In this document: positions 1 through 64,000 of the stretch, in pieces | Position numbering within the stretch: the first letter of the stretch is position 1 | Layout: every line of letters starts with the position of its first letter | From: Candidatus Poribacteria bacterium | GTDB taxonomy: Bacteria; Poribacteria; WGA-4E; WGA-3G | Length of the DNA stretch: 64,000 bases | Direction: 5' to 3' | Assembly (NCBI GenBank): GCA_965221425.1 | Contig: OZ244889.1 | Location: forward strand, 2,624,675-2,688,674 | Position numbers and translations under genes: made by a program | The notes under the pieces: model-generated | Databases searched by the model: none | Told to the model about the DNA's origin: nothing | What the model saw: only the letters and a program-made list of their open reading frames with translations

Positions 1-729
1 CTTTTTTCTGGTTGGGGACATAATGAATGGGGACGTAGTCCGCTCTACATTGTTCTAACACTTGTCCAAGGAGTTAGCATTCCGATAGCGGTTACTGCTT
101 TTTTTGCTGCTGTCGTAAATCCGCGTGACCGTGCTACCCGCTTTTTACTCTGTTTCGCTGGTGTGCCTTTGGTACTTCTACTGATTGCATCTCAGTTGCA
201 AAATGTAGCAGGCTATTATCTGTTTTGGACAACACCCGCTTATTTTATCCTCGCGGCAGCTGCATGCACCTATATCTGGGAAGCAATAGCTGCAGATAAA
301 TCCAACTTATTCAAAGTGTTACTCCCATGTCTAATTATTGTTGTGTTGTTATCTCAAGATTATCTATATTTTCGCTATGAAAACGGAGGGAGACCCAAAT
401 GGAGAGAGGCATTTGAAGCAATCCAGGTAGAGCATAGACCTACCGATGTATTAGTACTATCAGAACCTGAAATGGCTCGGTATTATTCGCCCGAAATGGA
501 AACGATCGACATTGATAGATTGGTAAAAGACAGAGCAGCTTTTGAAAGAGAGTGGAAAAATGCAGGTAGGAAGAGGTTATGGTTTATCGTAGATGTGGCA
601 AGTTTTAACGTCTTTGATTCAGATATGACTGTGCGTAATTGGATACGCGAACGAAGTCACCTGGTAAAAACGTTACCGTCATATTCGCGCGCAAAAGATA
701 GGACGATGCTGCTTTACCTGGTGGAGTAA
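1..729 (+). CDS. 5'-truncated polytopic membrane protein, C-terminal part (possible GT39/ArnT-PMT-like glycosyltransferase)
   Basis: Frame 1 is open from base 1 through the listed ORF 163..729, so the gene starts upstream of the window. The N-terminal part is hydrophobic TM segments followed by a soluble C-terminal domain. The family assignment is a guess. Confidence 0.45.
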   Translation, partial: LFSGWGHNEWGRSPLYIVLTLVQGVSIPIAVTAFFAAVVNPRDRATRFLLCFAGVPLVLLLIASQLQNVAGYYLFWTTPAYFILAAAACTYIWEAIAADKSNLFKVLLPCLIIVVLLSQDYLYFRYENGGRPKWREAFEAIQVEHRPTDVLVLSEPEMARYYSPEMETIDIDRLVKDRAAFEREWKNAGRKRLWFIVDVASFNVFDSDMTVRNWIRERSHLVKTLPSYSRAKDRTMLLYLVE

Positions 730-762
730 AGCAGGCGCGGCAAGTAACCGCGCCTTTATTGA
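730..762. terminator. bidirectional rho-independent terminator between convergent genes
   Basis: GC hairpin aggcgcggcaagtaaccgcgcct followed by tttatt, lying between the stops of two convergent CDS. Confidence 0.55.
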
Positions 763-769
763 ATTTATG

Positions 770-1504
770 CTACCAGAAACGGGTAAAATTCATTCTACCA
801 GTAAGTCCAGTTTCCCCTTCAGCTTTTTTCGTTTCATACCCGACATAGATACCGAGTATATTAGCCTTTCCGTAACCGATGTTAATGCGTCCACCAAAAT
901 TTAGTTTCAGAGGTTTATCCAGCTCATCGGCAAAAACGAAAACTGATTCAACTTGGGGACCGATGGCGATGGTATCATTCAGTGAATAGGTGAGAAAACT
1001 GCGGTTGTAAAGTTCATTGGTAGCGGTATCATCAAATACGGTAGAAACTGTCCCGATTGTCCAGTGGAAAAAGTAGATGTTAGGTGCGCTCAGAAAAGCA
1101 AAGAATTGCGGAAAAAGTGCATCGGGGCCATCCGCTCCAGTGTAGTCGAACCCAATACCGAGCATAGGCACCAGATCAAGCGATACACTTTCTGTTTTCA
1201 CTGCGGGCAATGAGACACCCAGGTCAAATTCACCGAGATGGTCATTTACATAGATATTAGAAGCGATTGAGACACCTTCACCTCCGATCGGATGGTTGGC
1301 ACCAACCAAAAAATAGGTGCCTAAACTATCAACGTCAACTTGAAACCATCCTGACACACCCGGTTTTTCTTCTGCCATTTCGGCTTCAGGTGCCATTTCC
1401 CCTTCAGACGCATGTGCGTCTGCAAAGACAGCGGAAGGCACTGCAACAGAAATTATACAAATTATTAGAAAGATAAGGGGTAACTGAAATGCTTTGAATT
1501 TCAT
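770..1504 (-). CDS. secreted outer-membrane beta-barrel-like protein
   Basis: 244 aa with an N-terminal signal peptide (…AVPSAVFADA), alternating amphipathic strands and a C-terminal aromatic residue (…FTRFW) typical of OMP barrels. It is convergent with the upstream gene. Confidence 0.5.
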   Translation of the reverse strand: MKFKAFQLPLIFLIICIISVAVPSAVFADAHASEGEMAPEAEMAEEKPGVSGWFQVDVDSLGTYFLVGANHPIGGEGVSIASNIYVNDHLGEFDLGVSLPAVKTESVSLDLVPMLGIGFDYTGADGPDALFPQFFAFLSAPNIYFFHWTIGTVSTVFDDTATNELYNRSFLTYSLNDTIAIGPQVESVFVFADELDKPLKLNFGGRINIGYGKANILGIYVGYETKKAEGETGLTGRMNFTRFW

Positions 1505-1554
1505 AAAAGTCTCCTTAGGTTAACATAAGTTGCTACTTATGTAGCACAATCTGT

Positions 1555-1728
1555 ATGAAGATTAATTTATTAATTCGGTAATTTTGGTTCGCACGAAACA
1601 CGCGTACCCCGCTGCTGGCGAGGCGGGGAATGCCTAAAGACGAATGCGCGTATGGCATTCGCCATGATTCATCCCGTTGATTTCTTCCTAACCTCGCTAC
1701 ATTACCGATTTATTTTCTTAATCTTCAT
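1555..1728. mobile_element. MITE-like palindromic repeat, family A copy
   Basis: Termini atgaagattaat… and …ttcttaatcttcat are inverted repeats. The core gctggcgaggcggggaatgcc…ggcattc…cgttgatttcttcctaacctcgc is shared with 12 or more other loci in the window. Confidence 0.7.
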
Positions 1729-2275
1729 TTAGATTATGCATATTAGTCCGCAAACTAACAGTTTACGCTACAAAATCTTGCAAAATATGCATTATTCTCT
1801 ATTAAAGACGGTGTTTTCATGTCTAAAAACTTATAGGTAGCAACTTGGGTTAAGTTAAGCAAATAAATTTAAAGTATATCCTTTGTTTCTTGCTTCTACA
1901 AGAAATTATGGAGCAAGAAACCGTTCATTGAAAGAAAAAGTTGTTCAAAGTTTATTTTGACTCTTAATCAATCTAAGAGTTCTTCACATCGTTATTCCAT
2001 TATTAGTATACCTTAACTACCGAATTGATTTCAACAATTTTGAAACAACGGCAGGCCATTTAGTTTTCTTAATTTTTTATTGGGTCGCGACCGGCAATCA
2101 ACAGCAGGGTTTTATTGACAATTCAACGATTTAACTTGCCAAAGCCTCTGAAACATGATATTATTAAATGTGATGACTACAATTTGATCATCTATATCAA
2201 AGGTTCTCTGCCTTCACACAATGCCATTTTTATAGAACTCACGTAAAAAATCAATTCAAATAGGAGAATTTGTAA

Positions 2276-4069
2276 GTGAAATATATTCTGTCTTTAGTCG
2301 GTGTTATTTTTTTGATGTTTTTTCAATTGAGTTGTGGATCCGATGAAGAAGTGAAAACCATGCCGGAAACAGAAGTTCCGGAAGCTGAAGTTATGGGCAC
2401 CGACCAGGGTAATTATGGGTTACCGATACTACCAGAAGTGAATCTGACGAGTATGTATGAAGCGGGAGTGCGTGAGTTAGAGGTGAACAGCGAACTTCAC
2501 CTGATAACTGTTCTTGATGGAACAGACAAAGTGTCAATCAAGGTGAAGTATTTAGGTATGCGTGACTTCAATTTCGGATTTCCGCTCTATGAGTTTGAGT
2601 TGACGGATCCGATAGTTGAAAAAATGGGCGGTATTGCCCAAGGCATGTCGGGCAGTCCTGTGGGTCCGGAAGGGCGTGTGATAGGAGCGTTAGCGTATGG
2701 GGATAGTTTCGGCACAGCACCATATCGTTTCTGGGCAACCGCTATTGATGCGATGGAGGAGGCGCGAGATCACAGTCCATTGGGCGAGTTCATGGATGCG
2801 CCGGGGGCACCGAGTGTTCACACGCGATGGGCGCCAATTAAAACCCCATTGGTCGTTAGCGGAATAAATCAGCGTCGGGTTGAAGATGTTAGCAAACGTC
2901 TTAGGTCATCGCGATTTGATGCGATCAATTTTGTTGCTGATGTCGGGGGTGCTCCCGCTAACGCACCAACTGTATCGGGTGATTTAGAAGCTGGTGACAT
3001 GATAGGTGTTGCTATCGCGACAGGCGATGTTGTCGATCTTACTGCTTACGGCACGGTGACACAAGTCTATAATGACGGTACGTTTGTAGCATTCGGACAT
3101 TCGTTTCGATATGATGGCGCAGTTTCATTGCCTGTATATCAAGCGATGACCGCTGGTATCGTTGCTAACTTACAAATCCCCTATAAATCTGTGGTTAAGT
3201 ACGGAGAACCAATCGGTACACTCACGAAGGATTTGAGTGCTGCTGTTGTCGGTGAACTTGGTGATCCACCGGACATGATACTTGTCACGGTGTCTTATCA
3301 TCCGATCAACAGTGATAAACCGATAAAGACAAAATCTGAGGTGGCTTATGGGCAAGAATGGGCAATTGCACCTGTTGTGGCGTGGACAGTAGACGCACTC
3401 AGACGTGAATGGACGGGTGGCACATCAGATGGGACATTGGTGCTATCGTTTGAGGAAACCAAAAAAACTTATACGCACCGGTGGCGGAATGTTTCGCCGG
3501 ACCCATTTTTTGATACCTATGAGAATCTCGATTATGCTGTGAGCGAATTCACAGACCCATTGAAAAATGCTGCGGGAAAGGCTACTTTGAAATTGATTTC
3601 TGTTGAGATAACGGACAAACCGCAGCTTGCATCGGCAGAAATAATAGATGTAAAGGTGCCGGATAACGTTCGCACTGGAACGCAGGTAACGATCACGGTT
3701 GTGCTATTACCGCATTGGAGTGTTGCCGAAGATGGTGAGCGGACGATTGAAAAAGACATATCGCTTAATATCCCATCCGATTTTGAAACGGGAAGAGTAG
3801 AGCTTAAAGTAGAAGCCCAAGCCGTCGACCTGTTTGACCTTATTTTTGATTTTGATTTTGATCTCGATTTTGATAGCGACACCGAAGATGAGGGCCCTCC
3901 GCAAACGCTTGACGAACTTATTGAGGAACGACAAGACAGAATATCAGAACCGGGAACGATCAAGGTAACGCTGGAAGCTAACGGTTCTTTAAAAGACATT
4001 GAGGAGGAACTCATACTTGACGATTACGTTGTTACCGGTGAAATCACGGATTTTATTTCCATAGAGTGA
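2276..4069 (+). CDS. lipoprotein serine peptidase, SpoIVB/S55-like (GMSGSP catalytic motif), with acidic (DF)n repeat tail
   Basis: GTG start with aggag RBS 8 nt upstream and a lipobox (FQLSC) signal. The motif GIAQGMSGSPV matches the SpoIVB-type active-site serine region. The C-terminal region DLFDLIFDFDFDLDFDSD is encoded by a gatttt hexanucleotide repeat. Confidence 0.5.
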   Translation: MKYILSLVGVIFLMFFQLSCGSDEEVKTMPETEVPEAEVMGTDQGNYGLPILPEVNLTSMYEAGVRELEVNSELHLITVLDGTDKVSIKVKYLGMRDFNFGFPLYEFELTDPIVEKMGGIAQGMSGSPVGPEGRVIGALAYGDSFGTAPYRFWATAIDAMEEARDHSPLGEFMDAPGAPSVHTRWAPIKTPLVVSGINQRRVEDVSKRLRSSRFDAINFVADVGGAPANAPTVSGDLEAGDMIGVAIATGDVVDLTAYGTVTQVYNDGTFVAFGHSFRYDGAVSLPVYQAMTAGIVANLQIPYKSVVKYGEPIGTLTKDLSAAVVGELGDPPDMILVTVSYHPINSDKPIKTKSEVAYGQEWAIAPVVAWTVDALRREWTGGTSDGTLVLSFEETKKTYTHRWRNVSPDPFFDTYENLDYAVSEFTDPLKNAAGKATLKLISVEITDKPQLASAEIIDVKVPDNVRTGTQVTITVVLLPHWSVAEDGERTIEKDISLNIPSDFETGRVELKVEAQAVDLFDLIFDFDFDLDFDSDTEDEGPPQTLDELIEERQDRISEPGTIKVTLEANGSLKDIEEELILDDYVVTGEITDFISIE

Positions 4070-4188
4070 TAGCAGAACACAAGCGGACACAATGGACATA
4101 CCCAAAATCTACGACTGTATGCTAAATTTACGTAAGTCCAAAAATAAAACTGAGAACAAAATTATCCTAACAGAGAAAACAAATAAAA

Positions 4189-5271
4189 GTGGTTTTAACA
4201 TTAGCTAATCCGTATCTCACACATTATCAGCCGCCACCTGCACACAGTTATCTGTACCGACAGTGGTGTGCCAGGGGTTATCAACCAGGTCTCCATCCTA
4301 TTTCACCTGATAGTGAATTAGGCACATGTATTGGGCAAATGGGATGGGTAGGGGCCCATGCCCATGCCCACGACTACTTATGGGCTTCAGCAGGTAATAT
4401 GGGGGTAATACTATCAGAACCGGTAGATACGAAATGCCTTATCCCTTATGATGAGGCACCACGGTACGCATTACCTGCCGCGATTGTCGTGAAAGGGTTA
4501 GCTGGTAGACATGTGCTTTTGACCAAATCAGGTTCACGGTTGGACATGATAGGTATAGAACATCCAGCACTAAATGTCACGGTCATTGAGGTAGAACAGG
4601 ATGGAACGCATTATCGAATGCGTTTTGGCACACAGACACAGGCTGAGATAGGTAATTCTGCAGAGGCAGAAAATGTCACATCTTCTTGTGTACCAACAAG
4701 CGAGATGTTCCATTATCTCCTAATTTTTGAGCAACTTGAAAAACACGGATTTCAGGCATTAGTCCACTTACAGCCGAAGTTCCTAAACCTAATCTCACGG
4801 ACAGAACACGGTCGTCCTGATCGTTTTTATAGTTTTCTTAAGGGGTACGAACCGGAAACACCTATCATTTATGATGCATCTGGCGGAATAGGATTCGTTC
4901 AGGAACGGGTACCGGGAATACCGGAGTTATCTTATGAGAGTTTACGACTTTTTGAAAACGGTTCTGATCCAATGCGCCATATCCTTTACTGGATTGGACA
5001 CGGCACTTTCTCACGCGGGACAGACGTTTTAGAGGCATATAAACACGCAGAGTACTTTGAAGCAGTAGCACAAATGGCGTGGGAGGCAAATCAGAGGCAA
5101 GTTTCAGCGGAAGCATATAGCGAAGAAATTGTCAACTGTATCCTCCGCGAATTTAATGCAAGCCGCGCTTTGTCAGAAAATGAACCTGTAGAGCAAAGTG
5201 AGACTGCCACAGTGCCATTAGACCTTCAACGAGAGGACCAAACGCCAGAGAACCTGTACAACTATCCATGA
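4189..5271 (+). CDS. hypothetical protein
   Basis: 360-aa ORF with a GTG start and no clear RBS. It is co-directional with its neighbours and no recognisable domain was seen. The start is uncertain. Confidence 0.35.
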   Translation: MVLTLANPYLTHYQPPPAHSYLYRQWCARGYQPGLHPISPDSELGTCIGQMGWVGAHAHAHDYLWASAGNMGVILSEPVDTKCLIPYDEAPRYALPAAIVVKGLAGRHVLLTKSGSRLDMIGIEHPALNVTVIEVEQDGTHYRMRFGTQTQAEIGNSAEAENVTSSCVPTSEMFHYLLIFEQLEKHGFQALVHLQPKFLNLISRTEHGRPDRFYSFLKGYEPETPIIYDASGGIGFVQERVPGIPELSYESLRLFENGSDPMRHILYWIGHGTFSRGTDVLEAYKHAEYFEAVAQMAWEANQRQVSAEAYSEEIVNCILREFNASRALSENEPVEQSETATVPLDLQREDQTPENLYNYP

Positions 5272-5356
5272 TACGCTTAGTCCGTGGAGTTTACTTCAAG
5301 CTATATCAGATAAGATATATGATGTAAAATACTAAGATTTGCGAAGGAGATATTTA

Positions 5357-5827
5357 ATGAAAGAAACACAGCAACCACCTGTGGTTGAAGATACAGAAGA
5401 ATCACAACAGACAAAACCGCAAAACTTAGAAGCCTATCTCAGAGAGAGTATATTTGGAGATGAATTCCGTGATTATAATGAAAAACTTGAAAAATTGACC
5501 CAAGAACTTGAAATTGTCCAACAGAGTATTGTTGAAGTCGAAACGCGGTTGTTGAAGGAAATTGCGGCGGTTAAAGCACAATACGGAGATATACCGGATA
5601 ATATTGTACAACGCGTTGATAATCGTATTGACGAACTTATTAGCCGTAGTGAAAACGACCTTGAGAAGTTATCAATGCTTATCAATGAGTTTGCAACCGA
5701 CTTTCAGGTGCAAATTGATGGCCTTCGAACGGAAACTCAAATGCTCCAAAATACAGGACAGTCAGACCGACAAACGCTTGCCGATGCGTTGATAGCAATC
5801 GGCACGCAACTGAAAAAAGAATCATGA
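5357..5827 (+). CDS. coiled-coil protein, hypothetical
   Basis: ATG at 5357 preceded by aaggag. The protein is rich in heptad-like E/L/Q repeats (…KLEKLTQELEIVQQSIVEVETRLLKE…). Confidence 0.45.
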   Translation: MKETQQPPVVEDTEESQQTKPQNLEAYLRESIFGDEFRDYNEKLEKLTQELEIVQQSIVEVETRLLKEIAAVKAQYGDIPDNIVQRVDNRIDELISRSENDLEKLSMLINEFATDFQVQIDGLRTETQMLQNTGQSDRQTLADALIAIGTQLKKES

Positions 5828-6933
5828 AAACTACAACATATTTTCTCATTTTTCTGTTTCTGCTTATACCGTGTAGCATTACATTAGCATCCCCCTCGTC
5901 AAAATTGGATACCGAAGAGATCTCCATTGTTGCCGTAGGCGATATAACAATAGGGAGCAACTTGACACCATTCATTGAACGGCAGGGAGCAGGTGCATTT
6001 TTTGAGGGGACAGCATCTATTATTCAATCAGCGGATGTTGCCACAGTATCGTTAAACACCAGTATTTCGGACAGAGGAGAGCCAGATCCAAGGCGCGACC
6101 CACGTTTTCGCGCTGCTCCCGGACTCGCACGCGCACTCGCAAATGCAGGATTTGATGCAGTTTCATTAGCAACACCACATATCATGGATTTTGGAATTGA
6201 AGCACTTCAAGATACGGTAACCAATTTGGAATGGTATAACGTTAAGTATATGGGGGCGGGAAAGTCACCCGCTGCGGCAAATGCACCTGCATGGTTAGAA
6301 GTTAAGGCTAAAAAAATTGCCCTATTCGCTTATTTGCGCGGGAATGAATTCAATATGGCATCGTTAGACCCTGTCGCCTCTGCTGCCTACAGCCAAATGG
6401 TCCGTGCTGTTCAAGAGGTAGATAATGCTGCAGAACTTGTCATCGTTTGGTTACATTGGGGGAAAAGGGACGCAGAACCCACGGCACAACAAGCAAGTAT
6501 CGGACGGCAACGTATCTTTGCGCAAGCACTTATCAATGCTGGTGCCGATCTGGTTTTATGTCAACAACTCCATACACTCGGCGGTATTGAACTCTACAAA
6601 GGGAAACCGATTGTATATAGTCTTGCAGACTTCATCTATGATACCTATTCATTACAGTATGCGCGCACAGTAATTCCGAAAGTGACTTTTGTAGAAGGAA
6701 CACTCAAATCTATTGAATTGATTCCGATTTTGGTAGATAAACTGGACAAGTCAATTCCTCAGCCAATTCTTCTCAAAGCTAAAGGTTCTACCGCGGAGGC
6801 TGCTGATAAAAATTTGGAAGAATCTGCCATAGAGACTTTGCAAGAGTATCAGAAACGGTGCGCTGCACTCAAAACAGAGGTAATCATTGAAGGAGAACGC
6901 GGATGGATTAACAACGGCCACAAATCCCAGTAA
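5824..6933 (+). CDS. CapA/PgsA-family metallophosphatase-like protein (poly-gamma-glutamate/capsule synthesis family)
   Basis: Signal peptide followed by VAVGDITIG… and …WLHWGKRD…, typical of the CapA family. The start overlaps the stop of the previous gene (ATGA). Confidence 0.55.
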   Translation: MKTTTYFLIFLFLLIPCSITLASPSSKLDTEEISIVAVGDITIGSNLTPFIERQGAGAFFEGTASIIQSADVATVSLNTSISDRGEPDPRRDPRFRAAPGLARALANAGFDAVSLATPHIMDFGIEALQDTVTNLEWYNVKYMGAGKSPAAANAPAWLEVKAKKIALFAYLRGNEFNMASLDPVASAAYSQMVRAVQEVDNAAELVIVWLHWGKRDAEPTAQQASIGRQRIFAQALINAGADLVLCQQLHTLGGIELYKGKPIVYSLADFIYDTYSLQYARTVIPKVTFVEGTLKSIELIPILVDKLDKSIPQPILLKAKGSTAEAADKNLEESAIETLQEYQKRCAALKTEVIIEGERGWINNGHKSQ

Positions 6934-7004
6934 AGCGTTTGAATAATGAACCATCCGTAGCAGTTAGCGATGATCTGAGAAATATGAAAAGGAGAAAAAT
7001 ATCA

Positions 7005-9428
7005 ATGGAAAACGAACACGAATCTACTACAGAACATGAAGATTCTGAAGAAATCTTAGAAACAGCGGAACTACCCATATTACCGGTGAATGATCTTGTC
7101 ATCTTTCCTTATATGCCACCGGTGCCACCTTTTCCACCGCATCATGTTGCCCTTTCAGGAAAGATGGTAATGGATGCTGTTGATGATGCAATGCTAAACG
7201 GTGAGCGGGTGCTCTGTATTTTCCAAACTAATTCGGGGCGCAGCCTGGACATAGACCCGCGCGCAGTTAAAGATATGACTCTGGAAGAATTAAGTCCTAT
7301 CGGCAGCTTAATTCATATTCTCCGCGCGAAAAAGGATGATGAAGATGTACTATTTCTCGCCAACGGTCGCGCACGGGTTCAAATTGAGGAAATACTACAC
7401 AATGAACCGTTTTTGAAAGCACGTGTTCGCCTTTTGGAAGATGAAGAGGATTTTGAAGAGGACATCGAAGATGATTTAGAAATTGAGGCACTTGTCCGAA
7501 GCACTGATGAAATGTTTCAGCGCATTGTCCAACTTTCCTCACGTTACCAAGAAGAACATGGCATCATGGCGAAAAACATTGATGAACCTGGACGGTTAGC
7601 CGATTATATTGCCGCTGTCTTAGACCTCAAACCGCAAGAAAAACAACAGGTACTGGAGGCAGTCTCTATTCCTGAGCGTCTTAATAAACTTGCTGTTATC
7701 CTTGCTAAAGAGGTTGATCTGCATGAGTTGGAAAGCAAAATTCAATCCAACGCACAAGCCGTTATCAATAAAGGACAACGGGAATACTTTCTCCGTGAGC
7801 AACTCAAAGCAATTCAATCGGAACTCGGTGAATCAGATGATTTAGCTTCTGATATTGACGAAATGCATCAACAATTGAAAGATGCCAATTTACCACCAAA
7901 AGCACACAAAGCGGCTACCAAAGAACTTAATCGTCTTTCCAAAATGCAGTCCTATTCTCCAGAAGCCACTGTCTCACGGAATTATTTAGATTGGATCCTC
8001 AATTTACCGTGGTCAGTTCACACGGAAGACTCTATTAATCTTACAAAGGCGATGAAAATACTCAATGAGGATCACTACAATTTAACGAAAGTCAAAGAGC
8101 GTATTGTTGAACATCTTGCAGTCAAAATTCTCAAATCTGACATGAAGGGCCCTATCTTTTGTTTCGTAGGTCCACCAGGGGTGGGAAAGACATCTCTCGG
8201 TAAATCTATTGCACGCGCTATTGGTAGAAAATTTGCCCGTATCTCCCTGGGGGGTATGCACGACGAAGTCGAAATCCGTGGACATCGCCGGACCTATATC
8301 GGTTCAATGCCCGGCCGTATTATTAAAGGGATACGGCATGCAGAATCTAATAATCCTGTTTTTATGCTTGACGAAATAGACAAACTCGGTTCCGATTTTC
8401 GGGGTGATCCAGCAGCTGCTCTGCTTGAAGTGCTTGACCCTGAACAAAACCACGCATTTACTGATAACTATTTAGATGTCCCATTTGATCTGTCACAGAT
8501 AATGTTCATCACAACGGCAAACCAGATTTACACAATTCCGCCGCCACTTCGTGATCGGATGGAAACGATTGAGTTGCCCGGCTATACTTCAAACGAGAAG
8601 AAGCAGATTGCAAAACAGTATCTGATTCCGCGCCAACTAAAGGAAAACGGCATTACGAAGAAACAATTGAGTATCTCCGATGCAGCAATTGGAAAAGTGG
8701 TCAAAGAATATACACGCGAGGCAGGTGTTCGGAATTTGGAGCGCGAACTTGGCACGTTGTGCCGTAAATCTGCGCGCCGCGTAGCTGAAGGGCAAACTGA
8801 TCGCACCAAGATTGGCGTCAAGGAAATACCGAATTATCTCGGTCCTCAGAAGTTCGATTCCGAAATTGCAGGCAGAACGGCTGATGTCGGTGTTGCTACC
8901 GGTCTCTCTGTTACACCTGCGGGGGGTGAAATTCTCTTTGTTGAAGCGACTGCCTCCCAAAAACAGAGCGGAAAAGGAGAACTTCTTGTCACTGGACAGA
9001 TAGGTGATGTGATGCAGGAATCAGCACAAACCGCACTCACTTATGTCAAATCCCAAGCATCTGCCCTAAAATTTGACACACTTGCGCTCCAGGAAGATCT
9101 TCATATTCATGTGCCTGCGGGAAGTATTCCAAAAGATGGACCCTCAGCAGGTATCACAATTGCTATTGCCCTTGCTTCCATCGCTATGAAGCGGGGTATT
9201 AACCCAGAAGTAGCCATGACAGGTGAATTGACGCTAAGAGGTAAAGTACTACCTATTGGAGGCGTAAAAGAAAAAATCCTCGCCGCCAAACAGGCAGGTA
9301 TTAAGAAAATTATTGTGCCACAAGGTAATCAAAAAGATTTTGTTGAAATTCCAGAGGATATCCAAGAAGGGCTTGCATTCCTCTTTGTAGAAAATATGGA
9401 CGAAGTTTTTTCTGAGGTATTTGTATGA
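7005..9428 (+). CDS. lon: ATP-dependent protease La (LonA)
   Basis: Lon N-terminal domain (LPILPVNDLVIFPYM), Walker A GPPGVGKTS and the S16 catalytic serine motif PKDGPSAG are all present. The ATG at 7005 has an aaggag RBS; the listed ORF start 6939 is a TTG further upstream. Confidence 0.95.
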   Translation: MENEHESTTEHEDSEEILETAELPILPVNDLVIFPYMPPVPPFPPHHVALSGKMVMDAVDDAMLNGERVLCIFQTNSGRSLDIDPRAVKDMTLEELSPIGSLIHILRAKKDDEDVLFLANGRARVQIEEILHNEPFLKARVRLLEDEEDFEEDIEDDLEIEALVRSTDEMFQRIVQLSSRYQEEHGIMAKNIDEPGRLADYIAAVLDLKPQEKQQVLEAVSIPERLNKLAVILAKEVDLHELESKIQSNAQAVINKGQREYFLREQLKAIQSELGESDDLASDIDEMHQQLKDANLPPKAHKAATKELNRLSKMQSYSPEATVSRNYLDWILNLPWSVHTEDSINLTKAMKILNEDHYNLTKVKERIVEHLAVKILKSDMKGPIFCFVGPPGVGKTSLGKSIARAIGRKFARISLGGMHDEVEIRGHRRTYIGSMPGRIIKGIRHAESNNPVFMLDEIDKLGSDFRGDPAAALLEVLDPEQNHAFTDNYLDVPFDLSQIMFITTANQIYTIPPPLRDRMETIELPGYTSNEKKQIAKQYLIPRQLKENGITKKQLSISDAAIGKVVKEYTREAGVRNLERELGTLCRKSARRVAEGQTDRTKIGVKEIPNYLGPQKFDSEIAGRTADVGVATGLSVTPAGGEILFVEATASQKQSGKGELLVTGQIGDVMQESAQTALTYVKSQASALKFDTLALQEDLHIHVPAGSIPKDGPSAGITIAIALASIAMKRGINPEVAMTGELTLRGKVLPIGGVKEKILAAKQAGIKKIIVPQGNQKDFVEIPEDIQEGLAFLFVENMDEVFSEVFV

Positions 9429-9581
9429 CTTTTAGAAATATTTTTAAGCAGAATAGGTTGACAAATTACCTTATGATAGTGTAAAATTATAATGTTGAGC
9501 GCCCGAAACACCACCTAACCTTGTTAAGATGGCGATCACAACATCACCATGAATTCCTTGTTTAAGGTAAGGAGATATGAC

Positions 9582-11840
9582 ATGAAAAGCATTAGATGGA
9601 ACAGCATAGTTCCTCTCCTCATAGTATGTGCCATTGCTGCATATACATACATGTTCACTTCCTCAACCTGTTGGGGAAATACAGACAACGTAAAACTTAA
9701 TAACAAAACAAAAGAACGTGCGCCGCTTTTTCTGAAAGATATCGCACCTATCCTTGATAAGCAAGGGTGTTCCGCAGGACTCTGCCACGGAAAATTCGGT
9801 GGACAAGGCGGTTTGAATCTATCCTTGCTGACTTTGAACCCAGAAAGTGATTATGAACCGATTGTGCATCATAACCGTGGGAGACGTATCAATCTGCTTG
9901 AACCTGAGCAGAGTCTCTTGTATCTAAAACCGACTGGGCAGATTCCGCATGCGGGGGGTGTGAGATTTGGGGCTAACTCCGATGAAGCGGAGACCATTCT
10001 TCGATGGATATCCGCTGGTGCGCCTTTCTCACCCGACGAACCACGCTTGGAAAAACTTGAAATTGAACCGCGTGAAGTTGCGTTTACTGCTGTTGGTGAA
10101 ACAACGCAGCTAAAGGTCCTTGCACGTTTTACTGACGGATCAGTTGAAGATGTTACAAAGCAGGCAGTTTATGAATCTAAAGATGAACCGGTTGCTGCTG
10201 TCACGGAATCTGGACTGGTAACAAGTGAACGTTGGGGTGGGACTGCTATCTTAGCAAGATACTTAGGAGTCGTCTCCTCCTCTTTTATTACCGTTCCAAG
10301 AGAAGCTGATGAGAAACCGTACCCAGAAATTCTAACAAACAATTTCATTGATGAATTCGTTGCGGCAAAACTTAAAAAATTGAATGTGCGTCCCTCTGAA
10401 CTCTCTTCAGACTCTGAATTCATGCGAAGGGTCTATCTGGATACTGTCGGAAAGTTACCTACATCTGATGACGTCAGAAAGTTCCTCGCTGATTCAGATC
10501 CAGAAAAACGTTCACGCTTGATTGATGCGCTAATGGAAACCCCCGACTGGGTTCATTTGCGCACATTAAAAATGGCAGATATGTTACGTGTGCATCCACG
10601 GCGATTAGGAAATGGACAATTCGGCGAACGCGCTGCTGTCCTATTCCACGAATTCATCCGGGATTCCGTTGCCGAAAACAAACCGTACAACAAGTTTGTA
10701 CACGAAATATTGACAGCCACGGGGAGTACCTACCAAAACGGTCCTACCAACTATTATCGGATTGAACGGCAACCTTCAGGTAGAGCTGAAACGACTGCAC
10801 AAGTATTTCTCGGCATTCGTCTCAGTTGCGCTCGATGTCACAAACATCCTTTTGACGAATGGACAACTGATGATTATTGGAACTTCGCCGCATTTACAGG
10901 CAAGGTTAACACCCGTGGTGGTGGAATCTACCAGGAACTGGTCGTTTATCACAACCCAGCGGGTCGCGTTATTAACCAATCTGTTCAAGGAAATCGGGGA
11001 CAGGTTGCACAACCGACGTTCCTGGGTGGCGAAACGCTTCCTGAAGCGCATAGAGCGAAGGCGATAGATCATCTCGCAGATTGGATTACTGCCGATTCAA
11101 ATCCATATTTCGCAAAAGCGACCGTCAATCGTTTGTGGAGTTACTATTTCGGTAGAGGGATTGTTGACCCCGTTGACGATATGCGCGCGACTACACCTGC
11201 AAGTGTTGAAGGGCTCTTGGAAGCATTAGCGGAAGAGTTAGTGCGCAGCGGGTATGATACCAAACATATTATAAAATTGATGCTTAACTCCCGGACCTAT
11301 CAACTCTCTGCAACACCGAATGAAACGAACGAGTTAGACGATAGATTCTTCTCCCGTTTCATGCCACGGCCTCTAATGGCACAGGTGCTGCTGGATGTGC
11401 TAAACGATGTTACGGGAACATCAGAGAAATATGGACGGTATCCGACAGGTTTCCGCTCTGTTGAAGTAGAGCTCCCGTTCAATTCACGTTTTCTGAATCT
11501 TTTTGGTCGTTCCGATAGGGAGTTCTTGGGGAACTTAGATCCCTTGCTTGAACCGACACTTACGCAAGCACTTCACATCATCAACTCCGGTTATGTGAAC
11601 GACAAGCTGAGAAGTCGTAACGGCACAATTACCCAGCTACTTGAACCGAAGACGGGGGAAAAGTTACAACCGGCAGAATTGGTTACGGAGTTGTATCTAA
11701 TGACCTTGAGTCGTCATCCCACCGAAGCGGAACTCGAAACGGCTACGACACATCTTGCCGATAATGCCACAAGGCGCGATGACACAGAGGACCTACTCTG
11801 GGCACTTATTTCATCCCGTTCTTTCTTGTTTAATCGGTAA
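9582..11840 (+). CDS. DUF1549/DUF1553 (PSCyt/PSD-type) domain protein
   Basis: CxxCH-like motifs (GCSAGLCHGKFGG; CARCHKHPFDEW) and the C-terminal region are typical of Planctomycete-type DUF1549/DUF1553 proteins. The ATG at 9582 has an aaggagat RBS. Confidence 0.65.
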   Translation: MKSIRWNSIVPLLIVCAIAAYTYMFTSSTCWGNTDNVKLNNKTKERAPLFLKDIAPILDKQGCSAGLCHGKFGGQGGLNLSLLTLNPESDYEPIVHHNRGRRINLLEPEQSLLYLKPTGQIPHAGGVRFGANSDEAETILRWISAGAPFSPDEPRLEKLEIEPREVAFTAVGETTQLKVLARFTDGSVEDVTKQAVYESKDEPVAAVTESGLVTSERWGGTAILARYLGVVSSSFITVPREADEKPYPEILTNNFIDEFVAAKLKKLNVRPSELSSDSEFMRRVYLDTVGKLPTSDDVRKFLADSDPEKRSRLIDALMETPDWVHLRTLKMADMLRVHPRRLGNGQFGERAAVLFHEFIRDSVAENKPYNKFVHEILTATGSTYQNGPTNYYRIERQPSGRAETTAQVFLGIRLSCARCHKHPFDEWTTDDYWNFAAFTGKVNTRGGGIYQELVVYHNPAGRVINQSVQGNRGQVAQPTFLGGETLPEAHRAKAIDHLADWITADSNPYFAKATVNRLWSYYFGRGIVDPVDDMRATTPASVEGLLEALAEELVRSGYDTKHIIKLMLNSRTYQLSATPNETNELDDRFFSRFMPRPLMAQVLLDVLNDVTGTSEKYGRYPTGFRSVEVELPFNSRFLNLFGRSDREFLGNLDPLLEPTLTQALHIINSGYVNDKLRSRNGTITQLLEPKTGEKLQPAELVTELYLMTLSRHPTEAELETATTHLADNATRRDDTEDLLWALISSRSFLFNR

Positions 11841-11862
11841 ACGTGTCCAAGTATTAACCTTT

Positions 11863-11921
11863 AAGGCAGGTGAAGATAGGTGAATATTCATATCGCCATC
11901 TTCACCTGCCTTATTTTTTAT
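11863..11921 (+). terminator. rho-independent terminator
   Basis: Perfect 15-bp stem aaggcaggtgaagat/atcttcacctgcctt followed by attttttat, immediately after the 11840 stop. Confidence 0.8.
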
Positions 11922-11939
11922 AGTGAATACCACAAGCGT

Positions 11940-12110
11940 ATTCAGCGGGATTATAGTAAAATCCGAAAATATGTGGACATTTCAATGCACAACAATCCCT
12001 GTACCATAACGCTGGCGAGGCGGGGAATGCCTAAATGGCATTCATACCGTTGATTTCTTCCTGACCTTGCCAATGTCCAGGTAATTGTGAATTTCACTAT
12101 AAAACTAAAT
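11940..12110. repeat. family A/E repeat fragment
   Basis: attatagtaaaatccgaaaatatgtggacatttcaatg…cgctggcgaggcggggaatgcctaaatggcattcataccgttgatttcttcct is shared with 19002..19040 (inverted), 60700..60790 and other loci. Confidence 0.7.
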
Positions 12111-12125
12111 AGCCTGAAAACGGGT

Positions 12126-13040
12126 TTATTTCTCTATTTTTGGGCGCGGACGCACGACCCGAAATCCAATCGTATGTGTTGAATCGAGTGGATAGGACTT
12201 AAAACGTAAACTCGAACGTAGAAACGCACTACCCATATTCCATGCACCACCACGAATGACTCGTGCGCGCAACACATCGCGGAAACGAAGGTTTAGTGGG
12301 TTTTGTCTCACATCTTCGCTGTTTTGCTGGTAAAAAGAAGGGTTATATTCGTCGAGACACCATTCCCAGACGTTTCCAGCAAGATCGGCAATACCGTTCG
12401 AAGATGTACCGTGTGGAAATTGTCCAATAGGTGTTGGACAGTTATAGCGGCGTGCAAAATTTGCATGGTGTCGTGCCTTTGGCAGTTCACTTCCCCACGG
12501 ATATGTCCGCCCATCCGTGCCGCGTGCTGCACGTTCCCATTGTGCCTCAGTCGGCAAACTTCCACCGATCCATTCTGCAAAAGCTTGTGCGTCAAACCAT
12601 GTTACACCTACGATAGGCTGTGTATCGGCATTGAAGTTGTCGTTTTTCCATGTTTCTTCACCTTGAGCCCCACGTGGGGGCGGGCGTCCGGTTGCTTCAA
12701 TGAAGGCTCGGTATTGTGCGTTGGTAATTTCATGCCGTGAAATTTGGTAAGCTGAGAGATAGACGCTATGTTGTGGCACTTCAGCGTCAAAGGAGTGTTT
12801 TTCGAGCAGGGAACTTCGTAATTTTGCGTCCCTGTAAGCGGCTTCTGCTTCCTGTGGTGTGGAGCCCATTATGAATTCGCCTTCTGGTATAGCAACCCAT
12901 TCTATAGTGGCAAGTGTTTTTTTCGCAGCAGAACTTAATTCGGCAGTAATAACCCCTTTCCAAACACTAAGAAAAAATATCAGAATCGTAAGACAGACAT
13001 ATCGCATAACCCAAAAATTCCTTTTAGCATATTTTCCCAT
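12126..13040 (-). CDS. formylglycine-generating enzyme (FGE-sulfatase/SUMF1) family protein
   Basis: The motifs RGGAWN…SSLRF and HTIGFRVVRP and the overall FGE-sulfatase pattern are present, with an N-terminal signal anchor. Confidence 0.8.
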   Translation of the reverse strand: MGKYAKRNFWVMRYVCLTILIFFLSVWKGVITAELSSAAKKTLATIEWVAIPEGEFIMGSTPQEAEAAYRDAKLRSSLLEKHSFDAEVPQHSVYLSAYQISRHEITNAQYRAFIEATGRPPPRGAQGEETWKNDNFNADTQPIVGVTWFDAQAFAEWIGGSLPTEAQWERAARGTDGRTYPWGSELPKARHHANFARRYNCPTPIGQFPHGTSSNGIADLAGNVWEWCLDEYNPSFYQQNSEDVRQNPLNLRFRDVLRARVIRGGAWNMGSAFLRSSLRFKSYPLDSTHTIGFRVVRPRPKIEK

Positions 13041-13111
13041 GCTAATAAGAATGTGTCAAATTTTAGGTAGATTCACATCAGGGATTCCACAAAGGACTAT
13101 AACGATCTATT

Positions 13112-13879
13112 TTACGTCAACGTGCCGCGTAACAACAGGTTGTCTTTCATCACTTCGCCATCGCGATTTCGGGTGCCAGATGGCATGTAATGGATGACCA
13201 TCGCCCGACGGTCTCGGGATGATCGGTTCGGATTCGTTTGGTGGAGTGTCATGCAGTGATGAACCATCGCGCATCCTGCCGCAACTGGTACAGGCACTGC
13301 ACGATCCACATCAGCCTCCACCTGCAACAATGCTGGCACATTACCTTTCTCTGACTCAGCGCGGCCGTGCGCTGCCAATCCTTCTAAATAACTGCCGGGA
13401 ATTACGTTCATACAACCGTTCTCCTCGTCAGCATCATCAAGTGCAATCCAGATGCTCACAAGATTGGGCGGCTTGCACTGCCAATATGCGTTGTCTTGAT
13501 GCCAATACACTTCGCCGCCGTGATAGGCGGGTTTGTAGAGTGCCTGATCATGAAATAACTGGATATTGCTTCCGATTAAACTTTCTGCGATGTCTAACAG
13601 TGGTTCGTGATAGAGTAATTTCCGATATTCCTCATCATGACGCCACATCTCCATGATTTGCAACATTTCTTCGGCACGATCAGCGTCTTTATCACTTTCC
13701 GAGTCCCCGACAACTGCAAGATTACGCATCCCCTCACCGATTGTGCCACGTTTCTCCGTAAACAACGCATCATAATGTTTGTGTAGCACGGCAAGGTGTT
13801 CATCATCAATAACTTGTTTGTCTATTTTAAGATAACCTTCACGTTTGAATTGTTCTACCTCTTGGGGCATAAGTTTCAT
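13112..13879 (-). CDS. phytanoyl-CoA dioxygenase (PhyH) family Fe(II)/2OG oxygenase
   Basis: WHQDNAYW and HxD…H patterns match PhyH-like dioxygenases. Confidence 0.65.
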   Translation of the reverse strand: MKLMPQEVEQFKREGYLKIDKQVIDDEHLAVLHKHYDALFTEKRGTIGEGMRNLAVVGDSESDKDADRAEEMLQIMEMWRHDEEYRKLLYHEPLLDIAESLIGSNIQLFHDQALYKPAYHGGEVYWHQDNAYWQCKPPNLVSIWIALDDADEENGCMNVIPGSYLEGLAAHGRAESEKGNVPALLQVEADVDRAVPVPVAAGCAMVHHCMTLHQTNPNRSSRDRRAMVIHYMPSGTRNRDGEVMKDNLLLRGTLT

Positions 13880-14066
13880 TACACTACTCCTATTGTGGAT
13901 TATAAAAATACATAGACATTATTTCCTCGCAAGAGGGAAATCCGCCACTGCTTGTCTGAGACGTTTGGAACTCTGACTCTGTAAGCAGACATGATCAGGA
14001 TGTGCATATCAAATCGATCAGCAATCTGATTATAGACCTCAATGGCTTCTCCAATCAGATTCATAT

Positions 14067-14705
14067 CTATCTGCTTTTACCCTTTCGGTTCATCCAAAAA
14101 CGCATGAATAAACCCCACGCAAAGCCCATTAGCAACCAAATTGGTAACATAATAAACATCATTACCAAATCCAATTCTTTTCTATTCAGAAGATTCCATA
14201 TCTGCGGAATGACTTCGAGAATTACCCACATGAGTCCACCGAAATAGAAGGTGCCTCTAAAAAGCCAATTTATGGACTTTGCTTGAATTAACGGACGTTC
14301 AAGAGCATTCGCTAATCTTTCCTTTTCTTTTTCCAGCCATTTTGGACGGAAGAACCGTGCAGGGAAATACCATAGCGGATATGTAATCATCAATATTGCG
14401 AGACTAAAAATGTTCCATAGACATGGAATTACTTGATGGCAACTTGGACAAACAAAGCCAAACCAATTCCCAAAAGCACTCCATTTTGCCCACAAACGGG
14501 CGTCATTCAGTGTTTCACAGTGCGGGCAGGGAATGTAACAACGTTCCGCCCAAGGTTTATCACTCTCTTTGTCAACCAACGAAACTTTGGGTTGTCGTTG
14601 TCCCAAAATCAGTTCGTTGAATATTGCTGCTGGGAACAGTACCCAGAATAAGATAAAGGGGTGAGGTACTGCCCATATTTCGAATCTGTTTTTGTCGTAT
14701 TGCAT
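14067..14705 (-). CDS. membrane protein with CxxC…CxxC zinc-ribbon-like insert, hypothetical
   Basis: 212 aa with four hydrophobic segments; CPHCETL…CPSCHQ lies between TM helices. Confidence 0.45.
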   Translation of the reverse strand: MQYDKNRFEIWAVPHPFILFWVLFPAAIFNELILGQRQPKVSLVDKESDKPWAERCYIPCPHCETLNDARLWAKWSAFGNWFGFVCPSCHQVIPCLWNIFSLAILMITYPLWYFPARFFRPKWLEKEKERLANALERPLIQAKSINWLFRGTFYFGGLMWVILEVIPQIWNLLNRKELDLVMMFIMLPIWLLMGFAWGLFMRFWMNRKGKSR

Positions 14706-14801
14706 CGGATTATCTCCATGTTAAAAGGTTCCTCATTTTAAGAGACTTTTTACTTTTCAGTCCTTACTTCAGTATCAGTTAACATCAGATTCTTCAAGAA
14801 T

Positions 14802-17108
14802 CTACTGATATGTCTGTGATGCTACATCGTACGCCTCGCGAGCGGCATCGCGTTCTTCCTCTCTAATAAGGTTTACCTTTTGATTCCAGCAGACCTCTAC
14901 TGCATCCAAACACCATTGCGCACTTCTGCGACTCGCGCGGATCGGTTTACCGTCGACAATAACAAAAACTGGATTTGTATGAGACGATGGGAAGATACGG
15001 AGCGCAACCCAGCTGGACCTATCAATAGATGCCTCAAATTGAAGGGGCACGATTTTACCATCAGCCACAATCTCTCTTCTCTCAACTGCTTGACCGTTGA
15101 CAATCAGTTCAACGGGAACGTTACGAGTTTCACCAATCCGAGAGCGTTCTATATCCCAATACGGTTGCTGATCCAAAGAACGATTCTGTATCTCAGGATT
15201 GGGCTTTTCATCAAGTCGCGCTGCTACGCGAGCCGTGATAGTCACTGTGTCAGGTCTCTCCAAATCCAACTGACTAATTTCGCCAGTCGTTGTTTTTTCA
15301 CCAACTGGCACACCTCCCACGGTAAAATCCAACAGGTGACTTTTGCCGTCTCCAACGTAGGAACGTCCATCACGTAAACCTGCTACCCAGACATCAAAGT
15401 TGAGGGGACCGTCAGGCATTTTCACATATATCCGCCCCAATCCTACACGTTCTCCGTAAATACAAGGAAAATCTGTCTCGCCACTGATTCGGGTGCGAAA
15501 GCCACAATTCAGTGTGTGGTACCAGATGTTCAATTCCCAGACAGCTGGCGTGTCTACCGTAGAGATGAAATCAACAGCGTCATGAACAACGTCTACAATA
15601 TATTCATTTGCCCCGATACCATCAAAAGGCGGCATGTTATAATTGGGGCTCGTCTCCATCTACTTTCAAACCCCAACCACTGTGACTAAAACCCGTAACC
15701 GCGCCCTGTTCCTTTGCCCATTGAAGCACAGGGAGAGCCCAACTCGGCCACTCCTCAATACGTTCAACACCTTTATAGTCATCTTCAGTTAATCCTAATA
15801 AGGAAAGATGTCCCGCGTGGGAAGAAGGAAATCCTGAGACTTCCACATCGTAACGCATCACATAATCATCAGTAGAAAGTTCATGGACTTTGCCGTTAAA
15901 GAATTGCTTCTGAAAATACCAACAGGGTCCCCAAGATAGCACACACCCAACATTAAGGTCTTCGCCCAAAATATGTCGCATCAGGTCTTCAGGTGTCACA
16001 CCCTCGGTAGGGCTTTCATAGTGAGCGCAACCTGCAGCATGAACATGGTGATCTCCAGAACGCCAACCTTCTGCAGCGATATGAATCCATCTTTCCAAAC
16101 GAAATGTCTCTTGATACTTCTCAGCGTTGGGAACGGTTATAGTTTTTGTCTTAACCTGATATTCAGGTCCACGCGTATATTCAACACTGTATTTGCCGGG
16201 TGGTAGCAAAACCGATTCTCCGTTGTGTCGATAGATTTGGTTATGAAAGAAGAAATCTGGTGCCAATCGTCGTCCACGTGATGGATAAACTCGATTCAAT
16301 TGGTCACGAATAATAAATGATGCAGTTGTTGGTTTCCCATCAAAGTCCAAGACTTCTAATGTTACGTTTACCGCTGGGACACATTTAAATAAGATAGGTA
16401 CCTCACTTCGGAAACCAATATCTTGTGTTCCTTGACCAACATTGAAACTGACTATCGCTTCTCGTTTTCCAGCATCACGACTGGAGAGTTGAATGATTCT
16501 ATACTCTAATTCCAAGCCAGAAAGGTCTCGTTTTAGCGGTGGTTTAGAGAAAACACTAATTTCAAGAAAACGATTTGGAATGTCGCTTTGGGAGATAGCT
16601 GCCTGTGGTTCAGGACTTCCAGTGGAACGCTTGTAAAGCGGCGCGGCATTTTGCTCTCAGCTGCAAGGGGTGCTGTCACACCAGCCTCGTTGTGAACCTT
16701 CACTAAAAAGGTTCGCCAACCTTGTTGCATGAGTTCCTTATTTGCCGAACCTTCCTTAACCTTCACACGACTCTCAGGATTTATATTAATTCCAGCCAAA
16801 CAGTATGCGTCCAGAATATTTTGAATATCAACAACTGCTTGTTTTTGGTCTTCAGAAACCAACACTTTCTTGATCGCCGTCAGGTCGTCTTCAGATAGCG
16901 GGGAGCCCAGATAATCTAACGCCTCAATGAGCCGCTGTGTTGCTGAGGCTAAAGGCTGAAATTCCACCTCGGAAACTATACTTAGTTCATCGGTGAAACC
17001 TACAGAAATAAAAACTGAAAATAGCATTAAGCTGGTAATTACAAAATAAAATAGTCTGCTAATTCCTTTTTCTGCTATAGTCTTATATTGACTTATCAAT
17101 TTTTGCAC
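14802..17108 (-). pseudogene. CehA/McbA (PHP-like) family metallohydrolase, membrane-anchored, interrupted by two frameshifts (three consecutive ORFs)
   Basis: ORFs 17108→16533, 16515→15637 and 15659→14802 lie head-to-tail on the minus strand with 18-bp and 23-bp junctions. Only the first has a proper start (GTG with a gaggag RBS). The middle ORF opens with TTG and no RBS, and its reading frame is open about 120 nt upstream into the first ORF. The third ORF overlaps the second across a GGGG run at 15645..15648. WRSGDHHVH resembles the WYRGNTHSH motif of the CehA/PHP paralog at 36882. Confidence 0.5.
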
Positions 17109-17123
17109 GGTCTACTCCTCATC

Positions 17124-17843
17124 TTATATGTTAATTGTTTCCTGACTGAAGTTGGCTAAAGCATTTATATAAACAGTTGCGGATTTGCGCAAGCACTCAA
17201 TCCTCTCTTTGGAAATAGGTCCACTATCTTCTTCAACACATAGGTCAGATATGATACGTACTCCAACGTACTTGACGTTATTAATCGCACAGACATCCAC
17301 AATCGCCGCCGATTCCCAATTGACAGCTACGGCACCACTTTCCTTAGCAATCCTATCTCTAATTTCACGGTCGTATATGTCCATATCTCCACAAATTACA
17401 GGAGATTTTGTGAGAGTGACGTTGGGATTTTCTGATAAAATCGTTGTGAACCTGTGTATTGAAGAAGCGGAGGCACTGAAAAGACGCTCCCTCCATACAT
17501 CTTGCTCACGTTGAATCTCTACTCTATTTGAAACGTTATGTTCTGAGACACCGTTAATCACTATAACTTCCCCGATTTCTAAGGTATCAATTAATCCACC
17601 TGCAAATCCGAACTCAAAGAAGGTTTCTACTTCATATTCGTCTATTATCATTTGACACATTGATGCTGCACGCACTTTGCCCATACCGGATTGCATGATA
17701 ATCCACTGCTTACCTCTATTGCAACACTCAAACTGTAATCTTCCATTCCAGTCAACAGTTTCATTCACGCCTTGTCCTAAGGCATTGAGAAGTGCCAAGG
17801 TTTCGTCCGCGTAAGCAGTCATGATACATAGTTTGCTCCCCAT
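17124..17843 (-). CDS. PNP/UDP-family nucleosidase (MTA/SAH nucleosidase or futalosine hydrolase-like)
   Basis: Motifs align with MTAN: MQSGMGKVRAA ~ SGIGKVAAA, FGFAGGL ~ TGSAGGL, and WESAAIVDVC…VGVRIISD ~ EMEATAIAHVC…VVVRAISD. Confidence 0.65.
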   Translation of the reverse strand: MGSKLCIMTAYADETLALLNALGQGVNETVDWNGRLQFECCNRGKQWIIMQSGMGKVRAASMCQMIIDEYEVETFFEFGFAGGLIDTLEIGEVIVINGVSEHNVSNRVEIQREQDVWRERLFSASASSIHRFTTILSENPNVTLTKSPVICGDMDIYDREIRDRIAKESGAVAVNWESAAIVDVCAINNVKYVGVRIISDLCVEEDSGPISKERIECLRKSATVYINALANFSQETINI

Positions 17844-17846
17844 AGA

Positions 17847-18803
17847 CTACTCCAGAGCGAAACTCGTAAGTGAAGCGTGCCGGATATCGTCCAGTTCTTG
17901 CGCACTGAAAACGCCTGCTTGATAGAGATTCCGATATTCTTCGGAAACGCTTTGTCCGAATATAATCAAATCGTCTGTATTGATAGTCACAGGCACACCG
18001 TTATCAAATAAGATACGAATAGGGTGAGATGATAATTCCTTAACACCACCCAACATCACATTGCTCGTGGGACACACATTTAATTGAATTTGATTTTGGG
18101 ATAGCCACTGCATAATTTCAACCGATTCTGCAGCTGCGATACCGTGTTGCACCTCGTCTAAGTCAAGGACTTCAACAGTCCTCCTTATTTCCTCAGCACC
18201 TCCGAACTCTCCAACATGCGCTTTTAGTTTCATGTTTGTTGTACGTGCCTTAACAAACAGTGGCTTCATCACTTCTGGAGGACATACTTCTTGACGACTA
18301 TAGAGGTCAATTGAATAAAATATACCTAATTCTACCGCTTCGTGCGCTAACGCCATCAGCTTTGGGTCATCAGCACACCCACGTGAAAAGCCCAACTCTG
18401 GACGCAGATCTGCCTGTGCTTGATATCGTTCAGCTAACGCTTCAATAAATACGCACAGTCCGGCTAATCCATCGGGATAGAACTCTGCCAGTCGGATATC
18501 GAAACTCATCTCAAGCATAACAACACCGTCTTGGATTGCATTGTCCATCGCTGATACCGCGACAAACTCAAAACCTTCACGGTGTTTTATGTGAGGCGCT
18601 AAAACCGCATCCGCGTATTCCATCATCCCCTCAATACCTTTCATTTTAGAGGGTGGTTTGGTTAGGGAATGCCCTAGCCAATGTTCTACACTTCCCCGTC
18701 GTGCACTGAAGAAAGCATGGCAGTGAACATCCGTTTTAGGTGCTGCTTTTACAGCATCTAAATCATCTGTAGATAGTGCTTTAATAAAATCGGTATGTCT
18801 CAT
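17847..18803 (-). CDS. adenosine deaminase family (A_deaminase) metallohydrolase
   Basis: PKTDVHCHAF (HxH), VCPTSNV and the C-terminal TINTDD motif are characteristic of the ADA family. It is separated from the downstream nucleosidase gene by 3 bp. Confidence 0.7.
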   Translation of the reverse strand: MRHTDFIKALSTDDLDAVKAAPKTDVHCHAFFSARRGSVEHWLGHSLTKPPSKMKGIEGMMEYADAVLAPHIKHREGFEFVAVSAMDNAIQDGVVMLEMSFDIRLAEFYPDGLAGLCVFIEALAERYQAQADLRPELGFSRGCADDPKLMALAHEAVELGIFYSIDLYSRQEVCPPEVMKPLFVKARTTNMKLKAHVGEFGGAEEIRRTVEVLDLDEVQHGIAAAESVEIMQWLSQNQIQLNVCPTSNVMLGGVKELSSHPIRILFDNGVPVTINTDDLIIFGQSVSEEYRNLYQAGVFSAQELDDIRHASLTSFALE

Positions 18804-18906
18804 ATCAAATATTGATCTTTAGGTTATTGAGTCAAACTCGCGCTATTTTAGCATGATTAGAAACGGAGCACAATCAAAATAGGAATCGCCAGCGCTATTT
18901 AGTTCT

Positions 18907-19125
18907 TCATATTTACGTTATAGTAAAACCCACAATTACTTGGACATTTGCGAGGTTAGGAAACCTCGCCAGCGAGAAGGTATTGGGATTGTTAGTTCAT
19001 TGAGATGTCCACATATTTTCGGATTTTACTATAATTTGTTCTGTATCCCTCTTCTGTAGGAGCGACCTCCCGGTCGCGACTTTTCAGCTAAAACAAGTAA
19101 ATGTCCAAAACTAAATAGCCCTTGA
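18907..19125. repeat. family A/E/I repeat fragments in divergent promoter region
   Basis: gcgaggttaggaaacctcgccagcg, cattgagatgtccacatattttcggattttactataat (inverted copy of the 11950 segment) and gtaggagcgacctcccggtcgcgactttt (similar to 46155..46195). Confidence 0.6.
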
Positions 19126-19202
19126 TTCTTATTGACCGTCAAGTAAGCAATTGATATAATAAGCAACAATTGGGAATAGTCACGGCATATTTTGGAGGAA
19201 CA

Positions 19203-20943
19203 AATGGAAAACGAAGTAATGAGTAATGAGGAAAATTATGCTTTTGATGTAGCAGGTTACTTACATATTCCGGGGGTTCTAAACCAAGAAGAGGTAGCGG
19301 CACTGAATGAGGCATTAGATGCAGTAGGAGAAAATGAAACACTATTAGGCGGAGACAGCCCACTCCGCGAGCTGTTCCGCGATCTGCTGGTACATCCTAA
19401 ATTAGTGTGGTATTTGAACCAGATTGTTGGTCACGGCTTCCGACTTGATCAAACCCCTCAATTAATAGGGCAACGAGAAGATGTAGTAGGTACAACACTC
19501 GCCGGTGGCGATGAACCGAGAAATCCGTCTTTAGCATATCGCCAACAAAACGGTCGGAGAAGCTGTCAGGGCGTAAAAGCGATTTGGGCATTGGATGATG
19601 TAGTAGAAGGGGAAGGTGGACTGATTGTTGTTCAGGCAAGCCACAAGAGCAATGTTGAAACCCCTCACGACTTGGCATCAGGGGTTGATGATATGGGGTT
19701 AGTGCTACAACCAACACTCAAGGCAGGCGATCTATTTTTGGTCGCGGCACCTACGCTCCAAGGTGTTCGACCATGGAAAAATGAACCGAAAAGGTTATTG
19801 ACCTATTGCTATGCTGCACGTGCAGCAGTTCAATTTAATCCAGTTGGACCTCACTCAGAAACCGAATCTTTACCCGGATGGGCGGACAAAGCAACGCCTG
19901 CACAAAAGGCGGTTATGTATAGACCTGGGTATAAGGATTCAAGTCCTCCGCCAGTATTGAATACAGATGGTGAAAAGACATGGGTGGAGGAAGACGACTC
20001 CATCATTCATCCATCAATTTATATCCGCGACCCAGATTCTGGAATTGATGAGAAAGAGTTTTTCTTTTGGGATCTGAATGGATATCTGGTAGTACGTGGT
20101 ATAATGGATGAGCAGTGGCTTGCGGAGGCAAATGAGGCGGTGGATAAATTCCAAGATCGTATCGTCGTAGGTAGTGAACTCGCTGGAGGGTCGGTAAGTC
20201 AAGCAGGTACAGGTCGCCCACTTCTGCCGGGGTTGTTAGACCTACCCGATCCCTATAACGCACCATTTCGACGTATGATTGCGCATCCTACCGTAGTGCA
20301 GCGACTCAATTGGATGGGCGGTAGTGGCTATCGCACAGGAGGCGCGACTGTATTCTGCGCGGTTCAAGGAACATCGGGGCACGCGCTGCATGATGGCAAT
20401 GAACCGATGACACCATCACGCGGCTACTATTTTAAGAACGGTCGTAGTTATGCTGAAACCGTCACCATTACATGGCAATTGCGAGACGTCGAGCCGGGAC
20501 TGGGTGGTTTTGCATGTGTGCCCGGATCTCACAAGACACAGTATTCCATGCCCCGTGGGATTCGGACGTGTGATGATACGATGGGATTAGTAGTACAACC
20601 CGTTATGAACGCTGGAGATGTTCTCTTCTTTATGGACGGTGGTTGCACACATGGGGCATTAGCGTGGAAGAATCCAATTCCAAGACGTGGGGTATTGATA
20701 AAGTATCAGTCCAAGAATACCAATTGGGGCGGCGGTGTGGTCGATCCGCAAGACCGATGGGGCGATATGGTTGAAGATATGACTGAGGCACAATTTGCTG
20801 TAATGCGAGGACCCGAAAGGGATGGCCGTCACCGGACTGTACCGCGACTGGTCGTGCATGATGGACAAGTGTCCGTTTCCTACGATCCGGAAGGGGATAG
20901 TTATTCATCAAAGTATCGAAAACCGGGTGAAAAACGGGAATAG
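19203..20943 (+). CDS. tandem double PhyH-like (phytanoyl-CoA dioxygenase family) domain protein
   Basis: Two homologous halves (AFDVAGYLHIPGVLNQEEVAALNEA… and FFFWDLNGYLVVRGIMDEQWLAEANEA…), each ending in a PhyH-like core. ATG at 19203 follows a ggagg RBS. Confidence 0.55.
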
Positions 20944-20963
20944 GCTGAAGGGTAGGTATCTTA

Positions 20964-23035
20964 TGTTCAAAACGACGGACAAGACGCTCGTAAGCTGGTT
21001 CTGCTTTGATGAGGAAGCCCTCAAAAACTGCAGCGTGATTACCGTGCAGGCGGCTGAAAAGTATGATGCGCTTGCTTTTGGAGAGGATGTCCCAGGTAAG
21101 TGGTCCATCGCCAGCGAAGATAACACACGCACGCAAACTCCCGAACAACTCGCGCAAAATCCAGCGCAAGAAATTGTACTTGGACAGTTTATGATGATGG
21201 CTGCTGTTTACAAGGACAACACGGTCACCATTTACCGTGATGGGGAAGTGTACGCCAGCTATACTATCAAAGAACCGTATGATTTCCTTAACAGTCCCTA
21301 TCTACAACTGGTAATCGGTTCGGTCAATCTAAATCCTAACTACGCAACATCGTTCAAAGGAAAGGTTAAAGACGTAAGGATTTATGCACAGGCTTTGACG
21401 CAAGAACAGATTAAGGAGCTGAGACCGAACGAGCCATCGGAAATTCAGCCGTTTAGCTGGTATGATTTTTCGATAGATGGTTGGTGGGATGATCGGACAG
21501 GAAAATTTCCTGAGTTTAGAAACATTGCAGCGAAAAAAGAGAATGAAGAAGATGCGTATATTGTTTTCGATCGAGACGACAGACACATGTTTACCATGGA
21601 CAACGAAGCTGTCCGTATCGCTCGTGATTTTCGTCAACGATTGATGCATGATCCGAGCCGCCCGACATACCATCTGGTTAATTCCGATGGTGATACCGAA
21701 AGGAACTATTCGACGGATCCCAATTTCATGATCTACTGGAAAGGTCAATATCATTTCGGTTATATGTTAAAAGGCGACGAGCACGCTTTCGGTCACTTCA
21801 CCAGTACTGACCTTGTTCATTGGCGACGACGTGGGGACTGTGCATTGGGCAGCGGAGGTTGTGGAACGGGCGGTACGATTATTACCAAAGACGGCAAGAA
21901 GGTTATTTTTGTCGGTATATTTGGCGGCCGTCCAACATACATAGAAGCATCAGATGAGCATTTGGAGAACTGGTCTAAACCGATAGAGATTGATGTACCG
22001 CAAGAGGCACGCGATGCTGATTATTGGACATTCTGGGATCCGACTGCTTGGGTAGAGGAAGATTACTATTACATTTTTACTGGTGATCACGCTATGGAGG
22101 ATACACGGCCAGGATTAGGTAATTGGTATAAGAGAACAACACTTATGCGCTCAAAAGACTTTAAGAAGTGGGAATTTCTTGGTGAATTTATGACGAAAGA
22201 GTTACCAGGACTTGAACATCACGACCATTCTTGCACCGATTTCTTCAAACTCGGTCACAAGCACATGATGTTGCTTATCAGTCATAGCTGGGGTGCCCGA
22301 TACTATCTGGGTGAATGGAAGGATAACAAATTCACACCCGACTTTCATACCAAGATGAGTTGGACCAACAATTATCGCGGCATACCTATCTATTGGGCAC
22401 CCAAAACCCTTCTCACACCAGACGGACGTCGAGTTGTTATTACCAGTCTACTGTCTAACCTTGGCAATACTTTATGGAGCTGTGCATTTTCATTGCCCTG
22501 GGAGTTGAGTCTGCCTGATGATGGGATTGTGCGTATTAAACCGGTTCGTGAGCTTGCGTGTCTGCGTTACAACGAAACGGTTGAGAAAAACATCGTTGTC
22601 AAAAATGGCGAGGACTACAGGTTGAAGGAGATCTCAGGGGATACGGTTGAATTGAATGTAACAATAAAACCTACCGGAGCGAAGGATTATGGCGTAAAAG
22701 TGTTCTGCGACAAAGACAATCAGAATGGGATGGAGATCTTCTATTCAGCCGACGAGAAAACGATTTCGATAGGTGATGGCAAAGAAACGGAAAAACCTTA
22801 TGGTAGTTCCCAACCTTATGGCGTTGCGCCGTTTGAGTTGAACGCGGGAGAGGATTTGAGTTTACGGATATTCATTGACAGGGCATTGGTGGAAGTCTTT
22901 ATCAATGAACGTCAGGCAGTCGTACACAGGCAACTGCATAAGCCAGAAGACGTTGGGATATGCCTTTACAGCATCGGTGGGGACATTAAGGCAGACGTAA
23001 CGGGTTGGAAAATGGCACCGGCGAACCAATGGTAA
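20964..23035 (+). CDS. LamG (concanavalin A-like) domain + GH32/GH43-like beta-propeller glycoside hydrolase-like protein
   Basis: The N-terminus carries a LamG_3 signature (…GKVKDVRIYAQALTQEQIKEL). The central region matches the GH32 pattern (HLVNSDGDT…YHFGYM…FGHFTSTDLVHW), but the WMNDPNG catalytic-Asp motif is replaced by LVNSDGD. A C-terminal beta-sandwich follows. Confidence 0.5.
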
Positions 23036-23074
23036 GAGAAGTACCAAGGCGACGAAACGAGAATGTAGCATTCA

Positions 23075-24514
23075 TTGGAAGATAGAACAACTTCATCATT
23101 AATATTGCGTAATCCCAAACACAACAAAATGTATTCTAAACTGCTTCATCACTTCAGTCAGCCAGAGCATATAAAGAAGGTGGGAATTTGGATAGTGTCA
23201 ACTCTACTCCTATTTTGCGGATTTTACACCAACTTATGGCGCGTGGCTGAACAGCAGTGGTTTGACAATCATCAGAAAGACACCGAAAGCCATATTATGG
23301 GAAGAATGGTCAAATCACGTCAAGATGGCATCTTCTCGGCTGGTGGTTTGAATGGGTGGGGTACAGCAAAAATTACTGATACGGAGTGGATACCGCCAAC
23401 AGAAAGGACCCCACAATATACAGCTTATCTTCACAATCTCACCTTTGATAAATTTTCAACCTACAATTCACAACCTGGCGGTCAAGGCATGATTTTTAGT
23501 CTACTTAATAGACTAATTCCGTTATCGCCTCAAAAGAAATTAAGGTTATTCTATGTCTTGACAGCTTTACTTTCTGCAATCGCGTTGACATCCATTATAG
23601 GCTGGTTCTATGGAGAGTTTGGCTTATTGACCGCTACATTCGTCTTAGGCTCAGCTCTGCTTTCGCAATGGTTAACAGTCTTTGGAAAGAATCTTTGGTG
23701 GTGTCTGTGGGCATTCTATCTGCCAATGATTGCCGTTTTGTACTTCCTTAAACGCCACAGAGTCCCATCGAACCGACAGTATCTCTGGTTTGGAATATTG
23801 ATTTTCATATCAATGTCCATTAAATGTTTTATCAACGGTTACGAGTACATTACAACCACTTTGATAATGATGATGACACCGTGTATCTATTATGCCATTG
23901 TGGATAAGTGGAACAGACAGCAATATTTGAAATGGACGCTTGCAGCAGTGATCGGTTCTGGGGTAGCGATTTTTTTAAGTCTTATCATGTTATGTATCCA
24001 AATCGGTGCTGTAAAAGGTGGGTTTGTGGATGGGATTGAACATGTGATCTGGTCTTTTGGTAAGCGCACGTATGCAAATGCAGAAGATTTTCCACCAGTA
24101 TATGCTGCCAGCCTTGACGCGGGTCCGTTGGGTGTAGTCATTACTTACATGAACGGTGTCTTCTTTGATTTCAACAACTATCTATCTAACACTAATCCCC
24201 TCGTTTCTAAACATCTATTGAAAGTCCGCTATTACTATCTGATAGTCCTCTTTATTGCGATATCCGTTCCACTATTTTTACGTAGCAAAAAGATAATAGC
24301 GGAGAAGCGACAGCACTACACTGCGTTAATCTGGACGACCTGGTTTTCAATTCTTGCACCTTTATCGTGGTTTGTTATCTTCAAAGCGCACTCATACATT
24401 CATACACACATGAGTTTTCTTCTGTGGCAGATGCCTTTTACTTTTTTTGGATTTGCTGTGTTTGGATCTGCCGCTATGGCCTGGACGAAAAAGACCGCAT
24501 CAAAGCAAAGTTAA
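23075..24514 (+). CDS. polytopic integral membrane protein, hypothetical
   Basis: About 10 hydrophobic segments. The start is uncertain (TTG at 23075 or ATG at 23129). Confidence 0.45.
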   Translation: MEDRTTSSLILRNPKHNKMYSKLLHHFSQPEHIKKVGIWIVSTLLLFCGFYTNLWRVAEQQWFDNHQKDTESHIMGRMVKSRQDGIFSAGGLNGWGTAKITDTEWIPPTERTPQYTAYLHNLTFDKFSTYNSQPGGQGMIFSLLNRLIPLSPQKKLRLFYVLTALLSAIALTSIIGWFYGEFGLLTATFVLGSALLSQWLTVFGKNLWWCLWAFYLPMIAVLYFLKRHRVPSNRQYLWFGILIFISMSIKCFINGYEYITTTLIMMMTPCIYYAIVDKWNRQQYLKWTLAAVIGSGVAIFLSLIMLCIQIGAVKGGFVDGIEHVIWSFGKRTYANAEDFPPVYAASLDAGPLGVVITYMNGVFFDFNNYLSNTNPLVSKHLLKVRYYYLIVLFIAISVPLFLRSKKIIAEKRQHYTALIWTTWFSILAPLSWFVIFKAHSYIHTHMSFLLWQMPFTFFGFAVFGSAAMAWTKKTASKQS

Positions 24515-24589
24515 GTTGCGTTGAAGGAGAAAGCAATACCTCACTTGTAGGTAGGAATGATTTATTGAGTTTTTCTTATCAAACTCACG

Positions 24590-25402
24590 TTACCTAAAAA
24601 CCTTTATCTCTCCCCATGCGATAGCGAGTTTCTTTTGAGGACTGACTGCAAGTCCTTGTGAGTTAAAGTTTCGTTCGATTTCGTTATCTGTCAGTACCCG
24701 ATTATAGATGCCCACCTCGTCAATTAGTCCTTCAAAATATCTACGCGTGGTTCTGCCGATTCGGACAGATGCGCCAATGAACAATGGAGATTCTGTGGTA
24801 ACATCTGTGCCTTCAGAGGGCCCTCCCTCAGCATCAAGTTTGCCATCAATATAGATGCGAGTCGCATCCGATCTGTCTGCCACAAAGAGGACATGATGCC
24901 AATTTCCATCTACAACATTACCAGCAGAATTAAAGTCAATTTTGGGGCCTCCACCGCCTTCATTTGCTATTGTCACCTGTAGTTGAATCCCCACTATTTT
25001 CCAGAGAATTCTGGCGTTACCACCGCCATCTCCCTTGCTAATAATTGTAGACTGTCCGCCATCCAATTCTGGTGGTTTGTCTACTTTGATCCATGCCATC
25101 ATAGAGAAATCTTTGTCATCGCCAAAATCCAGACTACCGTTGGCAGGAGATTCAACATCAATCACATCTGGCTCCCCTCCGAATTCAAACGCTTCACCGA
25201 CTTTGCCTTTGATTTGCTGAGGTGCACCGACAATCGTTCCATCATTGCCACCCACAAGGTCTTTAACGGTATCGCCCTTAACATCTGCATTATCAAAACT
25301 CCAATAACTAACTAATCCGTCTCTAACAACTTGGCTCTCAACGAAATTCGTCTGCAAAACCAAAATCGTTAGAGTCAAAATCAAACCTCTTTTCACGTTC
25401 AT
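24590..25402 (-). CDS. secreted LamG-domain (concanavalin A-like lectin/glucanase) protein
   Basis: Signal peptide, then a LamG_3 pattern: YWSFDN…G.V…FEF…IDEVGIYNRVLTDNEIERNF. Confidence 0.65.
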   Translation of the reverse strand: MNVKRGLILTLTILVLQTNFVESQVVRDGLVSYWSFDNADVKGDTVKDLVGGNDGTIVGAPQQIKGKVGEAFEFGGEPDVIDVESPANGSLDFGDDKDFSMMAWIKVDKPPELDGGQSTIISKGDGGGNARILWKIVGIQLQVTIANEGGGGPKIDFNSAGNVVDGNWHHVLFVADRSDATRIYIDGKLDAEGGPSEGTDVTTESPLFIGASVRIGRTTRRYFEGLIDEVGIYNRVLTDNEIERNFNSQGLAVSPQKKLAIAWGEIKVFR

Positions 25403-25546
25403 TAGATCTGACCTCTCTTATGTTGAATATGATTATGTATAGTGGAATCTCCAATTAATGGGACACTTCTGTAGCGTCCACTGTTAGTTTGCGTCTCATA
25501 CTAAATTAACGTGATCCATGCTCAAGAACATGCCTGAACACATTTC

Positions 25547-26035
25547 TCAAGCGCGCGATGGGCGAGAATTTAGAAGTGACGCCACAAAAAAGCCAATAGC
25601 AAAACCAACGAGAAAGCCAATCAAAAGTTGCCCGGTGAAAAATCGGTTCAGGAAAAAGGTGATTTTAGTCTCATTTTTTACCATCTTGGTATTGTAAAAG
25701 ATTTCACCCCCTGATGAAACAACCTTCGATCTACTGACCCGGCTGCCATATCCTTTTTTGGAAACACTAATTGTATAGCGGCCAGCAGGTAATCCTGTCT
25801 TTTCGTAAGCACCATCCTTATCGGTTGTCACAGTATATTTCACATCTATGGCAGTATTGACAATTATAACGGTAACTCCCTTAATCGGTTTTTGTTCAGG
25901 AGTTGCTTCAACAACTTTACCTCGGATCGTTGCGCTGCTATCCATAAATCCTGCTTCTTGCGCGTATGCTGTAGGAACGATAATGAAAATATATACATAG
26001 AAAACTACCAAGAAGATATTACTTATGCGTTTCAT
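25547..26035 (-). CDS. carboxypeptidase-regulatory-like domain protein with C-terminal TM anchor
   Basis: Signal peptide, GKVVEA…GVTV…TDKDGAYE…LPAGRYTISVSKKGY (CarboxypepD_reg-like), and a C-terminal hydrophobic helix. Confidence 0.5.
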   Translation of the reverse strand: MKRISNIFLVVFYVYIFIIVPTAYAQEAGFMDSSATIRGKVVEATPEQKPIKGVTVIIVNTAIDVKYTVTTDKDGAYEKTGLPAGRYTISVSKKGYGSRVSRSKVVSSGGEIFYNTKMVKNETKITFFLNRFFTGQLLIGFLVGFAIGFFVASLLNSRPSRA

Positions 26036-26178
26036 TCTGTATTCTCTTTTTATCAGTTCCCGATTTCACCTGCAGGTGCTCATTATAAGATTTCTGCTGG
26101 TTAAATGATTGTGCATTCACCCTTACGACTCTGGAAAAACATGGAACAAGCAAGGTATCGCAGCGTTTCGTCACCGTT

Positions 26179-26346
26179 TTAATCTTTGTCTTCCTCATCG
26201 ATCTGCGTAAGGTGCTTGGCAATTTGGGACAAACTTTCGCCATTACTCTTGAGCGTTTTAGATATCTGTCCTAAAGTGATCGTAATAATAATCAGCATTC
26301 CAATAATTCCACCAAGAAACATACCAAATGCAATCTCTATTGTCAT
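26179..26346 (-). CDS. small single-TM protein (55 aa), hypothetical
   Basis: Unlisted short ORF MTIEIAFGMFLGGIIGMLIIITITLGQISK…EEDKD immediately downstream of and co-directional with the E1 gene. It is below the ORF-track cutoff. Confidence 0.25.
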   Translation of the reverse strand: MTIEIAFGMFLGGIIGMLIIITITLGQISKTLKSNGESLSQIAKHLTQIDEEDKD

Positions 26347-26387
26347 TGTATTAGTCCCCTGAAGTTAAATAAATTCTAAATTAATAT

Positions 26388-27194
26388 TCACCACCGCACT
26401 TCGCAAAATTCTTCATAGTCAATGAGCTCTTTAATGGTAGGATTTTCACCACACATCGGGCAGTTTTCGTCTTGACGGAGTTTCAGTCGTTTGAAATCCA
26501 TTGTGAGCGCGTTGAAAAGCAGGAGGGTTCCAATCAATGGTTCACCGATGTCTAAAAGAACTTTAATCGCTTCAACAGCCTGAATTGTGCCGATAATACC
26601 GGGCAACACACCAAAGACACCTGCCTCTTGACAACTCGGTGCCATACCTTGCGGTGGTGGTTCAGGAAAGATGCATCGATAACACGGACCTTTCCCTGGA
26701 TAAAGCACGGTTGTTTGTCCTTCAAATTGGAAAATGCTGCCGTGCACAGTCGGTTTACCGAGCATAACACACGCATCGTTGAGCAGATAGCGCGTCGGAA
26801 AATTGTCGCACCCATCCACAATCAGATCATACTGTTCCAATATCTCAAAAGCGTTTTCTGAGTTGATCCGTTCGTTGTGAGGGATAACTTTAACATCCGG
26901 GTTCATCTCAGCGATAGTGGCTTCTGCGGATTTCGTTTTCGGGATGCCAATATCACTTGTGCCGTGTAGAATTTGGCGCTGTAAATTGCTGAGATCAACC
27001 ACGTCGTCATCAATAATGCCAAGCGTGCCAACCCCCGCCGCTGCAAGGTAAACGCCAATAGGCGAACCGAGTCCACCCGCACCGATCAGCAGCACTTTTG
27101 ACTCAAGCAGCTTCGTTTGTCCCATCCCACCGACCTCTTTAAGGATAATATGTCGACTATACCGCTCAATCTGTTCATTCGTAAAGTTAAACAT
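26388..27194 (-). CDS. moeB: ThiF/MoeB-family E1-like adenylyltransferase with C-terminal zinc CxxC pairs
   Basis: Y(S)RHI…GxGGLGS nucleotide-binding motif, and CYRC…CPMC near the C-terminus. Confidence 0.9.
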   Translation of the reverse strand: MFNFTNEQIERYSRHIILKEVGGMGQTKLLESKVLLIGAGGLGSPIGVYLAAAGVGTLGIIDDDVVDLSNLQRQILHGTSDIGIPKTKSAEATIAEMNPDVKVIPHNERINSENAFEILEQYDLIVDGCDNFPTRYLLNDACVMLGKPTVHGSIFQFEGQTTVLYPGKGPCYRCIFPEPPPQGMAPSCQEAGVFGVLPGIIGTIQAVEAIKVLLDIGEPLIGTLLLFNALTMDFKRLKLRQDENCPMCGENPTIKELIDYEEFCEVRW

Positions 27195-27195
27195 C

Positions 27196-27774
27196 TTATC
27201 CTCCGAGATTGGAGATGAGTTCTGAAATTGGTTTGTCTGAATTCGCTGAGATTCGGAGAGCGAAACGTTCGCGTGTATCCTCAGAGGTGCGTTCTATTCT
27301 GAAATCATCGCTGCCATACATCTGTTTTAGTACAGGTTCAAGGTCTGCCTGAATTTTTTCCGCTGTTTCTGCTGTATTCGGGGCAATGTGGCGGTTGTTT
27401 ACCATAAACAGAATGTCTGAACCGTTAAAATGGATAGCGTTTTCCAATTCTTCCGATGCTACAAGTAGTTCACATTTAGAAAGCGTTTCAGTGAGTGCCA
27501 GGCGAATCTTTTCCTCGTTATCACCTTCCACATCATGCTTCCTGTTATAGAGCAATCCAGGTTGATGGTAGGCGTTGTCAATGCTATAATTAGCTTGTTT
27601 CAAAATCAATAGCACCCCCGGTCCCGCATCAACGTGTGAATAGTCGGCATAGTTCAGGTAATCCTCAGAATCAGCCTCCGTTATCCAGCGGTTAAAGACC
27701 TTAATGAAGTTGGTGTAGTTGACCGTGCTATCTTCAGTTGCAAAAACCTTAATATTAATTTGCTGTAAATCCAT
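27196..27774 (-). CDS. hypothetical protein ending in Gly-Gly, translationally coupled to E1
   Basis: 192 aa with C-terminus …SELISNLGG*. Its stop is 1 nt from the moeB-like start. No recognisable domain. Confidence 0.5.
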   Translation of the reverse strand: MDLQQINIKVFATEDSTVNYTNFIKVFNRWITEADSEDYLNYADYSHVDAGPGVLLILKQANYSIDNAYHQPGLLYNRKHDVEGDNEEKIRLALTETLSKCELLVASEELENAIHFNGSDILFMVNNRHIAPNTAETAEKIQADLEPVLKQMYGSDDFRIERTSEDTRERFALRISANSDKPISELISNLGG

Positions 27775-27854
27775 TCGATAAAAAGTTTCCTTTCGTGAGT
27801 AGAAAAACGGTTGGAGAGATTGCCCTCTCTTAGGAACTTAGAAATGTACTTCAG

Positions 27855-28100
27855 TTACGCAAGTGGTAGTCCACTGATGTCTTGTCCATCAATACTAACA
27901 ACAGTAACCTCTTCGGCTTGTATCCAGCTAATTTTACCTGTGCTATCACAGACGCAGACCATGGCGTATTGACCTTCATCTACATCTGCCAACCAATTTC
28001 CCAAAAACATGTTCGGTTTTGAGGATTGGAAAACACCAAATCCTGTACCGAGTAAGCAGTAATTTTTCCCTGTTGTATTGTGTTTTACGATTGTCGCCAT
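27855..28100 (-). CDS. small hypothetical protein (81 aa)
   Basis: ORF co-directional with and upstream of the GG-protein/E1 pair. No recognisable motif. Confidence 0.35.
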   Translation of the reverse strand: MATIVKHNTTGKNYCLLGTGFGVFQSSKPNMFLGNWLADVDEGQYAMVCVCDSTGKISWIQAEEVTVVSIDGQDISGLPLA

Positions 28101-28190
28101 TTTTTAACCCCCCTACCCCTTATCAAGGGGAATGCTCCATCTTGATTCTATTATACTGTAAGTTGATACGAAAGTCAATTTTTATTTTTT

Positions 28191-28292
28191 CGGTGTATAA
28201 AGTTTTTGGCGTGTGTGTAATCCGCGATTCAGACAGAAAAAACGATAAATGTCTCAGACAATGCACCTTATCCCAAACTTTTGCCAAAATAT
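28191..28292. mobile_element. MITE-like repeat family C, compact ~100-bp copy
   Basis: ggtgtataaagtttttggc…taatccgcgattcagaca…tttgccaaaatatttacacaccc; the termini are inverted repeats. The same ends flank larger composite copies at 36407..36740 and 43059..43368. Confidence 0.65.
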
Positions 28293-28628
28293 TTACACAC
28301 CCATTTTCCATTGAAGTCTAAACCTACCTTTGAATTTTATGGAGAAATCCAAAAAAGAGACGCACTCTGTCAACGTGCAGATATGTCAAATTAGCGTTGA
28401 ATTTTAGCAAATCATCTGCTAAAATAACCTAAGTTGCCACCTATTTGCGAATACTCTTGGTAGGAGGGGTTTCTAACCCCGATTTATAACAGAAAACATA
28501 AGAATCAGCGGAAATGCCTTGTTTCTTACTAAAAAGCAGTGTCCGCCCTCTCGAAATCTTGTCCGTAGCAACTTAGGTTGGTTAGGTTAAAATAGAAACA
28601 GATATGGACCAGAAGCATAGTAACAAAC

Positions 28629-28988
28629 ATGGATAGTATCATCATAAAAGGTATTCGATTTCACGGGCATCACGGTGTGCCTGAAGCGGAACGGCAGGTC
28701 GGTGGACATTACGAAATTGATGCGACATTGCATTGCTCTCTTGTGAACGCTGGCAGAACCGATGCGCTTGAGGACACAATTGATTACGCGAGCGTTGTTG
28801 ATCTCATTGTTAATATTGGCACACAACAGTCGTTTCAACTGATTGAGGCACTTGCAGAAACAATAGCTACAGAGATTTTAAACCGATTCTCAATAGACAC
28901 TGTCCAGCTGACCGTCAAAAAACTGCACCCACCGATAGAACAACCAATTTCCTACTTTGCCGTTGAGATCTGTCGTCCAAAGGAGTAA
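28629..28988 (+). CDS. folB: dihydroneopterin aldolase
   Basis: IIKGIRFHGHHGV…E…G and a length of 119 aa are typical of FolB. Confidence 0.85.
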   Translation: MDSIIIKGIRFHGHHGVPEAERQVGGHYEIDATLHCSLVNAGRTDALEDTIDYASVVDLIVNIGTQQSFQLIEALAETIATEILNRFSIDTVQLTVKKLHPPIEQPISYFAVEICRPKE

Positions 28989-28990
28989 GA

Positions 28991-30193
28991 ATGCGATTTA
29001 CACAACGATTGTGCACCTTCATATTATTTCTGTGTCTCATTAGTACCATGACACAAGCGGGCGGAAAGAAAACACAACTCTTTCCTGACCTGTCGGATGG
29101 ACTCAATGTTTACCGTTATGATTGGGATGTTGAAACATGTGTCCTCTATGTTGCCGAGATGTCACGGCATGATCCAACGTTGCGCTTTGAAGTTGCTCTC
29201 GGAAATTCACAGGTTCTTGGAAAAGAGACTGTACGTTCCATGGCAAAACGCCGCACGCAACGAGGTGATCGGCGCGTCGTTATAGCAGTTAATGGTGGTT
29301 TCGGTGTTCTCGGTGATATAAGAGGTTACGGTGGCGTTTTGGAAAACCTACACATCCAAGACGGTGAACTCATCACACAACCAACGGATACAGAAGCATG
29401 CTTCGGTGTAACTGAATCCGGCGAATTCTTAAGCACGCCTGTGCAAATGAATGCAAGCGTCCAGATAGGAACGTACACGCTGCCGCTCGGATGTATAAAT
29501 CAGCGCAGACTGGATGGATGTCAGGTAACGCTTTACACACCACGCCTCGGTGAATCTACACACACAAACCGCCGCAGAGGTAGAGAAGTAATACTCAGCG
29601 GCCTCCCACTACCTTTAACACCAAACTATGCACACCCCTATCAAGTAGAAAAAGTTTCAAACGATGGAAACAGTGTTATTCGTAAAGATAGTGCTGTTCT
29701 CTGGATTAGTTCTCGGATAAAGGATATTGGAGTTTCCCAATTTAATCCTGGTGTAAGTGGTAAACTCAAAATTACCCTTTCACCACCTGAGTGGAATCAA
29801 GTGCAGCATGCAATTGGCGGACGGCTTCGTCTCCTCAAAAATGGGAAAATAAATCAGAAACTTGTGGACATGCACTTTAAAGAAAAAAAGCATACTCCGG
29901 GCAAACGCAGTCAAGAACTAAACCTAAGCCATGAACCACGAACTGCACTCGGTTACAATACCGATACCCTGTTTTTAATTGTCGCTGACGGGAGGCAACC
30001 TAAATATAGCACTGGCTTAACACTCTACGAACTCGCCAGCATACTCCTTGAACTCGGGGCAACAGAAGCGATCAATCTTGATGGCGGATCCTCAAGTACA
30101 TTTGTTGTTAATGATGAAGTTGTCAATAAGCCTTCCGGACAGCGGGAACGGGAGGTGCTTAATGCAGCGTTTATTACGATGGATGAGGATTAA
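28991..30193 (+). CDS. phosphodiester glycosidase (DUF2233/NAGPA-like) family secreted protein
   Basis: Signal peptide; RTALGYNTDTLFLIVADGRQ…TLYELASILLELGATEAINLDGGSSS signature. Confidence 0.65.
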   Translation: MRFTQRLCTFILFLCLISTMTQAGGKKTQLFPDLSDGLNVYRYDWDVETCVLYVAEMSRHDPTLRFEVALGNSQVLGKETVRSMAKRRTQRGDRRVVIAVNGGFGVLGDIRGYGGVLENLHIQDGELITQPTDTEACFGVTESGEFLSTPVQMNASVQIGTYTLPLGCINQRRLDGCQVTLYTPRLGESTHTNRRRGREVILSGLPLPLTPNYAHPYQVEKVSNDGNSVIRKDSAVLWISSRIKDIGVSQFNPGVSGKLKITLSPPEWNQVQHAIGGRLRLLKNGKINQKLVDMHFKEKKHTPGKRSQELNLSHEPRTALGYNTDTLFLIVADGRQPKYSTGLTLYELASILLELGATEAINLDGGSSSTFVVNDEVVNKPSGQREREVLNAAFITMDED

Positions 30194-30215
30194 TTTCAAT
30201 TTTGGAGGTTAGAAC

Positions 30216-31265
30216 GTGAAGACTTATTTTTGGATTTCAGTTGTGTGCGTCATCTGTCTTGCACTTTTAGTATCAAACAGTCAACAAGCAGAAGACATTC
30301 CCAAGCTGTTAAAGGCGGTGCCGCTCTCACAAACAGCGATTCAACTCCAATTTGATGGCAAGCTGCAAGCAGAAACTGCTGAAAACGTTGAACTCTATCA
30401 GATTGCGCCAAAAATAAAAATAGAATTCGCGTGGCTTGATGAGCGTCTGAATCGTGTTCTGCTGCTCACTTCTCCGTTAGAGATAGGGAAAACTTATCAC
30501 CTCACACTAAAAAATACACAAACGGAGATGGACATAACACTTCTTGCCGAAAACGAAATAACTTTTGGGACTGGTAATACAGTCACATTCTCTGGTGGCT
30601 TGCAGGATACCAGTTTGATTGTCAATAAAGACCGTAAAACACGAAACAACAACGCTGGTGCTGAGCCAACCCTCTCATGTAATCCGACTGGAACCGTTTT
30701 CTTCGTCGCCTTTGACCTATTTGATGCATTTGAAGATATGGGTATCCGAGAACCGAAGCAGGTATTGGAGGCATCAATAAGTCTGCATGTGCAACAATCT
30801 GATTCAGATATTGCACAAACCGTTATTCTCCGGCGCGTCCTACTGCCCTGGCGTGAAGGCAGAGGCACATCAACCCGAGCAGAAGAGAACGAACTCACCT
30901 ATAATAGCGCGTTACATCGCAACTTGCCTTGGAATAAAGCACCCGCACAAGCCATGTTAGCAGGAATAGATGGTGATAATGAGAGTGATTACAACGGTTC
31001 TGAGGATGTCGCGCATCGAATTGATGGTGCTTTCAAGATTGAAGAAGCAGGAAAACATTATACTTTCAAAGGCGATTTAATCACCGATGCAATCCGCTTT
31101 TGGGTAAAAAATCCTGATTACAACTACGGTTATCTTTTTGCCTTACGGGATGGTAGTGTGCCTATCATTTTTTCTTCAAAAGAGGCAGCAGATGAAAACT
31201 TGCGTCCAGTGTTAACGATTCGGTACCAAACACAATCGGAAACAGGAACCGTTCCACCACGTTAA
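30216..31265 (+). CDS. secreted hypothetical protein (Ig-like N-terminal region; possible DNRLRE-type domain)
   Basis: GTG start with a ggagg RBS and a signal peptide. The domain assignment is weak. Confidence 0.45.
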   Translation: MKTYFWISVVCVICLALLVSNSQQAEDIPKLLKAVPLSQTAIQLQFDGKLQAETAENVELYQIAPKIKIEFAWLDERLNRVLLLTSPLEIGKTYHLTLKNTQTEMDITLLAENEITFGTGNTVTFSGGLQDTSLIVNKDRKTRNNNAGAEPTLSCNPTGTVFFVAFDLFDAFEDMGIREPKQVLEASISLHVQQSDSDIAQTVILRRVLLPWREGRGTSTRAEENELTYNSALHRNLPWNKAPAQAMLAGIDGDNESDYNGSEDVAHRIDGAFKIEEAGKHYTFKGDLITDAIRFWVKNPDYNYGYLFALRDGSVPIIFSSKEAADENLRPVLTIRYQTQSETGTVPPR

Positions 31266-31315
31266 AAATGTTAAGGTTTCTGTTATTCATAATTTACGCA
31301 TTTTCTCTTAAAGTC

Positions 31316-31398
31316 CCACTGATAAGGGGAATTTAGAGGGGTTAAATACTTAAAATAATGAATGACTTTTTAACCCCCCTAAGCCCCTTATCAAGGGT
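31316..31398. repeat. family G long hairpin (gataagggg…agggggttaaa / tttaacccc…ccccttatcaagg)
   Basis: About 27-bp imperfect inverted repeat between convergent genes. A second full copy is at 57909..57988 and a half copy at 28103..28135. Confidence 0.7.
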
Positions 31399-31461
31399 GA
31401 ATGTGTAAGTCCTGAAGAGTACCTGCCTGCAAGGTAATGATAAAGACCCCATACTTCACAC

Positions 31462-32478
31462 TTAAAACAGATTAGGGGTGACCTTTTTTAGTGTTCCCCA
31501 CAGGACTTTTTTTTTATCCTTCGGTGCAACAGGCAACGAGCCTTCTATCCAGGCCGGATACGTCTCATCTGCTTCTCCATCTGTCAACCGCGTGAGTTTT
31601 TGCGTGTTGAGATCGTAGCGATAAATATCGTAATTCGGGTTCGGTTTATCGCGCAACTCTACGTCTAAAAGCAAAGATTTGTCATTGTGCATCCAAACCG
31701 CCCTGATGATAAACGGATCGTCGCCGAGTTTGTCATGAAAGCCCTGGACGATGCTTATTCTGCCCCGATGGTGTTTGCCCCCAATGGTCGCAATGCTCAG
31801 GCGGCACTCCTGTTTGCCTTCTGGCCACGCGCAATCGTCAAACACAATCCTTTTCCCATCCGCAGACCACCGCGGAATGAACCGCTGCATCCCCCTAACC
31901 GGTTTCGGGTCAAGAAGCGGGCGCTGATTCGTGCCATCCGCCGACATCACATAAATATTTCTACCTATGTCTGTAATCCTTTCATACACGATCTGGCGAC
32001 CATCCGGCGACCAGTCGGGAAAAAATGCAGATTCTACACCTTCATGCCTTGTGAGCTGCGTAACATCCCGCGTCGCAAGGTCCATCACATACACATTCAA
32101 AGATCTGTTGAGCTCACTCGAAAATGTGAGCTTTGTCCCATCTGGCGACCAAGAGGGATATTCGTCACTAAAGTTGTTATCAGTGAGCCGTTGCTCGTTC
32201 GTTCCATCTGCGTTCATAATAAACAGCTCCGGCGATTTTTGATCGTTCTCAATCCATCGGACAAAAACGATCCTCTCGCCATCCGGCGACCATCGGGGGT
32301 CAACGTTATACATTGGCTTTTGGGTTTTTGTAAGTCTGCGCCGCTTCGTGCCATCGTCCTCCATCACATAAATGTCACGATATATAACGCAAACAATCTT
32401 CGCATCCACAGCAGACGTATCTACTAAGAACAGACAACAGCTGAACAGAATAACAATCAAAGGGCTTAGACGTCTCAT
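31462..32478 (-). CDS. PD40/TolB-like periplasmic beta-propeller protein
   Basis: Repeated PD40 signatures (PRWSPDGERIVF, PSWSPDGTKLTF, PDWSPDGRQIVY, PRWSADGKRIVF) and a signal peptide. Confidence 0.75.
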   Translation of the reverse strand: MRRLSPLIVILFSCCLFLVDTSAVDAKIVCVIYRDIYVMEDDGTKRRRLTKTQKPMYNVDPRWSPDGERIVFVRWIENDQKSPELFIMNADGTNEQRLTDNNFSDEYPSWSPDGTKLTFSSELNRSLNVYVMDLATRDVTQLTRHEGVESAFFPDWSPDGRQIVYERITDIGRNIYVMSADGTNQRPLLDPKPVRGMQRFIPRWSADGKRIVFDDCAWPEGKQECRLSIATIGGKHHRGRISIVQGFHDKLGDDPFIIRAVWMHNDKSLLLDVELRDKPNPNYDIYRYDLNTQKLTRLTDGEADETYPAWIEGSLPVAPKDKKKVLWGTLKKVTPNLF

Positions 32479-32544
32479 GTATAAATACCTCCTATTTGAG
32501 AAAAGCGATGCGGATACACCGCACCGCTTCTGCTTCTATCAGCG

Positions 32545-33060
32545 TTACGGTTTTTCGACCGTAAATCTAAGCCAGGCGGACGATCTGACTGATTTCCCGT
32601 CATCCCAAACGTTGTCGCCATTGAAATCGAATTTCAAGCCTAAGCTCACGTATCCGTATGCAGTGTATCTCCTCCCATCTCGCGCGTCTGTCATATCGAT
32701 CGAGAAGTCGGGGAAAAAGGATTTCCAATCACCCGGATCTACCGATCCTTTGTCTGAGTCCTCGTCCGAATCAAATGGAATTGGAGAGCCTTCCCGATAC
32801 ACAGCGAGTTCGTCGGACCAATAGTACCGAACAGTTTCATTACCACTGTAATTATCAATGTTCGCATACGAACCGGATTTGACATACGGGTGAATATAAG
32901 TAATACCCAGCGAGGTCTGTGCGTGAACACCGTTAATCGATATATTGTCGTGGTCACCGTGGTGATGAGCGGACAGATCCATTGGAAGCAGACAGAGTGT
33001 CGCAAAAAGCGCTATGAGTGTGATGATAGCAGCGTTTTGGGATAAAAGTTTGTAAAACAT
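32545..33060 (-). CDS. secreted His-rich hypothetical protein
   Basis: Signal peptide then SAHHHGDHDN. Confidence 0.4.
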   Translation of the reverse strand: MFYKLLSQNAAIITLIALFATLCLLPMDLSAHHHGDHDNISINGVHAQTSLGITYIHPYVKSGSYANIDNYSGNETVRYYWSDELAVYREGSPIPFDSDEDSDKGSVDPGDWKSFFPDFSIDMTDARDGRRYTAYGYVSLGLKFDFNGDNVWDDGKSVRSSAWLRFTVEKP

Positions 33061-33629
33061 GATTTCTCCTTTATAGGTTGATATACTCTCTTGAGCATAT
33101 CTGATAATTTCTCCGTTGAACGCATTTTACGTCCATCGGTTATTCTTGATTTGACAGTCCCGAAAGAAGAAAAAGTGAAAAGGAACGGTTCCTCATGCCT
33201 CTAACCTTTCGGGCCCGCTGGTTTTCATCTTTCAATAGTCACAGACCCTGTGCCTGTGATAGAATGAAAACCAGCCCTGTCATACTACTTCTATGACACG
33301 GTTACGCGCTGGAGTGCGCGAACACTCTCAGCGCGCCCCCTAAGGGGTTGCGTGCCCCGGTGTAACACATGCACACCCGTGCATGCGAAACACCTTGTGA
33401 TTTATGGATATCCATCTGTTGCTTTAGCGGGAAGGCTACCCATGCCTTTAAAACAACAACGGGCACCCCTGCCTACTAAAGCGGATAACTAATATTCTTA
33501 GTTAAAGGACACCCATATTGTTATCCGTTTTAGTAGTATAAGTATTATACAACGTAAATAATAAAATGTCAAATTAAATTTAAAAAATGTAAATTAACTG
33601 AAATTGGCATATTTTTTTGGTACTCGTTG

Positions 33630-34400
33630 TCTGAATCGCAGAGAGCGCGGGTTTTGTATCGCAAACTTTTAGTTTGCGTTTTTTGACACAAACTGGAAAG
33701 TTTGTGCTACAGGTTCAAAGTGTGCCGTAATCCCTTGAAAAGCAACTTATTTCAACAAACCCTTTTCCGCGTCCTCCGCGCTCTCCGCGATTCAGACAAC
33801 ACGCGCGGGCAGATACCCACAGCGCGTGCCTACTCCTATGCAATACGCAATTTATATGCCAACTTCAAAACCGATATTCTACCAATTTCTGCACAAAAAT
33901 GTGCAGCTGCCGCTGCAGCTGCACAATATCGGGCATGTCTTTTGTATCGCAAACTTTTAGTTTGCGGTTTGTGGCACAAACTGGAAAGTTTGTGCTACAT
34001 TTTTTGGTGTCATCCGCGATTCAGACAACACGCACAGGCGGACGGCACCAAATCAACGGTATGAATGCCATTTAGGCATTCCCCGCAGCGTGTGCCTGCT
34101 ACTGTAACAAACTCCACCCTCCGTATCATTCGCGATTCTGATAGCAAATCGGTCCTTTTGCGAGGTTCGGAAGAAATCAAGAAATCAACGGTATGAATCA
34201 TGGCGAATGCCATACGGGGAATGCCATTAAGGCATTCATACCGTTGATTTGGCGCATTCGTCTTTAGCCATTCCCCGGGTATGAATCATGACGAATACGC
34301 ATAAGGTATTCGCCATGATTCCCCGCCTCGTCTGCAGAGGTGTACACTTGTCTCATGTAGACAGAAAATTGCCGAATTAATAAATTAATCTTCATTCAAG
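33630..34400. repeat. nested repeat island (families C, D, A, H)
   Basis: tgtctgaatcgcagag / cgcgattcagacaac ends (family C) at 33630, 33787, 34015 and 34127. The tgtatcgcaaacttttagtttgcg…cacaaactggaaagtttgtgctac module (family D) occurs twice (33655..33712, 33942..34000). Multiple interleaved family A cores lie between 34050 and 34340. Confidence 0.7.
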
Positions 34401-34446
34401 GGGGGATGCGCAAGTCCTGAACACTTGACTAAGCACTAATAGCATT

Positions 34447-35733
34447 TTACAGATATTTCCGCAAATGTACCAATGTCTGTTGGACCGCGCCAAGGTTTTC
34501 TTCAATTACGCGTTTGCCTATATTTCCAGCTTTTGTGCGTTTTTCTTTGTCATGCATCCATTCAGTAATAACAGATGCCATCTGTTGTGGCATATTTACA
34601 AGTTTTGCCGCGCCTCTCTCCAGTAACAAAGATGCTTCATAAGAATTTTGGATAGTAGGGCCAAATAATACCGGTTTTGCCATTGCAGCAGGTTCCATCA
34701 CATTGTGAACACTACCGTGAAAACTCCCTCCGACAAATGCTATATCCGCTAACTGATACAACTTTGCTAAAAGTCCTACTGCATCAATGATAAGAATATC
34801 TATCTCTTCCAAATTTGCATCGCAATTAAGTGCTGAGTAACAACGATATGTGAATTTTCGCTTATTCAATTCTGCTTGAATTTCGGTTATTCGCTTAGGT
34901 GTTGGTTCGTGTGGCACTAAAACTAAGTGTAGGTTATGCTCAAACATATCTTCACGAAGCATTTGATACATCTCCAATAGAACTTTCTCATCCTCTGAGT
35001 ATGTGCTACCAGCCAGGAGGATAGGACGATTTAAAGTCGCTTGCCCGGGAAAAAATTCAGTGTTAGGTTCAACTGAAAGTGCGCGTCGATAAACCTGTTC
35101 ATAGCGGGTATCGCCGGTAACAACAACCTGATGTTCTGAAGGGCAGAGTTGTTGAAATCGAGCGGCATCCGCTTCCGAAATAGCACAATGCAACGTAATA
35201 CACCGATGCACACTCCTGAAAAAGCACCTTGCGAATCTACCAAGACGTTTCGATCCAGCATGCAGCGTGCCAGCAATAACAATGATAGGAATATCTTGTT
35301 TAGATGCTTTCCAAACGAGGTTGGGCCAAACATCATATCTCGAAAAAATCAGACACGTAGGTTTAATAAGGTGTATTAAACGTTCTGCCTTGTGAGGTGT
35401 GTCAAAAGGGAGGTAAACAGCTGCATCCGCGTACTGATAGGATTCAACATTCGGCGCAACCGAAGGGGAGAAGAAAGTTAATACAATGCGGGCATCTGCA
35501 TAAATCGCTTCAATCAGCGGTTTTACCTGCTCAAATTCGCCGACAGAAGTAAAATGAAACCATGCTGTTTTCTCTAAATTTCGCGCGTCATGGAGTTGGT
35601 CAATCAATTTATCAAATACTTGTCTCCGTCCGATGATACCTTCCCGGATTTTGCGATTGCAACACGCTGCCAAGTGAAAACCGATAAATATAACGGGAAG
35701 TGCAAACGCATTGTAGACAAATCGCCAAAACAT
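34447..35733 (-). CDS. waaA: 3-deoxy-D-manno-octulosonic acid (Kdo) transferase
   Basis: The N-terminal signature TAWFHFTSVGEFEQVKPLIEAI matches the Glycos_transf_N (KdtA) domain (…WIHAVSVGE…), and the length (428 aa) fits. Confidence 0.8.
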   Translation of the reverse strand: MFWRFVYNAFALPVIFIGFHLAACCNRKIREGIIGRRQVFDKLIDQLHDARNLEKTAWFHFTSVGEFEQVKPLIEAIYADARIVLTFFSPSVAPNVESYQYADAAVYLPFDTPHKAERLIHLIKPTCLIFSRYDVWPNLVWKASKQDIPIIVIAGTLHAGSKRLGRFARCFFRSVHRCITLHCAISEADAARFQQLCPSEHQVVVTGDTRYEQVYRRALSVEPNTEFFPGQATLNRPILLAGSTYSEDEKVLLEMYQMLREDMFEHNLHLVLVPHEPTPKRITEIQAELNKRKFTYRCYSALNCDANLEEIDILIIDAVGLLAKLYQLADIAFVGGSFHGSVHNVMEPAAMAKPVLFGPTIQNSYEASLLLERGAAKLVNMPQQMASVITEWMHDKEKRTKAGNIGKRVIEENLGAVQQTLVHLRKYL

Positions 35734-35868
35734 AATACTTCGCTAAGGAAAACAGACTGCAGGTTGCTGATACCGCGAACCCCTTGCAGAAGCCTGCCGA
35801 AACGGGACATGCTTCGGCTTAGGTGCTTCTACATCGGGGTTGGAAACCCCTCCAACAGTAATTCGTAA

Positions 35869-36195
35869 TTAAAGCGCATCCAAGATTTTTTTCTTCAGCG
35901 CATCTTTGGGCATTGCGCCGACAATCTGATCCGCCACCACTCCATCTTTGAAAACAAGTAGTGTCGGAATACTGCGCACACTATATTTCATTGCTGTTTG
36001 ACGGTTATCATCCACGTTGACTTTTCCGACTTTGAAAGTGTCCGCATTTTCAGAGGCAAGTTCCTCCAAAATAGGCGCAATCATTTTGCACGGACCGCAC
36101 CATTCTGCCCAAAAGTCAACAACGACAGGTATATCAGATGTAAGCACCATTCCTTCAAACGTATCGTCGGTAATTTCAAAAGTATTTTCAGCCAT
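35869..36195 (-). CDS. trxA: thioredoxin
   Basis: WAEWCGPCK active site, 108 aa. Confidence 0.92.
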   Translation of the reverse strand: MAENTFEITDDTFEGMVLTSDIPVVVDFWAEWCGPCKMIAPILEELASENADTFKVGKVNVDDNRQTAMKYSVRSIPTLLVFKDGVVADQIVGAMPKDALKKKILDAL

Positions 36196-36406
36196 GATAG
36201 CTCCTTTAACTTTAAATGATATGAAATGATTCAGGTATGTTCGTCACTATGGTTCTCAAATGTTGTAATGAAATTTCAGAATTTTATTAAGACATCCACA
36301 GCCTTTTGATTTGGCAAGATTGAAAAATAACACTTTCTTTCAGACGAATCAATATTTAAATATGTTACCTTATTCCAAAATTAATTTCCACTCAATTGTT
36401 TAATGT

Positions 36407-36740
36407 GGTATGTAAAGTTTTTGGCATGTGTTGTCTGAATCGCGGATTGCGCAGATTGCGCGGATTTTAACACACTGTCCGAGAAGTGTTTTACTCCAAT
36501 CAGCGTCCTGATATCCTATAGACAAACGATGCTCTTCTGCTGGCAGAAAAATCTGTCAGCATCATAGTCATAATCCGCGAAGTCCGGGGAATGAAGTTTA
36601 AATAGATATTTCGGTAATTTTGCGAAGTTAGGAAACCTCGCAAAATTACCCAATTTATTTTTTTATCTTCATAATGGCATTCATACCGTTGATTTGGTGG
36701 CAATCCGCGATTCAGACAACTGACAAAATATTTACACACC
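36407..36740. mobile_element. composite MITE: family C shell with family A element nested inside
   Basis: The ends ggtatgtaaagtttttggcatgtgttgtctgaatcgcggat … atccgcgattcagacaactgacaaaatatttacacaccc are inverted. The interior carries the A core …gcgaagttaggaaacctcgcaaaattacccaatttatttttttatcttcat…ggcattcataccgttgattt. Confidence 0.65.
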
Positions 36741-36881
36741 CGTTAATGTTGATCGTATTGACAAAAGACTTACAAATCTGCTATACTTAAATAGTGTACT
36801 GTTGTAATTGTGAGCGTGAATACACGCAGCGATCACATCAATATCTCTTCAGAAGCATTATTAATTCGCAAGGAGTAAACA

Positions 36882-37757
36882 ATGTTGAATGCAAACCCTT
36901 TTCAACAGCCAGGACATTGGTATCGAGGTAATACACACAGCCACAGCACTGAATCCGATGGGAAGCTTTCCATTCCAGATCGCTTCGCAGCGTATCAAGA
37001 TGCAGGTTACGATTTCCTCGTCCTAACAGATCATCGAAAAGTGAACGATGTCCAAGCTTATAGTACATCCGACTTTTTAGCAATATCGGGAAGCGAAGTG
37101 CATCCATCAAATCCTTACGGAGGTGATACATATCACTTTGTTGCGATAAATATCCATGAACCTGTAAATTGTGCAAAGATGCATCCAAATGCTGTTATTA
37201 ATGACATAAAGGAACAAGGCGGAGAAGCAGTGCTATGCCATCCTTACTGGTGTGGACATACAATTTCTGATTATTTGCCGTTGCGTGGTTACTTTGCTGT
37301 TGAAGTCTACAATGATACCTGTATGACTATCGGTAAGGGATTTTCTGAACAGGCATGGGACGACTTGTTGGACAAATGCGGACCCGTGCACGGCATCGCT
37401 GCTGATGATGCACACGGCACAGAACATGACTGTTTCCACGGATGGATAATGGTAAAAGCACAGGAACTGACACTGGATAGCATCATGGAAGCTCTACGTA
37501 CAGGTGCTTTTTATTCCACACTCGGACCAGAAATCAGCGACATAAATCTAACTGATAACCAGCTTACTGTTAAATGTTCAGAGGCACAATCAATCGTTTT
37601 CAAAGCTGAACGCAGTCGTGGTAGGCGGTTCCTGCCAACGAATGGTGGACTCCTAACAGAAGCAACGTATACTGTTTCTGGCGGTACAAAATATGTCCGA
37701 ATTGAAGTGACGGATGAGACAGGCAAAAAGGCTTGGTCAAATCCTTTTTATTTTTAA
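36882..37757 (+). CDS. CehA/McbA-family (PHP-like) metallohydrolase
   Basis: WYRGNTHSHSTESDG…LTDH…HP.W pattern. aaggag RBS. Confidence 0.6.
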   Translation: MLNANPFQQPGHWYRGNTHSHSTESDGKLSIPDRFAAYQDAGYDFLVLTDHRKVNDVQAYSTSDFLAISGSEVHPSNPYGGDTYHFVAINIHEPVNCAKMHPNAVINDIKEQGGEAVLCHPYWCGHTISDYLPLRGYFAVEVYNDTCMTIGKGFSEQAWDDLLDKCGPVHGIAADDAHGTEHDCFHGWIMVKAQELTLDSIMEALRTGAFYSTLGPEISDINLTDNQLTVKCSEAQSIVFKAERSRGRRFLPTNGGLLTEATYTVSGGTKYVRIEVTDETGKKAWSNPFYF

Positions 37758-38830
37758 TGCAAAAAATACTTGTGTGCCACACAGGGGCTTGGATCGGGGA
37801 TATGGTCCTACTTACGCCGGCTTTGCGCTTGCTCAAACAAGCATATCCCGAATCCTACCTGACGGTACTGTTGCGCCCGCTTGTGGCTAACTTGATGAAT
37901 ACAAATCCGTACGTTGACAGCTACATCGTTGATACAAAACAGGAAGGTATCTACCGATCATTTATAAGATTAGTGCGTCAAATTTGTGACAACACCTTTG
38001 ACACCGCTATCGTGTTCCATCCCACCTCATTCCGAAATGCACTGCTGCCTTATTTGGCACGAATTCCGATACGTATTGGGGCAAACTACAAAGGACGCGA
38101 ATTTTTTCTAACATCATCCTGTCCAAACAACACTAATCTTCATGAAGTTGATCGTTATTTAAGCGTACTACACCTGCTTAATATTAACGGAGTCCCTATT
38201 GAAAAGTCCGTGGACATAACCGGTAGTCTCTCATCAACATATTTAGAATTTTGGCATACAGATGCGGATCGTCAAATGATTCAACAAGCGCTTGAGAATG
38301 AAGGCGTATCTCCTAATGAGCGGTTGATAGCAGTTAATGTAGGCACAACTTGGCAGACAAAACGTTGGGACGCGCGTAATTTCGCCGAGGTTATCAATCA
38401 AATCTCAAACGCTGGACCTGATGTCAAAATTGTCTTAACTGGTTCAGGCTCAGAAGAAATAATCGTAGAAAAATTGTCGCTTTCAGAATCAGTAATAAAT
38501 TTCGTAGGAAATACTGACATATTTCAGCTCGGTGCGTTATTAGAACGGTGTGAGATATGTCTAACTTGTGATAGTGGTCCGATGCACATAGCGGCTGCTG
38601 TCGGCACCCCGACAGTTGCACTCTTTGGACCAACAGACCCAAAGCGTCACAGACCTTACGGCATTGGCCACACTGTGATTGAGAAACCCATTTCGTGTAG
38701 ACCGTGTTACAAACGTACCTGTCATCGCCAGGATACACCGCACCTGTGCATGCAAGAAATAAACACAACTGAAGTTGTAGAAACATTAACAAAAAAGCTC
38801 AGCCAGATAAATCTTAACAACTACGCATAA
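37758..38830 (+). CDS. glycosyltransferase family 9 (LPS heptosyltransferase-like)
   Basis: KILVCHTGAWIGDMVLLTPALRLLKQAYP… and the C-terminal …DSGPMHIAAAVGTPTVALFGPTDP motif are typical of GT9. The ATG at 37758 is the preferred start; the listed ORF starts at 37733. Confidence 0.8.
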
Positions 38831-38859
38831 AATTTTTAGAAAAGGAATAACGAATATAG

Positions 38860-39609
38860 ATGATCCGTGCATTAATTTTTGACTTTGGTGGCACATTGGA
38901 TGGAAACGGCATCCACTGGTTAGAGCGAACGTACCAGTTTATTCAGAAACGCCATCCTGAAATCACACGAGAGGAATTTGATGTTGCAGATAAAGCAACA
39001 ATAACAGAATTCGCATTCGGTGACGCTTCTGTTGATTGGTCTTATCAAGAAGGTTCAATGTTACCTGTCGGCGCGGTTGCAAATAGCAAGGCTGCACGTT
39101 GCACTTTGCGAGAAACTTCCGATACTATCGCTACCGGTATTTTTAAACGCCTTAATTTGAGTGATCAATTGAAAGACGAATATGTGGAATGGTTTTGCCA
39201 AGGAGTCTCACAGAGTCTTTCAAAGAACCGTCAATGGCTCAAAACACTTCATGGTAATTATAAACTTGGTGTAATTAGTAATAACTTTGGGAATACGCGT
39301 GGATGGTGTAATGAATATCAACTTACCCCACTGTTTGATGTAATCATAGATTCTACTGTGTTTGGTATAGCAAAACCTGATCCACGTATTTTTGAAGCCG
39401 CGCTGTCTGAACTGTGTGTCGCACCGTCAGAGGCTATCTATATAGGTGATAGCTATAAAGCAGATATGATAGGCGCGAAAAAGGTTGGTATGTGGACTGC
39501 TTGGATGGTCGGAAACCAAACAAAAGCGTGTTTAGACTTATCCGTTGTAGATGTACAACTCTCCCATTTGCACGAATTGAGCGATTTTCTATCATCCGTA
39601 GCAACCTAA
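38860..39609 (+). CDS. HAD-superfamily hydrolase
   Basis: Motif I IFDFGGTL and a C-terminal GDSxxD-like motif. Confidence 0.75.
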   Translation: MIRALIFDFGGTLDGNGIHWLERTYQFIQKRHPEITREEFDVADKATITEFAFGDASVDWSYQEGSMLPVGAVANSKAARCTLRETSDTIATGIFKRLNLSDQLKDEYVEWFCQGVSQSLSKNRQWLKTLHGNYKLGVISNNFGNTRGWCNEYQLTPLFDVIIDSTVFGIAKPDPRIFEAALSELCVAPSEAIYIGDSYKADMIGAKKVGMWTAWMVGNQTKACLDLSVVDVQLSHLHELSDFLSSVAT

Positions 39610-39669
39610 TGCATGCTCAGATTATAAACGAAATTGGGTTTGCATCGTTTTAACATGAGGAGACATTAA

Positions 39670-40278
39670 ATGCGGAAATTCATCACAAGTTTCGGACTCA
39701 TATTTGCCCTTACCGCTTTCGCGTTAGCAGCAGAAAAGTCTGTCAAAATTGATGAAAAGGTCAAGGAGTGGAGTCTCAAAGATACTGAGGCTAAAACGCA
39801 TTCACTAAAAAAACTTAGTGAGGAGAAAAAAGCGGTTGTGCTAATATTTCTTGCTACGCAATGTCCAGCGATGGATGATTATGTTGAGCGCATCAATACC
39901 CAAGTTAAAGATTACAAAGAGAAAGATGTCCAATTTGTTGGTATTCATTCCAATAAGTACGAAACAGCAGAAGAAATCAAAAAGTATCGCAAGAAACACA
40001 AATTTGAATTTCCCATTCTCAAGGACCCTGACAACAAAATAGCAGACTATTTTCAAGCACGTAGAACACCAGAGGTTTTTCTTATAGATGCAAACAACAT
40101 ACTACGGTATAGAGGTGCTATTGACAATAGCCGAAAAACACCTGAAAACCAATATCTACGGAATGTACTAAATCTGATATTAGACGGAAAAACTATTCCA
40201 GATAAGCAGAAAAAAACGCGTGCAATCGGTTGCACGATCAAACGGGTTAGAAAAGCAGATTTAGACCGAACCCCTTAG
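39670..40278 (+). CDS. secreted thioredoxin-fold (redoxin/AhpC-TSA-like) protein
   Basis: Signal peptide; VVLIFLATQCPAM…FVGI…EFPILKD…EVFLID is a redoxin-like pattern. It has a single Cys at the CxxC position. Confidence 0.55.
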   Translation: MRKFITSFGLIFALTAFALAAEKSVKIDEKVKEWSLKDTEAKTHSLKKLSEEKKAVVLIFLATQCPAMDDYVERINTQVKDYKEKDVQFVGIHSNKYETAEEIKKYRKKHKFEFPILKDPDNKIADYFQARRTPEVFLIDANNILRYRGAIDNSRKTPENQYLRNVLNLILDGKTIPDKQKKTRAIGCTIKRVRKADLDRTP

Positions 40279-40506
40279 AATAGAAGTAAAAAGTCTATTT
40301 TAACGTAAGTTCGGAGTAAGATATACAGTTCTCAATGCTCAATTCTACTCTGATAGCCACGGTAGGTGCGGTTTCCTAACCACACTTTGTAGCATAAACT
40401 TTTAGTTTGTGCATCCGTGGAACGCAAACTAAAGTTTGCGCTACGAAAGATCGCTTATACTGAACTCACGTTATTTTACTTTCTCAAAAAATCATTGGAG
40501 AAACAC

Positions 40507-42987
40507 ATGCGCAGCTTTTTGTCTAATTGCTTACAAGTAATTCTAAGTGTTATCTTCGTCAGTTTTATTCTTATATTTTTTGTTATCTGTTTCGGAATCG
40601 GCGTTGCAGGCGGATTTATGCTCGGATGTTGGGAAGATGTGGCAGCGCTCGATCTAAAAAACTTAGAATACAAAACAGACCGACAAACATGGCAGCAGAA
40701 TCTTGAGATATATTCAACTATTTGCAAAGTGCAGCTCAAAGACACCGCAGTTTTTTTAGTAGATAAACTACAGCGCGTGGCGTACGAAGAAATCAAACAA
40801 GGCGGTAAAGGCATAAATTCTCCTGGTGAATATTCAGTGCAACTGAGTGGAGAAATTGGTAAACGAAGTGGGACTATTCAAATATACTTACGCCAATTTG
40901 ACTATCCGTATATGGAAAAAGATACAGAAGCAAAACGTGTTACTCTCTTCGTAAAAAACGGAAAAATTGGATCTATCCAAGACGAGGCGGGAAACTCAAT
41001 CTCTAGTTTTTTTCTTGAACCGGAACTCATCGCTGAACCTACCAAAGATGATAGGAAAATAAAACGCAAAATTATTCCACTCGTTGAAATGCCTGATAAA
41101 TTGGTCAACGCTTTTATTGCTATTGAGGACCGACGATTCTATCAGCATTCCGGAATTGATATTATCCGACTCATCGGGGCAATTAAGGATTCTCTTAAAG
41201 GCGGTCGTGAAATTGAGGGAACAAGTACACTGACACAGCAGCTAACGCGGAATATCTACCTCGGAAGGGAACGCACTCCAGCCAGAAAAACTCGTGAAAT
41301 CTTGCTTGCTTTCAGAATAGAAAAACAGCTATCAAAACCACAAATTCTGGAAGCATATCTTAATTATATTGACTTCGGATGGTTTAGAGGGCAGCAACTT
41401 TTCGGTGTTCAGAAGGCTGCCATGGCTTACTTCGGTAAAGAGGTAGCTGAACTTGAATTTCATGAATGCGCTCTGCTTGCAGGTATACCAAAAGGGACAA
41501 CACTTTATTCACCAGATAAAAACCCTGAAAATGCTAAAAAACGTCGCAATGTGATACTACGGGCTATGTACGCCCAAGAATTACTTACATCTCAAGAGTA
41601 CGCATATAGTCGGAATCAACCCCTCCAAATACAAGAGGCATCAAATTCTTCCGTTAAAGCGAAAGAATATACTGCAGGACACTTTATAACACATGTTAAG
41701 TCGGAACTTGAAAAAATATCCAAACTTAAAAATAGTTTATATAACGACGGGTTAAAAGTCTACACCACAATAGATATGTCGATGCAATCTGTGGCGGTAG
41801 ATACTATTGCTGACCACCTGCGCTATTTGGATGGACTCTACGGTAGACATCTGCCTAATTACGACGCGAATAAGAATAATCCACAAGGTATTGATCCTAT
41901 AAAAAATTACTTGCAGGCTGCTCTTATTGCTTTTGAACCACGAACCGGAGATGTTAAAGCAATGGTAGGGGGACGCGATTATCATATTGCCGGAAAAGAG
42001 ATTAATTACCTCAACCGGGCAATAGGAAATTCAAAACGCCAGCCAGGATCAGCATTCAAACCAATCGTCTTCGCCGCACTGATGGAAACACCTGCTTTAA
42101 TAACACCCACATCAATTATCGTTGATGAACCCTGGACGATCCAACACGTTCCTGGACAATGGTGGACAGTGGACAACTATATTGAGGGCAAGCACTATGG
42201 ACCTGTCACGGCCCGGAAAACACTCACAAAATCTATTAACGTTCCAACAGCAAAAGCAGCTTGGGAGACCCCTGAAAATGAGGATGGCTATAGAGAAGGG
42301 ATTGTCCGAATTGTAAAATTTGCTGAAGAGATAGGATTTTCAACACCTTTGAATCCTAAAAAACCTGCGTTTGTTTTAGGGGCATCTGGTGTGACGGTGC
42401 TTGAATTGACCTCGGCGTATGGCATCTTTGCTAATCGCGGTATTAAAGTAGAACCGAGTTATATTCATTATATCACCGATCAGGACGGATCACTGATCTA
42501 CCCACCTAAAGGGTATCAGCAAGACCGAACCCGTGTATTAGATGAAAAGGTTGCATACCAGATCACTTCGTTTTTAGAAAGTGTTATTAAACAGGGAACG
42601 GGGCGTAGTGCTATATCAAAATATCATATAACTCGACCAATAGCTGGAAAAACAGGCACTACGAATGATTACATAGATGCTTGGTTTGTAGGTTATACCG
42701 CCGACTTGATTGTAGGTGTTTGGGTCGGACTTGATAAACAGGGGCGGAATCTGAAAAACTACAACCAGCAAGGCGCATGGGCTGCACTACCAATCTGGGC
42801 ACGCTTTATCAAAGAAGCAGCGCGCGGGCCAGAAAAGGAATTTCCTGTACCCGAAGGAATTGAATTCTGGGAAATTGATAACGTGACAGGTTTACTCAGA
42901 AATAAAGACCAATGTCCCCCAGAAAACATTAGCAACGAACCTTTTATTAGAGGACAAGAGCCGACAAAAATTTGTGATCGACATTAG
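40507..42987 (+). CDS. mrcA: penicillin-binding protein 1A (bifunctional transglycosylase/transpeptidase)
   Basis: GT51 motif AFIAIEDRRFYQHSGID, transpeptidase SxxK (QPGSAFKP) and KTGTTND are present. ATG at 40507 follows a ggag RBS. Confidence 0.9.
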   Translation: MRSFLSNCLQVILSVIFVSFILIFFVICFGIGVAGGFMLGCWEDVAALDLKNLEYKTDRQTWQQNLEIYSTICKVQLKDTAVFLVDKLQRVAYEEIKQGGKGINSPGEYSVQLSGEIGKRSGTIQIYLRQFDYPYMEKDTEAKRVTLFVKNGKIGSIQDEAGNSISSFFLEPELIAEPTKDDRKIKRKIIPLVEMPDKLVNAFIAIEDRRFYQHSGIDIIRLIGAIKDSLKGGREIEGTSTLTQQLTRNIYLGRERTPARKTREILLAFRIEKQLSKPQILEAYLNYIDFGWFRGQQLFGVQKAAMAYFGKEVAELEFHECALLAGIPKGTTLYSPDKNPENAKKRRNVILRAMYAQELLTSQEYAYSRNQPLQIQEASNSSVKAKEYTAGHFITHVKSELEKISKLKNSLYNDGLKVYTTIDMSMQSVAVDTIADHLRYLDGLYGRHLPNYDANKNNPQGIDPIKNYLQAALIAFEPRTGDVKAMVGGRDYHIAGKEINYLNRAIGNSKRQPGSAFKPIVFAALMETPALITPTSIIVDEPWTIQHVPGQWWTVDNYIEGKHYGPVTARKTLTKSINVPTAKAAWETPENEDGYREGIVRIVKFAEEIGFSTPLNPKKPAFVLGASGVTVLELTSAYGIFANRGIKVEPSYIHYITDQDGSLIYPPKGYQQDRTRVLDEKVAYQITSFLESVIKQGTGRSAISKYHITRPIAGKTGTTNDYIDAWFVGYTADLIVGVWVGLDKQGRNLKNYNQQGAWAALPIWARFIKEAARGPEKEFPVPEGIEFWEIDNVTGLLRNKDQCPPENISNEPFIRGQEPTKICDRH

Positions 42988-43058
42988 GTTGCAATATTTC
43001 ACGCTTTTTAGTTCGTAGGTTGAATTAAACACTGTGAAACCTAATACCCTACATAAGG

Positions 43059-43368
43059 GTATGTAAATATTTTGGCAAAAGTTTGGGCTAAGGTGCGTTG
43101 TCCACGACATTTCCCATTTTTGCTGTCTGAATCGCGGATTTCACCAAATCAACGGTATGAATGCGCGTATGGCATTCCCCGGATGACGCGGATTATTCTT
43201 ATCCTATACAAATAAACACATCCAAGAAGAATTAACACAAGGCGTATACAGGTATACATCTCTATCCGCCATCCTCTCAAGGACGATTTGGAATGTCAAA
43301 CACATAATCCGCGTACTTCCGCGTCATCCGCGATTCAGACAACACGCATGCCAAAAACTTTACACACC
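43059..43368. mobile_element. composite MITE: family C shell with family A fragment nested
   Basis: ggtatgtaaatattttggcaaaagtttgggc…tgtctgaatcgcggat … atccgcgattcagacaacacgcatgccaaaaactttacacacc. The interior carries aaatcaacggtatgaatgcgcgtatggcattcccc. Confidence 0.65.
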
Positions 43369-43473
43369 ACATAAACTCTCTCCTACAAATTTTAAGAAAA
43401 ATATGATATACTAAAAGATATATCCTAAACACAAACACATGATTTCTCACAAGGACCCTACTAAGGAACAGAA

Positions 43474-45558
43474 ATGAGAGAGCATTTTGACGCACGCCCC
43501 ACAATTTCTCCTATTAATGTAAATCCAGAAATACCATCAAAGCCTTTTGAGTTAGTCTCAGAATTCGAACCGCAGGGCGACCAACCGCAAGCGATTGATA
43601 AATTGACTAACGGCATTCTACGCGGCGATAGAGCACAAACGCTATTAGGTGTTACGGGTTCTGGTAAAACGTACACGATGGCGAATGTGATTCAGAACAT
43701 TCAACGGCCAACACTCGTCATCTCTCCAAATAAAACGCTTTCTGCCCAGCTTTACAATGAATTCAAAACCTTTTTCCCACATAACGCTGTCCATTATTTT
43801 GTGAGCGATTACGAATACTACCAACCTGAGGCATATATCCCTTCAACAGACACGTTCATTGAAAAAGATGTGCGGATTAACGAAGAGATTACGCGAATGC
43901 GGCTTGCGTCTACTGCTTCCCTTATGTCGCGGCGTGATGTTGTTATTGTGGCAAGTGTTTCATGTCTATACGGTCTTGGATCACCACGCGAATTTGAAGG
44001 GCAGAAAGTTGATTTAGAAATCGGTAACACTATCCGACGCGATGAATTTCTACGTTCCTTGGTGGATATCCAATACGTGCGGAACGATGTTGATTTTTGG
44101 CAAGGCACATTTCGTGTCCGTGGCGATGTTGTTGAGGTGTTCCCAGCCTATAGTGAAAGCGCATTTCGCATAGAACTTTTTGGAGACGAAGTTGATAGAA
44201 TTTGCGAAATTGACACGACTACCGGTGAAATATTAGGAAAACAAAACTCGCTTGAAATTTATCCTGCCAAACACTTTATGACAGATGCTGATCTCTTTGA
44301 AGAAGCACTTATTAATATTGAGCTTGAACTTCATGAACGGATTGCCACATTTGAAAAAGAAAATAAATTGTTGGAGGCGCAACGTATTGAACAACGGACC
44401 CGCTTTGATTTGGAGATGCTGCGTGAGGTAGGTTATTGCTCAGGGATTGAAAATTATTCGCGCCATCTCTCCGGGTTACAACCTGGAGAACCTCCGTATT
44501 GTCTTCTAAATTATTTTCCCGAGAATTTTCTACTGTTCATTGACGAATCGCATGTAACAATTCCGCAATTAAAAGGAATGTATCGAGGCGACCGCGCAAG
44601 AAAACTAACACTCGTTGAGTATGGATTCCGTTTGCCATCCGCATTAGACAACAGACCGCTCCGTTTTGAGGAGGTACAAGCTTATCTCGATCAAGTTATA
44701 TATGTTTCTGCCACCCCCGGCAAGTATGAGATAGAAGAAAAAGGAGGAGGACAAATCGTTGAGCAGATTATTCGCCCTACCGGATTAATTGACCCCCAAA
44801 TTACTGTTCACCCTGTGCGTGGGCAAATTGACCATCTGATCGGCAAAATACAGGAGCGGGTAAAACAGAAACAGCGGGTACTTGTCACAACGCTCACAAA
44901 GCGGATGGCAGAAGATTTAAGCGAGTATTTTATAGAGGCAGGCATTCGTGCAAACTATATGCATTCTGAAATTGATGTGTTCGACCGCGCCCGAATTTTG
45001 CGGCAACTCCGCGAGGGAGAATTCGATGTACTTATCGGGATTAACCTACTCCGCGAGGGACTTGATCTACCAGAAGTTTCCCTCGTTGCAATTTTGGATG
45101 CGGATCGTCCGGGTTTTCTTCGATCCGTTACCTCATTGGTTCAAACATCCGGACGTGCTGCACGGAATGTAGACGGAGAAGTCCTGTTATATGGCGACAC
45201 CATTACAGAAGCAATGGCAGACGCCATGGCAGAGACACAACGCAGACGCGATATACAGTTGAAATACAATGAGGAAAATAACATCACACCTGCAACGATT
45301 CAGAAAGCAATTGAGCAGCTTATCTCTGAAACGAATGAGGAATACATAACAGAGAAAACGAAGAAATCTGAAAAAACTTTTCCTATTCCTGTTCCTGTTC
45401 CTGTTATTGAAGAGGCTAATGAGGAAGATATTAAAGCGACGATTGACGATTTAACACGTCAGATGCGTAAGGCTGCCATAGACCTTGAGTTTGAACTCGC
45501 AGCATCGTTACGTGACCAAATATCAGAACTAAAAGAACAGGTTCCCTCACAGAAATAG
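43474..45558 (+). CDS. uvrB: excinuclease ABC subunit B
   Basis: GVTGSGKTYTMANVI Walker A, helicase motifs and the C-terminal UVR domain. Confidence 0.95.
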   Translation: MREHFDARPTISPINVNPEIPSKPFELVSEFEPQGDQPQAIDKLTNGILRGDRAQTLLGVTGSGKTYTMANVIQNIQRPTLVISPNKTLSAQLYNEFKTFFPHNAVHYFVSDYEYYQPEAYIPSTDTFIEKDVRINEEITRMRLASTASLMSRRDVVIVASVSCLYGLGSPREFEGQKVDLEIGNTIRRDEFLRSLVDIQYVRNDVDFWQGTFRVRGDVVEVFPAYSESAFRIELFGDEVDRICEIDTTTGEILGKQNSLEIYPAKHFMTDADLFEEALINIELELHERIATFEKENKLLEAQRIEQRTRFDLEMLREVGYCSGIENYSRHLSGLQPGEPPYCLLNYFPENFLLFIDESHVTIPQLKGMYRGDRARKLTLVEYGFRLPSALDNRPLRFEEVQAYLDQVIYVSATPGKYEIEEKGGGQIVEQIIRPTGLIDPQITVHPVRGQIDHLIGKIQERVKQKQRVLVTTLTKRMAEDLSEYFIEAGIRANYMHSEIDVFDRARILRQLREGEFDVLIGINLLREGLDLPEVSLVAILDADRPGFLRSVTSLVQTSGRAARNVDGEVLLYGDTITEAMADAMAETQRRRDIQLKYNEENNITPATIQKAIEQLISETNEEYITEKTKKSEKTFPIPVPVPVIEEANEEDIKATIDDLTRQMRKAAIDLEFELAASLRDQISELKEQVPSQK

Positions 45559-45605
45559 ACATCCAAAATTATTGCAGAAGCAAACGTTTGGAAGATGTGT
45601 AATAT

Positions 45606-46133
45606 AGTAGATTTTAGAATTAATTGAACACTCTTGATCTGTGCGTTTAGCAAACCTAACCATAGGCGTCAATTTAGCGTGCATCCAGGCCCGGTAGGTT
45701 CGGTTTGTAACCGAACCATAGGCGTCAATTTAAGGGGTAAATCCATTTGGCAGTGTCTTCAGTCCCGTAGGGACGATATGTTTATAGATATGAAATGTAT
45801 ATATGTCTTTAGTCCCGTAGGGACGATATGTGTATCCCAACGACATATTTTTTACATATCGTCCCTACGGGACTAAAGAGGCGTTGTTCAACGTTTTTCT
45901 ATAAACATATCGTCCCTACGGGACTAAGATGTGGACAGTTCCAATCGTCATGCCTATTCAGAAGGGCTTTTAGAACAAGAAATATTTTCTAAAATTGACG
46001 CCTATGGTGCGGTTACAAACCGAACCTACCGGCCTGGGCATTCAGTGCATAATTCTTTTCTTAAATTGACGCCTATGGTTCGGTTTCCCAACCGAACCGA
46101 ACATAATGTCCAATTAATTCTAAAGTTTACTAT
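45606..46133. mobile_element. MITE-like element family B (528 bp) with double (outer+inner) terminal inverted repeats and internal palindromic 21-mer quartet
   Basis: Outer TIRs are tagtagattttagaattaattgaaca…aaccataggcgtcaattta (left) against taaattgacgcctatggttcgg…gtccaattaattctaaagtttactata (right). Inner inverted pair is ccggtaggttcggtttgtaaccgaaccataggcgtcaattt (45691) / aaattgacgcctatggtgcggttacaaaccgaacctaccgg (45994). The 21-mer agtcccgtagggacgatatgt occurs twice directly (45760, 45810) and its reverse complement twice (45856, 45906). Confidence 0.75.
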
Positions 46134-46306
46134 ATTATCTGCTGATCAAGGTGCCTCCTCCGTAGCGGCAACCGCCCGATCGCGACTTTACAACAAAAAC
46201 GCATAAAAACTGAATAGCTCTGTTTAAGTGAGTAAATTTTTTCGCTAAACAGTGCAAAGGTGCATCCGAAAATGTGTATAGAAAAAATCATTAGGAGATA
46301 TATTTA

Positions 46307-49300
46307 ATGGCACACACAAAATTATCTTTCTTCATAATCATTTTCCTGTTAATCACAGTGGTTACTTTCGTTGCCGAACTTGGAGTAGAGGAAGTGAGTA
46401 ACGAACAAGAGCGCTTGATAACACAAGAATTCATCGCAGCGGCACAAAAATTCATAGAACGTGGTGAAATAGACAAAGCAATAGAAATCTACGAACGAAT
46501 TCTAAAGGGGACACCTGAAGACTTTGAATCTCGCGCACAACTCGCAACACTTTACGCACACACAAATCAGCACGAAAAAGCTGCGCAAACCTACAGCAAA
46601 CTGCTTGAAACTGACCCAGAAAACATAACGTATCAAGATGGACTTGTTGATAGTCTACAAGCTGCTGGCAAACACAATGAGGCACTTGAAATCGCGCAGG
46701 CATACATTCAAACGCAGCCGGAAGTTGGCGTCCATTACGCACGGCTCGCAAGAGTTTATGAAGCAGAAGGTAATGAAACTGCAGCCATCGCCAGCTATGA
46801 AAAAGCAATTGAATTAGGATATGGTGATAAGCAAACGTATCTCAAACTCGCAAGACTTAATTTTTTCAATGAGGACATAGATGATGCCGAAATCGCATTG
46901 AAGAATGCAATTCTATCAGCCACATCAGCATCAGAGCGGCAAGAGATTGAACAACAATTGCTCAATTTTTATCGCTATCATGGGAATTTAGAAGAGAAGT
47001 TACAAAAAGCTGAAGATGATGGCACAATCACTTATGAGATGCAGAAAGCACGTGCCGAAAATTTTCACAAAATTGGTGAATTGGAAAAAGCTCTTAATGC
47101 TTATAAGAGAGCACAAGAACTGACAATCAGTTCATATCAAAAAGAAAGAATCTCTGCTGAATTGCTCAAGATATATGTACAACTCGGTGATATGGACTCA
47201 GCAATAGAACCATATCAGACAGAGGCGAATTCGGATACAAACAGCAAACTAAGGTCCTTTACTGCGGAAAGAATTACAGTGACATCTGCAAGAATTGCAG
47301 CGATATACGAAATGGAGATTGCACGCGATTCATTGATTGCTGCTTTCAAGAGCCAAGATAAACTTGAAGTGTTAAAAACACATTATGAGGGTAAACTTGA
47401 AAAAAATAAAGATAATCCGGTGGCACTCACAATATTGGCAAGAATATATTGGGATGAAAGGAATTATCAAAAAGCTGCTGAAGTGTATGAAGCACTCGGC
47501 AAAGCAGAACCTAACGATGTCCGTTATTTCTATTATGCTGCGGCTGCTTTGAAAAGAAACAAACAGCCTGAATTAGCCAAAGAGATGCTCAATCAAGCTA
47601 AACAGGCACTTGCATCCTGCAGTGAAAAAGATGATGCGCGGTTTCTTGGTTCGCTTGCAACAATCTGCATTGAAAATAGGATGTATGAGCCGACAATTGA
47701 ACTCTCCAAATCCGCGATTGATAAGAGTGATAGCGATACAGATAGTAGGATTCAAGATACTTTGCGCGAAATACTTGCGAAAAGTTACCGTGAGACAAAA
47801 CGTTATGTAGAAGCTTATGATATATATCAGGAATCAGACACACGAAGTAGGGCAAAAAATGCAATCCGTGCAATCGCCAAAGAAGGAAAATTCTATGAAA
47901 AATGGATACCGGAACAATTGAAAAAGGTTGAGATGAACCCTAACGATCCCAACCTCATCTCGGAACTTGCTGAAAGTTATGAAGCCACAGATAAAATTAA
48001 ACATGCAATTGAGCAGTATCAAAAACTTACAAAACTGCAACCTGAAGAAAATGCCTACTGGTACATAAAGTTGGGCGATCTGTTTCAAAGAGTGGATCGT
48101 CCGATAGGCAAAGTAATTGAAAGTAATGCTCTTAGCTTAGATGGAGATGGGAGTTTCGTGGAAATCGTGGACAGTGAGATCATAAACAATATCTCCGAAC
48201 AAGTTACGATTTCTGCATGGATCAAACCCACAGGTTTTCCAAACACCTGTACGACTGTCCTTTTCAAAGGCGACAAACGAACACCTAATCTTTCTCATCG
48301 TCAATTCGCGCTTTGGCTGTTTGATGAAGGTTGTGCTTATTTTGACGCATCTCCAAACGGACGATTTATAAGATGGATTGCGTCTAATAGTGAATCTATC
48401 GAAAAAAATGAATGGTACCACGTTGCAGCAACCATTGATGCAAGGAATGACAGCGTGAAGTTATTTCTAAACGGTGCTGAAATCAGAAAAAGTAATTTCA
48501 AAGGTCAGAACAATTTGACCAAGACAACACTGCCATTCCGTATCGGTTGTTCACATGAAGAAGAAATATCTGAGCACGCATCTTTTGCAGGGCTAATTGA
48601 TGAAGTGCGAATTTGGAACATCGCGCGTACTGAAAAACAAATTCGTTCCGATATGAACAAGCAGTTGGACGGAGATGAAGCGGGATTAGTCGGATATTGG
48701 AAATTTGACGCAGAAACCCAAGGACGCGTTTCCGATAGTTCACCTCATAAAAATGATGGCAAACTCATAGGAAATGCTAAACTTGAACCTTACACCCGTC
48801 CAATTTTGGCAAGTTTAAAGGATGAGTACTTTACAAAATCAGTAGCCTATTATGAAAAAGCGATAGAACTTAATCCCAAAATATACCAACGCTACACTGA
48901 CTTAGCAAATTTATATATAAAACAGAATCAGGCTTCTGATGCTGAAGCGGTATATATGCAAGCATTAGACGCACCGTTGACACAAGCGAGGCATGATTCC
49001 TTAATTCGCGCCATCTCCGAACTTTACGCTGACGAAGGACAAGAGGCTAAACTCATTGCTATCCTTGAAGAAATAGAACCTAAAATGCAGGAGAGTGTGG
49101 TCCTGCACGAACTTTTGGGCGATCTCTACAATAAAGTAGGTGATTCCGATAAAGCTGAAATTGCTAATGCTAAGTGGTTGAACATTCGACAGAAAGAGGT
49201 CAACGGACAGGAAGCATATTACCAACGTTGGTTTGCTGAAGAACTCCTTGAAAAAGGTCTCTTCCCAGAAACTACACTAAAATATGCGACACGTGCTTTA

Positions 49301-49567
49301 CAAGACTATGCGGAAATAAGCTATCACTATCCAATGACACTTGGACGTGCGCATATTGCAAATGATCGCTATGATGATGCACTTAGATATTTCAAATATG
49401 CTCTAAGTATTCTATCTGCTGATGCTTCATTAGACTATTTTTGGAAACAAGTCGTTGATGCAAGCAAGAATGCAAAGAACAAAGAAAGGTACAATCAAAT
49501 GTTAGCTGCGTTGATAAATTCCATGCCGCCGGAATATTCAAGCTCTGTGCAAATGTTTACCAAATAA
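46307..49567 (+). CDS. TPR-repeat protein with embedded LamG (concanavalin A-like) domain
   Basis: 1086 aa with a signal anchor. The N- and C-terminal thirds are TPR-like (…AIEIYERILKG…YAHTNQHEKAAQTY…). Residues ~600..800 form a LamG_3 domain (SLDGDGSFVEIVD…GLIDEVRIWNIARTEKQIRSDM…GYWKFD). taggagat RBS. Confidence 0.7.
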   Translation: MAHTKLSFFIIIFLLITVVTFVAELGVEEVSNEQERLITQEFIAAAQKFIERGEIDKAIEIYERILKGTPEDFESRAQLATLYAHTNQHEKAAQTYSKLLETDPENITYQDGLVDSLQAAGKHNEALEIAQAYIQTQPEVGVHYARLARVYEAEGNETAAIASYEKAIELGYGDKQTYLKLARLNFFNEDIDDAEIALKNAILSATSASERQEIEQQLLNFYRYHGNLEEKLQKAEDDGTITYEMQKARAENFHKIGELEKALNAYKRAQELTISSYQKERISAELLKIYVQLGDMDSAIEPYQTEANSDTNSKLRSFTAERITVTSARIAAIYEMEIARDSLIAAFKSQDKLEVLKTHYEGKLEKNKDNPVALTILARIYWDERNYQKAAEVYEALGKAEPNDVRYFYYAAAALKRNKQPELAKEMLNQAKQALASCSEKDDARFLGSLATICIENRMYEPTIELSKSAIDKSDSDTDSRIQDTLREILAKSYRETKRYVEAYDIYQESDTRSRAKNAIRAIAKEGKFYEKWIPEQLKKVEMNPNDPNLISELAESYEATDKIKHAIEQYQKLTKLQPEENAYWYIKLGDLFQRVDRPIGKVIESNALSLDGDGSFVEIVDSEIINNISEQVTISAWIKPTGFPNTCTTVLFKGDKRTPNLSHRQFALWLFDEGCAYFDASPNGRFIRWIASNSESIEKNEWYHVAATIDARNDSVKLFLNGAEIRKSNFKGQNNLTKTTLPFRIGCSHEEEISEHASFAGLIDEVRIWNIARTEKQIRSDMNKQLDGDEAGLVGYWKFDAETQGRVSDSSPHKNDGKLIGNAKLEPYTRPILASLKDEYFTKSVAYYEKAIELNPKIYQRYTDLANLYIKQNQASDAEAVYMQALDAPLTQARHDSLIRAISELYADEGQEAKLIAILEEIEPKMQESVVLHELLGDLYNKVGDSDKAEIANAKWLNIRQKEVNGQEAYYQRWFAEELLEKGLFPETTLKYATRALQDYAEISYHYPMTLGRAHIANDRYDDALRYFKYALSILSADASLDYFWKQVVDASKNAKNKERYNQMLAALINSMPPEYSSSVQMFTK

Positions 49568-49740
49568 ATGTCAACCTTGGTTTAGTGGTTTACTCGCTAA
49601 ACATTTATTATATGTAGAACGGACAGAATAACCCCAAAAGTCCCATCTCCCTTGAATGAAGATTAATTTATTAATTCGGTAATTTTCTGCCCAATATGGA
49701 AGACATTCTTGGATAGTGTGTGCCAATTCTTTGATTCTTG

Positions 49741-49770
49741 TTGCTGAAAATACATTTTACCGTGTATAAT
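49741..49770 (+). promoter_or_regulatory. sigma70-like promoter (ttgctg-18-TGtataat)
   Basis: Extended -10 (gtgtataat), about 40 nt upstream of the 49812 start. Confidence 0.35.
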
Positions 49771-49811
49771 ATGTTCACATTGAGATACTATCTTTGAAGG
49801 AGATATATATC

Positions 49812-50819
49812 ATGAAAGTTAAAGTCACGTTCACGATAATCGGTATCATTGCTTTACTAATGATAGGTTTGTGTATTCCTACAGCAAATTTCGCACAAGA
49901 AAAGCCGAAAGAGAACTCTATAGCAAAGAACATTATGTTGCCACATCATATTGATGGCGGAACTACGATAATGTTAGATCTCTCCAGACATATAGGTCTA
50001 ACCGATGATGAAACAAAGAGACTTACGAATGCTTTATCTGTAAAACAAACAGACAAAGCCGCCGCTACTAAGGGTGTAACGATTGAATTGTTAAAACCTT
50101 TGGATTCTATTGTTCACTCTAAGGCCCTTGTTATTCGACAAATCAAAGCAAACCCTGCAGTTAATATAGTGGATGCTGCAAAACATGCAGATGTTAAAGT
50201 AGAGTTTACATTTAAAATTCAAACGCCAGTAGATGATGTTGCACTACAGGAAGAATTGATTAAACAGCTGGATGGAAACAACGTTATCTTTACGGAGGCA
50301 GTTCAAGGAAATCGTGATACAGTCTTGATTAGACTCTATAACACAACAAAAAGCCGTATCAACCTAAAGAATTGGCAAATTCGATTGACCTACGGTGCCA
50401 TGCCGGATGCAACAGAGGCAACAACAGTTAGAGTAGTTGACAGGATGAGCAATGTTAATGAAAAAGTTGAGGTGCTCCCCAAATTGCGAAATACCCGAAC
50501 TGGGATTGATCTCCCACGCAACATCATCATGTTTCGTAAGATTGACTTTAAACTTCTTGACGATCCAACAAAAACACAGGATGAACAATTAGCTGCCATT
50601 TCTGATGGCACACGTCAATCCGGTTGGCACATGAAAAAACCATCAAATCAACCCGAGTGGGATGAAATTAACGACGCAGAAAACAAACTCAAAAACCAAA
50701 AAGAACCGTTAATTCTGGTTGTTCCAGGTAAAGGTAATCCTAAGGTTGAAACTCAAGTAATCATTAAACCTCGTAAACAAATTGAAAACGCCTCCTCACC
50801 ACCTACCGATGATCGGTAA
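49812..50819 (+). CDS. secreted hypothetical protein
   Basis: ATG with aaggagat RBS; signal peptide MKVKVTFTIIGIIALLMIGLCIPTANFAQE. Confidence 0.5.
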   Translation: MKVKVTFTIIGIIALLMIGLCIPTANFAQEKPKENSIAKNIMLPHHIDGGTTIMLDLSRHIGLTDDETKRLTNALSVKQTDKAAATKGVTIELLKPLDSIVHSKALVIRQIKANPAVNIVDAAKHADVKVEFTFKIQTPVDDVALQEELIKQLDGNNVIFTEAVQGNRDTVLIRLYNTTKSRINLKNWQIRLTYGAMPDATEATTVRVVDRMSNVNEKVEVLPKLRNTRTGIDLPRNIIMFRKIDFKLLDDPTKTQDEQLAAISDGTRQSGWHMKKPSNQPEWDEINDAENKLKNQKEPLILVVPGKGNPKVETQVIIKPRKQIENASSPPTDDR

Positions 50820-51161
50820 AACCGGATGGGCGTTTCTCTGTATACGAAGGGCGGTGTTTATAACCGTCCTTTTGCTTTTCAGTTGGTAGTAATGTTATCA
50901 TTCAAATTTCTTCTTTAGAAAATTGAGTGCTTCGTCAAGAATTAATAAAAAGAACCCTCCATAAATTGCTATTATGAAGTGAAGAAACAGACCATCTTCT
51001 ATGAAACGGACAAAAGCCACCAATATAGTAAACTTTAGAATTAATTGGACATTAGGATCGGTTTGGTCAGAAAACCGAAACTAACGCAGACACTGTAGTA
51101 CAACCTGTATGAGAATAAAAAAATAAATTAGGTAATTCGTGGAAATATCCAGTGCGGTTAG

Positions 51162-51324
51162 ATGAAGATTAAAAAATAAATTGAGTAATATAGCGAGGTT
51201 AGGAAACCTCGCCAGCAGAGATACACACCTGCTGATGGCGAGGCGGGGAATGCCTAAATGGCATTCATACCGTTGATTTCTTCCTAACCTCGCCAAATTA
51301 CCGAATTAATAACTTAAACTTCAT
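51162..51324. mobile_element. MITE-like palindromic element family A, complete copy
   Basis: atgaagattaaaaaataaattgagtaatatagcgaggttaggaaacctcgccagcagagatacacacctgctgatggcgaggcggggaatgcctaaatggcattcataccgttgatttcttcctaacctcgccaaattaccgaattaataacttaaacttcat. TIRs are about 45 nt and an internal hairpin is present. Confidence 0.8.
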
Positions 51325-51683
51325 GAAACCGCACCTACCGGGTTTGGGGGAAATTAGAATTACCCACTAAAAAACTTAATCTTCATTTAGGTTATGTTCC
51401 GTTTCTGCCCAACCTAACAAGTTGTGCTACAAAATATGCCCTTTAATTCTAAATGTCACTATATAAGAAAACAGATAACAATTACCCGAAAAAATCGCAT
51501 GATTTCTCCTTCCTAATTCCGACAGGATTTTGTAATTTGAGGGTGGGACAACAGAAAACCCACAATAAATTGTGATTGAACACTGTAACACTTGAAAATA
51601 GCCAAAATGCGTAAGTCATCTTTTTGTTGTTTTCATAACAATCATTATATCATTATGAAAAGTAGATACAAAGCATATTTAAG

Positions 51684-51713
51684 ATTGACACCCGTTCTGT
51701 AAAAAGAGTATAA
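51684..51713 (+). promoter_or_regulatory. near-consensus sigma70 promoter (ttgaca-18-tataat)
   Basis: ttgacacccgttctgtaaaaagagtataat, about 90 nt upstream of the 51803 lipoprotein gene. Confidence 0.45.
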
Positions 51714-51802
51714 TACCAATTAACCTTATTTTGGAATTTCCGACGAGATAAATTCGGTGAGTTACAGAGACCTCACTCTACAGATTGGGTGAACTTGATA
51801 TA

Positions 51803-52306
51803 ATGAAGAGACAGATAAAACTGCAATTACGGGGAATTATACTCGTAGGCATCTGCGTAATTGCGTTGCTTGCATGCGGAAGCGGGGAAATCCAAAATTT
51901 TGAGGGCATTCAGGTTCTATCCGATCCACGTACAGATCGGATAGACATCAGGATTTATCTGCTTGATAAACATGGAACCCCTCTTATATGGAGCCAGAGC
52001 ATTCTCAGTCCCAACGTTGGTGTTAGTACTGTTTCAGAAACTGATTTTATCACCAACGTAGAAGTCTACTCTATGCGGGATGGCAAGAAACATCGGAAGG
52101 TTTACGATGGAAGATTATACCATGTCCGATGGGCGCAAGAACCGAATAGTTTTGATAGACTCCTGAGCGCAGAAATTCCGCGCTGGCTCATTGAAGAAGA
52201 CCCTGAACGCGATACATATTTAGGCGTTATTACAGTTGAAGTCCAAACCGAAAAACAAGGACCTTTTACAGATACCATAGAAAGCACCGCTATTTATAAG
52301 AGATAA
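51803..52306 (+). CDS. lipoprotein, hypothetical
   Basis: Lipobox LLACG. Confidence 0.5.
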   Translation: MKRQIKLQLRGIILVGICVIALLACGSGEIQNFEGIQVLSDPRTDRIDIRIYLLDKHGTPLIWSQSILSPNVGVSTVSETDFITNVEVYSMRDGKKHRKVYDGRLYHVRWAQEPNSFDRLLSAEIPRWLIEEDPERDTYLGVITVEVQTEKQGPFTDTIESTAIYKR

Positions 52307-52308
52307 CA

Positions 52309-53169
52309 ATGCCTATTCACACACAAGACTATCGCCATTGGGAAGGCACACTGAAACCTCGCAATCATACACGGTGGTGGGTTATTGCGAAAGCAGAACT
52401 GAAACTGCTTGCGCAACGCAAAATCGTCCGATTAATTGTTGCGATTCCACCGGTAATCTACATTCTGTCCTACGGAATCTTTATCTATATTTTTAATATC
52501 CTTCCACATGTACCTACTGAATTTGATATTGATAGCGGTTTCTTTCAAGGATTTCTATTCAGGCTTCAAACGTTTCCATCTGCGTTTTTGGTTGCGTTAG
52601 TCGTTATTTTTGGAGGTGCGGGGTTAATTGCCAATGATCTAAAGCACAACGCGCTTTCGCTCTATTTGTCTAAACCGATTTCATGGGTAGATTACCTTAT
52701 CGGGAAATTTATTGTGATCGGTAGTTTGCTTTTCTGTATGACGTTAATTCCTGGACTATTACTATTTCTTGAACATGTGTTGTTAACCGATACACCCTTT
52801 CTTAAAGAAAATTATTGGCTACCCTTATCTATCATCATCTATTCCGTAATAATCACCATCATTACCAGTCTATTAATGTTGTTTTTCTCATCGCTCACCA
52901 CAAATTCTCGCTATGCGACGATCGGTTTTTGCGCTGTTTGGTTTGGATTGCCTGTCATTCATCTCATTCTTAAAGAGGTGATCCCGAGTAGCACAGTAGC
53001 TTTAGTTTCGGTCTGGACGAATCTTGATCGTCTTGGAAATGCCCTCTTTGGTTTAGAAAGTGGTTATAATATACATTGGTCTTGGTCACTCCTTTTATTA
53101 GCTGCTTTGACTGCTGCATGTATCCTTGTTCTCCGCCATCGGATACGGGCGGTATCAATTGTTAAATAA
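52309..53169 (+). CDS. polytopic membrane protein (possible ABC-2-type permease)
   Basis: Six hydrophobic segments; starts 3 bp after the lipoprotein stop. The family is uncertain. Confidence 0.45.
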   Translation: MPIHTQDYRHWEGTLKPRNHTRWWVIAKAELKLLAQRKIVRLIVAIPPVIYILSYGIFIYIFNILPHVPTEFDIDSGFFQGFLFRLQTFPSAFLVALVVIFGGAGLIANDLKHNALSLYLSKPISWVDYLIGKFIVIGSLLFCMTLIPGLLLFLEHVLLTDTPFLKENYWLPLSIIIYSVIITIITSLLMLFFSSLTTNSRYATIGFCAVWFGLPVIHLILKEVIPSSTVALVSVWTNLDRLGNALFGLESGYNIHWSWSLLLLAALTAACILVLRHRIRAVSIVK

Positions 53170-53191
53170 TCCTACATTATCCCATCTATAT

Positions 53192-54049
53192 CTACTTTAA
53201 TCTTGCCCTATTTGCATCCCACATCTCAGTCTCGGAGTAAATCTGTGGGGGTGTTATTGGGGTTAACGTTGGTGTCCAGTCTGGTTGGAATTGTTGAACC
53301 AGCCGTACAGCATTTTGATATGCAATCCGTTCTTTTGTCTCATCATCAAGGTGTGCAGATTCAATCTGTGCTTGAACAAGGCGAAAATCATAGTATGGCA
53401 GATCACTACCGAACATAATTCTATCGTTACCGAGGTTATTGACAAGGTGTACTAAGTCCCAACTTTCATCCCCCTCAGGTTTTTGCGCAACATCATACCA
53501 TATATTTTCTTGTTTCCCACAATGCGCAATTGCATCAAGGTGTCCTGCTTTGTTCATTGAGACATGTCCGATAATGAACGTAATTGTCGGGAACCTTTGT
53601 GCATACGCAGCGATATTTTGTGTTGAACCTGCCTGATGTAGCAAACACAACCCGTTGTGCATTGCTACCACTTCCAGGAATGCGTATAATTCTCCACCAA
53701 GTGAATGTCCGGATAACGCCGGATGGCACGCGAATCCGACTAAGCCATCGTCACACATTGCCCTATCCAGCTCGTCCACGCCTGCTTGTTCATGCCGCAC
53801 TTCTACAATTCCAAGCCCGATGGGAAAACGTTCCGGGTACTTTCGGCAAGCATTTGCAATAACCTCGTTCTGTGCGCGCGTATCTAATACACCGCGCGCT
53901 TGCGGCCCGCCAGCTGTCGGACACGGAATCGCACCAATAACATTTGCCGAAGCCATCCTGGCAAGACATCGTCCAACACTCTGTCCAATAACCGGCGCGC
54001 GTGATACCGTCATGCCGATGTGGCAGTGTACATCAAAATAAGAAAGCAT
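53192..54049 (-). CDS. amidohydrolase-2 family (TIM-barrel metal-dependent hydrolase)
   Basis: N-terminal FDVHCHIG and an internal HxxH…D pattern. Confidence 0.65.
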   Translation of the reverse strand: MLSYFDVHCHIGMTVSRAPVIGQSVGRCLARMASANVIGAIPCPTAGGPQARGVLDTRAQNEVIANACRKYPERFPIGLGIVEVRHEQAGVDELDRAMCDDGLVGFACHPALSGHSLGGELYAFLEVVAMHNGLCLLHQAGSTQNIAAYAQRFPTITFIIGHVSMNKAGHLDAIAHCGKQENIWYDVAQKPEGDESWDLVHLVNNLGNDRIMFGSDLPYYDFRLVQAQIESAHLDDETKERIAYQNAVRLVQQFQPDWTPTLTPITPPQIYSETEMWDANRARLK

Positions 54050-54148
54050 AAGTCAACCTCTTTATAGTGAAACCTATAATTAACGTGAACTCGGTAAAAT
54101 CTTTGTAGAGCAAACTGTTAGTTTGCGTTCCACAGATGCACAAACTAA

Positions 54149-54468
54149 ATGAAGATTAAAAAATAAATTGGGTAATATAGCGAGGTTAGGAAGAAATCAA
54201 CGGTATGAATGCCATTTAGGCATTCCCCGCCTCGCCAGCAGAGATACACACCTGCTGATGGCAAGGCGGAGAATCATGGCGAATACCATACGGGGAATGC
54301 CATACGCGCATTCATACCGTTGATTTGGCGTATTCGCCCAATGGCATTCATACCCGGGGAATCATGGCGAATACCACACGCGTATTCGCCCAACGTCATT
54401 CATACCGTTGATTTCTTGATTTCTTCCTAACCTCGCAAAATTACCGAATTAATAACTTAAACTTCATA
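54149..54468. mobile_element. nested family A MITE cluster (≥3 interleaved copies)
   Basis: The outer ends atgaagattaaaaaataaattgggtaatatagcgaggttaggaa … ttcctaacctcgcaaaattaccgaattaataacttaaacttcat enclose several ggcattcataccgttgattt / catggcgaataccatacgggg sub-units. A family D palindrome sits immediately upstream (54103..54148). Confidence 0.75.
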
Positions 54469-54573
54469 AAGTTTGTGCGACAAGCTCACGTTGTCCGTAG
54501 CAACTTGAGTAATTATAGCAGAAGCAAGTTCTGGATGCAAGGTTTTGCCATTTTGATTCAGAACCATTCAGGA

Positions 54574-54602
54574 ATTGACATAACTTAAAATGTTTGTTAT
54601 AA
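54574..54602 (+). promoter_or_regulatory. perfect-consensus sigma70 promoter (TTGACA-17-TATAAT) for modA
   Basis: ttgacataacttaaaatgtttgttataat, 38 nt upstream of the modA ATG. Confidence 0.55.
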
Positions 54603-54640
54603 TTTTTTTCGCGTTAACCCACGATTTAGGCTAAATCATT

Positions 54641-55432
54641 ATGTTTCAACACGCTAAATTTTACACATTTTTTGTGTTTTTGTTTATATTTACAGAACTT
54701 CTGGGATGTGGAAATAGACAAAAAGCCCCTGAATTAAGAGTTTTTGGTGCAGTGAGTTTGACAGATGCTTTGACTGATATAGGCAAGCTGTTCACTGCAA
54801 AGCAAGGTGTTAAAGTCAGCTATAATTTTGCGGCATCTTCAACGCTGCAACGTCAAATTGAAAAAGGGGCATCGGTAGATGTTTTCATTTCAGCAAGTCC
54901 TCAACAAGTTACCGCGCTTGAAACCCGTGATATGCTTGAAACAGATAGTCGTCACAACATCTTGTCAAACCGGTTAGTCCTTGTTTCTCATAAAAACGCT
55001 GTTTTATCTGTAGAAACTGTTGATACGCTTGCCGATGATGCTGTTTCGCGAATTGCTATTGGACAGCCTGAAATTGTGCCTGCTGGCACTTATGCAAAAG
55101 AGGCTTTGGAACGACTTGGCCTGTGGAAAAAGGTACTACCAAAGTTAGTCTTTGGGATAGATGTGCGAGCGACACTTGCTTATGTCAGTGCAGGAAATGT
55201 TGACGTAGCGATTGTCTATCAAACAGACGTAACACTGAGCAAAAATGTCAAAATACTTTATGAATTTCCTGACAAAACCCACAAACCTATAGTATATCCT
55301 GCAGTTGTTCTGAAAGATAGTCAACAAAAACAGTTAGCGCAACAATTTATTACGTTTTTAAAAACATCTCGTGCCACTAAAATTTTCGAGAAACACGGAT
55401 TTGCTTGTTTAACATCAGATTCTACACAGTAG
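54641..55432 (+). CDS. modA: molybdate ABC transporter substrate-binding protein
   Basis: Signal peptide; LRVFGAVSLTDAL…VSYNFAASSTLQRQIEKGASVDVFISA matches the ModA pattern. Confidence 0.85.
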   Translation: MFQHAKFYTFFVFLFIFTELLGCGNRQKAPELRVFGAVSLTDALTDIGKLFTAKQGVKVSYNFAASSTLQRQIEKGASVDVFISASPQQVTALETRDMLETDSRHNILSNRLVLVSHKNAVLSVETVDTLADDAVSRIAIGQPEIVPAGTYAKEALERLGLWKKVLPKLVFGIDVRATLAYVSAGNVDVAIVYQTDVTLSKNVKILYEFPDKTHKPIVYPAVVLKDSQQKQLAQQFITFLKTSRATKIFEKHGFACLTSDSTQ

Positions 55433-55453
55433 AAATGGATATGCTGTATTGCA

Positions 55454-56125
55454 ATGAGGATAACCGCAGCCGAAATTACCGCTCTTATCTTATCTATAAA
55501 AGTTGCATCGTTGAGCCTCATTGTGATGTTTCCGCCAGGACTGCTTGTCGGATGGCTGCTTGCAAAACGGGATTTTCCGGGAAAATCTCTCTTAAATACA
55601 TTCGTCATGCTGCCATTGGTTCTCCCGCCTGTCGTAAGCGGATACCTGCTGCTTATTCTCCTGAGTAAACATGGACTTATCGGAGGATTCTTATTTAACG
55701 TTTTCAATTTAGAGCTCGTTTTTTCACCTTTCGCTGTTGTAATTGCCGTTTCAATCATTTCTTTTCCTTTATTAGTACGGGGTATTATAACAGGGATGGA
55801 GTCTGTGCCGATCGAGCTTGAAAACACTGCCCGTACACTTGGCGCATCACCGATAAAAGTCTTTTGGACAATAACCCTACCGCTTGCATCTCGCGGCATT
55901 ATTGGGGGAGCAATTCTCGGTTTTTCTAAGAGTCTTGGCGAGTTTGGAGCTACCCTCATGGTGGCAGGTAATATTCCCGGTAAAACTCAGACAATGGCGC
56001 TGAGTATTTATCATGCGGTCCAACTCGGACAAGATATCACGGTTTATCGATTGGTGTTTATTTCAACCGTTGTCGCATTTATTGCTATCTGGTTAACAGA
56101 ACGTATCACGATTAGACAGCGTTAG
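55454..56125 (+). CDS. modB: molybdate ABC transporter permease
   Basis: Strong co-linear similarity to E. coli ModB (LSLKVA…FPGK…LPLVLPPVV…GEFGAT…). Confidence 0.9.
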   Translation: MRITAAEITALILSIKVASLSLIVMFPPGLLVGWLLAKRDFPGKSLLNTFVMLPLVLPPVVSGYLLLILLSKHGLIGGFLFNVFNLELVFSPFAVVIAVSIISFPLLVRGIITGMESVPIELENTARTLGASPIKVFWTITLPLASRGIIGGAILGFSKSLGEFGATLMVAGNIPGKTQTMALSIYHAVQLGQDITVYRLVFISTVVAFIAIWLTERITIRQR

Positions 56126-56261
56126 TTTCGATTTTTATAACTCAAGTTGCTAAGGACAAGGTTTTAGACCTGCAAACACCGTTTTTTAGAGAGAATGATC
56201 CATTTTTCGCAAGATTCCGTAGTGCAAACTGTTAGTTTGCATCCTCACAGACACAAACTAA

Positions 56262-56576
56262 CTGAAGCTTAATTCATTAATTCGGTAATTTTCGGTACGC
56301 ACAAGGCTTGAATACCATACGGGGAATCATGGCGAATACCCATAGGCGTCAATTTAAGAAAACATAAGAATTATTATGCTCACTTTCGATACACCCGGTT
56401 ATTGGGTTTACCCTCTTTTTAGTCCCGTGAATCAACGCCAAATACCATACGCATATTTGGCGTTGATTCACGGGACTAAAGATACCGCATAATACAAATC
56501 AAAATTCTTAAATTGACGCCTATGGTTCGGTTTCCTAACCGAACATAATGTCCAATCAATTCTAAAGTCTACTATA
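56262..56576. mobile_element. chimeric repeat: family A terminal fragment fused to 5'-truncated family B MITE
   Basis: cttaattcattaattcggtaattttcgg…ggggaatcatggcgaataccc runs directly into ccataggcgtcaatttaag…, with an internal hairpin agtcccgtgaatcaacgccaaat…atttggcgttgattcacgggact. The sequence ends with the family B right TIR taaattgacgcctatggttcggtttcctaaccgaacataatgtccaatcaattctaaagtctactata. Confidence 0.7.
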
Positions 56577-56739
56577 AGAGGGAAGTCCAAAATCGTGACG
56601 CAGGCAATTCGCGTATTTTTTGGAATTATTCTTATCCTGTTACACTTTTTCAATAGGCGCGATTTACGCATTTCTACATATTTTTTAGTCTCGATTTCCG
56701 TCTCTCAACAAATTTGGTATTTTTTGTGCATTTTTTTCT

Positions 56740-56768
56740 TGACAATTCATTTGCAACATGTTATAATA
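56740..56768 (+). promoter_or_regulatory. perfect-consensus sigma70 promoter (TTGACA-17-TATAAT)
   Basis: ttgacaattcatttgcaacatgttataat. Confidence 0.45.
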
Positions 56769-56775
56769 GTATTTG

Positions 56776-57090
56776 ACGTTGGGAATCCATGCAGCGTGCG
56801 TGGGTTACGTCAGGGTGCTTCCTAATCTATTTTGGTTAGGGTGCGGTCGCTAGTGATACCACACCAGCGAACGCTTGCACTGCCATAGAAGTTAGTATGA
56901 CAGCGCTGGTTAGCATTATAACATGTAGACACCCTTGTGTGCCATGTTATAATGCTAACCAGCCCCTATAGGGACAAATTACCAAAACCTTTCTTTGTTG
57001 GCGTACGCCAACACCCCTATAAGTCTGTCATCATTAGAATAATCAATACGCCGCATATCGGCGTAAAGGAAACGCCTCTTTTTTAAACAG
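56776..57090 (+). ncRNA. candidate structured ncRNA or long leader (unknown class)
   Basis: Downstream of the consensus promoter there is a 20-bp perfect hairpin (ctggttagcattataacatg…catgttataatgctaaccag, 56896..56955), palindromes cccctataggg and ttggcgtacgccaa, and a terminator-like ggcgtaaaggaaacgcc+tctttttt at ~57058..57085. No credible ORF is present. Confidence 0.25.
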
Positions 57091-57130
57091 ATAGAGGCAA
57101 CCATAATCTATATAAACAAGGAGTTTTCTA

Positions 57131-57664
57131 ATGTTGAAACAGAGAGTCTTTCAAATCGCAGTAATTTTTGCTGCATTCATGATGTTTAATTTAACGGTTC
57201 ATAGTGGTGAACGTTGTAACAGACCTACCGACGTTGACAGCGGTGTTCGCCCAAACACTGGTACCTTCGGGCATGCAGAAGTTGTTGGCTTGGGATGGTA
57301 TAAGCGTGGCAATGATTACTATGCCAATGTAACGTTATGGGGATACGTTGAGAACGTCAGTCTTGAAAAAATATCTGCGTCCGTTCTGTATGATTTTCGG
57401 GTTATTGAACTGACCCCGAATTTCAATTTTAAAGCTCAGTGGTACGTTCCTCCTATTACCGTAGTTGCGGACCAACTCGATCCAGGTGAAACTCTTATGC
57501 CTTCTTCTTACACGAACGGCCTGATGGTTCCTGGCGGTGATTGGCTGCAAGGTATAGTAGCACGCACTGAGACGATGATCCAGGCTGAAGCAAGAGGAGG
57601 AAAACGTGGACAACTGGTCGACGTATGGTTCGCATGGGGATGCGTCGACATAGAATTTGATTGA
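57131..57664 (+). CDS. secreted hypothetical protein
   Basis: aaggag RBS; signal peptide. Confidence 0.5.
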   Translation: MLKQRVFQIAVIFAAFMMFNLTVHSGERCNRPTDVDSGVRPNTGTFGHAEVVGLGWYKRGNDYYANVTLWGYVENVSLEKISASVLYDFRVIELTPNFNFKAQWYVPPITVVADQLDPGETLMPSSYTNGLMVPGGDWLQGIVARTETMIQAEARGGKRGQLVDVWFAWGCVDIEFD

Positions 57665-57746
57665 TTATTCAACACGTTTTCTTACACAGGTGTCTTTATA
57701 CAAGGCACCTGTGTTTTATAAACCATGACGGACGCATTCCCCTTGA

Positions 57747-57908
57747 ATGAAGTTTAAATAAATATTTCGGTAATTGGCAAGGTTAGGAAACCTTGCCAGC
57801 AGCAGGTGTACATCTCTGCTGGCGAGGCGGGGAATGCCATTTAGGCATTCATACCGTTGATTTCTTCCTAACCTCGCAAAATTACCCAATTTATTTTTTT
57901 ATCTTCAT
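57747..57908. mobile_element. MITE-like element family A, complete copy
   Basis: atgaagtttaaataaatatttcggtaattggcaaggttaggaaaccttgccagcagcaggtgtacatctctgctggcgaggcggggaatgccatttaggcattcataccgttgatttcttcctaacctcgcaaaattacccaatttatttttttatcttcat. Confidence 0.8.
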
Positions 57909-57988
57909 ATAAGGGGTTAGGGGGTTAAATAGTTCGGTATTTCAGTCTTTTTCGTCTTTTTAACCCCTAAATCCCCCTTATCAAGGGG
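57909..57988. repeat. family G long hairpin, second copy
   Basis: ataaggggttagggggttaaa…ttaacccctaaatcccccttatcaagggg, directly abutting the family A copy. Confidence 0.7.
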
Positions 57989-58068
57989 ACTTTAAGTGAA
58001 AATGCGTCCGTCCTGATAAACAATTGTGTGCAAGTAATTATAGATTTCACTATAAAAGGAGTTTTCTC

Positions 58069-59103
58069 ATGAAATATAAACCTTTTCAGGCACGTTACCA
58101 GAAAAATATAGCTCTCGTTATTCTACTTCTTTTCGGCTTCTCCATCTTGCAAAGTTCGGATGCAAAAATTGTCTTTAGATCTAACCGAGAGGGGAATATT
58201 CCGCATATCTACGTGATGGAAGACAACGGTAGTAATGTCCGAAGAATCACAGACCTCGCGTATTATGCTAGGCGCCCACACTGGTTTCCTGATGGAAAAC
58301 GGGTTGTGTTTGAAAGAGACCTGTCACGTGGGGATGGAACGAACTTCCACACAGAATTCGTTATCGTTGACCTCAAACCTCGCAAAGAATACCATTTTAT
58401 GAAAAATCACCGGACGGATCGTTTTCCGAGAGTATCTCCTGATGGGAAACAGCTTGCTTTTCTCAGCAACCGCTTAAAAGATTGGCATATTCATGTGGCA
58501 GACTTAGAGAGCGGTGCGGAAACGGCTATCACTGCGAAACACGCTGATTTAGGTATCCCTAGCTACATGAATTGGTCTCCCGATGGGAAACAGCTTGTTT
58601 ATATACACGGGGAAAATGATCTGGGAGCGCAGATATGGATCATGAATGCTGATGGTAGTCGTCCCAGACGCCTCAGTCATCCGATTGAGGAAGGAATCAA
58701 TAGGGTTTTGAAGTATTTACCGAGTTGGTCGCCATCGGGTCAATTCATCATGTATTCAGAAGTTACCCTAACGCCTAATTTTGAAAAGGTAGGCCCTACA
58801 CGGCTCATTTTCCAGAGTGTGAGGACAAGACAGACCGATATACATAACTTTCCGCGAGATTATGCGATCAACAACGGGTGTTGGATAAATGACCGCATAG
58901 TGCTTTTAAGTATAAAAGCAGGGGTAGGTGAACCAGAAGCTAATTGGGAGATTTATAGATATGACCTTACCAGCAAAAAATTGACAAACCTGACAAAACA
59001 CCCAGCAAAGGATTTCCACCCAGATTGGATTAGTGGGACGCTTGCTGTGTTTCCATTGGACAAACTCACTATTCGCTGGGCACACCTCAAGCAGCCAGAT
59101 TGA
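58069..59103 (+). CDS. PD40/TolB-like periplasmic beta-propeller protein (paralog of 31462..32478)
   Basis: KIVFRSNREGNIPHIYVMEDNGSNVRRIT…PHWFPDGKRVVF…PRVSPDGKQLAF…MNWSPDGKQLVY…PSWSPSGQ. aaaaggag RBS. Confidence 0.7.
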   Translation: MKYKPFQARYQKNIALVILLLFGFSILQSSDAKIVFRSNREGNIPHIYVMEDNGSNVRRITDLAYYARRPHWFPDGKRVVFERDLSRGDGTNFHTEFVIVDLKPRKEYHFMKNHRTDRFPRVSPDGKQLAFLSNRLKDWHIHVADLESGAETAITAKHADLGIPSYMNWSPDGKQLVYIHGENDLGAQIWIMNADGSRPRRLSHPIEEGINRVLKYLPSWSPSGQFIMYSEVTLTPNFEKVGPTRLIFQSVRTRQTDIHNFPRDYAINNGCWINDRIVLLSIKAGVGEPEANWEIYRYDLTSKKLTNLTKHPAKDFHPDWISGTLAVFPLDKLTIRWAHLKQPD

Positions 59104-59139
59104 AGCGAACGCTAAATTGGAACCTCCCTATCAGGTGCG

Positions 59140-59305
59140 ATTTCCTAACTACACACTTAGAAATCGGTATGCAAAGTAGTAGGCACACTCTGCGGGGAAT
59201 GCCTAAATGGCATTCATACCGTTGATTTGGTGCCGTCTATACCCCCAAAGAATGTGTGTGGCGGACGGCACGCGGAGCGTGCCTGCTACTTTTAAATCAA
59301 CGCTA
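59140..59305. repeat. family A/H repeat fragment
   Basis: ggggaatgcctaaatggcattcataccgttgatttgg together with agtaggcacactctgcgg / ggcacgcggagcgtgcctgctact (family H, also at 34080 and 61575). Confidence 0.6.
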
Positions 59306-59314
59306 AAACGGATA

Positions 59315-60643
59315 TTACTTTTGCAAATGAACTGTTAACTTTTCTGTGCCGTGGCTGCTTTTAATATCAAAAATTAGTTCCAATGCATCCTGCTCAGCCT
59401 GAAGCAACGCCTCAAGCGTTTGAACGTCAGCAATTTCTTTCCCATTAATCGCGAGAATAAGCGCACCACGCGGAATTTTTGCATTAGATCCAGGTGCGTC
59501 TTTCTTTACCCTTTCAACAATTACACCACGATCTATATCTGTTAGGTAGGCGTATCTCTCGGCATCCCCCTTCTCCAACTTTCGAACTGCTAACCCGAGC
59601 ATTTTCCACGAAGCAGATTCACTTTCAAAGGGTATGCCTGCCATTTCCGGTGGCATTTCATCAATAGTTACACTGAACGTCCTTTCCTGCCCGCGCCGTA
59701 ACACCTTGATAACAGATTTTTTGCCAACCTGTGATTCTGCGATAAGCATCTGGAGTTCAATACTTTTTTGTACCTTTTTCCCATTATATCCAACAATAAT
59801 ATCATGTCGCTCTAAACCGCCACGGTACGCTGGTGTATCCAGATAAACGTTTCTCACTTGAATACCTTGCGGTACTTCTCGCATCCGAATACCGAGGTAG
59901 CCACGGATAATTTTACCGTTGGCAATCAGTTGAGTGCCAATTGTGTTAACGAGATTACTGGGAATCGCAAACCCTGCCCCCGCTCTCGCCGGAGCAGGTG
60001 TGTTTTCAACTTTTCGGATTAGCGCATTAATGCCGATGACTTCGCCATGGATATTGAGCAGCGGCCCACCACTACTGCCGGTATTGATCCACGCATCTGT
60101 CTGAATGAAGTTTTCGTATCTAATAAAACGCAAGCCGCCAAGAATGGAACGCCCTTTACCACTCACAACACCAGTCGTAACGGAGTAATCAAGTTGGAAA
60201 GGATTACCGATAGCAATGGCAAATTGTCCAACCCGAACCTTTTCCGAATCCGCTAACGACAGAATTGGGAATTCCTGATCTCTGTCAACCTTTAGAACAG
60301 CAATATCTGTGTTAATATCTGTTCCAACTAATTTAGCATCAAGTGTGCTACCTTCTAATAACCTTACTTTGTAATATTCCGCACCGTGAACAATATGGTC
60401 ATTTGTTAAAATATAACCGTCTTGCCGAAAGAAAAATCCAGAACCGGATCGATTTAAATCCCTATTTGAATGTCCTGCAAAAATACCGACAATAGCGGGC
60501 TTGCTTGTAGCAGCAATATCAACAAATGCGTTTTCAATCGCACTTAGCAGTTCCAAATTACTCGGTTGTTCAGTTCGGTAGGCACACGAAGAGATAATAA
60601 CAACAAAAAGGAGTAGAACACAATTATAAATCTTTTTTCTCAT
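59315..60643 (-). CDS. htrA: HtrA/DegP-family periplasmic serine endoprotease with two PDZ domains
   Basis: His/Asp/Ser triad context: TNDHIV, DIAVLKV, GNSGGPLLN. The listed ORF extends to 60676; the internal ATG at 60643 is the preferred start. Confidence 0.9.
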   Translation of the reverse strand: MRKKIYNCVLLLFVVIISSCAYRTEQPSNLELLSAIENAFVDIAATSKPAIVGIFAGHSNRDLNRSGSGFFFRQDGYILTNDHIVHGAEYYKVRLLEGSTLDAKLVGTDINTDIAVLKVDRDQEFPILSLADSEKVRVGQFAIAIGNPFQLDYSVTTGVVSGKGRSILGGLRFIRYENFIQTDAWINTGSSGGPLLNIHGEVIGINALIRKVENTPAPARAGAGFAIPSNLVNTIGTQLIANGKIIRGYLGIRMREVPQGIQVRNVYLDTPAYRGGLERHDIIVGYNGKKVQKSIELQMLIAESQVGKKSVIKVLRRGQERTFSVTIDEMPPEMAGIPFESESASWKMLGLAVRKLEKGDAERYAYLTDIDRGVIVERVKKDAPGSNAKIPRGALILAINGKEIADVQTLEALLQAEQDALELIFDIKSSHGTEKLTVHLQK

Positions 60644-60699
60644 CAAACAATTCCTTCTTTCAGAAAGTTTTATCAAGATTATACCAAATTCTAAGTCTC

Positions 60700-61118
60700 A
60701 TAGTGAAATCCAAAAATATGTTTACATTTCAATCAACAACAATCCCTACACACACTCTCGCTGGCGAGGCGGGGAATCAAGGCGTATACCTTATGCGTAT
60801 TCATACCGTTGATTTCTTCCCAACCTTGCCAACCTAAAGGTAATTATAATAAAACCTATAATTAATGGGACATTTCTGTATCGCAAACTGTCAGTTTGCG
60901 TCAAATATGCACAATCTAAATGAAGTTTAAGTTATTAATTCGGTAATTTTGCGAGGTTAGGAAACCTCGCCAGCAGAGATACACACCTGCTGATGGCAAG
61001 GCGGGGAATGCCTAAATGGCATTCATACCCGGGGAATGACTAAACGTCATTCATACCGTTGATTTTTTGATTTCTTCCTAACCTCGCTATATTACCCAAT
61101 TTATTTTTTAATCTTCAT
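60700..61118. mobile_element. nested repeat cluster (family E/A fragment, family D palindrome, complete family A element 60920..61118)
   Basis: tagtgaaatccaaaaatatgtttacatttcaatc…cgctggcgaggcggggaatcaagg; ctgtatcgcaaactgtcagtttgcg; then atgaagtttaagttattaattcggtaattttgcgaggttaggaaacc…ttcctaacctcgctatattacccaatttattttttaatcttcat. Confidence 0.75.
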
Positions 61119-61199
61119 ACAGATTGATGCTCAAGTACTGTTGTCCATTATGTTTCCAAAATAGATTTGTCAAAGTGTCCCAATAATTTCAAAGTTCAC

Positions 61200-61340
61200 T
61201 ATATTGTCCGTAGACTTCATAAGATGATGTGTTCTTTAGTCCCGACAAATGCCATAAGCGCATTTGGCGTTGATTTGGTAGGGACGATATGTTTATAGAA
61301 AAACGGCATACACACCCTCTTTAGTCACGTAGGGACGATA
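61200..61340. repeat. family B internal-module fragment
   Basis: ctttagtcccgacaaatgccataagcgcatttggcgttgatttggtagggacgatatgtttatag…tagggacgatatgtgtccaac. The gggacgatatgt half-sites and the agtccc…atttggcgttgatt hairpin are shared with 45760..45926 and 56400..56480. Confidence 0.55.
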
Positions 61341-61716
61341 TGTGTCCAACATAAAATTCAATATATGTGAAAATAACACAAACAATTTGTTAACTGGCAC
61401 AAGTCGTTATAAAGTAAAATCTAAGAATGACATCTACAAGGAACACACTTTGTAAGCGCTCAGCATAATATGTACGGGCACCAGGTATACAAGACTTTTT
61501 CTGACACCCGTTACAGACTAATTATTATTGAGGGTATGCATAAATAATTCTGATGTTAAATATGCGTTTAAAGGTAGTAGGCACACGCCGTGTGCCGTCC
61601 ACAAGTTCAAAGAGGCGCAATGAATTGCGCGACTACAAACAGCACTTTGTGAAATAAGGCCGCACCTAAAGTCCGTCCCTGTCTGTGCTGATGCGCCAAA
61701 TATTTATGCACACCTC

Positions 61717-63066
61717 TCAATTATTATTTAACTCTACCGTTACCTTTTCTATACCCTGGATACTTTTAATATCAAAAGTAACATTTGGTCCGTCTTGTTT
61801 ACCTTGAAGAAATGTTTCAAGAGTTTGAACGTCAACAATTTCTTGTCCATTAATAGCAGTGATGAGCGCGTTACGTGGAATATTCGCTTTGAATACGGGA
61901 GAATCTTTCTTAACTTTTTCAACGATTATGCCACGGTCTTCTTCACTTAGGTAGGTATATCTTTGAAAAATTCCATTCTCCAACTTTCGCACGACTAACC
62001 CAAGTGTTTTCCAAGAAACGGATTTAGTGTTAGCGGGGCGTCCTACTAATTCAAGTGGCATCTCATCAATAGTCACATTGAGTGTCATTTCCTGTTTTTG
62101 TCGTAGTACCTTAATAGGATATGGCTTGCCGATCTGACACTCCGCAACCATCAATCTGAATGCATAAAGCCCTGGCACCTTTTCCTCATCGAATTCAACG
62201 ATGATGTCATGCCGTTTTAAACCACACTGAAATGCGAATGTGTCAGGTGCTACTTTTGTAATTTTAATACCTTGTGAAACATTTTGCATATCCGCGTCAA
62301 TGTAGCCACGGATAATTCTTCCATGTGTAATCAGTTTATTCCCGATTGTTTTCGCGAGATCACTATTAATCGCTAAGCTTGATCCCTCTCCCGGGTTTAA
62401 GGTAGTAATACCAATTACCTCACCTTGAATATTCAGCAAGGGACCACCGCTACTCCCTTTGTTAATCCAAGCATCTGTTTGGATGTAATTATTATGATAC
62501 TGAAAGAGTTTTGTTTTTGGTGGATGAAAACAACGGTCTTTGCCGCCGACGATACCAGATGTCACAGTATATTTATATCCTATTGGGTGACCGATGGCGA
62601 TAGCAAATTGTCCGATTCGGACCTTCGTTGAATCCGCCAGGGAGAGAACCGGAAATCCTTCTTCTCGTTCAATTTTTATAACCGCTATATCAGTGTTCAG
62701 ATCGCTCCCAACTATTCTTGCATCAAATGTGCTGCCATCAAATAATCTCACCCTAACGCTTTTTGCGCCACGTATAACGTGTTCATTCGTCAAGATATAA
62801 CCATCTTTCCGAAATATAAAGCCGGAGCCTGAACCTGATGTATCAATAGTTTTATTATCTTTTTGTTCTTCTTTTCTAACGGTAAGGCTGACAACAGCAG
62901 GTTTACTCTGATCTACGATCTTAGAAATAGCGTTTTCAAAAGATCTTAATATTCCTAAATCGTCAGGTTGGGTGGCTGGTGATGCCTCTGCAGTAATAGT
63001 AACAGCGAACAAGATCAAAACAGCATAGGCGATTGTATCTCTTTTCAGGTTTGTTTTTCTTTTCAT
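61717..63066 (-). CDS. htrA: HtrA/DegP-family serine endoprotease with two PDZ domains (second paralog)
   Basis: TNEHVI, DIAVIKI, GSSGGPLLN. Co-linear with the 59315 gene (GSGF[IF]FR[KQ]DGYILTN[ED]H[VI]…). Confidence 0.9.
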   Translation of the reverse strand: MKRKTNLKRDTIAYAVLILFAVTITAEASPATQPDDLGILRSFENAISKIVDQSKPAVVSLTVRKEEQKDNKTIDTSGSGSGFIFRKDGYILTNEHVIRGAKSVRVRLFDGSTFDARIVGSDLNTDIAVIKIEREEGFPVLSLADSTKVRIGQFAIAIGHPIGYKYTVTSGIVGGKDRCFHPPKTKLFQYHNNYIQTDAWINKGSSGGPLLNIQGEVIGITTLNPGEGSSLAINSDLAKTIGNKLITHGRIIRGYIDADMQNVSQGIKITKVAPDTFAFQCGLKRHDIIVEFDEEKVPGLYAFRLMVAECQIGKPYPIKVLRQKQEMTLNVTIDEMPLELVGRPANTKSVSWKTLGLVVRKLENGIFQRYTYLSEEDRGIIVEKVKKDSPVFKANIPRNALITAINGQEIVDVQTLETFLQGKQDGPNVTFDIKSIQGIEKVTVELNNN

Positions 63067-63333
63067 TGGGATCCCTCTTTAATTTTTAAAATTATAGTAG
63101 AACTTAAAATTATTTATACACTTTTATGTATGGGGTTTCAACGTTCTACAAATTGGGACAGAGTTAATTATTTCAAATTTCGTATATCTATTTCTGTGTA
63201 GTCTATTTTAACAGATTCTTAAGGAAATGTCAATCTGTTTTTAGTGAAATCGCTTGTAATGTTTTGACGGATGAGATTGGATGTGTTATACTTTTCACAT
63301 TAAAACCACGACTATTCAAGGAATAATCAATCA

Positions 63334-64000
63334 ATGAAATTGCTACTTTACCCACTCATTTTTTTCCTCGTCATTACAACCGCTATTGCAGAAGAACCTA
63401 CCTCATTTGGCACACCCCCCTGGCAACCCACAGGCAAATATACACATCCCGATATTCGAGAGAGTTCTGGCATTGTCGCAAGCAGACAGTTTGAAGGAGT
63501 CTATTGGACATTGAACGACTCTGGAAACCCATCGGTAATTTACGCCACAAAACGGAATGGTGAACTAATTCAAGAAATTAAGATCCACGGGGCTCGAAAT
63601 TTTGACTGGGAAGCACTCGGCATTGATAACAACGGGCAACTCTGGATCGGCGACATCGGCAATAATAGCCGAATGCGGTTCGATTTAAATGTGGCTGTTG
63701 TGAAAGAACCGAACCCGTACAAGGAGACAGAAGCGGAAGTCATCGCGAAATATCCGTATCGTTATCCAGACGAAAATGTAGATGCAGAAGGCCTGTTTAT
63801 TGCTGATGGCGTCCCTTATATTGTCTCTAAAGAGCAGTCAGGAGCGATGCTTTACCGTTTTCCTACATTGAAAGCGGGGACAAAGCAGGTTTTGGAACGG
63901 GTCGGTGAATTCTCAGAAGCGAAGTTGGTTACAGGCGCAGGGACTTCAGCGGACGGAAAACGGCTTGCTGTTTGCACCTACAATTCTCTCTGGGTATACC
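63334..64000 (+). CDS. 3'-truncated secreted protein (SdiA-regulated/phytase-like beta-propeller fold possible)
   Basis: ATG at 63334 with a signal peptide. SGIVASRQFEGVYWTLNDSGN is a possible signature. The reading frame stays open to the window end. Confidence 0.4.
   Translation, partial: MKLLLYPLIFFLVITTAIAEEPTSFGTPPWQPTGKYTHPDIRESSGIVASRQFEGVYWTLNDSGNPSVIYATKRNGELIQEIKIHGARNFDWEALGIDNNGQLWIGDIGNNSRMRFDLNVAVVKEPNPYKETEAEVIAKYPYRYPDENVDAEGLFIADGVPYIVSKEQSGAMLYRFPTLKAGTKQVLERVGEFSEAKLVTGAGTSADGKRLAVCTYNSLWVY

Follow-up and report, generated by a model that had tools for sequence, protein, structure and literature searches.

The repeat at 51162-51324, here called family A, is very probably a true non-autonomous MITE of Candidatus Poribacteria mobilised via a partner insertion sequence (IS) of the IS630 family, which is the best explanation of the evidence as a whole. 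This assignment was made because its ends match the terminal inverted repeats (TIRs) of an IS that has an intact transposase and is absent from the window, i.e., the whole 64-kb stretch of DNA analysed. The IS630-type partner and the MITE are both located, almost always, at the tips of hairpins instead of at the TA sites usual for this transposase family.

Recurrence and modular architecture of the repeat

The recurrence of the repeat is genuine and far above chance. A total of 17 matches to the family-A terminus (ATGAAGWTTAA-N-GGTAAT) were detected in the 64-kb window, against 0.06 expected from shuffles, bearing out the recurrent structured repeat described in an earlier note on this DNA. 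GCGAGGTTAGGAA occurs 12 times (0.04 expected from shuffles) and a 33-nt core 6 times (0 expected). The termini resolve into seven complete and three truncated elements (n = 10 in 64 kb; Table 1) of 82-319 bp in nine intergenic spacers, and 37 paired copies were found in 507 kb. All copies in the window are intergenic (the earlier note had placed them almost exclusively between genes), and none has an internal ORF. Repeats of these kinds make up ~7% of the window. The similarity between copies goes beyond short low-complexity stretches, and a literature search returned no description of family-A repeats, whether as known REP/BIME-type sequences or otherwise.

The sequence of the focal copy matches the earlier description exactly, whereas the picture of a single, nearly identical ~165-bp unit at 13 sites is replaced by a modular family with several length classes. 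Family-A termini are present in nine spacers; among the 13 loci, four contain inner modules only, as does a portion of one more. The loci at 11990-12075 and 18940-18975 have other outer arms (TATAGT...TGGACA) and only the inner GGCGAGG hairpin in common with family A, with or without the core, and at 43141-43180, 59175-59235 and 34040-34103 the small hairpin module of the core is found on its own. The TIRs, formerly given as ~45 nt, are also shorter: the stretch common to transposon ends is only ~28 nt, and the GCGAGGTTAGGAA that follows belongs to an inner hairpin; in the focal copy it has an alternative predicted pairing with 51281-51293.

The length classes of family A are 82, ~115, 127, ~151, ~162, 174, ~200 and 319 nt. 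The difference between the ~115- and ~151-nt classes, and between those of 127 and 163 nt, is exactly the 36-nt S-type block. The S-type unit was also found alone, in tandem and nested, and the nesting is reciprocal, with S inside A and also A inside S (at L026:356 and L028:567). We infer that the S-type module is a separate 28-37-nt hairpin that entered the GGCGAGG/CCTCGCC hairpin secondarily and later spread with MITE subfamilies. In viral contigs the A arm was absent and the S-type unit was seen once. The interior of family A, comprising a moderately conserved ~30-nt stretch and the GGCGAGG/CCTCGCC hairpin, is unrelated to the partner IS, and the family is therefore not a simple deletion derivative of it.

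Table 1 Family-A elements, modules of the focal copy and empty host hairpins in the window
Feature	Position	Strand	Description
Focal copy, complete	51162-51324		Nested inside outer degenerate element 51109-51386
Left terminal inverted repeat, focal copy	51162-51189	+	Alpha type, ATGAAGATTAAAAAATAAATTGAGTAAT; 27/28 identical to left end of complete IS in L074
Inner GC-rich hairpins, focal copy	51193-51243	+	GCGAGGTTAGGAA-ACCTCGC, then CAGCAG-AGATACACAC-CTGCTG-AT-GGCGAGG; predicted folds
S-type module, focal copy	51244-51280	+	28-nt hairpin unit CGGGGAATGCC-TAAAT-GGCATTCATACC plus GTTGATTTC; the "core" of the earlier note
Closing arm of inner hairpin, focal copy	51281-51296	+	TTCCTAACCTCGCC
Right terminal inverted repeat, focal copy	51297-51324	-	Beta type; reverse complement ATGAAGTTTAAGTTATTAATTCGGTAAT; 25/28 identical to end of P0150-type IS (IRL in L077)
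Outer degenerate family-A element, complete	51109-51386	.	Subfamily with central GGTGCGGTT-AGGA-AACCGCACC hairpin
Complete copy, 174 nt	1555-1728	+	~151-nt type plus extra nested small hairpin
Truncated copy	34146-34395	-	Intact beta arm 34368-34395, several nested S-type units, far arm truncated
Minimal complete copy, 82 nt	36591-36672	+	Two arms around GCGAAGTT-AGGA-AACCTCGC hairpin
Solo left arm, truncated remnant	49656-49690 (end approximate)	+	Adjoins CCCCTTGA half-hairpin
Complete copy, 319 nt	54149-54467	+	S-type units on both sides of central CAGCAG/CTGCTG hairpin, plus further nested units
Truncated copy	56262-56340 (end approximate)	+	Diverged left arm CTGAAGCTTAA..., variable region, nested-unit fragment
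Complete copy, 162 nt	57747-57908	+	In triloop of CCCCTT-GAT-AAGGGG (flanks GA/../AT)
Complete copy, 199 nt	60920-61118	+	Two tandem S-type units
Empty GTAG-tagged REP-like hairpin, example of preferred target	54102-54129	.	Repeat family D11
Further empty REP-like hairpins	25468-25495, 33653-33680, 33941-33968, 40386-40413, 56216-56243, 60875-60902		

The partner insertion sequence

When 582 ORFs from 507 kb were clustered all against all, no multi-copy transposase emerged, and the partner was discovered by reading the sequence beyond unpaired arms. In L013, L032, L072 and L073, such arms are followed ~70 nt on by the RBS and start codon (ATG) of an HTH ORF of IS630 type. The IS is 1239-1244 bp long, with ~28-bp TIRs and a single ORF of 384/385 aa; it is complete in L074 (2930-4171) and L075 (2930-4168), and 22 further independent full-length insertion sites were identified. 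In ISfinder terms, IS630-family elements are ~1.0-1.4 kb long, with TIRs and a single transposase gene, and the partner fits these features of length, TIRs and gene content. The reconstructed transposase scored 173.9 bits against NF033545 (cutoff 100) and 70.9 bits against PF13358 (DDE_3), and also matched HTH_23/28/29/32. The first four matches to the partner were truncated or frameshifted. Programmed frameshifting was considered and rejected, because the frameshifts are at differing places and intact 384-aa copies are common. The homologues at E ≤ 1e-30 number 1432, many of them intact at 384 aa and many on contigs of ~1241 bp, and one identical protein is found on at least 23 contigs.

All 17 arms in the window match the partner-IS ends at 23-28 of 28 positions, and the similarity ends at about nucleotide 28. 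The left arm of the copy at 54149-54467 and the right arm of that at 60920-61118 are each identical to the left end of the L074 element over 28/28 positions. The partner is multi-copy in Poribacteria MAGs and sponge-type metagenomes. L009, L013 and L032, in which it was seen, are MAGs related to the window's genome and not that genome itself. The earlier statement that the 64 kb is free of transposase genes holds: no transposase or integrase domain was detected in the 50 ORFs of the window, and tblastn found no remnant of the partner transposase. The reading as a non-autonomous MITE-like element is likewise supported, now with an autonomous partner IS that shares the element ends. Bacterial MITEs are small (under about 300-500 bp), non-coding and present in many copies, and family A has these features. 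The transposase would bind the ends common to the IS and the MITE, and would mobilise the MITE in trans by cut-and-paste.

Distribution and turnover among Poribacteria

A search with the exact 57-nt core returned 59 stretches, 58 of which are from Candidatus Poribacteria MAGs and one from an uncultured bacterium; as the 59 genome loci were picked by exact core match, subfamily frequencies among them are biased. Cyanobacterial SDR families, considered as the identity of the repeats, were rejected when the genome scan led to Poribacteria. Identity between the window and Candidatus Poribacteria MAG contigs is about 92%, with 83-93% in the matching stretches of the CBDHCS01 contigs. The orthologous spacers in a ~92%-identical genome contain different repeats. 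The chief effect on the host would be a fast turnover and growth of intergenic spacers.

Target sites and insertion signature

Of 59 independent MITE and IS insertions whose flanks were profiled, 56 occupy a palindrome centre and leave two loop bases on either side. Flank complementarity reached at least 7 of 12 positions at 44 of 47 sites, versus 2.5% of 20,000 random intergenic points, and did so at every one of another 12 independent IS sites, which come from two additional IS subfamilies. The palindromes flanking IS copies with identical proteins differ from one another. The hosts are mostly GTAG-tagged REP/REPIN hairpins, along with unique GC-rich hairpins, the loops of S-type modules and the central hairpins of family-A copies. 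The nesting of elements is explained by this use of repeat loops, those of family A included, as targets.

In the following examples from the window, slashes mark the junctions. The focal copy occupies the tetraloop of the outer element (AG/../GA), whose flanks, when joined, give gap-free alignments with three paralogues that have no interruption (L032 7090-7225, L018 3464-3569 and L060 3527-3628). The copy at 1555-1728 occupies the loop of a REP-like hairpin with a GTAG tag (GTAGCACAATCT GT/../TT AGATTATGC), that at 60920-61118 is in another REP-like hairpin (CACAATCT AA/../AC AGATTG), and that at 54149-54467 is in the second member of a REP doublet (54102-54148 / 54468-54481). The minimal copy is inside an S-type unit, the right half of which (AATGGCATTCATACCGTTGATTT) starts at 36673. 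The REP hairpin at 56216-56261 directly precedes the truncated copy at 56262-56340. For the copy at 57747-57908, the empty paralogues (L032 2694-2821, L019 and L031) have a loop that is 1 nt shorter.

The earlier note had proposed tabulating target-site duplications, a check that would have misled, as direct duplications of the conventional kind (≥3 nt) are absent: none of 35 copies had a 3-nt direct repeat, and one had a 4-nt match. The flanking base is the same on both sides at 47 of 59 sites, and a TA-compatible T^A junction was found at only 9 of 59. Ten of the 59 sites, with T^A or G^C junctions, allow other readings, and canonical TA insertion is possible for the T^A ones.

Filled and empty sites were compared in at least five host repeat families, the empty sites being paralogous copies of the host repeats, not orthologous alleles. 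The comparison indicated a 1-nt duplication at odd loops, none at tetraloops, and never a canonical TA. For example (with E for the element), GTCCC-GTA-GGGAC became GT/E/TA, CCCCTT-GAT-AAGGGG became GA/E/AT, and the TAAAT loop of the S-type unit became TAA/E/AAT; REP triloops gave 1-nt gaps at the junction, and the tetraloop AGGA became AG/E/GA without duplication. In an orthologous comparison for the IS in L079, made with L087 and L088, the whole hairpin-bearing segment, which is bracketed in L079 by a 29-nt direct repeat, is missing in the other two. One metagenome scan, centred on the modA-like gene, yielded one syntenic contig (L060), which gave no empty site because synteny ends at the repeat cluster.

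Models with a 2-nt duplication (TA, AT or shifted element boundaries), tried by hand, fail at G/C-flanked junctions and at tetraloop hosts, and a rule of cutting 2 nt from the stem is broken by 5-nt loops. Members of the IS630/Tc1/mariner group are described as integrating strictly at TA with a 2-bp stagger (PMC5481204), which is not what the partner IS and MITE sites show. Set against that description, the 0- or 1-nt stagger is mechanistically odd.

Targets may be chosen by structure, i.e., the bent or extruded apex of a hairpin or cruciform, and not by sequence. We tentatively suggest, with slightly less than even confidence, that a Poribacteria lineage of IS630/Tc1-mariner type has abandoned TA/2-bp integration. 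It would insert instead at hairpin or cruciform apices in the DNA, whatever their sequence and most often at REP loops, and duplicate 0 or 1 nt. The lineage, its MITEs and the separate 28-nt hairpin modules would jointly build self-nesting palindromes that fill the spacers.

Alternative explanations

Near-perfect palindromes with very strong predicted folds (z about -12) and no conventional target-site duplication could also be expected of an element of the REP/BIME/REPIN type, whose spread would depend on a RAYT (Y1/HUH) transposase working on hairpins in single strands and not on a DDE enzyme. Family A does sit among genuine GTAG-tagged REP doublets, and the same host doublets flank a RAYT-like C-terminus in L103 (PF01797, E = 0.004, 99 aa); no RAYT gene is present in the window. 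However, the tag, (T)GTAGCACAAACT...AGTTTGTGCTAC(A), is a feature of the host hairpins, which have loops of mostly 3 nt and are also found empty, whereas family A starts with ATGAAG, has no GTAG tag of its own and is 82-319 nt long, not 20-40 nt. The doublets around the RAYT-like C-terminus would thus speak for the host hairpins, and not family A, being REPs. The family-A ends are 23-28/28 identical to IS630-family TIRs, and full IS copies have the same insertion signature, making a RAYT origin of family A very unlikely. An integron-like cassette array at 49.6-61.1 kb, with the palindromes as attC recombination sites, is less credible still, to the point that we give it almost no weight and rejected it. 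The array would account for imperfect 80-160-nt palindromes every 1.5-3 kb between genes, and the inner GAAATCAAC / GTTGATTTC are loosely like attC core sites. Integron arrays are characterised by conserved R''/R' core sites, co-oriented cassettes and an intI gene close by. The consensus of the core sites is RYYYAAC/GTTRRRY, though, and GTTGATT does not fit GTTRRRY; moreover, the genes are housekeeping genes in mixed orientation, at least some with their own promoters, none of the 50 ORFs has an integrase domain, and the elements are in both orientations, are dispersed over many contigs and have ends that belong to an IS.

A further possibility is that the copies persist chiefly for a cis-acting role at the RNA or DNA level (as terminators, promoters, hairpins for mRNA stability or processing, or a small RNA family), mobility being secondary. 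Their strictly intergenic placement, the extreme stability of the predicted RNA hairpin on both strands and the strong conservation of inner modules across species-level MAGs are in its favour, and orientation may be biased, as the alpha arm is upstream in 9 of 10 copies between co-directional genes. The intergenic location is, however, explained by the targeting of hairpins that are themselves intergenic, and copies are seen in every gene context and in either orientation, with truncated remnants among them. The promoter or terminator role suggested earlier was not supported between 49,500 and 61,800, where the perfect (12/12) sigma-70-like promoter matches (51685, 54575 and 56739) and the terminator-like hairpins (50846, 59267 and others) are all outside the copies; two weak 9/12 promoter-like matches overlap them. 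The modA-type promoter is conserved in L060 and the adjacent repeats are not. Rfam covariance models gave no match at gathering thresholds and, at E ≤ 10, only spurious miRNA-type matches on other palindromes, and no tRNAs were found. We consider a primarily cis-acting function unlikely, and favour the IS630-mobilised MITE.

Relation to known systems

Among the closest known systems is RUP of Streptococcus pneumoniae, a ~100-nt intergenic MITE that inserts at TA and has terminal repeats like those of IS630-Spn1, an IS of the IS630 family that is the proposed source of its mobility (PMC2229807). Like family A, RUP is high-copy and non-coding and folds into a hairpin; family A differs in having no TA requirement, in its palindrome-centre sites with 0- or 1-nt duplications, in being modular and nested, and in belonging to a different phylum. 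The Correia/NEMIS elements of Neisseria are abundant intergenic elements of 100-160 bp, with ~24-bp TIRs, size classes defined by internal blocks and long RNA hairpins (PMC2229807), and family A resembles them in each of these respects (intergenic abundance, TIRs, block-defined size classes and RNA hairpins). Correia elements, however, have TA termini, a target-site duplication and no known partner transposase, whereas the partner of family A is identified and TA is unused.

Insertion into REP palindromes is known for IS1397, ISKpn1, ISPpu9/10, ISPa11, ISRm22 and IS621, with ISRm22 inserting exactly at the palindrome axis; these ISs are drawn from the IS3, IS110, IS4, IS256 and IS5 families and are for the most part specific to a single REP sequence (PMC1525189). 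In contrast, the Poribacteria system has an IS630-type transposase, hosts unrelated in sequence and a MITE with the same behaviour. REP/REPIN palindromes are 20-40 nt long and are tagged by GTAG or CGTC (PMC3733652). Short GTAG-tagged palindromes, often in doublets that flank a RAYT gene, are typical of REPs (PMC3116915, PMC3733652), and the host hairpins of family A appear to be of this kind. The mosaic spacers resemble BIMEs. Family A itself, being larger, with IS630 TIRs and without a GTAG tag, is a guest in REPs and not a REP.

The small dispersed repeat (SDR) is the best analogue of the 28-nt S-type module that is nested in family A; there is no sequence relationship between the two. The SDRs of Nostoc punctiforme were reportedly described by Elhai et al. 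(2008, Genome Res 18:1484). They are very small (21-27 nt), mobile and hairpin-like, with precise insertion into other repeats (PMC4390886, PMC5861425), and were reported only in Nostocaceae (PMC5861425).

Implications

These results establish what the dominant non-coding signal is in the genomes of a phylum of sponge symbionts that is uncultivated and of ecological importance, and naming the responsible IS aids annotation, assembly and strain typing. Mariner/Tc1/IS630 transposases are the textbook case of strict-TA integration and are used as genome-engineering tools. If the proposed targeting is true, a natural relative that aims at hairpin or palindrome apices regardless of sequence would offer a direct test of the roles of target bending and base flipping in specificity. 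The insertion pattern also provides a concrete mechanism for nested palindromic repeats, in which each insertion makes a new palindrome centre that can again be a target. The REPs are here landing pads that spare genes, in a safe-harbour relation between two kinds of selfish DNA.

Copies and architecture of family A

The palindromic copy at 51162-51324 has the sequence ascribed to it in the earlier note, and repeats of its kind recur far above shuffle expectation. The window has 17 occurrences of the terminus pattern ATGAAGWTTAA-N-GGTAAT, where dinucleotide shuffles predict 0.06; GCGAGGTTAGGAA is present 12 times (0.04 expected), and the 33-nt core six times (0 expected). Repeated 12-mers (at least four occurrences in the window and related loci) made up ~4.5 kb, or 7% of the window, nearly all of it in inter-ORF spacers. 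The 13 loci first assigned to one family are, however, of mixed kinds. All elements defined by family-A termini (seven complete, three truncated) lie in nine spacers; at 11990-12075 and 18940-18975 the outer arms are unlike those of family A, and 43141, 59175 and 34040 are each a small core hairpin standing alone. The genes of the window are ordinary chromosomal ones (among them uvrB, Kdo transferase, lon, PBP1-type synthase, two HtrA proteases, modA-like binding protein, PSCyt2/PSD1, FGE-sulfatase), and no transposase or integrase domain was detected among its 50 ORFs, in agreement with the absence of transposase genes reported earlier. A search of the genome collection for an exact 57-nt core gave 59 matching stretches, of which 58 were from Candidatus Poribacteria MAGs (nine assemblies) and one from an uncultured-bacterium MAG. 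Contigs of the Poribacteria MAG CBDHCS01 aligned with the window at 83-93% identity (~5.4 kb in four pieces).

Pairing of termini across the window and related loci (507 kb) gave length classes of 82, ~115, 127, ~151, ~162, 174, ~200 and 319 nt. The other classes derive from the basic ~115-nt element, in which an arm of ~28-31 nt is followed by ~30 moderately conserved nucleotides, then by the hairpin CTGCTGGCGAGGTT-TCCT-AACCTCGCC, and finally by the second arm. The ~151-nt class has in addition a 36-nt block (CGGGGAATGCC-TAAAT-GGCATTCATACCGTTGATTTC) with GGCGAGG on one side and TTCCTAACC on the other, the 127- and 163-nt classes are the symmetric version without and with this block, and longer copies carry additional tandem or nested small hairpins. 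Because the length classes differ by exactly its block, what the earlier note called the core is probably a separate 28-37-nt module, the S-type unit, which also occurs alone, in tandem, and within other outer-arm families. Its flanks are conserved (CGGG...ATACC), its stem can covary (GAATGCC/GGCATTC, GAATGAC/GTCATTC, and GAAGCCC/GGGCTTC, the last seen once, in a viral-collection contig), its loop can flip between TAAAT and ATTTA, and its insertion point in the GGCGAGG hairpin is identical on either side. One tandem S-type pair is present in an IMG/VR contig, and the direct repeat AATCCGCG stands on both sides of the unit at 43141. For the focal copy plus host stem, the predicted fold is one long branched hairpin (DNA, -47.9 kcal/mol, z = -11.9; RNA, plus strand -81.5 kcal/mol, z = -11.9, minus strand -89.5, z = -13.2).

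Other repeats share the spacers. The B-arm family (...TGGACA..AATTAC..TATAGT/ACTATA) has the inner GGCGAGG hairpin and often an S-type unit in common with family A, with unrelated outer arms. Two long palindromic repeats gave spurious sub-threshold Rfam miRNA-precursor matches, and the family of the first also hosts family A in another locus (L023). A 21-nt repeat, GTGTCATCCGCGATTCAGACA, is often found beside S-type units.

Coordinates of repeats and associated mobile elements (window positions unless a related locus, L, is named)
Feature	Position	Remark
Family A, complete	1555-1728, 36591-36672, 51109-51386, 51162-51324, 54149-54467, 57747-57908, 60920-61118	defined by termini
Family A, truncated	34146-34395, 49656-~49690, 56262-~56340	defined by termini
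S-type units	12022, 34084, 34216, 43180, 51245, 54228, 54292, 57829, 59194, 61003, 61031; L086 1385-1440	
B arms	11949-12111, 18917-19036, 60713-60870	
Further B arms	46058-46134, 51022-51079, 56505-56576, 58012-58054, 61161-61203	
GTAG-tagged REP hairpins	25468-25495, 33653-33680, 33941-33968, 40386-40413, 54102-54129, 56216-56243, 60875-60902; L103 1-330	
Long palindromic repeat	45603-45927	TTTAGTCCCGTAGGGACGATATG...
Long palindromic repeat	56421-56477	AGTCCCGTGAATCAACGCC...
21-nt repeat	28215-28235, 33778-33798, 34007-34027, 34123-34143, 36698-36718, 43321-43341	six copies
Complete IS, both ends	L074 2930-4171	1242 bp
Complete IS, both ends	L075 2930-4168	1239 bp
Other mobile-element genes near IS copies	L032 26-460; L076 2633-4093; L081 4125-4155; L092 1776-1958	

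The partner insertion sequence

Clustering of ORFs revealed no repeated transposase; the partner IS was found via the sequence downstream of unpaired family-A arms. At four loci (L013, L032, L072, L073) ~70 nt beyond the arm lie a ribosome-binding site and an ORF that starts MAKRH..L.L(S/T)DEQ and encodes IS630-type HTH domains. On NCBIfam transpos_IS630, whose cutoff is 100, the reconstructed 384-aa protein scored 173.9 bits; it also matched Pfam DDE_3 and four HTH families. Homologues numbered 1432 proteins at E<=1e-30, many on ~1241-bp contigs. Programmed frameshifting was ruled out: the two frameshifts seen do not coincide in position, and many homologues are intact at 384 aa, so the shifts are best read as individual defects or read errors. 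At least 23 contigs encode the identical protein P0150, suggesting recent activity.

Each of the 17 window arms matched an IS end at 23-28 of 28 positions (two at 28/28), and the similarity ceases at ~nucleotide 28. Family A is thus a MITE with nothing but its ends in common with the IS, and the MITE interpretation of the earlier note was correct. Among known systems, RUP with IS630-Spn1 comes closest (PMC2229807). A tblastn search found no trace of this transposase in the window; transposase fragments were found in Poribacteria MAG loci L009, L013 and L032. Other mobile-element genes near IS copies were IS4/DDE_Tnp_1-type transposases and one IS605 OrfB/TnpB, which suggests that the genomes concerned have repeat-rich islands. 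A literature search of incomplete coverage found no paper linking Poribacteria with MITEs or IS630.

Insertion at palindrome centres

Conventional target-site duplications, a check proposed in the earlier note, were not seen: no copy had a 3-nt direct repeat across its junctions and only 1 of 35 had a 4-nt match. The flanks are instead inverted repeats that start two nucleotides from each junction, regardless of sequence. At least 7 of 12 flank positions were complementary at 44 of 47 sites (35 MITE, 12 IS), against 2.5% of 20,000 random intergenic points (p about 1e-58 at the 8-of-12 threshold). Such flanks could be diverged parts of the element itself, but this was excluded because ten IS copies with an identical protein occupy at least six different palindromes. 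Two more IS subfamilies added 12 independent sites (ten from a HiFi assembly), all palindromic, bringing palindrome centres to 56 of 59 sites. At two contigs of one sample (L080, L084) the IS occupies one palindrome (CGGTAGGCGCGGTT..AACCGCGCC) in opposite orientations, reflecting either independent hits on one site or IS inversion.

The hairpin (T)GTAGCACAAACT-nnn-AGTTTGTGCTAC(A) accounts for about 60% of the hosts, and GGTAGGTGCGGTT-nnnn-AACCGCACCTACC is another common one; both bear the GTAG/CTAC tag described for REPs (PMC3733652). The same doublets lie on both sides of a RAYT-like gene fragment in L103 (FWQHESYDH...NPVTAGLV; PF01797, E=0.004 on 99 residues), and the host hairpins are therefore probably genuine REP/REPIN-type elements. 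Poribacteria thus apparently have a REP/RAYT system. The tagged hairpins often form doublets that make a longer, REPIN-like hairpin, and the fragment is of the Y1 transposase type. Insertions also lie in unique GC-rich hairpins, in the loops of S-type units (L026:356, L028:567), and in the central hairpins of further family-A copies. The last case is that of the focal copy, which occupies the AGGA tetraloop of an enclosing family-A element (51109-51386); three uninterrupted paralogues of that element align across the junction. ISs known to target REPs belong to the IS3, IS110, IS4, IS256 and IS5 families, and one of them, ISRm22, has its insertion point at the axis of the palindrome (PMC1525189); the same incomplete literature search turned up no such case in the IS630 family.

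Turnover, orientation and function

Several observations speak for mobility and turnover: nesting occurs both ways (S-type in family A, family A in S-type), whole modules separate the length classes, truncated remnants are present, and paralogous host repeats provide filled and empty pairs. Two spacers orthologous between the window and the ~92%-identical locus L008 differ wholly in repeat content. The counterpart of window 704-733 in L008 is a 340-bp block made up of REPs, one S-type unit and a family-A copy of 117 nt, and the REP and family A of window 1505-2275 correspond in L008 to a B-arm element. Synteny with L060 extends only as far as the repeat cluster, and the promoter beside that cluster is conserved. 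In the one spacer comparison tried for a true orthologous empty site, the entire host segment was absent. A 597-aa ORF adjoining a repeat-rich spacer (2276-4069; weak Peptidase_S55 match) is absent from L008 with both flanks conserved (window 1521-4159, L008 5051-5502). In L079 (reverse complement), the GFO_IDH-adh_short spacer holds a 1.55-kb composite bracketed by the 29-nt direct repeat TTAGGAATYGGGACGTAGATACGCATCTT: a segment of ~310 nt carrying hairpins, one of them occupied by the IS. Two orthologous spacers (L087, L088) lack the composite.

The suggestion that copies act as promoters or terminators was unsupported, because in a consensus scan of 49,500-61,800 the counts of both were no higher than in shuffles and the best matches, 12/12 for promoters (51685, 54575 and 56739) and terminator-like hairpins at 50846 and 59267, fell outside the elements. 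Copies were overlapped only by two weak 9/12 promoter-like matches. A role in RNA stability or processing may still be considered. The alpha arm, which resembles the IS left end, was upstream in 9 of 10 copies between co-directional genes (window and loci; a small sample with crude arm typing). This excess may mean that copies are oriented with respect to transcription or replication, and replication rather than transcription could be the cause.

Target duplication and a possible mechanism

The base left of ATGAAG equalled the base right of CTTCAT at 47 of 59 sites (control 31%); the two were complementary at 10 and neither at 2. Duplication length was read from paralogous empty copies of the host repeats. 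With E as the inserted element, GTCCC-GTA-GGGAC became GT-E-TA, CCCCTT-GAT-AAGGGG became GA-E-AT, the S-type loop TAAAT became TAA-E-AAT, and REP hairpins (mostly 3-nt loops) had two loop bases on each side, all with a 1-nt duplication; the AGGA tetraloop became AG-E-GA with none. From these comparisons, the rule is that the element goes in at the dyad and duplicates 1 nt where the loop is odd and none where it is even. By contrast, mariner/Tc1/IS630 transposases are described as inserting strictly at TA with a 2-bp stagger (PMC5481204). In the Mos1 complex the target is bent by ~147 degrees, target bases are flipped, and bendable palindromic sites are favored (PMC5481204); given these properties, it is plausible that an IS630-type transposase would recognize a pre-distorted hairpin or cruciform apex, as an extension of Mos1 behavior. 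The use of palindrome apices by both the IS and the MITE, with a duplication of 0 or 1 nt that is not TA, would be new and merits experimental follow-up.

Follow-up and report, generated by a model that had tools for sequence, protein, structure and literature searches.

The stretch at positions 54149-54468 is probably a single family-A MITE that is lodged in a host palindrome's loop and was enlarged by nested copies of two small modules, M and B, moved by a structure-dependent enzyme acting in trans. Positions refer to the window, i.e. the whole 64-kb stretch of DNA analyzed. The structure is a nest of five levels (palindrome > MITE > M > B > M): its inner units are four copies of a 36-nt hairpin-plus-tail module, M, and two copies of a 24-25-nt hairpin, B, stacked in one another, and insertion of these smaller hairpin modules in the MITE and in each other has doubled the element in size relative to its sister copies. 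For M, we observed discrete ends, seamless presence or absence, a conserved hairpin, very recent change, and sites in hairpin loops, at stem-loop junctions and at its own core/tail junction. The features of the locus are as follows:

53192-54049, minus strand: divergent amidohydrolase gene
54110-54126: host palindrome P1 (GCAAACT GTT AGTTTGC), uninterrupted in the window
54138-54478: host palindrome P2, split by the MITE, with arms GCACAAACT (54138-54146) and AGTTTGTGC (54470-54478)
54146-54149 (left) and 54467-54470 (right): TAAA, possible target-site duplication
54150-54466, plus strand: single family-A MITE, 317 bp, TG...CA termini, one end pair in 54100-54520
54150-54192, plus strand: left terminal inverted repeat, variant v1, 43/43 identical to v1 of the copy at 60921-61117
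54193-54229, minus strand: module M_L, 36-nt M plus 1 nt, mirror image of the right-arm site
54230-54266, plus strand: central hairpin of the MITE (CCTCGCCAGCAG-AGATACACAC-CTGCTGATGGCAAGG), 37/37 identical to the copy at 60921-61117
54267-54354, plus strand: module M_a, with its 5' part at 54267-54274 and its 3' core at 54339-54354
54275-54338, plus strand: hairpin B1, split by M_c, left arm 54275-54290, right arm 54327-54338
54291-54326, plus strand: module M_c, 36 nt, in the loop of B1
54355-54414, plus strand: module M_b with its own tail (GTTGATTT, 54407-54414), between the core and the tail of M_a
54363-54390, plus strand: hairpin B2, unbroken, capping M_b and lengthening it by a net 24 nt over core 2 of the copy at 60921-61117
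54415-54423, plus strand: displaced tail of M_a (CTTGATTT) plus C, tail proper 54415-54422
54424-54466, plus strand: right terminal inverted repeat, variant v2, 43/43 identical to v2 of the copy at 60921-61117
54575-54603, plus strand: promoter-like site for modA, outside the MITE (TTGACA-17-TATAAT with TG, 12/12 matches)
54641-55432, plus strand: modA-like molybdate-binding protein gene (SBP_bac_11 match; NCBI names of cluster members)

That the outer element is one MITE follows from two comparisons. A search with both 43-nt ends found each exactly once in 54100-54520. When 54150-54466 is aligned to the 161-bp sister copy at 51163-51323, the MITE ends and the central hairpin are present once and only sister positions 82-117, which correspond to module M, recur. 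The ends and the hairpin being single, with nothing but these positions repeated, we conclude that one family-A MITE occupies the site. It is non-coding, with only mechanical ORFs of 51 and 73 aa crossing the repeats. The outer inverted repeats, counted with the host palindrome, have arms of 63 nt (54138-54200 and 54416-54478) that are 84% complementary, and the 341-nt stretch is predicted to fold at -92.8 kcal/mol, against -37.8 in shuffled sequences (z = -15.9).

The site is empty in related genomes. P2 is intact and free of the MITE in two relatives, L032 and L003 (GCACAAACTAACAGTTTGTGC), and in a third, L034, it is fused with P1 and likewise carries no MITE; all three spacers are syntenic, with flanks 94-97% identical to the window. 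A fourth relative, L001, has a MITE at the same P2 site with a largely different interior. P1, the palindrome upstream, holds a second MITE in L001 and likewise in L032. At the center of P1, where these two have the MITE, L003 has an M-family unit instead (3733-3789): a 57-nt, long-stem variant with the GTTGATTT tail, in reverse orientation and centered in the palindrome. The window, L001, L032 and L003 have two palindromes, P1 and P2, whereas L034 has one at 3820-3840, GCAAACTTTTAGTTTGTGC; this single palindrome is either the ancestral state or the product of a deletion between P1 and P2.

The center of a palindrome is the site of all seven MITE copies that retain both ends (7/7), and at least four palindrome families serve as hosts. 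TAAA flanks the MITE on both sides; other copies show TAAA/TACA or no repeat, and the orthologous L001/L032 pair shows an overlap of just 1 nt. Neither the window nor the 1.1 Mb of fetched loci yielded a pair of MITE ends at IS-sized spacing. At 36593-36670, a minimal 78-bp family-A copy, composed of the ends and an 8-nt loop and devoid of both central hairpin and M, lies within an M hairpin, so that MITE and module can host each other.

The interior was resolved by comparison with sister copies, of which the window holds three: 51163-51323 (161 bp), 60921-61117 (197 bp) and one of ~161 bp around 57745/57747-57907. Together with the copy under study they form a length series, 161 to 197 (+36) to 317 bp (+36+36+24+24), in which the shared parts are about 97.5-100% identical. 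The closest copy is 60921-61117: its ends match in 86/86 bases, its central hairpin is identical, and elsewhere in the shared parts an M core and the displaced tail have a single mismatch each. The ends of the remaining sister copies are about 93-98% identical. The interior of 54150-54466 equals that of 60921-61117 plus M_L (36), B1 (24 net), M_c (36) and B2 (24 net). Aside from the inserts it carries, M_a matches core 1 of that copy, and M_b matches core 2, down to a rare GTC stem variant. M_L is absent at the matching position in 51163-51323 and at the left-hand (v2-side) position in 60921-61117. Hairpin B1 has uninterrupted counterparts in B2 of the same element and in L001 at 3692-3731, and the 88-nt and 52-nt units of the locus differ by the segment M_c. 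The order of units on the right, core1-core2-tail-tail', is nested and not head-to-tail, from which we deduce that M_b separated the M_a core from its tail by inserting there. Over 72 nt the left arm mirrors the right one, and GAAT/ATTC words are common to all units.

The interior has also been rearranged. Between the four sister copies (51163-51323, 57745-57907, 60921-61117 and 54150-54466), the block that comprises central hairpin and M array is flipped with respect to v1 and v2; the central hairpin, in particular, is inverted in 60921-61117. This suggests a flip-flop inversion between the inner inverted repeats of the MITE. The composite B[M] is inverted as one unit in 34182-34340, the L001 form is explicable by a 14-nt deletion between ATACG repeats, and the gain of B is not clean, with either 5 nt replaced or 25 nt inserted with a loop change. 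Given the inverted interiors, the deletion form and the unclean B gain, inversion, short deletions and possibly gene conversion are also at work. The sequence-only reading had noted a similar pattern elsewhere in the window, and comparable compound structures are indeed present at 34140-34396 and 60921-61117. Its suggestion of recent activity is also plausible, with identical 43-nt ends around different interiors and a site that is empty in relatives about 95% identical. As a separate observation, a 433-nt composite block (51040-51472) is absent from L001 and L034 at CACCAATATA^AGAAAACAG. Within it lie a palindrome (GTGCGGTT/AACCGCAC), the MITE copy 51163-51323 and an outer repeat, and the block, with a possible TATA duplication, makes another multi-level nest.

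Module M is 36 nt long, CGGGGAATGCC-N4-5-GGCATTCATACCGTTGATTT, and forms a bulged hairpin (CGG-GG-GAATGCC / GGCATTC-ATA-CCG) followed by a 3' TTGATTT tail. There are 15 M tails in the 64-kb window, where a 20-mer core also has 14 matches against 0.01 expected; the core copies are clustered, with seven pairs no more than 250 nt apart against 0.8 expected (P = 2e-5). Metagenomes scanned with a 17-mer gave 120 loci (435 kb of sponge-metagenome loci), of which 66 contain M in full, with 103 simple copies between them. The remaining matches, about 54 of the 120, and the 21 matches in IMG/VR were rejected as M: they are without the M hairpin and by appearance are chance or coding matches. Annotated plasmid and phage collections gave no match to the repeats. 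The ends of M are constant across about 90 different flanking contexts: information content is 1.1-2.0 bits inside M and drops to at most 0.7 bit right outside CGGG...GATTT (84 distinct flanks), and more than 15 of the host contexts are unrelated. The stem pairs as TGCC/GGCA 67 times and as one of five alternative Watson-Crick variants 24 times, giving a covariation score of 0.130 against 0.076, with nine double-change cells and none of 500 shuffles scoring as high. These compensatory changes argue that the M hairpin is maintained.

What M selects as a site can be read from its flanks. The earlier reading had the element prefer itself as a target, which holds for M in part: 14 of 93 contexts have M exactly between the core and the tail of another M (CATACC|M|[CT]TTGATTT), and about 10 more have it in the loop of an M-like hairpin; the range is broader, however, and covers single-stranded parts of hairpins in general, the hosts whose loops are occupied including unrelated palindromes, REP-like repeats and MITEs. 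Complementarity between the two host flanks of M exceeds that of partner-shuffled flanks (4.19 vs 3.17; 0/200 shuffles). Of 94 contexts, 42 have the dinucleotide CC just 5' of the module, compared with a background frequency of about 4%, and among these 94 no longer motif beside M is conserved.

Filled and empty versions of the same site are available at every level of the nest except the B hairpin. In the orthologous MITE, L032 is empty at GGCGAGG^TTTCCTAACC (GGCGAGG^TTTCC) and L001 has an 80-nt M complex exactly there, with neither repeat nor microhomology at the junction. Among paralogues, a GTAG-tagged REP-like repeat (GCGACC^TCCCGGTCGC) has a 35-nt insert in L130 and none in L090, with flanks 100% identical and again no microhomology. 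Further paralogous pairs, their flanks nearly identical, were found in a heptamer array (TTATCC^TGCTAATCC), in the loops of M-like (B) hairpins (ACCATACG^CGTATTC, eight pairs) and at the core/tail junction of another M (ATACC^GTTGATTT). No target duplication was seen in any M filled/empty pair compared. Note that most "empty" M sites are paralogues, not true ancestors, and that the base beside the insert often differs between the filled and empty versions.

M also turned up in several other repeats. A second MITE-like family (TATAGTGAAATCC[GA]AAAATATGT...), present at 11930-12100 and 60700-60830 and at about 8560-8690 of L034, carries M at a GGCGAGG^...TTCC[TC][GA]ACCTTGCC site. Unrelated repeats with M inside lie at 34050-34085 and 59193-59228 (GGCACAC..CTG|M|GGTGCC) and at 43146-43181 (ATCCGCGATTCAGACAAC-type). 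In sponge-metagenome contigs, a GTAG-tagged REP-like doublet (CTGTAGGAGCGACC-TCCC-GGTCGCGACCAGGAGGTCGCTCC) occurs with or without M in its first loop (L090 7140-7201, L130, L118, L087 and many Ga02095xx, LXNI and LXNJ contigs), and heptamer arrays (ATCCTGN) that host M come from the same group of loci.

Poribacteria are sponge symbionts, and Candidatus Poribacteria is the source of every modA relative found, the best of which are 94-95% identical in protein. A cyanobacterial origin of the window, with repeats of the Nostoc SDR or Nezha kind, was rejected on the strength of these relatives. Searches for exact matches to the window's own ModA protein and to P0123 gave none. The stretch lies in the spacer between the minus-strand amidohydrolase gene and the plus-strand modA-like gene. 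The promoter-like site of modA is identical in L001-L003 and shows minor changes in L004-L009, despite differing upstream DNA or neighbor. In the window it is a perfect extended -10 promoter sequence of sigma-70 type (TTGACA-17-TGnTATAAT) 5' of modA. In a more distant Poribacteria locus (L008, 3200-3800), what appears by eye to be a fragment of a DDE-type (IS4-like) transposase replaces the amidohydrolase upstream of modA.

Five other explanations have to be weighed against nested M and B modules in a single MITE. The sequence-only reading saw three or more complete 163-bp family-A MITEs inserted in one another, and the picture it drew from is largely there: of the strings it quoted, gaaatcaacggtatgaatgcc (54193-54213), catggcgaataccatacgggg (54275-54295) and cgtattcgcc (54329-54338 and 54381-54390) are exact, ggcattcataccgttgattt has no exact copy and is approached most closely at 54307-54326 and 54395-54414 with one mismatch each, and the core half-sites do alternate in orientation between the long outer inverted repeats, with one inverted in the left arm and three direct in the right. 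Whole-MITE nesting would, however, multiply parts that are single here, namely the 43-nt ends and the central hairpin, and we regard it as highly improbable. Re-insertion itself stands, the re-inserting unit being the 36-nt M and the 24-25-nt B and not the 163-bp element. Alignment to the 161-bp sister, in line with the manual alignment that had been advised, delimits these modules; the target-site duplications that were to be delimited with them are absent at the inner insertions. The proposed comparison with related genomes was borne out by the empty sites of L032, L003 and L034. A tandem array could instead have arisen by replication slippage, named at the outset as the outcome that would overturn nesting, or by unequal crossing-over; this reading could draw on a 60-nt direct repeat at spacing 88 (78% identical) and on TTGATTTC, repeated 2.2 times. 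With the minimum score set to 30, Tandem Repeats Finder nevertheless returned only that 2.2-fold repeat, an 8-nt duplication; one of the two units exceeds the other by exactly one 36-nt M, their order is nested, and the same insert is found in unrelated hosts. With the sharp ends of M, its seamless filled/empty pairs and its loop and core/tail-junction targets, nested insertion is supported and slippage is refuted; we leave it scarcely any weight. A functional structured RNA or a regulatory operator array for modA or the amidohydrolase gene would suit a position between two divergent genes, a very stable predicted structure and compensatory stem changes. It is improbable all the same: Rfam gave no match to the locus at E <= 1, the element is missing from the spacers of L034, L032 and L003 while the modA promoter is conserved, and its modules occur in both orientations at dozens of unrelated loci. 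An assembly artefact is unlikely, the same architecture recurring in independent assemblies.

The strongest competitor dispenses with a transposase. Hairpins would stall replication, or their tips would be cut, and template switching or gene conversion would copy dispersed hairpin modules into palindrome centers; the same process would flip interiors and symmetrize arms. Much of the locus would fit such a process, including the interiors inverted relative to distinguishable ends between sister copies, the inversion of B[M] as a unit (34182-34340), the 72-nt mirror image in the left arm, the unclean gain of B with junction bases that differ between filled and empty versions, and the GAAT/ATTC words that could act as microhomology. 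The window and the 1.1 Mb fetched gave no enzyme, and neither the inverted interiors nor the mosaic forms nor the symmetrical left-arm M would require a transposase, since recombination or template switching could produce each of them. Against it stand the two end points of M, unchanged across about 90 unrelated flanks, the lack of microhomology where junctions are cleanest (L001/L032 and L130/L090), and length increments quantized at 36 and 24 nt. Template switching explains the inversions and mosaics but not constant ends in unrelated flanks without microhomology, and we consider this whole alternative rather unlikely as the main process.

In the preferred reading, that of modules moved in trans into a palindrome-borne MITE, M_a occupies the loop of the MITE's subterminal hairpin (GCGAGG^TTTCCTAACCTCGC) and M_b the core/tail junction of M_a; B1 caps M_a and B2 caps M_b, M_c lies in the B1 loop, and the mirror-image M_L lies in the left arm. 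M and B are probably moved by an enzyme that cuts and joins single-stranded hairpin DNA and leaves no target duplication, much as HUH/Y1 enzymes do in REP-RAYT or IS200/IS605 systems. The loops of hairpins that are extruded or being replicated would be open to it as targets, so that palindromes would accumulate guests and grow, and inversion between hairpin arms together with short deletions would reshuffle the interior. Searches for candidate enzymes gave the following: tblastn with E. coli RayT over the 1.1 Mb fetched returned nothing significant (best E-value 0.014, in a contig where the 17-mer is without M hairpin context), a HUH...Y motif scan for HUH/Y1-like ORFs in the window and the 1.1 Mb fetched gave nothing credible, and no transposase was obvious by eye among the 48 large ORFs of the window.

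Among known systems, the closest in form are the REP, BIME and REPIN elements, which are short imperfect palindromes of high copy number, intergenic, arranged in mosaic arrays of alternating orientation and thought to be mobilized as single-stranded hairpins by RAYT, a Y1 HUH protein (PMC3116915, PMC2817692, PMC3733652). A REP bears an unpaired GTAG or CGTC at one of its ends as a conserved tag (PMC3733652), and the cognate RAYT gene usually has the repeats on its flanks. M resembles them as a short imperfect palindrome with many extragenic copies, but it starts with CGGGG and has no GTAG or CGTC 5' tag, GTAG being confined to some of its host repeats; it ends in a 3' TTGATTT tail, it occupies loops within other repeats, GTAG-tagged REPs included, and no RAYT was found in the 1.1 Mb fetched. 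Members of the IS200/IS605 family insert and excise seamlessly with no target duplication and need hairpins in single-stranded DNA; they have a hairpin at each end and insert beside a fixed 4-5-nt target. M shares the seamless junctions and the lack of target duplication (L001/L032, L130/L090, L059/L057 and the B-loop pairs), whereas it has one hairpin plus a 3' tail and only a loose 5' preference for CC.

Nostoc small dispersed repeats SDR4-6, with units of 21-27 nt, were reportedly described by Elhai et al. in 2008 in Genome Res 18:1484, and are said to nest within MITEs. SDR5 is cited as inserting between the third and fourth base of the HIP1 palindrome (PMC4390886). As far as the SDRs are portrayed in such citing literature, M is like them a very small module with precise insertion in other repeats or palindromes; M is longer, at 36 nt against 21-27 nt, B (24-25 nt) falls within the SDR range, and the host phylum is Poribacteria and not cyanobacteria. 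For the MITE, the parallel is with REP-targeting IS elements (IS1397, ISKpn1, IS621, ISPsy8, ISPa11 and others), which insert specifically into palindromic repeats (PMC1525189). The family-A MITE has palindromic targets in 7/7 copies and, as in the IS3 family, TG...CA termini; REP-targeting IS are full elements that recognize one REP, whereas the MITE enters at least four palindrome families and no parent IS was found. Length variation by gain and loss of sub-modules appears in a table of pneumococcal BOX (A-Bn-C) and of ERIC variants with internal inserts (PMC3184786). BOX sub-modules are arranged head-to-tail, whereas the present modules are nested in each other's hairpins and also occur without the MITE. 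The exact repeat strings did not occur in the literature searched, and the top-ranked results held nothing that combines Poribacteria with MITE, REP or RAYT.

Overall, the behavior of M most resembles, by analogy, either single-strand, hairpin-dependent transposition (REP/RAYT, IS200/IS605) or the cyanobacterial SDRs, and the nested modules point to very small, apparently recently active mobile DNA. To our knowledge, mobile DNA of less than 40 nt is barely understood, and how the cyanobacterial SDRs move has been a question since 2008. The locus provides an unusually clean record in this respect, with three sister copies in 64 kb, steps of +36 and +24, and filled and empty sites both orthologous and paralogous. 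The target rule is clear, i.e. hairpin loops and the module's own core/tail junction, which makes the movement of tiny repeats testable. We propose, tentatively, that M, and perhaps B, may represent a class of ultra-small mobile DNA, as yet undescribed, that in Poribacteria inserts seamlessly, directed by structure, in any hairpin loop including its own, through a non-canonical enzyme. Such palindromic regions may be hard to assemble, which is relevant to MAG quality. For the uncultivated symbiont, the locus shows the build-up of long, potentially recombinogenic palindromes near promoters; if M and B are such a mobile class, palindromes would grow from the inside like Russian dolls, by means of an enzyme that would be neither a canonical RAYT nor a canonical IS200/IS605 transposase.
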